A stretch of DNA of 23,291 nt from Synechococcus sp. (GCA_051439425.1 JBFRWD010000146.1:1-23291); one strand, 5' to 3'; positions 1 through 23,291 are shown, counted from the first letter of the stretch. Numbers and translations are program-made. Notes: generated from the sequence alone by a model not told the origin.

Positions 1-2
1 GG

Positions 3-935
3 CTTTGGCAGCACGATGGAACTCCTCTGGACACTTTTGTTGTATATACAGATATTGAACGTAGAGGTGTTGATCATGTAGATACGCTCATTGCAGGGGA
101 GTTTAGCCCGGACGGGATACTGGCTTCGGTTAGTGATGAAGGAAGGGTGGGGCTTTGGCAGCACGATGGAAGACCTCTGGCAACTTTAGATGGACATACA
201 GCTCCGGTCTTGGCAGTGGAGTTTAGCCCGGACGGGAAGACACTGGCTTCGGCTAGTCAAGACGGAACAGTGAGGTTTTGGCAGCACGATGGAACTCCTC
301 TTACCATTTTAGATGGACATAAAGATTGGGTTAGGGCGGTGGAGTTTAGCCCGGACGGGAACACACTGGCTTCGGCAGGTTTTGACAGAACGGTGAGGCT
401 TTGGCACAACGATGGCACACCTCTGGCCACTTTAGATGGACATACATCTGCGGTCATTGCAGTGGAGTTTAGCCCGGATGGGAAGATACTGGCTTCGGCT
501 AGTCAAGATAGAACGGTGAGGCTTTGGCACAACGATGGAACTCCTCTGGCCACTTTAGATGGTCATACAGATTCAGTCTTGGCAGTGGAGTTTAGCCCGG
601 ACGGGAAGACACTGGCTTCGGCAGGTTTTGACGGAACGGTGAGGCTTTGGCACAACGATGGAGCTCCTCTGGCCACTTTAGATGGACATACAGATTCAGT
701 CTGGGCAGTGGAGTTCAGCCCGGACGGGAACACACTGGCTTCGGCAGGTTTTGACGGAACGGTGAGGCTTTGGTACACGAACACCGATCGCTTAGTGGCC
801 TATGCGTGTCGTCAATTGTGGGATGACATACAAACTTCAGATCGACTCGAAGACCTCGATCGCCAATTCTGTAAAAACATGATGGAGGAATACCCCAATC
901 AACCGTGGGAAACCCTTTCAACTGCTCAGAACTAA
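3..935 (+). CDS. C-terminal part of a WD40 beta-propeller protein, 5'-truncated by the window edge; possibly the sensor end of a larger STAND/NLR-like protein
   Basis: Frame is open from position 3 (LWQHDGTPL...), so the track start at 147 is not the true start. Repeats of GH...V.AVEFSPDG.TLASA..D.TVRLW. Confidence 0.93.
   Translation, partial: LWQHDGTPLDTFVVYTDIERRGVDHVDTLIAGEFSPDGILASVSDEGRVGLWQHDGRPLATLDGHTAPVLAVEFSPDGKTLASASQDGTVRFWQHDGTPLTILDGHKDWVRAVEFSPDGNTLASAGFDRTVRLWHNDGTPLATLDGHTSAVIAVEFSPDGKILASASQDRTVRLWHNDGTPLATLDGHTDSVLAVEFSPDGKTLASAGFDGTVRLWHNDGAPLATLDGHTDSVWAVEFSPDGNTLASAGFDGTVRLWYTNTDRLVAYACRQLWDDIQTSDRLEDLDRQFCKNMMEEYPNQPWETLSTAQN
153..773 (+). repeat. Five near-identical 123-bp (41-aa) tandem WD40 units, preceded by a divergent 150-bp unit (3-152)
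   Basis: The (C/T)TTTGG (L/F-W) anchor recurs at 153, 276, 399, 522, 645 and 768, an exact 123-nt period. Confidence 0.95.
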
Positions 936-1309
936 CTGCACTATCATTACGTAGCCCTCGAACGGGTTCATCTCAAGGGGGTTTCAAAGCCGATCCACTA
1001 GGCACAGATTAAATGTGGCAGCTCGGGAGCAGAGTCACCCCGCCTACCACATTCCAAAAACGGGCAGAAAGAGCCCAGAGGAGTATAAATAAGACGCCGT
1101 TATCTACAGTGGATTAACTCGGATATGGAGCGTGGAAAATCCCATTTTCACTACCTATCCAGTAATTTTTTCTAGTCTCTAGCTCTGAATGACTGGTGTA
1201 GAAACACAAGTGAATAGGTCATCACAATAAAGTGATGTGCAAAAGGTCAGTTTCCCCAGGCTTGAACCGTGCCGGGAGTTTTGAGCTTAAAGTCACCCTT
1301 GCATCTTTA

Positions 1310-1324
1310 CTCTCAAAATGAGAG
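1310..1324. promoter_or_regulatory. Inverted repeat upstream of higBA, candidate antitoxin operator
   Basis: CTCTCA-AAA-TGAGAG just downstream of a TTGCAT -35-like hexamer (1299-1304) and 27 nt before higB. Confidence 0.5.
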
Positions 1325-1351
1325 GATAGGCGTAGCAATTGAGAGCATTCC

Positions 1352-1651
1352 TTGCACGTCTTCAGTCGCCCAGCTATCCGGGAATTCATCGCCCGTCACG
1401 CTGACGCAAAAGTTGCGTTAGAGTCCTGGTACCGCATTACTTCTAAGGCTGCTTGGCACAATTTGGCTGAGGTTCAAAAGTCCTACTCTTCTGCCGAGGC
1501 GGTAGGTAACTTCACTGTGTTCAACATCAAAGGAAACCATTACCGGCTGATAGTTGACATCCAATACCCAAAGCAGGCCATCTACATCAAGTACATCCTT
1601 ACCCATGCCGAGTACGACAAAGACAAGTGGAAAAATGACCCTTACTTCTAG
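1352..1651 (+). CDS. higB: HigB family type II toxin (RelE fold)
   Basis: Typical motifs (AL.SWY...W.NL.EV...AEAVGNFTVFNIKGN.YRLI...YI..ILTHAEYDK); toxin precedes an HTH gene. Confidence 0.9.
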   Translation: MHVFSRPAIREFIARHADAKVALESWYRITSKAAWHNLAEVQKSYSSAEAVGNFTVFNIKGNHYRLIVDIQYPKQAIYIKYILTHAEYDKDKWKNDPYF

Positions 1652-2024
1652 TGCAGTGGCTCCCTACCTCCCCTGGGCCACTCCCAGCCTCCTTAAGACC
1701 GAACAGGAGTATCAGCAGGCAATGGCCGCGCTCGAATCTATGATGAGCGGTGCTCTCACTCCCGAGCAGTCCGATCTATTCGATCTGCTTACAATTCTCA
1801 TCGAGAAATACGAAGACGAACACTACCCGATTGATGAAGCCACCCCCCATCAGGTCTTACAGCACCTGATGGAAGAGAACGGCATCAAGCAAGCTCAGCT
1901 CGTCGGAGTGATCGGATCGAGTGGGGTAGTGTCAGAGGTGGTCAATGGCAAACGCGAGATCTCCAAGAATCAAGCAAAGGCTCTGGGAGAGTTTTTCTCT
2001 GTGGATTTCTCCGTATTTCTCTAG
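1635..2024 (+). CDS. higA: HigA family antitoxin with C-terminal XRE HTH
   Basis: LLTILIEKYEDEHYP...LMEENGIKQAQLVGVIGSSGVVSEVVNGKREISK. ATG at 1635, overlapping the higB end, is a more plausible start than 1554. Confidence 0.88.
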   Translation: MTLTSSAVAPYLPWATPSLLKTEQEYQQAMAALESMMSGALTPEQSDLFDLLTILIEKYEDEHYPIDEATPHQVLQHLMEENGIKQAQLVGVIGSSGVVSEVVNGKREISKNQAKALGEFFSVDFSVFL

Positions 2025-2413
2025 AGATGATTGAAGCGAGGCTGTGACGAGTAGTGACTATATTTAATTCTTTAAAGCGAAGAATAATCTATTAACTGAC
2101 ATACGTAACATCATTGCAGCAGCGGCAAGCGTTGTTATTTTTGGCTCTGAACTTAAAGCGCTGTCCGACATTCTAGAGGCGATGACCTTGCTTAGATCTT
2201 CTTCCCAATAGTTTTTTCGATATTCGATATCGAAGAGTTGGCAAATTTATCTCTAAAAGAAGAGTTCAAGCTACTCAGCGTCTTAGCACTGGGTATTTTC
2301 TGTATTTAATAGTGATTTGTCTACTGATATTAAAGATTAGGGAGCAACCAAAACAAGGTCACTTGTTAACATAAACATTTACACAAAAAGCGCTATTTTT
2401 AATCAGAAAAAGC

Positions 2414-2442
2414 TTGCTCTTTTATTAGTAATTTACTATAGT
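2414..2442 (+). promoter_or_regulatory. Sigma70-type promoter of the DUF932 gene with an overlapping palindrome
   Basis: TTGCTC (2414-2419), 17 bp spacer, TATAGT (2437-2442); palindrome TAGTAA-T-TTACTA at 2426-2438; AGGAG RBS at 2516-2520. Confidence 0.6.
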
Positions 2443-2529
2443 GTATATAGATAAAAGAAAGGGAGCCACCCGGCGGCAAACCTAGTGCTCCCTTCCGAAT
2501 CGCGAAAAACGATCTAGGAGAATTCAATC

Positions 2530-3576
2530 ATGAAATCTGGTCTAACGCTCCTCGAAATGGCTCAAGAGCTGCAAGCCCAAATCGACTCAAAACAGGATTA
2601 CGTAGCCGACACTCGCCAACTAGAACTAGACGGAGATATCCTCACCATTCACACAGAACAAGCACAACAATTTGATGTCACCGACCACACCCACCGGCAG
2701 ATTGCCCAGCGGCTCAATATTCCAGGTAAGTACTACTCTAGATTGCGGGAGCAAGCCCCATCCCTCCTAAGTAGTAACGTCAATCACTGGTTTGAGAACA
2801 ATCCCGAACGTCGTCTAGTTCGCACTCTCTCGGGTTCGGCGCGTGCATTTCTCTCCAACCGCTATCGCCGCATTGATAACTACCAGATAGCTGAGGCTGC
2901 GCTGACTGCCTTGAGAGAATACGGCTCGGGCCTACAGATTGCTAGTATCGGCCTGACTGAATCTCGCCTCTACATCAAAGCCATCAACCAGCAAGTAGAG
3001 ATGGAAGTGAAGAAGGGCGATCCGGTTCAAGCTGGGGTGGTCATTTCCAATTCTGAAATTGGGTTGGGATCGATTCGGGTTGAACCGTTGGTTTACAGGC
3101 TCGTCTGTACGAATGGGTTGATTGCTCAAGATCGAAGCTATAAGAAATACCACGTCGGTCGAGAGATTCAAGGTGAGATGGCCCAGGAGCTTTTTTCAGA
3201 TGAAACCATGCAGGCAGACGATCGCGCTCTGTTGCTGAAGGTGAGAGATTTAGTTTCTGGAGCTGTCAATCATGCTCAGTTTGAGAGCATAGTTAACGAT
3301 ATGCGGGAGGCAACCGAGCGCAGGATCGATGGAAACCCAGTTAAGGCCGTAGAGGTATTGGCGGACAAGATGCACTTTAGCCAGCCCGAAAAATCGGGAG
3401 TGTTAACCCATTTGATTCAAGGGGGCGACCTCTCCGCTTACGGTCTAATGAATGCAGTAACGCGCACTAGCCAGGATCTGGAGAGCTACGACCGAGCGAC
3501 CGAGTTTGAGGCGATGGGGTCGCAGGTGCTCAACCTACCTAAAAAGACTTGGGATGTGGTGGCTACTGCCGTCTAG
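2530..3576 (+). CDS. DUF932/DUF945-like plasmid/phage protein
   Basis: 348 aa with a good RBS; motifs ARAFLSNRYRRIDN, ISNSEIGLGS, YRLVCTNG and YGLMNAVT recognised from this family. Confidence 0.75.
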   Translation: MKSGLTLLEMAQELQAQIDSKQDYVADTRQLELDGDILTIHTEQAQQFDVTDHTHRQIAQRLNIPGKYYSRLREQAPSLLSSNVNHWFENNPERRLVRTLSGSARAFLSNRYRRIDNYQIAEAALTALREYGSGLQIASIGLTESRLYIKAINQQVEMEVKKGDPVQAGVVISNSEIGLGSIRVEPLVYRLVCTNGLIAQDRSYKKYHVGREIQGEMAQELFSDETMQADDRALLLKVRDLVSGAVNHAQFESIVNDMREATERRIDGNPVKAVEVLADKMHFSQPEKSGVLTHLIQGGDLSAYGLMNAVTRTSQDLESYDRATEFEAMGSQVLNLPKKTWDVVATAV

Positions 3577-3596
3577 CGATCGCTAAAGTCAGAGAG

Positions 3597-3634
3597 CGAA
3601 TCGAGCGGGCAAAAGTTAGAGCCCGCTCGATTCG
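3597..3634. terminator. 14-bp perfect hairpin between convergent genes, probable bidirectional terminator
   Basis: CGAATCGAGCGGGC-AAAAGTTAGA-GCCCGCTCGATTCG; no clear U-tract. Confidence 0.65.
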
Positions 3635-3675
3635 TATGCGTAGTTATTCCTTCACCAATCATCGGTCAATCGCGC

Positions 3676-4755
3676 TCAAGTTACTGTAGCCAGTTGCATA
3701 GATTTCGCTTGCCGTTTGGCTACCGCATAAACATCGGTCAATCGAGCCGCTTGAGCCTCATCGCAGCCGAGTGCTTTCATGATCTGTTTGGCCAACGGAG
3801 TGGCAGGCATCAACTTATCGCTCAATGTCTGATTCAAGAACGGAAATAGGTAATGTCCTGTCCCGCCCCCCAACAGGACAGCATCGTATTTATGCATGTG
3901 TATATCGTCAAACATAGACTTAATAAACGCTTGGTATTTCTTGCGGCTGTTCCGCGCAGCTTTAGCTTTCTCTTTAAGTTCGTGTGAGCGTAATTCTGGC
4001 GAGGTAGTGCACGCCAATCCCTGTAAATCCTGTGCTCTGATGCTCCCATCTCCTAGTTGAAACAGAAGTCGAGCTGCCAGAAAGCGGTCGAACTCCCCGA
4101 TTTGCTCCTCCATATCCTTGAGCATCCAAAGGAAGCCTAAGCGAGCTGTACGACCCGAGACATTTTCCTCACTTCCTCTTGAGGTAATTAAGGTCAGATC
4201 GCGGTAGCCCACCATAACCGTGAGGATAGATTGCTGTTCCAACGAAGGGAAAAACTCGGTGAAGTATCTCAACAGGCCGCAGCCTTCACTCAGACATTCT
4301 AGGTAGTTAACGTTGAGATCGTAGCTGACGCCATTGCAGCGAAACCGCTTTAAGTGCTTGCAGAGAGCCCTTTCCAATAACTTAAAGTGCTTACGCTCGT
4401 TAAACGGCAACAACACCACCAGGTTGAGTTTGTGGTTATCAATACCCGATTTCGAGATTGCCGAATGCAGAGCCGCTAATACTTTAGGGATGGCCCCCTC
4501 AACCTTGATCTTCTCGCGCAGATTTTCAGACAGAGGGCTGTTGGCAGCACAGGCCCCCACCACATAAGAAGCTTTGCCACACTCGAGAAAATAGTTATTG
4601 CGGCTCATCGTATCGGCATTTTGGGAACTGGTCGGCAAACTGCAATCGGATGAAAACCAATCAAACGCAATCTCTCCCCCATCAACACTCCAAAGCACCC
4701 GAGTTTGGGAAGAGCCCAGATCGACAACTACGCCCAGATTGCTAGACATCATCAT
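3676..4755 (-). CDS. parM: ParM/StbA-like actin-family plasmid segregation ATPase
   Basis: Actin-fold motifs VVVDLGSSQT, CLSEGCG, VMVGYRD, LLGGGTG. GAGGA precedes ATGATGATG at 4755-4747, so the start is one of these ATGs rather than 4821. Confidence 0.8.
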   Translation of the reverse strand: MMMSSNLGVVVDLGSSQTRVLWSVDGGEIAFDWFSSDCSLPTSSQNADTMSRNNYFLECGKASYVVGACAANSPLSENLREKIKVEGAIPKVLAALHSAISKSGIDNHKLNLVVLLPFNERKHFKLLERALCKHLKRFRCNGVSYDLNVNYLECLSEGCGLLRYFTEFFPSLEQQSILTVMVGYRDLTLITSRGSEENVSGRTARLGFLWMLKDMEEQIGEFDRFLAARLLFQLGDGSIRAQDLQGLACTTSPELRSHELKEKAKAARNSRKKYQAFIKSMFDDIHMHKYDAVLLGGGTGHYLFPFLNQTLSDKLMPATPLAKQIMKALGCDEAQAARLTDVYAVAKRQAKSMQLATVT

Positions 4756-4759
4756 TCCT

Positions 4760-5236
4760 CTATTCAGTCTCATCAAAGAAGTGACCCATCGCAGAGCTTG
4801 AGTCGAATGGTGCAGCCTCACTTATAGCCTTAGACGTCGTACTGGCAGTTTTCTGCTCGGGAGCCGCAACCGGTGCGGCAACAGTTTCGCCCCCCGGCTC
4901 TCTACCTCGAACAGCATTAGTAGCCGCAGGAGCATTAGTAGCCGCAGGAGCAGCCATTGCGCCAGACATAGCAAGCAAAGAACGATAGTAAGCAGCCCTG
5001 GAATCCAAGGAAGCGATCGCGACGGCCAGTGCTTGTGAGTAATCCCGTTCGGAGCAACTACTATCCAGTCGAACCACTTCACCAGCAAACCAAGCCACTA
5101 GAGCTTCCATTGCTTGCTCCTTGGATTGAGCCGCCGTCATCACCTCTCGGTCGAGAAGCAGATTTAATACTCGCGACTGAATAGAAGCATCGGGTAACGA
5201 CTTGTAAACGAGCTGCAATCGTTGAGCATCAGCCAT
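4760..5236 (-). CDS. Hypothetical protein, probable ParR-like partner of ParM
   Basis: Immediately upstream of parM; helical N-part, Ala/Pro-rich linker, short acidic/aromatic tail. Function inferred from position. Confidence 0.55.
   Translation of the reverse strand: MADAQRLQLVYKSLPDASIQSRVLNLLLDREVMTAAQSKEQAMEALVAWFAGEVVRLDSSCSERDYSQALAVAIASLDSRAAYYRSLLAMSGAMAAPAATNAPAATNAVRGREPGGETVAAPVAAPEQKTASTTSKAISEAAPFDSSSAMGHFFDETE
4913..4952 (-). repeat. In-frame 18-bp tandem duplication (APAATN x2)
   Basis: AGCATTAGTAGCCGCAGG at 4913-4930 and 4931-4948. Confidence 0.9.
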
Positions 5237-5440
5237 ACTTTTGAGAGCAAATTTTCATGCCTCAATTGAAACCGCGTTATAGATATATGGCTACTTAAGC
5301 TCACATTAAATCTAATTAGCGCTCAATCGAGCTTGAGTGAAAGACTAAATAGGCATCAAAGTTAGCTAAAAATAGTTCAAAAGTATAAAACTCAAGAAGG
5401 GAAGATCGCGACTGAAAAGCGAGATAAAAGTACAGAGAAA

Positions 5441-5471
5441 GATCATCCACACCATACGCACACTGTTGTGC
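5441..5471 (-). promoter_or_regulatory. oriT: MOB_F-type oriT; predicted nick between 5449 and 5448 on the minus strand
   Basis: Minus strand reads GCAC-AACAGT-GTGCGTATGGTGT^GG, resembling R388 (GCAC-CGAAAG-GTGCGTATTGTCT^) and F (TGCGTGGGGTGT^GG) nic sites; intergenic and upstream of the relaxase. Confidence 0.8.
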
Positions 5472-5571
5472 TTTGCATCGCCGGTAGATTTTGGCAATAA
5501 TCGGCTTTGGAGAGGTTCCGAAAATTTTGGATGTAAAGCGAATATTAAGTTGATAGTTTGGCACGGTTTCA

Positions 5572-5919
5572 ATGGCAAGCCGCTCCAGTGCGAACTACAC
5601 CGAAACACTCAAGAGCGCCGCTTGGAAATCGAAGCGAACAACTGCGCTACGAGCGTGGGGATACCGTTGCTCCTTGCGACCGTGGGTGAATCTCAAAGGC
5701 AAGGTGATGCACTTGCACCACACCAACTACAACCGTGTGGGTCGCGAACGCATTTGGTTTGATGTGGTTCCTCTGTCTGAAGGTTCGCACCGATTTCTTC
5801 ATCGCTGGTTGGGTGGCCACGAACGAGCAAGCTATCAAAAATCCCGCTATCCAAACTTGCTGCAAAAGCTGGCTCATGTCTGGTGCCGACTGACCGTATT
5901 CGTCTGCTGGGTGCTGTAG
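5572..5919 (+). CDS. Small HNH-endonuclease-like protein with degenerate Zn ligands
   Basis: Y...L.S..W..KR...G.RC...HLHHTNY...E...DVVPLSEGSH..LH pattern; stop codon 1 nt before the relaxase ATG. Confidence 0.55.
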   Translation: MASRSSANYTETLKSAAWKSKRTTALRAWGYRCSLRPWVNLKGKVMHLHHTNYNRVGRERIWFDVVPLSEGSHRFLHRWLGGHERASYQKSRYPNLLQKLAHVWCRLTVFVCWVL

Positions 5920-5920
5920 G

Positions 5921-8900
5921 ATGCTGAGCACTAAAAACGTCGCTCCAGGCGCGAAAGCCTATTACAAGGAGGACAACTACTACAGCAAGGAAGACAGCGA
6001 AGCTCAGAGCCAGTGGCAAGGCAAAGGGGCCGAAAAGCTGGGATTGACCGGAACGGTAAATGACGAAGTCTTCGGTCTGCTGCTGCACGGACGACTACCT
6101 GACAAAACCAAATTCCGTCGTCGCCCCCCAACCCATGCCGGTTACCAAGAGCGGGGAGCCCTCGACCTAACATTCAGCGCTCCCAAATCCGTCAGTTTGC
6201 TGACCAAAATCGGCGGTGATACCCAGCTGGAAAAAGCCCACTACCGAGCAGTTGCCAAGGCAATTGACTACATCGAAAAACACCATGCCATCACTCGGAT
6301 TCGACAGCGGGGCAACCAAATCAAGGTGAATACTGGGAATTTGGTGGTGGCCAAATTCAACCACGACACCAGCCGCCTGCTCGACCCGCAATTACACACC
6401 CACTGTCTGGTGTTGAACATGACTCAGACATCGGGGGGCAAGTGGTATTCGCTGAGTAACGATGCCATCCACAAGAACAAACACCTGCTTGGTGCCATCT
6501 ATCAAAACGAGCTGGCTCGCGGAGCGATGGAGCTGGGCTATCAGATCCACCGCAACGGCAACGGCACCTTCGAAATTGCTGGATTCAAACAGAAGCATCT
6601 GGACTACTTCAGCAAGCGGCGCAAGGAAATCGAGCCGCTGATCGATAAATTCAGCACCTGGCAGGAGAGACAGGATGCTTCTCTCAAAGTCAGAGAGAAG
6701 AAAGTCGAAATCGACCGGCGCGAGCTGCTGGACTACTGGGCCAGCGAAGCAGCATCTATCGGCTTGCAACTGCCTCAACCCAGCGGGCGCAGAGCCGTCG
6801 TTGTTGGTAACAGTCAACTTCAACCGGAGACTATCAATGAGCGAGCTGCAGCAAGAACTCAACATCGCCCTTCAGCCAGTGTTCGACCGGCTGACAACTA
6901 TCGAGCAACAAATGAGCTTGATGAGACAAGAGCAAGGCACCTACAGCAATCGGGTGGATTCGTTCATGGAGGAGTTGTTGATTCGCCTCAAAGCCGAGGA
7001 GAAGAACAACGACCTGGGCGAGACAATCGCGCAATTCGTGCAGGCGTTGAAAGAGAACAGCCAGCAGCAGGAAAACGTCGCTTTGAGGATGGAGGAATTC
7101 GTCGCAATGGTGAACGACGGACTGGCCGAGATGGGGTCGAGCCAACACTAGCCAGTGAGATTGCCGAACTGCTGAACAACCGCCAGCAGCAACAAAGTCT
7201 ATCGGCAGCGATCGCCCAGCTCAAGGCAGCTCAGCAGCTTCAAACCAGGGTTCATGCTCAAAGCCAGCAATTAGAGTCAGCCCTGACAGATGCCACTCAG
7301 GTGTTGAAGACGCTGCAGTTGAAAACGAATCCGTCCAAGCACTTGGCGCGAGAGACGGCAAAAGCTCTGCACCAGTACACAGTAAACAGAGCTGTAGAAA
7401 CATCTATAAGTACGGAAGTACTGAACCAACTAAAAGACGCGCTCGGCCAACAACAGGAACTGAGCAACAACCTCCAGCCCCTAGCCAACAGTCTTCAAAC
7501 CATCGAAGACAAAACAGTCGCTCGACGACTAGCCGAGGCAATCGCCAAGCGCCGCCAGCAAGAAGCACTCAAGCGAGAGGCCCAAGTCTCCGAATTGGTG
7601 GATGCTGTCAAACAGCGAGTGGAAGCCCAGGACAAGCAGTATCAACAATTCATTGGCCAGTTCGAAAAAGCCCTGCAGACAGTAACGGATCGCTTCACCG
7701 CTCGACGGGTGGCTTTGGCTGTCGCTCGCAAACGGAATCACCGCCAGATGATGCAAGAGGGGATTCAAGAAACCCTCTCTGAATCCATGCAAGGCATTCG
7801 GGCCAGTAGCGAGCGATCTGCCGACACGCTGACCACTCTCAGCCGGTTGGGGCCGAAGATTCAGCAGATCGGCAAAGTATTTGAAGACAGACGACAGGAA
7901 GACATTGAGCGCAAACGGGCGATCGCTTACGACCAACCCCACAGCAAGTTCGAGACAGTGGATGAGGCAGTAGCCGCCGGTATAGACCACGCAGCCGAGC
8001 GAGCAGTTGCTTTCAGACCGGAGCGAATCGTCAAGTTTGTATTGGAGGAATTGGGAGGCTTCGACATTGAGAGTATTGAAGCCGCCATCGAGCGCGCACC
8101 GGGACTGATTCGCTTCGGCAGGTTTGTCACCACCGACAATGCAGTCCGTCGAGAGCTGGATACGATTCGCACGGTATTGGGCCAACAGGGACAACTGACT
8201 CCCATTGCGCCGACAAACCAGCTAGTAGAGCTGCAGTTACAGGCAACGGTTAGAGACCATCAGCAAACCAGTCCTCACTGGCAATGGACGAGCGGCCAGG
8301 TGGATGCGGTCAAGCTGGCAGCAACGACTCGCGATCGGTTTGTGGCTTGGCAGGGGGTGGCCGGTGCAGGTAAGACCACGGCTCTGAAGCAAGTATCGAA
8401 GCTAGCGACTAGCTGTGGATACACGGTGAAAGCCTTCGCACCGACAGCAAAGGCCACCAAAGTGCTCTCCGACGAGTTGGGGATTCGGGGACAGACGGTG
8501 GCTCGCCTGATTCGACAGGAACCCAAGCCAAGCGCGAAACCACAACTGTGGATTGTGGATGAGGCCGGAATGCTGTCAGCAGATGCCGGACAGAAGATTG
8601 TCCAACAAGCCGTGCAAGCCAATGCTCGGGTCGTCTTTGTGGGAGATACCCGCCAACTGTCGGCGGTAGAAGCAGGGAATCCGTTTAAGTCATTGCAGCA
8701 GGCCGGAATGAGAACGGCCCATCTGACCATCTCCAGACGGCAAAAGAATCCGGGGCTCAAGTCTGCCGTGGATCTGGCTGCGCGGGGGGAGATTGAGTCT
8801 TCAGTTAAAGAGCTTGAACGGAATGGGATGACCCACTATCACAAGTACCGGGGTTCCCGTCACAAGCAAATCGTGGCTGACTTCTTAGCCCTGACTGCAG

Positions 8901-11002
8901 CAGAGCGGATGGACACCTTGGTGATTGCTGGGACCAATAAGGACAGAGAGGCAATCGCGTCAGGGATCAGAAGGGGATTGCGGGCTCGTGGGGAGCTGGG
9001 GGAACAGGTTGCTGCAACTCGATTGGGAGCCAAGAATCTCACCGATGCTCAGAAGGCATTTGTCCACAACTACGAGGTGGGAGATGTGGTCATTCCTACT
9101 CGCAAAGTATTCGGCTTGGAAACTTGGCAGCGCTATCGAGTTACGAATATCGATAACGACCGGCTCAGGGTGATGGGAGATGACGGCATCTATCGAGTGG
9201 TGAATCCATCCAGCAACTTAAGTGTCTTCTACCAGAAGTCGATGGATGTGTCGGTGGGGGATGTGATGCGTTGGCGACGGAACGACTATGGAGCCGGACG
9301 GAGGAACGGGCAGGAATTCAGCATTGAGGCCATCGAAGGGCGCACAGCCACGGTGCAATACAGAGACGGCAAGATGGAGCGCTTGAATCTGGATCGGGCT
9401 CAGCATTTTGACTACGCGAATGTAACCACTACCTACGGCTCTCAAGGCAAGACCTGCGGTCGGGTGTTGATGATGGCTGAGGATGACGGGACGTTGAACC
9501 GAGAGTCCTATTACGTGGGGATTTCTCGGGCTAAGCATGGGGGGAAGGTCTATGCCGAGCAGCGGTCTGTGTTGGTGGAGGCGGCCAGCCGCAGTCATGC
9601 GAATGAGAATCCCATCGAGCAGGTGGAGAACTGGGTTGAGATGCTGAATGGGTTGCTGGAGAAGTCAGTAGAGCGGGAACGGCAGATGCAGGCCCGCGAG
9701 TTTATTCCGGCTACCGAGACCATTAACGAGGCTGCAACAGAAGTAGCTGAGACGCCGGTAGTTGAGCAGTTCGAGAGCGATCGCCTGGATGACTCTGCGG
9801 TTCATCTGACAGACAAGCATCGCTACGAGATGGAGGAAGAAAGCGCGATCTCCCGCGATGTGGTGGAACTGAACGTGCGATCCGTTGTGGGCGAGGAAGC
9901 TAAACAAGTGTTGTTGACATCCCCTGAGTTGTTCACCAGCTCCGGTCAGTTGAAGAAGTGGGTGCAGCAACGATACGACCACATCGAGAAAGGAGGCTGG
10001 GTCTTTCAGGGGGTCGATCCGTTGAATGATGGCGAGAGGATGGATTGGGTCAGGTTCAAGCCGGACGAGCCCAAGATGAATGAAAAGGAGGATGCAGAGA
10101 CAGGAGAAATCAAGACCAAGCCGATCAAGTACGAATCCACTCCCAAGACAGCAACCAGAGCAATGTTCCCGGCTTATCCGCAGCGGTTGTGGGAGGCGAT
10201 GGCGACCAGGAACAAGCAACCGATTGAATCAACAGACAAGCATTTCTGGCAGTGGGTGGAGCGAACGAATTTGCCGATTGTGATTACTGAAGGCAGTAAG
10301 AAGGGGATGGCTTTGGCTAGTGCGGGTTACATCGCGATCTCCTTGCCTGGGGTTTGGAATGGAGCCAGGAAAGCAACAGATGATTTACCCGAGCGTTTGA
10401 TCCCCGAGCTGGAGAAGTTCGCCACTGCTGGCCGTCAGATCTATTTTGCATTTGACGCTGATACCAAACAGTCAACGGTTGAGCAGGTGAATAAGGCCAT
10501 TCACCGCACGGCTGGGTTGATGGCCAAGCAGGACTGCCATGTATTCGTCATGAGCTGGGAGGGGGAGAAAGGGATTGACGATTTGATTGCGGCGAAGGGG
10601 ACTGATGTTGTAAGAGATGCCTACCGGCAGGCTCAGCCGTTTACGGAATGGAAGCTAGCCAATGGATTCCAGACCAAACAACAAGAAGGAATCGATATCG
10701 AGCTGGTGCAGCATTGGCCCCAGGCGGCGCAAATTGCGGGCAGGAGTGCTGGCTATGTTGAGATAACACGAAGGACAGTTGCAGGTGTGGAAGGAGGCGG
10801 TTACTTGGGAGAGCATAACCGGCAGTTGCTCTATAAAGACATCGGCAGGGCTATGGAAAGGATTGCTAGGAGAATTAGCGATCCTCGCGCCCGACGCGAG
10901 TGGGACAGGGCGAGATACGAGCTCAGGTACGGTCACTTGCCACCACTCGACATGCTGAAAACGATTGGGGAGGTTTCACTGCGCCGAAGTCGGCAAAGAT
11001 AA
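5921..11002 (+). CDS. MOB_F (TrwC/TraI-type) relaxase fused to a RecD-like SF1 helicase and a C-terminal DUF3854/TOPRIM-like domain
   Basis: Tyr pairs Y14-Y15 and Y20-Y21, DLTFSAPKSVS, HDTSRLLDPQLHTH; helicase GVAGAGKT, IVDEAGM, GDTRQL, SQGKT, YVGISR; C-terminal ITEGSKK...LPGVWNG...FAFDAD...KGIDD. Confidence 0.93.
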   Translation: MLSTKNVAPGAKAYYKEDNYYSKEDSEAQSQWQGKGAEKLGLTGTVNDEVFGLLLHGRLPDKTKFRRRPPTHAGYQERGALDLTFSAPKSVSLLTKIGGDTQLEKAHYRAVAKAIDYIEKHHAITRIRQRGNQIKVNTGNLVVAKFNHDTSRLLDPQLHTHCLVLNMTQTSGGKWYSLSNDAIHKNKHLLGAIYQNELARGAMELGYQIHRNGNGTFEIAGFKQKHLDYFSKRRKEIEPLIDKFSTWQERQDASLKVREKKVEIDRRELLDYWASEAASIGLQLPQPSGRRAVVVGNSQLQPETINERAAARTQHRPSASVRPADNYRATNELDETRARHLQQSGGFVHGGVVDSPQSRGEEQRPGRDNRAIRAGVEREQPAAGKRRFEDGGIRRNGERRTGRDGVEPTLASEIAELLNNRQQQQSLSAAIAQLKAAQQLQTRVHAQSQQLESALTDATQVLKTLQLKTNPSKHLARETAKALHQYTVNRAVETSISTEVLNQLKDALGQQQELSNNLQPLANSLQTIEDKTVARRLAEAIAKRRQQEALKREAQVSELVDAVKQRVEAQDKQYQQFIGQFEKALQTVTDRFTARRVALAVARKRNHRQMMQEGIQETLSESMQGIRASSERSADTLTTLSRLGPKIQQIGKVFEDRRQEDIERKRAIAYDQPHSKFETVDEAVAAGIDHAAERAVAFRPERIVKFVLEELGGFDIESIEAAIERAPGLIRFGRFVTTDNAVRRELDTIRTVLGQQGQLTPIAPTNQLVELQLQATVRDHQQTSPHWQWTSGQVDAVKLAATTRDRFVAWQGVAGAGKTTALKQVSKLATSCGYTVKAFAPTAKATKVLSDELGIRGQTVARLIRQEPKPSAKPQLWIVDEAGMLSADAGQKIVQQAVQANARVVFVGDTRQLSAVEAGNPFKSLQQAGMRTAHLTISRRQKNPGLKSAVDLAARGEIESSVKELERNGMTHYHKYRGSRHKQIVADFLALTAAERMDTLVIAGTNKDREAIASGIRRGLRARGELGEQVAATRLGAKNLTDAQKAFVHNYEVGDVVIPTRKVFGLETWQRYRVTNIDNDRLRVMGDDGIYRVVNPSSNLSVFYQKSMDVSVGDVMRWRRNDYGAGRRNGQEFSIEAIEGRTATVQYRDGKMERLNLDRAQHFDYANVTTTYGSQGKTCGRVLMMAEDDGTLNRESYYVGISRAKHGGKVYAEQRSVLVEAASRSHANENPIEQVENWVEMLNGLLEKSVERERQMQAREFIPATETINEAATEVAETPVVEQFESDRLDDSAVHLTDKHRYEMEEESAISRDVVELNVRSVVGEEAKQVLLTSPELFTSSGQLKKWVQQRYDHIEKGGWVFQGVDPLNDGERMDWVRFKPDEPKMNEKEDAETGEIKTKPIKYESTPKTATRAMFPAYPQRLWEAMATRNKQPIESTDKHFWQWVERTNLPIVITEGSKKGMALASAGYIAISLPGVWNGARKATDDLPERLIPELEKFATAGRQIYFAFDADTKQSTVEQVNKAIHRTAGLMAKQDCHVFVMSWEGEKGIDDLIAAKGTDVVRDAYRQAQPFTEWKLANGFQTKQQEGIDIELVQHWPQAAQIAGRSAGYVEITRRTVAGVEGGGYLGEHNRQLLYKDIGRAMERIARRISDPRARREWDRARYELRYGHLPPLDMLKTIGEVSLRRSRQR
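6837..7151 (+). CDS. Overprinted 104-aa coiled-coil protein in the +1 frame inside the relaxase gene
   Basis: GGAG (6826-6829) 7 nt before ATG; helical sequence MSELQQELNIALQPVFDRLTTIEQQM..., while the relaxase frame is R/G-rich and disordered-looking over the same interval. Confidence 0.7.
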   Translation: MSELQQELNIALQPVFDRLTTIEQQMSLMRQEQGTYSNRVDSFMEELLIRLKAEEKNNDLGETIAQFVQALKENSQQQENVALRMEEFVAMVNDGLAEMGSSQH

Positions 11003-11052
11003 TCAGTTCTTGTTGTTGAGCTGAAGGAGAGTGGGGGGAGTGAGCCCGTTAA

Positions 11053-11295
11053 TCACTTCAAATTGCGGATGATGCGGGCCACAAGTTTATCAAGCTTGTC
11101 GAAGTCAATATTATCGATGTCGTCTTGAAGTTCGGGGGGTAGTTCAACACCTGCTTTATCGAGAGCCCTACGTATCTTGTTCAGGAGGCTTGCTCGGGGC
11201 ATTGAGGCTGTATTCATATACATCTGGCTTGCTAGACCCAAGCACAGAATTCCAACTTGTTGGAGTGCTTTTTCTCCGTCGGGGGTTGATGCCAT
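11053..11295 (-). CDS. Hypothetical 80-aa protein
   Basis: ATG-started ORF filling the gap between convergent units, with protein-like helical composition; no family recognised. Confidence 0.5.
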   Translation of the reverse strand: MASTPDGEKALQQVGILCLGLASQMYMNTASMPRASLLNKIRRALDKAGVELPPELQDDIDNIDFDKLDKLVARIIRNLK

Positions 11296-11402
11296 ATGTC
11301 ACTATCTGTATGGAATTAGAACTGACGAGAGTTTATCAATGCTTGGCAAAGGTCAACATGGCACGGAAGGGTTAGCCCGTAAATAGCGCTCATAAAAATC
11401 GA

Positions 11403-11415
11403 GGCGCTTCGCGCC
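11403..11415 (-). promoter_or_regulatory. DGR target hairpin downstream of VR1
   Basis: GGCGC-GAA-GCGCC 30 nt after the stop; equivalents follow VR2 and VR3 but not TR. Confidence 0.8.
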
Positions 11416-11445
11416 AAGAGTGTAAGAGGGTAAAAGAGAAAAGGG

Positions 11446-11571
11446 TTACTGAAGAGACCTCGGCTCTTCACACACCACTCGAAACCCAATGCCGTGGTCG
11501 GATCCGCGCGGATAGTAGAAGCGGTAGGCGGAACGGCAATCCCTCGGAGGGTTGGCCCAGGAACCGCCGCG
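11446..11571 (-). repeat. Variable region VR1
   Basis: 13 substitutions versus TR upstream of the divergent 3' end, all at TR adenines, plus a one-codon deletion in the AAC run. Confidence 0.95.
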
Positions 11572-12267
11572 CCAAACACGAGACTGATTTTCGTCATCGT
11601 TGCCGTCTATCCAAGCACTACCATCATTAGGAGCACCTTCGTAGCTGTCATGCCAATGGTCCAAGCACCATTCGCGAACGTTTCCATGCATGTCGCAGAG
11701 GCCGAAGGCGTTGGCAATTCCATAAAGATCGACAGGGGTCGTTTTTCTCCGACTATCGGCTATTGGACTACCGTTGTAGGAAACTGAGCTATCAAAATTT
11801 GCCACTTCAGCCGTGAGAATATCACCGAAATAAAATGGTGTTTTAGTGCCAGCTCGGCAAGCATACTCCCACTCCGCCTCGCTGGGCAATCGGTAAGTTC
11901 GTTTCGTGTGCTGAGAAAGGCGATCGCAAAATTCCACCGCTTCGAACCAAGAAATGCTTTCTACTGGATGCTTCTCACCTTTAAATACAGCGGGATCTGG
12001 CTCGAGAGAACGATTGACTTGCTCGATCTGCTCTGCAACAAAGCGCCATTGGTCTTGAGTAATGGGATAACGGCCCATAAAGAAATTTGGGACAGTGACA
12101 GGATGTTGGGGGCCTTCGTCGTTATATCGTTCGGGCTCGCTGTCTGGGGAGCCCATCTCGAAGCTACCTCCTGACACCCAAATCATGTCTAGCTCGATGT
12201 CCGTTCCCAGCGCTTCGGGGAAATATCGTGCGGTTTCTTGCCGCCTTTGTAGTATCAGCTCTGCCAT
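11446..12267 (-). CDS. DGR target 1: stand-alone FGE-sulfatase/C-type-lectin-fold protein
   Basis: F.MGSP, EGPQH.V, YRLPSEAEWEYACRAG, NAFGLCDMHGNVREWC, RGGSW...GFRVV; VR at the C-terminus. Confidence 0.95.
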   Translation of the reverse strand: MAELILQRRQETARYFPEALGTDIELDMIWVSGGSFEMGSPDSEPERYNDEGPQHPVTVPNFFMGRYPITQDQWRFVAEQIEQVNRSLEPDPAVFKGEKHPVESISWFEAVEFCDRLSQHTKRTYRLPSEAEWEYACRAGTKTPFYFGDILTAEVANFDSSVSYNGSPIADSRRKTTPVDLYGIANAFGLCDMHGNVREWCLDHWHDSYEGAPNDGSAWIDGNDDENQSRVWRGGSWANPPRDCRSAYRFYYPRGSDHGIGFRVVCEEPRSLQ

Positions 12268-12282
12268 CGATTACCATCTCCA

Positions 12283-12428
12283 TCGAGAGGGTGAACCAGA
12301 CAACTGTTCGGCTAACCTACCAAGCTATCTGGCTCGTGGGGATTTTCGGACGCCCGAAGACATCGCAGGAGCAGGTCTGGACTCTTCCAGTCACACCCGA
12401 CAGATTCCCACCTGCCAGTTCCGGTCAC
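12283..12428 (-). ncRNA. Structured DGR spacer RNA 3' of TR
   Basis: Stems GCAGGU/ACCUGC, CUGGA-AGAG-UCCAG, GAUGUC-UUCG-GGCGUC (12349-12364) and 13-bp GAGCCAGAUAGCU/AGUUGUCUGGUUC (12293-12335), with G-U pairs that work only on the minus strand. Confidence 0.75.
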
Positions 12429-12554
12429 GAAGAGTACTCGGCTCTTCACACACCACTCGAAACCCAATGTTGTTGTTGGATTCGCGCGGATTGTTGTTGT
12501 TGCGGTAGGCGGAACGGCAATTCCTTGGATTGTTGGCCCAGGAACCGCCGCGTT
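12429..12554 (-). repeat. DGR template repeat (TR) with IMH*-like 3' end
   Basis: Intergenic AAC/AAT-rich copy: CGCGGCGGTTCCTGGGCCAACAATCCAAGGAATTGCCGTTCCGCCTACCGCAACAACAACAATCCGCGCGAATCCAACAACAACATTGGGTTTCGAGTGGTGTGTGAAGAGCCGAG; 3' end AGTACTCTTCGT versus AGG(G/T)CTCTTCAG in the VRs. Confidence 0.97.
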
Positions 12555-12594
12555 CGCTGGCCTGCCCCATTGGTACGGTAGCGCGAACGATTGA

Positions 12595-13695
12595 TTAACG
12601 CCGCTCGAAGTTATTAGAAGAAAGAGACTGCGGTTCTGGTGGTGGAATGAACGTGAGTTGACTGAAAATCTGCTGTCTAAGCCGGTAGGTATTTCCATGC
12701 TGAAGATGAGCTTCCCAACTTTGCAATCGCTGAATGAGATCTGGTAAGCCGATCTCTCCCTGGTTGAAACTCTGCTGTAGACGCTGAAAGCGGCGTCGAG
12801 CTCTCCGAAGGTTATCGTTTCTGACACGGATATAATCCGGTAAGATGCGAAATCCAACGAAGTTGGCTCCAATATGGGTTTCGAATAGTTGGCTTTTGAC
12901 GGGATGCAATCGCAGTCTTATTGAGGCCAAGTATTCGCCGACCGCCTTACGCGCCGCTGCCAGAAAGCCGCGATCGTCAGAAAACAAAGCAAAATCATCG
13001 ACATAGCGAAGGTAATGTTTAGCTTTCAAGGTCTCTTTGACGAAGTGGTCGAAGCCGTTGAGATAGACGTTGGCAAAAAACTGGCTGGTCTGATTACCAA
13101 TAGGCAAGCCTTTCGGTCGTTGGATGGGGGTGAGTAGATCGTCTCCGGGGAAGTAGTCGGCACTGCGTTGCGGACGATCGCCACTATCGATGATGCTGTC
13201 GATTAGCCAAAGGGTTGGCGAACATTTAATTTTGCGACGCAGCATGGTTTTGAGCAGGGGGCGATCGATGCTGGGAAAATATTTGTGGATGTCGCATAAG
13301 AGCACGTAGCGGTTGGTTCAGGCGAACTGGGTGAAGCGACGTAAGGCACGGTGGGTGCCGTACCCAGTGCGATTGGCGTAGGTGTCGTGGATGAAGGTGC
13401 GAGCGAGCGGCGGAATGATGATGTTGCAAAGGGCGTGATGGACGACGCGATCGCGGTAGGGGGCGGCCGAAATCAGCCTGGGTTTGGGGTCGCTGATGCG
13501 GAAAGTTGTGTATGGGCCGGGTCGGTAGGTTTGGGTTTGCAGTTCGGTTTGCAGTCGCAGCAGTTCGATTTCGAGGTGGTGGTTGAAGTCGAGAACATTA
13601 GGACGGTAGCGCTTACCTTTTTGCGCTTGTTGGGCTGCTCGGTATAGGTTTTCAAAGCTAGTGATATGTGGCCATAGGTTGCCGAAGCGTTTCAT
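12595..13695 (-). pseudogene. DGR reverse transcriptase, interrupted by one in-frame TGA at 13318-13320
   Basis: The two track ORFs are one frame: [23 protein letters not shown]. Motifs [34 protein letters not shown]; 366 codons if the stop were a sense codon. Confidence 0.92.
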
Positions 13696-13717
13696 GGACC
13701 CATCTTGCGCAGTAGCT

Positions 13718-13942
13718 TCAAAGTAGCTCTAGGAATGCGTCCACAGTCAGATCCACATCCCGCAGGATTTTACGCAGTAAGCCCTTTCCGATGTTTTTGC
13801 CCGTGTGAACGGGAACAGTGGCGATGCGCCCATCTTCGTGTTTTAGACGAACATGGCTGCCTTTTTGGCGAACAACGACGAAACCGATCTTTTCTAAAGC
13901 TCGAATCAGTTGCTTGCCTGTCACCGTCGGCAATGGAGGCAT
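13718..13942 (-). CDS. hicA: HicA family toxin (mRNA interferase)
   Basis: [10 protein letters not shown]...RQKGSHVRL...TVPVH...[11 protein letters not shown]. Confidence 0.92.
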
Positions 13943-13959
13943 CGTTAGTTCGCTACTCT

Positions 13960-14175
13960 TCAGATAACGACTTTTTGGATACCGACAAACTCAGGAATAG
14001 TATCCGAGCTTTCGTCTTCGAGACAGAGGGCAATGACTTCGCGAATGTTGTCGAGCAACTCATCAATGGTTGCCCCTTGGCTGTAGCAGGCTTTGAGTTG
14101 CGGTACTTCGCCGACGTAGTAGCCGTCTTCGTCCCGCTCTATCAGTACGTAGAACTCTCGAATTGGTTCTGTCAC
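13960..14175 (-). CDS. hicB: Short HicB family antitoxin without a DNA-binding domain
   Basis: VLIERDEDGYYVGEVPQLKACYSQGATIDELLDNIREVIALCLE; hicB-hicA order. Confidence 0.92.
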   Translation of the reverse strand: MTEPIREFYVLIERDEDGYYVGEVPQLKACYSQGATIDELLDNIREVIALCLEDESSDTIPEFVGIQKVVI

Positions 14176-14211
14176 ATCACGCTCTGGGGTATGAAGCTTG
14201 TGCTCAATCTA

Positions 14212-14553
14212 TCATTTTCGATTCTGTTGCTGGCCGATCCAACCTCCCAGGGCAATACCAACCTCGTTCATTTGCTTGGCAGCGTATTCATATCGTTCGA
14301 GAGATATCAGTTGAAAGTCCAGAAGCAATCGAGTTTGGTAGCGCAAGACCTCTAGCTCGGTGTTGAGGGTGCGTAGTTGGTGAAGTTTGTCGTTGCTGTA
14401 GTGGGCGCGAATCAGCCCTTCTAACAGGGTGTAGAGGCCGGAAACGATGCGATCGCCGAGGACGTATTTATGCGATCGGGGTAGTCGATTGAGGATGGGA
14501 ACGTACCATTTAATAAAGTCGTAGGTCTTTTGAACAATGGGGAGTTCGCTCTA
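14212..14553 (-). pseudogene. avd: DGR accessory variability determinant (Avd); TAG occupies the expected start codon; absent from the ORF track
   Basis: Manual translation: (TAG)SELPIVQKTYDFIKWYVPILNRLPRSHKYVLGDRIVSGLYTLLEGLIRAHYSNDKLHQLRTLNTELEVLRYQTRLLLDFQLISLERYEYAAKQMNEVGIALGGWIGQQQNRK*, an Avd four-helix pattern ending in G..LGGW. Confidence 0.9.
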
Positions 14554-14609
14554 GGTTGGCTCGGCACACCTCCCGATTTTAGCTGCCTGAAATGCTTGGA
14601 AAAATTCGA

Positions 14610-14622
14610 GGCGCTGCGCGCC
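14610..14622 (-). promoter_or_regulatory. DGR target hairpin downstream of VR2
   Basis: GGCGC-GCA-GCGCC 30 nt after the stop. Confidence 0.8.
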
Positions 14623-14652
14623 AAGAGGGTAAGAGGGTAAAAGAGCTAAGGG

Positions 14653-14781
14653 TTACTGAAGAGCCCTCGGCTCTTCACACACCACACGAAACCCAATGCT
14701 GTTGAAGGAAGCGCGCGGATTGAGGTCGTCGCGGTAGGCGGAACGGCAATTCCTTGGACTGCTGGCCCAGGAACCGCCGCG
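14653..14781 (-). repeat. Variable region VR2
   Basis: 12 substitutions versus TR, all at TR adenines. Confidence 0.95.
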
Positions 14782-16023
14782 CCTGATACGAGGATTGTTT
14801 TTCTTTGCTCCCTTATCAATCCAAGCACTCCCGTCTTCGGGCGCGCCTTCATAGCTGTTGTGCCAGTGGTCGAGGCACCATTCCGATACATTCCCGTGCA
14901 TGTCGCAGAGGCCGAAAGCGTTGGCACAGTCGAATAAATCTACAGGAGTAGTTTCAGCTCGATACTCACCCTTTGGACCCCCAGCATAGGTTCCACTTTT
15001 ATCGTCAGAACCATCATAGTTAGCAAAATCTGTAGAAATAGTTTCACCAAAGTTGAAAGGCGCTCTGGTGCCAGCCCGACAGGTATATTCCCATTCCGCT
15101 TCAGAGGGCAATCGGTAGGTGCGCTCTGTATAGCGGCTGAGGCGATCGCAAAATTCAACAGCCTCGAACCAGGACACTTGCTCCACTGGACGCTTCTCTC
15201 CTGGAAAATTCGAGGGATTTGCTTTCAGATCGATATCGACTTTGGGGAGCTCAGCCACAAATTTCCACTGTTCTTGCGTAACAGGGTATTTGCCTATGAA
15301 AAATTCCGGCACCATCACATCATGCTGTGGCCCCTCGTAGGAGAGTCGTTCTAGTTCGCCTTCAGGCGAGCCCATTGAGTAGTGTCCGCCTAAAACTTGC
15401 ATCATCTCAAGAACCAGCTCTTCCCCTAATCGCTCGCGGAAGAGTCTCACTTGCTCGTGTCGGTTGACTGCTAAGATACGCCCGAGATCGCTCTCATAAA
15501 CTCGTATCTGTTTGCTAACTTTCCCTGAGAAACTTACTGTTGCAGGACTAGCACCTACCTGAAGCGTGCCTCGTATAGTCTCTAAAGGAGCCTGTTCGTC
15601 TGAGAGCATCGCCTCTAGAGCACTGATGATTAATTGCTCGGCTTTCGATTCGGTCGCATCTGACAGATCGATGACTGGGAATTTATCTAATCCTGGGGAG
15701 AACTCTACGTTGTCAACTCTGATGAAAACGAAAAGTGCTTTGGCCCACTCAACGTTCCGATTAACCAAAAAGGACAACCAATCCGAACCTACAGATTTTT
15801 TAGAAATAATCGAGATCGAACAGTCACTTTCGGCGATCGCCTGACCTATTTCATCAACAAAACTCTGACCGGGGCTGTTGCCCAAAATCGCTGCGGTAAC
15901 TATGTATCCACTGTCTTCCAGCAGCCAGGTAATCCAGTCCGCCCAGGGGCGATCGGCCTCTACATAACTGACAAAGAAGTGTTTAACAACGACTGACTGC
16001 TCGATGGAATCGGACATCTTCAA
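14653..16023 (-). CDS. DGR target 2: TIR-like domain + FGE/CLec domain
   Basis: N-terminal FFVSY..ADRPWADWITWLLEDSGY...PGQSFV (TIR_2-like); C-terminal FGE motifs; start may be ATG at 16017. Confidence 0.92.
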   Translation of the reverse strand: MKMSDSIEQSVVVKHFFVSYVEADRPWADWITWLLEDSGYIVTAAILGNSPGQSFVDEIGQAIAESDCSISIISKKSVGSDWLSFLVNRNVEWAKALFVFIRVDNVEFSPGLDKFPVIDLSDATESKAEQLIISALEAMLSDEQAPLETIRGTLQVGASPATVSFSGKVSKQIRVYESDLGRILAVNRHEQVRLFRERLGEELVLEMMQVLGGHYSMGSPEGELERLSYEGPQHDVMVPEFFIGKYPVTQEQWKFVAELPKVDIDLKANPSNFPGEKRPVEQVSWFEAVEFCDRLSRYTERTYRLPSEAEWEYTCRAGTRAPFNFGETISTDFANYDGSDDKSGTYAGGPKGEYRAETTPVDLFDCANAFGLCDMHGNVSEWCLDHWHNSYEGAPEDGSAWIDKGAKKNNPRIRRGGSWASSPRNCRSAYRDDLNPRASFNSIGFRVVCEEPRALQ

Positions 16024-16052
16024 CCCAATCAGTTACAAGGTAGAAAAATCGA

Positions 16053-16065
16053 GGCGCTGCGCGCC
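16053..16065 (-). promoter_or_regulatory. DGR target hairpin downstream of VR3
   Basis: GGCGC-GCA-GCGCC 22 nt after the stop. Confidence 0.8.
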
Positions 16066-16087
16066 AAGAGGGTAAAAGAGCAAAGGG

Positions 16088-16216
16088 TTACTGAAGAGCC
16101 CTCGGCTCTTCACCCACCACTCGAAACCCAATGTTGCGGTTGGAAGCGCGCGGATTGAAGTTGAGGCGGAAGGCGGAACGGCAATACCCCGGATCGTAGG
16201 CCCAGGAACCGCCGCG
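16088..16216 (-). repeat. Variable region VR3
   Basis: 15 substitutions versus TR: 14 at adenines and one T>G (TGT>GGT). Confidence 0.95.
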
Positions 16217-18796
16217 CCTGATACGACCCATCTTTTCGTTATCGTTGTCATCTATCCAAGCGCTCCCGTCATCCGGCGCATTGTCGTAATTGCCATGCCA
16301 CTGGTCTAAGCACCACTCGAAAACGTTGCCGTGCATATCGCAAAGACCAAAAGCGTTGGCTATTTCGTAGCGATCGACAGAGGTAGTTTGATCCAGACTT
16401 TCGGCTGTCGGACTGCCGTTGTAGGAGACAGAGCTGTAGTAGTTCGCCACATCAGCAGTGAGAACGTCTCCGAAGTTAAACGGTGTTCTCGTTCCGGCCC
16501 GACAGGCATATTCCCATTCCGCCTCGCTGGGCAATCGGTAGGTTCGCTTTGTGTGTCGAGAGAGGCGATCGCAGAATTCGACAGCATCAAACCAAGAGAC
16601 TCGTTCGACTGGATGGCGTGCTCCTTTGAATCTCGCAGGCGATGGTTCAAGCGGGCGATTCACCTGCTCGCACCGCTCGGCAACAAACCGCCATTGCTTC
16701 TGCGTGACAGGATATCGCCCCATTAAGAAACCCTCTAGCCTAACTTCGTGTTGAGGATCTTCACTGTTACGGCGTTCTGGTTCGTTCGGCGGTGAACCCA
16801 TCAGAAACTCTCCAGCCGGTATCGCAACCATTTCCAAGCTAAAGTCGCTATCCAACACTTCCTCAAACTTCCAAGCCGCACCAGACTCTTTAAGTACTCT
16901 CCATCCTCCTTCCGCAGAAGAATCGCGTTCTAACTTGGCAATCTCAAAAGTAAACTCCTCAAGGCCCTCTTGAGGATCGCTTCTCCCGCTCTCAGCCTCA
17001 TTCTCGAACACGAGAATGACAACCTGCACCGTCTCTTCTTCCATAGGAGGAAAAGCAATCCTTACCAGCTCGACAAATTGCCCCGTCTCGAATGTCAACT
17101 CTCTAAGAGGGGGAAACCCGTCTCTTCCCACTAAGGCTTTACGATCTCGGACACTAACTGGCTCTTCACCTCTTAAAACCCGCTCTCTTTCATCCGCCCT
17201 AGCCACCCATGCTCTACCCAACTCCGCCTCCTCACCCCCCAGCAGTTGCAGCACGGAACCACAAACCTTAGCAAAATACAAATCCCCATCCGCGATCTGC
17301 GCCTGCAACCGCCCCCTGTCATCAGGAATCAAAGCACCGAAATCTCGAAGAGAACCATACTGCTGCTCAATAAAACTTCCCATCCCATTCATTACATTCA
17401 CCGATTGCAATGGTGGGCTAAGCTTTAACAACCGCTTTCGATAGTCCCCCTTGAAATCGTAAAAACTCTCTGCCACACCCTTCCCCTCTGGCCCCAGGCA
17501 CGACTTCTGCACCATTCCACTAAAAAATACCTCTGCCAAATGCCAGTAACGACTTTTTGACAAAAACGTCTGTTGCGCCAAACGCATCACCGGGGGGATC
17601 AAGGGCAACGCTGCCAAAATCTTCGCCAGCTCCTGCGCCTCATTGCTGGCATACGTCCAGAAATATGCCAAAGCATCCCGCTCATTTTCTACATCCTGAC
17701 CGCTATTTATGTCCTCTGACTCTTCCTCATCATCTTCTTCCTCTTGCTCAAACAACACCCCTTGAATCGCATTTCCTCCATATGCACAAACGTGCTGAGC
17801 CCAAGTCCCCATATGCTTGTCCGACAGATTGAATACCGGAAACCGGAACATCCGGTTGTCCTCTACTGGCAAGCGACCCTCTACCTGCAACTTGCGGTTG
17901 GCACAGGCTGCCAGTGGAGCTTTCAATGGTCGCAAAATTGCCGCCGCCAAGGCCGTGCTACTCCACAACTGACGCGGAAAAATATGTGCTAAATGGACTG
18001 GATGAACCTTGCCCAATGCACCTAACCACTCAAAAGCTTTTTGAGAATGCCAAGCCCGTCCCAGAGTATCGGTCAAGACTAAAAAAATGCGCTCGTGACC
18101 GGGGGCATGCAAGCTATGCACCTCACGCTCGATCGCATCTCCCCCCGATTTCAAGACCGCTCCCGCCGCATCTCCCGTATGGAATTCCCACACCCGCACA
18201 TCCCGAAACAATCCTTGCCAGCGAAACAAATCCGCCGCATCTGTGGACAAATCACCCCAAAATGCCATCGAAGGAGAACGATCGACTAACAAATGCAACT
18301 CCAACCACCGTTCCCTCGGACCCTGCCAAACGGGAGAGAGCAACCCATTTGCCTCTGCTGTTGCGATCGCTGTTGCCTCCACATTCAATTCGGTCCTTAA
18401 GGTTCCGGCGATGCGGCGAGCCAAAGGGGCGATCGCCTGACCAATCTCGCGTGCATCCGGAAAAGGAAAGGGATCTGGGACGCGAATGAGGGATGCAGGC
18501 TGATTTCTCTCTAGCTTCTTTCGGTCGGCCTCGCTGCGATCGGATTGACCTTTTGGATAGAGGGGAATGCTAGTTTCTTGTCGTGACGGTGCCGAGATGG
18601 GAGGCAATTCATCCTGGGCTCGATTTCGGCTCCCCAAAGTATTGCCGGGATAAGGAGGCCGCTCGTTCGCTTCCATTTGACCGTCGTCGATCGGATTGAG
18701 CCGACTATCCCAAATGTGGTGCAAGTGTGCCGCACACCACATCAAGTCTGCGACTTCAATCTCATCATTCCACCAAGGTGCATCTTCCAAAGCCAT
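16088..18796 (-). CDS. DGR target 3: vWA (SAV_2336-like N-terminal) domain + FGE/CLec domain
   Basis: EVADLMW, MIDAS-like LLVDRSPSMAFW (DxSxS), LVLTD, HLAEVFFSG; C-terminal FGE motifs; directly downstream of MoxR. Confidence 0.9.
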   Translation of the reverse strand: MALEDAPWWNDEIEVADLMWCAAHLHHIWDSRLNPIDDGQMEANERPPYPGNTLGSRNRAQDELPPISAPSRQETSIPLYPKGQSDRSEADRKKLERNQPASLIRVPDPFPFPDAREIGQAIAPLARRIAGTLRTELNVEATAIATAEANGLLSPVWQGPRERWLELHLLVDRSPSMAFWGDLSTDAADLFRWQGLFRDVRVWEFHTGDAAGAVLKSGGDAIEREVHSLHAPGHERIFLVLTDTLGRAWHSQKAFEWLGALGKVHPVHLAHIFPRQLWSSTALAAAILRPLKAPLAACANRKLQVEGRLPVEDNRMFRFPVFNLSDKHMGTWAQHVCAYGGNAIQGVLFEQEEEDDEEESEDINSGQDVENERDALAYFWTYASNEAQELAKILAALPLIPPVMRLAQQTFLSKSRYWHLAEVFFSGMVQKSCLGPEGKGVAESFYDFKGDYRKRLLKLSPPLQSVNVMNGMGSFIEQQYGSLRDFGALIPDDRGRLQAQIADGDLYFAKVCGSVLQLLGGEEAELGRAWVARADERERVLRGEEPVSVRDRKALVGRDGFPPLRELTFETGQFVELVRIAFPPMEEETVQVVILVFENEAESGRSDPQEGLEEFTFEIAKLERDSSAEGGWRVLKESGAAWKFEEVLDSDFSLEMVAIPAGEFLMGSPPNEPERRNSEDPQHEVRLEGFLMGRYPVTQKQWRFVAERCEQVNRPLEPSPARFKGARHPVERVSWFDAVEFCDRLSRHTKRTYRLPSEAEWEYACRAGTRTPFNFGDVLTADVANYYSSVSYNGSPTAESLDQTTSVDRYEIANAFGLCDMHGNVFEWCLDQWHGNYDNAPDDGSAWIDDNDNEKMGRIRRGGSWAYDPGYCRSAFRLNFNPRASNRNIGFRVVGEEPRALQ

Positions 18797-18810
18797 TTAC
18801 CATCTCCAGT

Positions 18811-19887
18811 TCACAAAGGCTTGTAAATGGCATTGAGCAGTTCTCTTTGATTTTCCTCGGTCAGATCTTCTCCCTGCAGCATCAAGTAGACAGCATTCAA
18901 TAGTTGATCGGTAGCGAGCTTTTTATCATTTTCAGCAATGCGATCTAAGAACGTATGAATTAAGCCCTTCGCCTTTGTCTCGTTAGCCACAAGATCGGCA
19001 TTCTTGAAACGCTGTTGCAGAATCTCGTAGAACCCCTCTTCTGTATTGGGCTGCTCCAGTTTCAGACTCAAACAGCGGCGCATGAAGGCAGGCGGAAATT
19101 CCCTTGCTTCATTGCTCGTCATAAATACCAGCGGAAACTCTTCGCAAGGAACAATGCCATCGTGAATCGGAATTTTCGTTGTTGTGCGATCTTGGCGGTC
19201 TCGATAGGGAAGTACGTCGTACTTTGGGCCTCCCAATCGCGATAACTCGGGAATTTCAAAATAGCCTTCTTCAAACAGGTGCAATAAGTCATTAGGTAAG
19301 TCGATGTCGCTTTTGTCGATTTCATCGATTAGAAGCACTGCCGGTCTTTGGCGTCGAGATCGATAAAATGCCATCCCCACGGGACCGAGACGCAGATAGT
19401 CACCAATATCGGGGGGTGTCTTCTCTTCCCCTTGAGATGTTCCTTGTTTTTGAAGTGCATCTTGCTGCAATCGACCAATGGCGTCATAGGCGTAAAGGCC
19501 ATCCTTTAGCACCATTCGTGAAGTAATCGACCAGCGATAAGGGCCAGGTAGACCTAATTCTTTGGCGACAGCATAGGCCAGCGTAGTCTTTCCAGAACCA
19601 GGAGTTCCGACTATGAGAAGGGGACGACGCAGGCAGATGGCTGCATTGACCAGAGCAATCGCCTTATTTGGGACAACGAAGCCTAGCCCACGGCTATCGC
19701 TGCGATCGATCTCGATATCCGATTGGCTCAACGGGTAGTCTACCCGGCCAACGTTTCGCCAGGGGGGTGGGGGTGGAATCAAACTACGCCGTTCTGCTTG
19801 AGCGTGGGGATCGGGTAACTCGCTCAGGGTAAGACCGCGATAGATGCGTTGGTCTTCAAGGTCGAAGAAGGATGAGGAATCGCTCAT
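18811..19887 (-). CDS. MoxR-family AAA+ ATPase
   Basis: VNAAICLRRPLLIVGTPGSGKT (Walker A), YAYDAIGRL, LLIDEIDKSDIDLPNDLL (Walker B), TSNEAREFPPAFMRRC. Confidence 0.93.
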   Translation of the reverse strand: MSDSSSFFDLEDQRIYRGLTLSELPDPHAQAERRSLIPPPPPWRNVGRVDYPLSQSDIEIDRSDSRGLGFVVPNKAIALVNAAICLRRPLLIVGTPGSGKTTLAYAVAKELGLPGPYRWSITSRMVLKDGLYAYDAIGRLQQDALQKQGTSQGEEKTPPDIGDYLRLGPVGMAFYRSRRQRPAVLLIDEIDKSDIDLPNDLLHLFEEGYFEIPELSRLGGPKYDVLPYRDRQDRTTTKIPIHDGIVPCEEFPLVFMTSNEAREFPPAFMRRCLSLKLEQPNTEEGFYEILQQRFKNADLVANETKAKGLIHTFLDRIAENDKKLATDQLLNAVYLMLQGEDLTEENQRELLNAIYKPL

Positions 19888-21831
19888 TTAAGTCACCTCG
19901 GATTGCAGCATGAATTGGGATCGCTCTGTAGGTTTTGGAAAGGTATCGTCGCGAAAGTGGGTTAACTGCAAGGGTTGCTTTCGCTCTCGGTAACGGCTGC
20001 GAATATTGGGTAATAGTTTGTACCACTCCTGCCATTGGTCGGTCGATAGTTCGTCTGCTACGACCGTGCTCGCCGGTTGTTCCCGTTCCCGGCTCCAAAG
20101 TGCAAAAATATAGTTCTTTTCAATCTCCCGCAACATGCGTTCGCTACAGTCGTCCCAGATATAGAGGGCAAAGGACGATGATGCTTCTTCAGATAAGGTT
20201 TGGCAGTTGACAACTATGGGGGGTAGCTCTGTTCTTGTAGGAGACCAAGCTATTTTTTTTATCTTCTTGATTTTCCTCTTGATCGATCTAAATTCCGTAA
20301 CAAAGTAGCGTTCATAGGAGTTGATAAATATAGCGTACTCCTCGCCAAGACCAACTTGTTCTCGGCCTCGCTGCAAATGTATTAATTCAAATGACTGATT
20401 ATATAGTTCAAGTGGTATAAATAGTTCCAATACTGGGAGTAAATCTTCCGAGGCTAATATTTTATAATGAATAGATTCGATTAATTGTGGTAAGATTAAC
20501 GCCAGCTTGCTTTGAAATGATTGAGGATTAGAGTCGGACAACTTGGCAATATTTCTACAGTAGGATAAAGGTAGATCTTCATTCTCCATCCAGAGACCAA
20601 TGTGAAGAGCGTATTCTCCGGTAAATCGGCCAGAATTATTTTCATCAGACTCTGGCTCTAATTCAATTTGTATTCTAAATTCTACTTGCTTATTATTTTC
20701 AATGCAGTCTGAAATTAATTTTTCTGCTACTCTAGAGCAACAATCTAAGTTTACATTCGGCTTATAAAGAGGAATATTTTTTTGCCAGCTTCTAATATCT
20801 CTTAATATCTTCTTCGAGACTTTCAAATCCCCAATATGCTCAACATATTGACAGAACCACTCTGAGAAAATGAGTAATTCACAGTTACCATCAATTGCCG
20901 CTCTACGAGCATAGCTTTGCAGTTTTTGGAAAAAATCATTCCCGCTATTTGTTATTAGCCTTCTTTCTTGCTTTTGATAAGCGATCAAGGTATTGATCGC
21001 AGCCATAACTAATATGTCATCATTGATTGAGTGAAGGATTTCATTCAATTGATTGACAAAGGTAAGGTAACAGGACTCCCAGTCCATGAGCGACCTGAGA
21101 TTATTTCTTGGAAAGAAATCGATCAAGGTAGGATTTGAGCCTTGAGGACAACTATATTGAGCACTTTGATCTTCACCTAAATGGCTATCGATAAGATTAC
21201 AAAGCTTATTTGGATGAAGGTAACTACTATCTAGATGGGATACAAGTTCGTCAACAACTATTTGGAAGGCCTCAACAAATCTTCCTACTTTAGCCGTATT
21301 TTTAAATTGACTAGAGGCGATGATATGAAGATTAAAAGCATTGTCAACTTGTTGTTTTGGTGCTATGCCTTCGGCATAGGCTTTTAGCATATCACTACTA
21401 CCACTTCCAGAATAGCAAGTGTCGATTATCATCAATATATGCTTGACTTTTGAATCTTTTTGCAAAAAGGTGTAGATTAACTTCTCCGTTTCCAGTCCTG
21501 TTATCTCTATTCGATCTCTATCACTGTTCTGTAAAAGTAGGCAATGGCCAGGTCTAGCGTTTTCCCCATGACCAGAATAGTAGAATGCCACTACATCTTT
21601 CTCTGTTCGCTCTGACGACGCCAGCCAATTCGCAATCTCAACAATGAATTCTTTGTCAGGATTATTGCTTATACTTTTTAGGACTTGCGTATATCCAAAA
21701 ACCTCTGTAAAAATCCTAACGATTCCATTGATTTCTTGTTCAACACCCAAACGATTGTCTGATGGATCGGAATAGGTGGAAGTACCACAAGCAATCAGGT
21801 AATATCTTGGGATATTGCTTTCTTCAGTCAT
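19888..21831 (-). CDS. Caspase-like (C14) protease fused to a probable vWA-MoxR-associated (VMAP) C-terminal region
   Basis: His-Cys dyad motifs FYYSGHG and IIDTCYSG; C-terminal LELFIPLEL...LGEEY...NSYER, FALW; stop abuts the MoxR start (TAAATG). Confidence 0.82.
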   Translation of the reverse strand: MTEESNIPRYYLIACGTSTYSDPSDNRLGVEQEINGIVRIFTEVFGYTQVLKSISNNPDKEFIVEIANWLASSERTEKDVVAFYYSGHGENARPGHCLLLQNSDRDRIEITGLETEKLIYTFLQKDSKVKHILMIIDTCYSGSGSSDMLKAYAEGIAPKQQVDNAFNLHIIASSQFKNTAKVGRFVEAFQIVVDELVSHLDSSYLHPNKLCNLIDSHLGEDQSAQYSCPQGSNPTLIDFFPRNNLRSLMDWESCYLTFVNQLNEILHSINDDILVMAAINTLIAYQKQERRLITNSGNDFFQKLQSYARRAAIDGNCELLIFSEWFCQYVEHIGDLKVSKKILRDIRSWQKNIPLYKPNVNLDCCSRVAEKLISDCIENNKQVEFRIQIELEPESDENNSGRFTGEYALHIGLWMENEDLPLSYCRNIAKLSDSNPQSFQSKLALILPQLIESIHYKILASEDLLPVLELFIPLELYNQSFELIHLQRGREQVGLGEEYAIFINSYERYFVTEFRSIKRKIKKIKKIAWSPTRTELPPIVVNCQTLSEEASSSFALYIWDDCSERMLREIEKNYIFALWSREREQPASTVVADELSTDQWQEWYKLLPNIRSRYRERKQPLQLTHFRDDTFPKPTERSQFMLQSEVT

Positions 21832-21834
21832 AAC

Positions 21835-22710
21835 TTATTGCAATCCTAATGCGATCGCCTCTCCACATTCTTTCGTGGTTAGATACCGCGTAGCTAGATG
21901 TGCATCAGTGATATTAAAACTTTTACCAATATTTGAGACCAATCGATCTGTAATATCTCCACCGAATAATGGATTTAATGATTTTACCGCCGCGACATAA
22001 TCTTCCTCATCGGCAAGGTTTATCCAATGCGATAGTCCTGCGGGCCAATAACCCTCACCATCAATAGGAGAAGGAGTCAGGCGATCGAAGATTAAATTAG
22101 GAATTCCCAGAGGAGAACCTAATGTAATAAAGACTTCAATCGGCCAGTCAGGGTGTTCGCACAGAGCTTCGTAACAAACAATAGAGCCTAGCGAATGTCC
22201 AATGAGTATTCTAGTATCATCCTGTATGCAGCTAGCCAACTTATCTCGAGCTATTGCTGCTAAATTGTGATCGGTCAAATAAGCATGCACTTGTTTGACA
22301 AAATGAATTAGAACCTGTTCTGAAACGATATTTAGATACTTGACACTACACAACTTTGCAATCACATAAGAGAGAGCCTTCCCGGCACCCTTATCAGTTG
22401 CGTTGAGATCCTCGCACGACTTCACCGCCTCCATACGTTCTAGCTCCGAAAACCATGCACGAAATAGGTCTTCTTCCCAGCCTGAGTTAACATCCCCTGC
22501 ATCGTATGCTGGAAAATCGTGTCGGGCCTTGGATTGAACTCGCTCTCGGAATAAGTCACCAAAGAAAGCACAGGTTAAATCAGCTTCTGAATCAAGTTTC
22601 CGATTGACTTTTGCCAGACCATCCTTTAGATTGGGCAACCACTTTAATTTAATCGTGTTTCCTCCTTCATATTCCTTGTTGATACCGTGAACAGCGACGA
22701 TCTTTGACAT
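21835..22710 (-). CDS. Alpha/beta hydrolase
   Basis: VAVHGI, GHSLG nucleophile elbow, FITLGSPLG, WINLADEEDYVA, AH..RYL; 3 nt from the caspase gene start. Confidence 0.87.
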   Translation of the reverse strand: MSKIVAVHGINKEYEGGNTIKLKWLPNLKDGLAKVNRKLDSEADLTCAFFGDLFRERVQSKARHDFPAYDAGDVNSGWEEDLFRAWFSELERMEAVKSCEDLNATDKGAGKALSYVIAKLCSVKYLNIVSEQVLIHFVKQVHAYLTDHNLAAIARDKLASCIQDDTRILIGHSLGSIVCYEALCEHPDWPIEVFITLGSPLGIPNLIFDRLTPSPIDGEGYWPAGLSHWINLADEEDYVAAVKSLNPLFGGDITDRLVSNIGKSFNITDAHLATRYLTTKECGEAIALGLQ

Positions 22711-22766
22711 TAGATAAATTCCCTGAAATCCCTATCTTTCCTCTCTATCTTCAGAACTTACTATTT

Positions 22767-23122
22767 GGCCTTTATTTTGCAGGAGAGAAATTTATAGCGC
22801 TAAGGCGTTCAGTTTCCTGGACTGCATCCCACGCGATCTCTGAACCAACTGTCCTACTTCTAGTTGAATGTAAGACAGTTTCATGACTCAATAGCCCTCA
22901 AAGCTTTGCGTAGCAGTGATCTTCGGAATGGTGCCAATCACTATAAGTAGGACAGTTTGATTCCATTGAAGCAAAAATCTATCGCTGATTAATCACGCTT
23001 CCCAGAATGTTGACAAGCTGAGTCAGTAGATAAGAAGCATGTTGGCGGAGAAAAGGGAGGCATGAATAGCTTACTCCATATAGGTTTTAGACTTAGCGCT
23101 ATAAATTTATCCGTTGCTATAT
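22767..23122. mobile_element. Candidate MITE or transposon remnant bounded by inverted repeats
   Basis: AAATTTATAGCGCTAAG (22788-22804) and its exact reverse complement (23092-23108), extending imperfectly outwards; internal AACTGTC(C/T)TAC repeats. Confidence 0.55.
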
Positions 23123-23160
23123 GGGGTTTGAGTAGTTTTGGAACAGAAAACTACGCTAAG
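23123..23160. mobile_element. 38-bp Tn3-family terminal inverted repeat
   Basis: GGGGTTTGAGTAGTTTTGGAACAGAAAACTACGCTAAG: 38 bp, GGGG...TAAG like the Tn3 IR; flanked by TATAT (candidate 5-bp target duplication). Confidence 0.9.
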
Positions 23161-23186
23161 GCTAAAAGCTTTGCCTAGACTGAGTT

Positions 23187-23291
23187 TCAGGTGAAATAAT
23201 CGTTGAATTTGTGAAAAGGCCGTACGCCCCCGTGCTTGAGTTTCTCTTCGAGCTCGAAGTGGTAGCGACCCAGCACGTGGATATGCTCGTA
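23187..23291 (-). CDS. tnpA: C-terminal 34 aa of a Tn3-family transposase, truncated by the window edge; absent from the ORF track
   Basis: YEHIHVLGRYHFELEEKLKHGGVRPFHKFNDYFT* matches the H(I)xxLGRYxF...RP tail; ends 26 nt from the 38-bp IR. Confidence 0.85.
   Translation of the reverse strand, partial: YEHIHVLGRYHFELEEKLKHGGVRPFHKFNDYFT

Follow-up and report, generated by a model that had tools for sequence, protein, structure and literature searches.

The locus described here, in a 23,291-nt stretch of Synechococcus sp. DNA (GCA_051439425.1, JBFRWD010000146.1:1-23291; the whole stretch is called the window), is an ordinary cyanobacterial-clade DGR, with the arrangement avd-RT-TR and FGE-sulfatase/C-type-lectin targets. 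We think it rather likely that its engine was switched off, or nearly so, in the recent past, and that three sensors are now frozen with the variants they happen to carry, on a plasmid-like contig. The contig carries a relaxase and is assigned to a 182-contig cyanobacterial bin (96% complete). Read along the minus strand, the elements are arranged as caspase/VMAP-like gene, AAA+ ATPase, target 3, target 2, avd, hicB, hicA, RT, TR and target 1.

Four minus-strand repeat copies, one TR and three VRs, were recovered by a repeat finder and MAFFT. Their cores are bounded by CGCGGCGG and GAAGAGCCGAG:

12423..12552, minus strand: TR; core 12552-12437 (116 nt), VR homology extending to 12423, an IMH*-like end
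11571-11459, minus strand: VR1 core, C-terminal end of target 1
14781-14666, minus strand: VR2 core, C-terminal end of target 2
16216-16101, minus strand: VR3 core, C-terminal end of target 3

The TR, used as reference for the family, is the only copy lying outside the C-terminus of a long ORF. Mismatches were counted by ungapped comparison; VR1 is 3 nt shorter, and one 3-nt gap was placed. All 13 mismatches of VR1 fell at TR adenines, under each of ten equivalent placements of the gap within an AAC run. The same was true of all 12 mismatches in VR2 and of 14 of the 15 in VR3, where the exception is a T-to-G change at TR position 103. Thus, a sequence-only reading of this DNA, which from a hand alignment had claimed one TR and three VRs with 39 of 40 substitutions at adenines (13/13, 12/12 and 14/15), proved exact: the computed comparison reproduced each count and, instead of the many non-adenine mismatches that would contradict it, held one in total. 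Adenines account for 31 of the 116 bases of the TR core, and their bias is significant in the hypergeometric test (p = 2.1e-8 for VR2 and 8.3e-9 for VR3). Of these 31 positions, 22 are changed in one or more of the VRs. With 27 adenines upstream of the GAAGAGCCGAG end, the earlier figure of 4^27 = 1.8e16 DNA variants is correct in count and arithmetic; at the protein level, about 1.4e14 variants are permitted and stop codons are impossible. The peptides earlier read from the TR and the three VRs also agree with the computed translations. The 3' ends of VRs and TR are identical through GAGCCGAG, followed by GG/GT in the VRs and TA in the TR, and beyond CTCTTC the two kinds of sequence diverge. 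Searching the genome (the 182-contig bin) with the TR, as had been proposed, revealed no remote VR targets.

The three VRs belong to differently built proteins:

11446..12267, minus strand: target 1, 273 aa, FGE-sulfatase/CLec domain only (Pfam FGE-sulfatase, E 1.6e-54)
14653..16023, minus strand: target 2, 456 aa, TIR_2 plus FGE-sulfatase/CLec (Pfam TIR_2, E 1.6e-18; FGE-sulfatase, E 2.9e-49)
16088..18796, minus strand: target 3, 902 aa, SAV_2336-N-terminal-type (vWA-class) region plus FGE-sulfatase/CLec (Pfam FGE-sulfatase, E 5e-55)

All three ORFs are intact. In VR1 of target 1, the AAC run has also lost 3 nt, in frame. In each target the FGE-sulfatase match ends at most 8 residues from the C-terminus, and the VRs sit at the C-termini of folds predicted to be of the C-type-lectin/FGE-sulfatase kind. 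Residues 13-481 of target 3 matched NCBIfam NF041121 SAV_2336_NTERM (339.5 bits, cut-off 200), and its first 653 residues gave no match to any Pfam family with E up to 5. A DxSxS-like motif, which we take to be the MIDAS motif, was seen in its translation. Two further genes lie upstream of target 3:

18811..19887, minus strand: AAA+ ATPase in a MoxR-like position, directly upstream of target 3 (Pfam AAA, E 4.8e-9; AAA_5, E 1.9e-6)
19888..21831, minus strand: caspase-domain protein (Peptidase_C14, 40.2 bits, cut-off 21.4), with weak VMAP-M and VMAP-C similarity

By its NF041121 match, target 3 qualifies as the vWA-class component of a putative vWA-MoxR-VMAP ternary conflict system. The matches of the ATPase are generic (AAA and AAA_5), and those of the caspase protein to VMAP-C (20.6 bits) and VMAP-M14 (17 bits) both fall below the cut-off of 27. 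VMAP ternary conflict systems were reportedly described by Kaur et al. in 2020.

At non-adenine positions, 253 of 254 VR bases are identical to the TR, including every third-codon position (33/33, 34/34 and 34/34 in the three VRs; 101/101). Upstream of the VRs, pairwise comparison between targets found 85/205, 99/206 and 87/205 third positions identical (41-48%), and the FGE domains there are 64-71% identical overall. Since VR third positions match the TR whereas upstream ones have diverged, copies of the TR entered all three genes, whose TR-derived sequence was acquired after gene divergence. These numbers also bear on another origin of the TR/VR likeness, namely that lectin paralogues were simply duplicated or underwent gene conversion under strong purifying selection, with no reverse-transcription homing. 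In its favour, family members share a conserved C-terminal scaffold of this lectin fold. However, the TR is part of no target gene and directly follows the RT, differences are adenine-specific (p about 1e-8 each for VR2 and VR3), synonymous non-adenine sites are identical against 41-48% upstream, and the layout recurs in relatives: the TR is just downstream of the RT in 59 of 80 loci, each with an A-biased TR (one VR in 29 of these loci, two in 25 and three in 5). These observations effectively refute this origin, which we credit with next to no probability.

The DGR reading holds: mismatches are adenine-specific, an RT of the DGR type lies next to the TR together with a homologue of Avd, and the VRs sit at FGE/CLec C-termini. 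By inference from the family, a transcript spanning the TR and its flanking RNA elements would be copied into cDNA by RT and Avd, with random bases opposite adenines, and the mutagenised cDNA would take the place of the matching C-terminal stretch in every target. Rewriting would hit 16 codons (11 are AAY) in the putative ligand-binding face of the C-type-lectin fold. The sequence-only reading had called retrohoming recent. Relative to gene divergence this stands (41-48% upstream against 253/254 in the VRs), but the RT and Avd lesions and the hicBA insertion described below mean that recent cannot be taken as ongoing.

Several elements surround the TR and VRs:

12295..12435, minus strand: structured RNA domain 3' of the TR (covariation in a 57-sequence alignment)
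12561..12568 (5' arm) and 12368..12375 (3' arm), minus strand: long-range duplex bracketing the TR (covariation)
11394..11450, minus strand: VR1 3' flank; pyrimidine-rich tract, 5-bp GC hairpin (11415-11403) and T-run, a terminator-like site
14601..14657, minus strand: VR2 3' flank; same layout, hairpin 14622-14610, terminator-like site
16044..16092, minus strand: VR3 3' flank; VR1-flank layout minus one tract unit, hairpin 16065-16053, terminator-like site

In the RNA domain, the TR 3' end (12435-12429) pairs with 12381-12387 to form stem P1. A GGGA tetraloop caps a stem of 9 bp at 12418-12397, a hairpin (12365-12347) is followed by an A-rich run, and a long hairpin occupies 12333-12295. Among the 57 sequences, 32 of 39 pairs show compensatory changes, and pairing covers 94.9% of cells, where slid controls reach 32-44%; within the window, 38 of the 39 pairs are standard. 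For the bracketing duplex (58 sequences), 8 of 9 tested pairs were supported, 6 with compensatory changes, and 89.7% of cells were paired against 45-59% when slid. The RNA cis-elements flanking the TR are thus intact in the window and backed by covariation. The VR 3' flanks are conserved and share one family of 41-nt repeats, with 90-100% identity.

The two protein genes of the engine both carry lesions:

12595..13695, minus strand: DGR RT gene (Pfam RVT_1, E 4.1e-16), with an in-frame TGA at 13320-13318, codon 126
14212..14553, minus strand: avd, DGR accessory protein; frame 14550-14212, with TAG at 14553-14551 in place of the relatives' start codon

The DGR-type RT adjoins the TR. Its identity is 58-70% with a set of 80 RTs, most of them cyanobacterial, and 58-72% with thousands of DGR RTs of cyanobacteria, the closest among 5.8 billion proteins reaching 72%. 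IGxxxSQ-like and YVDD stretches, presumably the RT motifs, are visible in its translation. At the position of the stop, 79 of the 80 relatives have Arg, one has His and none has TGA. Avd was identified by NCBIfam NF033474 DivGenRetAVD (140.2 bits, cut-off 80) and Pfam bAvd (E 3.2e-23). The codon equivalent to its TAG is ATG, GTG or TTG in 52 of 69 relatives, while the remaining 17 have their start 1-6 codons upstream; no in-frame ATG, GTG or TTG was found near the N-terminus here. The 96%-complete genome holds no second RT or Avd. With a disabling point mutation in each of RT and avd, the DGR is probably switched off. At columns at least 95% conserved, the RT deviates 6 times (relatives' median 2, rank 4 of 79) and Avd twice (median 0, rank 9 of 70); both values are within the relatives' range and thus do not clearly point to prolonged decay. 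Separately, a stop occurs somewhere in the RT alignments of two of the 80 relatives.

The lesions might be artefacts or minority alleles arising from MAG consensus or strain mixing, the true element being intact and active. The genome is indeed a 182-contig bin, and Logan depth over the locus is only about 11-16x. A second assembler nevertheless gave the same sequence: a 2235-nt Logan contig (run X1, ~14x) has 0 differences from the window across the RT TGA and the Avd TAG, and no alternative letter appears at either lesion among the contig matches listed. Because run X1 is perhaps from the same sample, this match rules out assembler error and not sampling, and in such contigs minor intact alleles or VR variants are invisible. 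We regard an artefact as very improbable. Over VR3, a 423-nt Logan contig departs from the window at one place within 16107-16300.

Some function may persist through UGA read-through, re-initiation at a downstream GTG or a non-canonical Avd start. In that case the DGR would be active but throttled, with very low RT and Avd and rare diversification. An in-frame GTG lies four codons past the RT TGA and an in-frame ATT is Avd codon 5; the intact RNA cis-elements, the three intact target ORFs and the near-perfect non-adenine identity (253/254) also suit a working element. Against this, the window has no tRNA gene and the genome no tRNA-Sec above cut-off, a stop at RT codon 126 is found in none of the 80 relatives and would divide the RT between conserved finger motifs, and the sole Shine-Dalgarno-like GGGAGG is ~29 nt upstream of the Avd ATT. 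Logan contigs moreover follow one clean path each across VR1 and VR2, weak evidence since rare variants are invisible in contigs. Throttled activity therefore seems unlikely to us, though it deserves some weight. The VRs (one non-adenine mismatch in 254) look no older than in relatives whose RT is intact, so the shutdown that we favour, if any, was very recent, or residual activity persists.

A toxin-antitoxin pair is inserted between avd and RT:

13718..13942, minus strand: hicA, HicAB toxin (Pfam HicA_toxin, 80.8 bits, cut-off 27)
13960..14208 (stop-to-stop), minus strand: hicB-like antitoxin (Pfam HicB_lk_antitox, 32.9 bits, cut-off 27), likely GTG start at 14175

Both genes lie on one strand, with 17 nt between them, and qualify as a HicAB pair. 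No HicA or HicB match occurs in the 80 relatives' DGR loci, and the avd-RT gap is 516 nt here, whereas among 76 relatives its median is 8 nt and its largest value 309 nt. The sequence-only reading had missed this pair, as well as the RT TGA and the TAG at the Avd start. The insertion could belong to a selected standby, in which a plasmid DGR is nearly silenced by the RT stop and missing Avd start, HicAB addiction prevents its loss, and rare read-through or reversion sets off bursts of diversification; we find this improbable. With one non-adenine change in 254, little time would have elapsed, which makes an independent second (Avd) knock-out by drift alone unlikely. A rough clock, with very wide error, puts its chance at an estimated few per cent and hints at selection for shut-down over neutral decay.

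Altogether, the locus is a clean natural example of one template serving three differently built sensors that belong to putative conflict systems, one in a vWA/MoxR/caspase system, one with a TIR domain and one made up of a lectin alone. Its history is readable in the synonymous non-adenine sites, all homogenised, and in one codon lost from the AAC run. With cis-elements intact and point lesions only in RT and Avd, it may catch a DGR in the middle of shutting down. Should VRs still vary in the population, the DGR would tolerate, or use, a stop codon in its own RT.

The locus shares with the cyanobacterial DGR clade (PMC10907252; Vallota-Eastman et al. 2020, PMC7517822) the avd-RT-TR order and several C-terminal CLec/FGE targets per TR, and differs in the hicB-hicA pair between avd and RT, the RT nonsense codon and the lost Avd start. 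Best matches, rather than a tree, suggest that the RT belongs to 'clade 5E' (Dore et al. 2024, PMC10907252). Plasmid-borne DGRs are described in Anabaena sp. 90 and Fischerella NIES-4106 (PMC10907252; PMC7517822). In Cyanobacteriota DGRs, a stem-loop bound by Avd, with 9 bp and a GNRA loop, and a duplex with stem-loop and adenosines are described (bioRxiv 10.1101/2023.10.23.563531), and the RNA domain and bracketing duplex of the window match them. Adenine-specific TR-to-VR transfer with Avd and RT is common to this locus and the prototypic DGR of Bordetella phage BPP-1 (Guo et al. 2011, PMC3240598; Handa et al., 10.1101/2023.10.23.563531), as are pairing of the TR 3' end with downstream RNA, an Avd-binding stem-loop, a TR-bracketing duplex and a GC hairpin downstream of the VR. 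BPP-1 has the order target-avd-TR-RT and a single phage tail-fibre target, in contrast to avd-RT-TR and three targets here. In its DNA hairpin, found within 4-34 bp of the VR, an 8-bp stem carries a GRNA loop of 4 nt, whereas ours combines a stem of 5 bp with a GNA loop of 3 nt, 27-35 nt past the homology end and after a pyrimidine-rich tract.

The Thiohalocapsa PB-PSB1 DGR loci (PMC10907252), tied to VMAP ternary conflict systems, have, as this locus appears to, a DGR-diversified CLec domain fused to a vWA-class protein beside an ATPase resembling MoxR and a VMAP-like protein that bears a peptidase, with extra short CLec-only and TIR-bearing targets. They differ in host phylum and RT clade, and the VMAP-C match here is below cut-off (20.6 against 27 bits). 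Finally, cyanobacteria have been proposed (PMC7517822) to lose components of the diversifying machinery after an optimal variant has become fixed, and the present state would be the intermediate predicted if the diversifier is discarded after a good variant is fixed. In the remnant target all3226 of Nostoc sp. PCC 7120, described in the same source, homology of the TR-VR type likewise outlasts the working machinery. There the RT is absent, whereas here RT, Avd, TR and RNA elements are all present with single-base lesions; by this analogy, our locus would be an earlier stage on the same path.

A repeat finder returned a family of four copies of about 124 nt each in the window, and alignment of these copies gave four minus-strand cores that start with CGCGGCGG and end with GAAGAGCCGAG. 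They are one template repeat (TR) and three variable repeats (VRs), the latter at the 3' ends of targets 1 to 3.

12552-12437, minus strand: TR core
11571-11459, minus strand: VR1 core
14781-14666, minus strand: VR2 core
16216-16101, minus strand: VR3 core

The sequence-only reading had placed 39 of 40 substitutions at TR adenines. The computed comparison reproduced this count (13/13 mismatches in VR1, 12/12 in VR2 and 14/15 in VR3), and non-A mismatches were not many: just one was found across the three VRs. VR1 is 3 nt shorter than the TR, and placing the gap anywhere in its AAC run gave the same number of mismatches. The hypergeometric probability of the adenine bias was 2.1e-8 for VR2 and 8.3e-9 for VR3. 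The TR contains 31 A among 116 bases, of which 27 precede the invariant end, and the earlier figure of 4^27 = 1.8e16 DNA variants is correct. The peptides read by eye from the TR and VRs also agreed with the computed translations. Sixteen TR codons carry adenines, 11 of them being AAY, so about 1.4e14 protein variants are possible; in none of the 16 can adenine substitution create a stop codon. When the TR was searched against the genome to which the window belongs, only itself and the VRs came back; after these, the best match was 19 nt long (E 0.31), so no remote target was found. The identity of the locus as a diversity-generating retroelement (DGR) is secure.

The sole non-adenine difference, a T-to-G change in VR3 at TR position 103, replaces Cys by Gly near the putative IMH end of the VR; this Cys is kept in TR, VR1 and VR2. 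A Logan contig over 16107-16300 (VR3 region) shows a single difference from the window.

The three target genes had been described as clearly diverged outside the VRs, and retrohoming as recent on that ground; both points held, the second in a relative sense. Upstream of the VRs, the FGE-sulfatase (FGE) domains share 64-71% DNA identity, and only 41-48% of third codon positions are identical (85/205, 99/206 and 87/205). Within VR1, VR2 and VR3, non-adenine positions match the TR at 84/84, 85/85 and 84/85 sites, including 33/33, 34/34 and 34/34 third positions. Purifying selection is unable to produce such identity at synonymous sites, which copying of the TR into already diverged paralogues would explain. 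Thus, retrohoming reached all three target genes. VR1 lost its codon within four consecutive AAC-type codons, consistent with slippage. Among the relatives listed, three TR/VR pairs likewise have length differences that are multiples of three (+3 in locus L012, -6 in L042, +3 in L068).

The operon genes and the TR all lie on the minus strand and are closely packed. Along that strand, the genes and the TR are ordered as follows.

19888-21831, minus strand: caspase-domain protein, with sub-threshold VMAP similarity
18811-19887, minus strand: AAA+ ATPase, MoxR assignment partly sub-threshold
16088-18796, minus strand: target 3, SAV_2336-N-terminal-type region (339.5 bits) plus FGE-sulfatase
14653-16023, minus strand: target 2, TIR_2 plus FGE-sulfatase
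14550-14212, minus strand: avd, the accessory protein gene (DivGenRetAVD, 140 bits)
13960-14208, minus strand: hicB
13718-13942, minus strand: hicA
13695-12595, minus strand: reverse transcriptase (RT)
12552-12437, minus strand: TR
12267-11446, minus strand: target 1, FGE-sulfatase only

A 291-aa protein heading the operon (21835-22710) resembles alpha/beta-hydrolases only weakly (Abhydrolase_6, E 0.0017, below cut-off), and may be a further conflict-system effector. No sigma-70-like site was found upstream of avd; the scanned region held one site, against 3.9 expected.

The other half of the contig encodes a 1693-aa fusion of TrwC relaxase, AAA_30/TraI-type helicase and C-terminal DUF3854 (5921-11002), a ParM-like protein (3676-4821) and a DUF932 protein (2530-3576). 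These genes therefore suggest that the DGR sits on a plasmid or other conjugative or mobilisable element. A terminal overlap that would indicate circularity was looked for and was absent. The window is an entire 23.3-kb contig (GC 0.50), placed by binning in a genome of 182 contigs that is 96% complete and includes genes for photosystem II CP47/CP43. At 1-935, a 123-nt repeat occurs in 4-6 tandem copies with 74-87% identity; these code for the WD40 blades of a protein continuing beyond the contig 5' end.

RT relatives were confirmed in 208 cases among species-representative genomes; the best 80 are 58-70% identical and come nearly all from filamentous cyanobacteria. A search of 5.8 billion proteins gave 7715 at E up to 1e-50, with a top RT identity of 72%. 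Closer copies were sought by exact-pattern scans of metagenome_contigs (0 matches) and by megablast against plasmids, which returned only a 65-nt FGE match. Among close kin such an RT is patchily distributed, occurring in 5/40 related genomes and never above 67% identity. Among the loci of the best 80, a script detected an adenine-biased TR just 3' of the RT in 59, those in which none was detected being mostly short contigs. These 59 loci carry one VR (29), two (25) or three (5: L009, L022, L024, L029 and L066), with 68 VRs upstream of avd-RT and 26 downstream of the TR. Placed by its best hits, the window locus is apparently an ordinary member of a large, described cyanobacterial DGR clade.

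The region 3' of the TR is conserved, and 57 sequences could be aligned. RNAalifold predicted 39 pairs, 32 with compensatory changes; 94.9% of cells are paired (32-44% with the partners slid), covariation scores 0.494 while no control exceeds 0.119, and 0/500 shuffles reached any observed measure. Some 45 nt past the TR 3' end, GAAGAGU pairs with the ACUCUUC of that end. The domain includes a 9-bp stem topped by a GGGA tetraloop and followed by a conserved single-stranded stretch, then a hairpin, an A-rich run and a long terminal hairpin that closes it. Furthermore, a motif just 5' of the TR (12568-12561) forms an 8-bp duplex with 12375-12368, bracketing the TR (89.7% paired vs 45-59% slid; six pairs with compensatory changes). 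Rfam gave no family at gathering score over the window, and only two chance-level matches around the TR at E up to 10. The window retains 38/39 pairs of the 3' domain, and judging from these alignments the predicted RNA cis-elements are present and intact.

The three VRs share the same 50-57-nt 3' flank (11394-11450, 14601-14657 and 16044-16092), composed of a pyrimidine-rich tract, a GC hairpin (5 bp, GNA loop) and a T-run. Between copies the flanks share 90-100% identity, well above that of the coding regions, and each was called terminator-like. In the RT clade, almost all VRs have such a tract of repeating CCCTTT or ACCCTCTT-like units 3' of them, read on the sense strand; a GC hairpin and a T-run usually come next, and TR flanks lack the tract. 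Among relatives, the pyrimidine fraction of the best 40-nt stretch has a median of 0.85 in 93 VR flanks vs 0.525 in 58 TR flanks; it reaches at least 0.85 in 58/93 and 0/58, respectively, and a perfect GC hairpin with T-run occurs in 45/93 and 0/58. The window flanks score 0.725-0.75, below the relatives' median; we put the window tract at about 30 nt, less than the 40-nt stretch measured. The tract is a candidate homing signal, terminator part or both, and no description of it was found in diversity-generating retroelement papers within the full-text literature searched. A 7-9-bp hairpin can also form across the homology end of the window VRs. It was rejected as a family element, as folding favours the VR end over the TR end in just 9/94 relatives' pairs.

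Both protein genes of the machinery carry a lesion. RT codon 126 is an in-frame TGA (13320-13318), at most one base change away from an Arg codon, at a column where Arg is found in 79 of the best 80 relatives and His in one. The Avd frame begins directly 3' of a TAG, the codon used as start in 52/69 full-length relatives (44 ATG, 5 GTG, 3 TTG); in the remaining 17 the start lies one to six codons 5' of it. Since the closest relatives use TTG or GTG, a single base change (TTG to TAG) would be enough. The first canonical start within the frame lies far downstream, and hence no avd ORF of at least 80 aa was listed. The avd-RT gap of 516 nt holds hicB-hicA in the same orientation as avd and RT; the corresponding gap, measured in 76 relatives, is 8 nt at the median and never exceeds 309 nt, and HicA/HicB matches were found in 0/80 relatives' loci. 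At columns at least 95% conserved, the RT departs at 6 (relatives' median 2, rank 4 of 79) and Avd at 2 (median 0, rank 9 of 70), deviations that are raised yet within the relatives' range. Stop codons occur in 2/80 relatives' RT alignments (L070, L078), and a TAG lies inside the match in a related genome's contig (G001:C56, locus L097); in this clade, disrupted RTs may not be exceptional.

That the lesions are artefacts or minority alleles is unlikely. Logan contigs of sequencing run X1, at 11-16x depth, show zero differences over 12443-14677, which contains both lesions, as well as over 14656-16112 (VR2) and 11462-12466 (VR1); X1 may be the source sample, so that this agreement excludes an assembler slip while sampling effects remain. 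Runs X2 and X3 gave relatives' fragments only. A leaky, throttled element, relying on RT read-through or re-initiation and a non-canonical Avd start, is the main rival reading, to which we give a minority weight: a GTG four codons past the RT stop is a possible re-initiation site, but no tRNA was found in the window and no tRNA-Sec above cut-off in the genome. A selenocysteine or suppressor reading of the TGA was rejected on the same grounds, and sub-threshold tRNA-Sec matches also ring in all 14 control genomes. Because RT and avd, the two genes that cDNA synthesis requires, each have a critical codon altered, and neither has a second copy in the genome to replace it, we consider that the element has probably been silenced, and recently so, since the cis-elements are untouched and non-A identity is near-perfect. 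Removal of diversification components once a good variant is fixed has been suggested (PMC7517822), and a silenced DGR with intact cis-elements is the intermediate expected under that suggestion.

Cyanobacterial DGR RTs are reported to form their own clade, often with several targets, to include plasmid-borne cases (Anabaena sp. 90, Fischerella NIES-4106) and to diversify CLec (C-type-lectin) domains in fusions with kinase, caspase, TIR and further domains (PMC7517822). The window shares the layout of the relatives' loci, with the TR 3' of the RT and VRs upstream of avd-RT and downstream of the TR, and this agrees with the published descriptions. For DGR-diversified proteins, a sensor role in VMAP ternary conflict systems has been put forward (PMC10907252). 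In phage DGRs, a GC hairpin that has a GRNA loop and lies 4-34 bp past the VR is required (Guo et al. 2011, PMC3240598), to which the hairpin of the window flanks may be compared. Counterparts of the RNA elements were reported for BPP-1 and predicted in 207/278 Avd-bearing DGRs (bioRxiv 10.1101/2023.10.23.563531). In that account, the template:primer duplex corresponds to the pairing of the window's TR 3' end, the 9-bp, GNRA-capped Avd-binding stem-loop of Cyanobacteriota DGRs to its 9-bp GGGA stem, and the 'stop' duplex, together with the stem-loop and adenosines next to it, to its bracketing duplex, hairpin and A-rich run.
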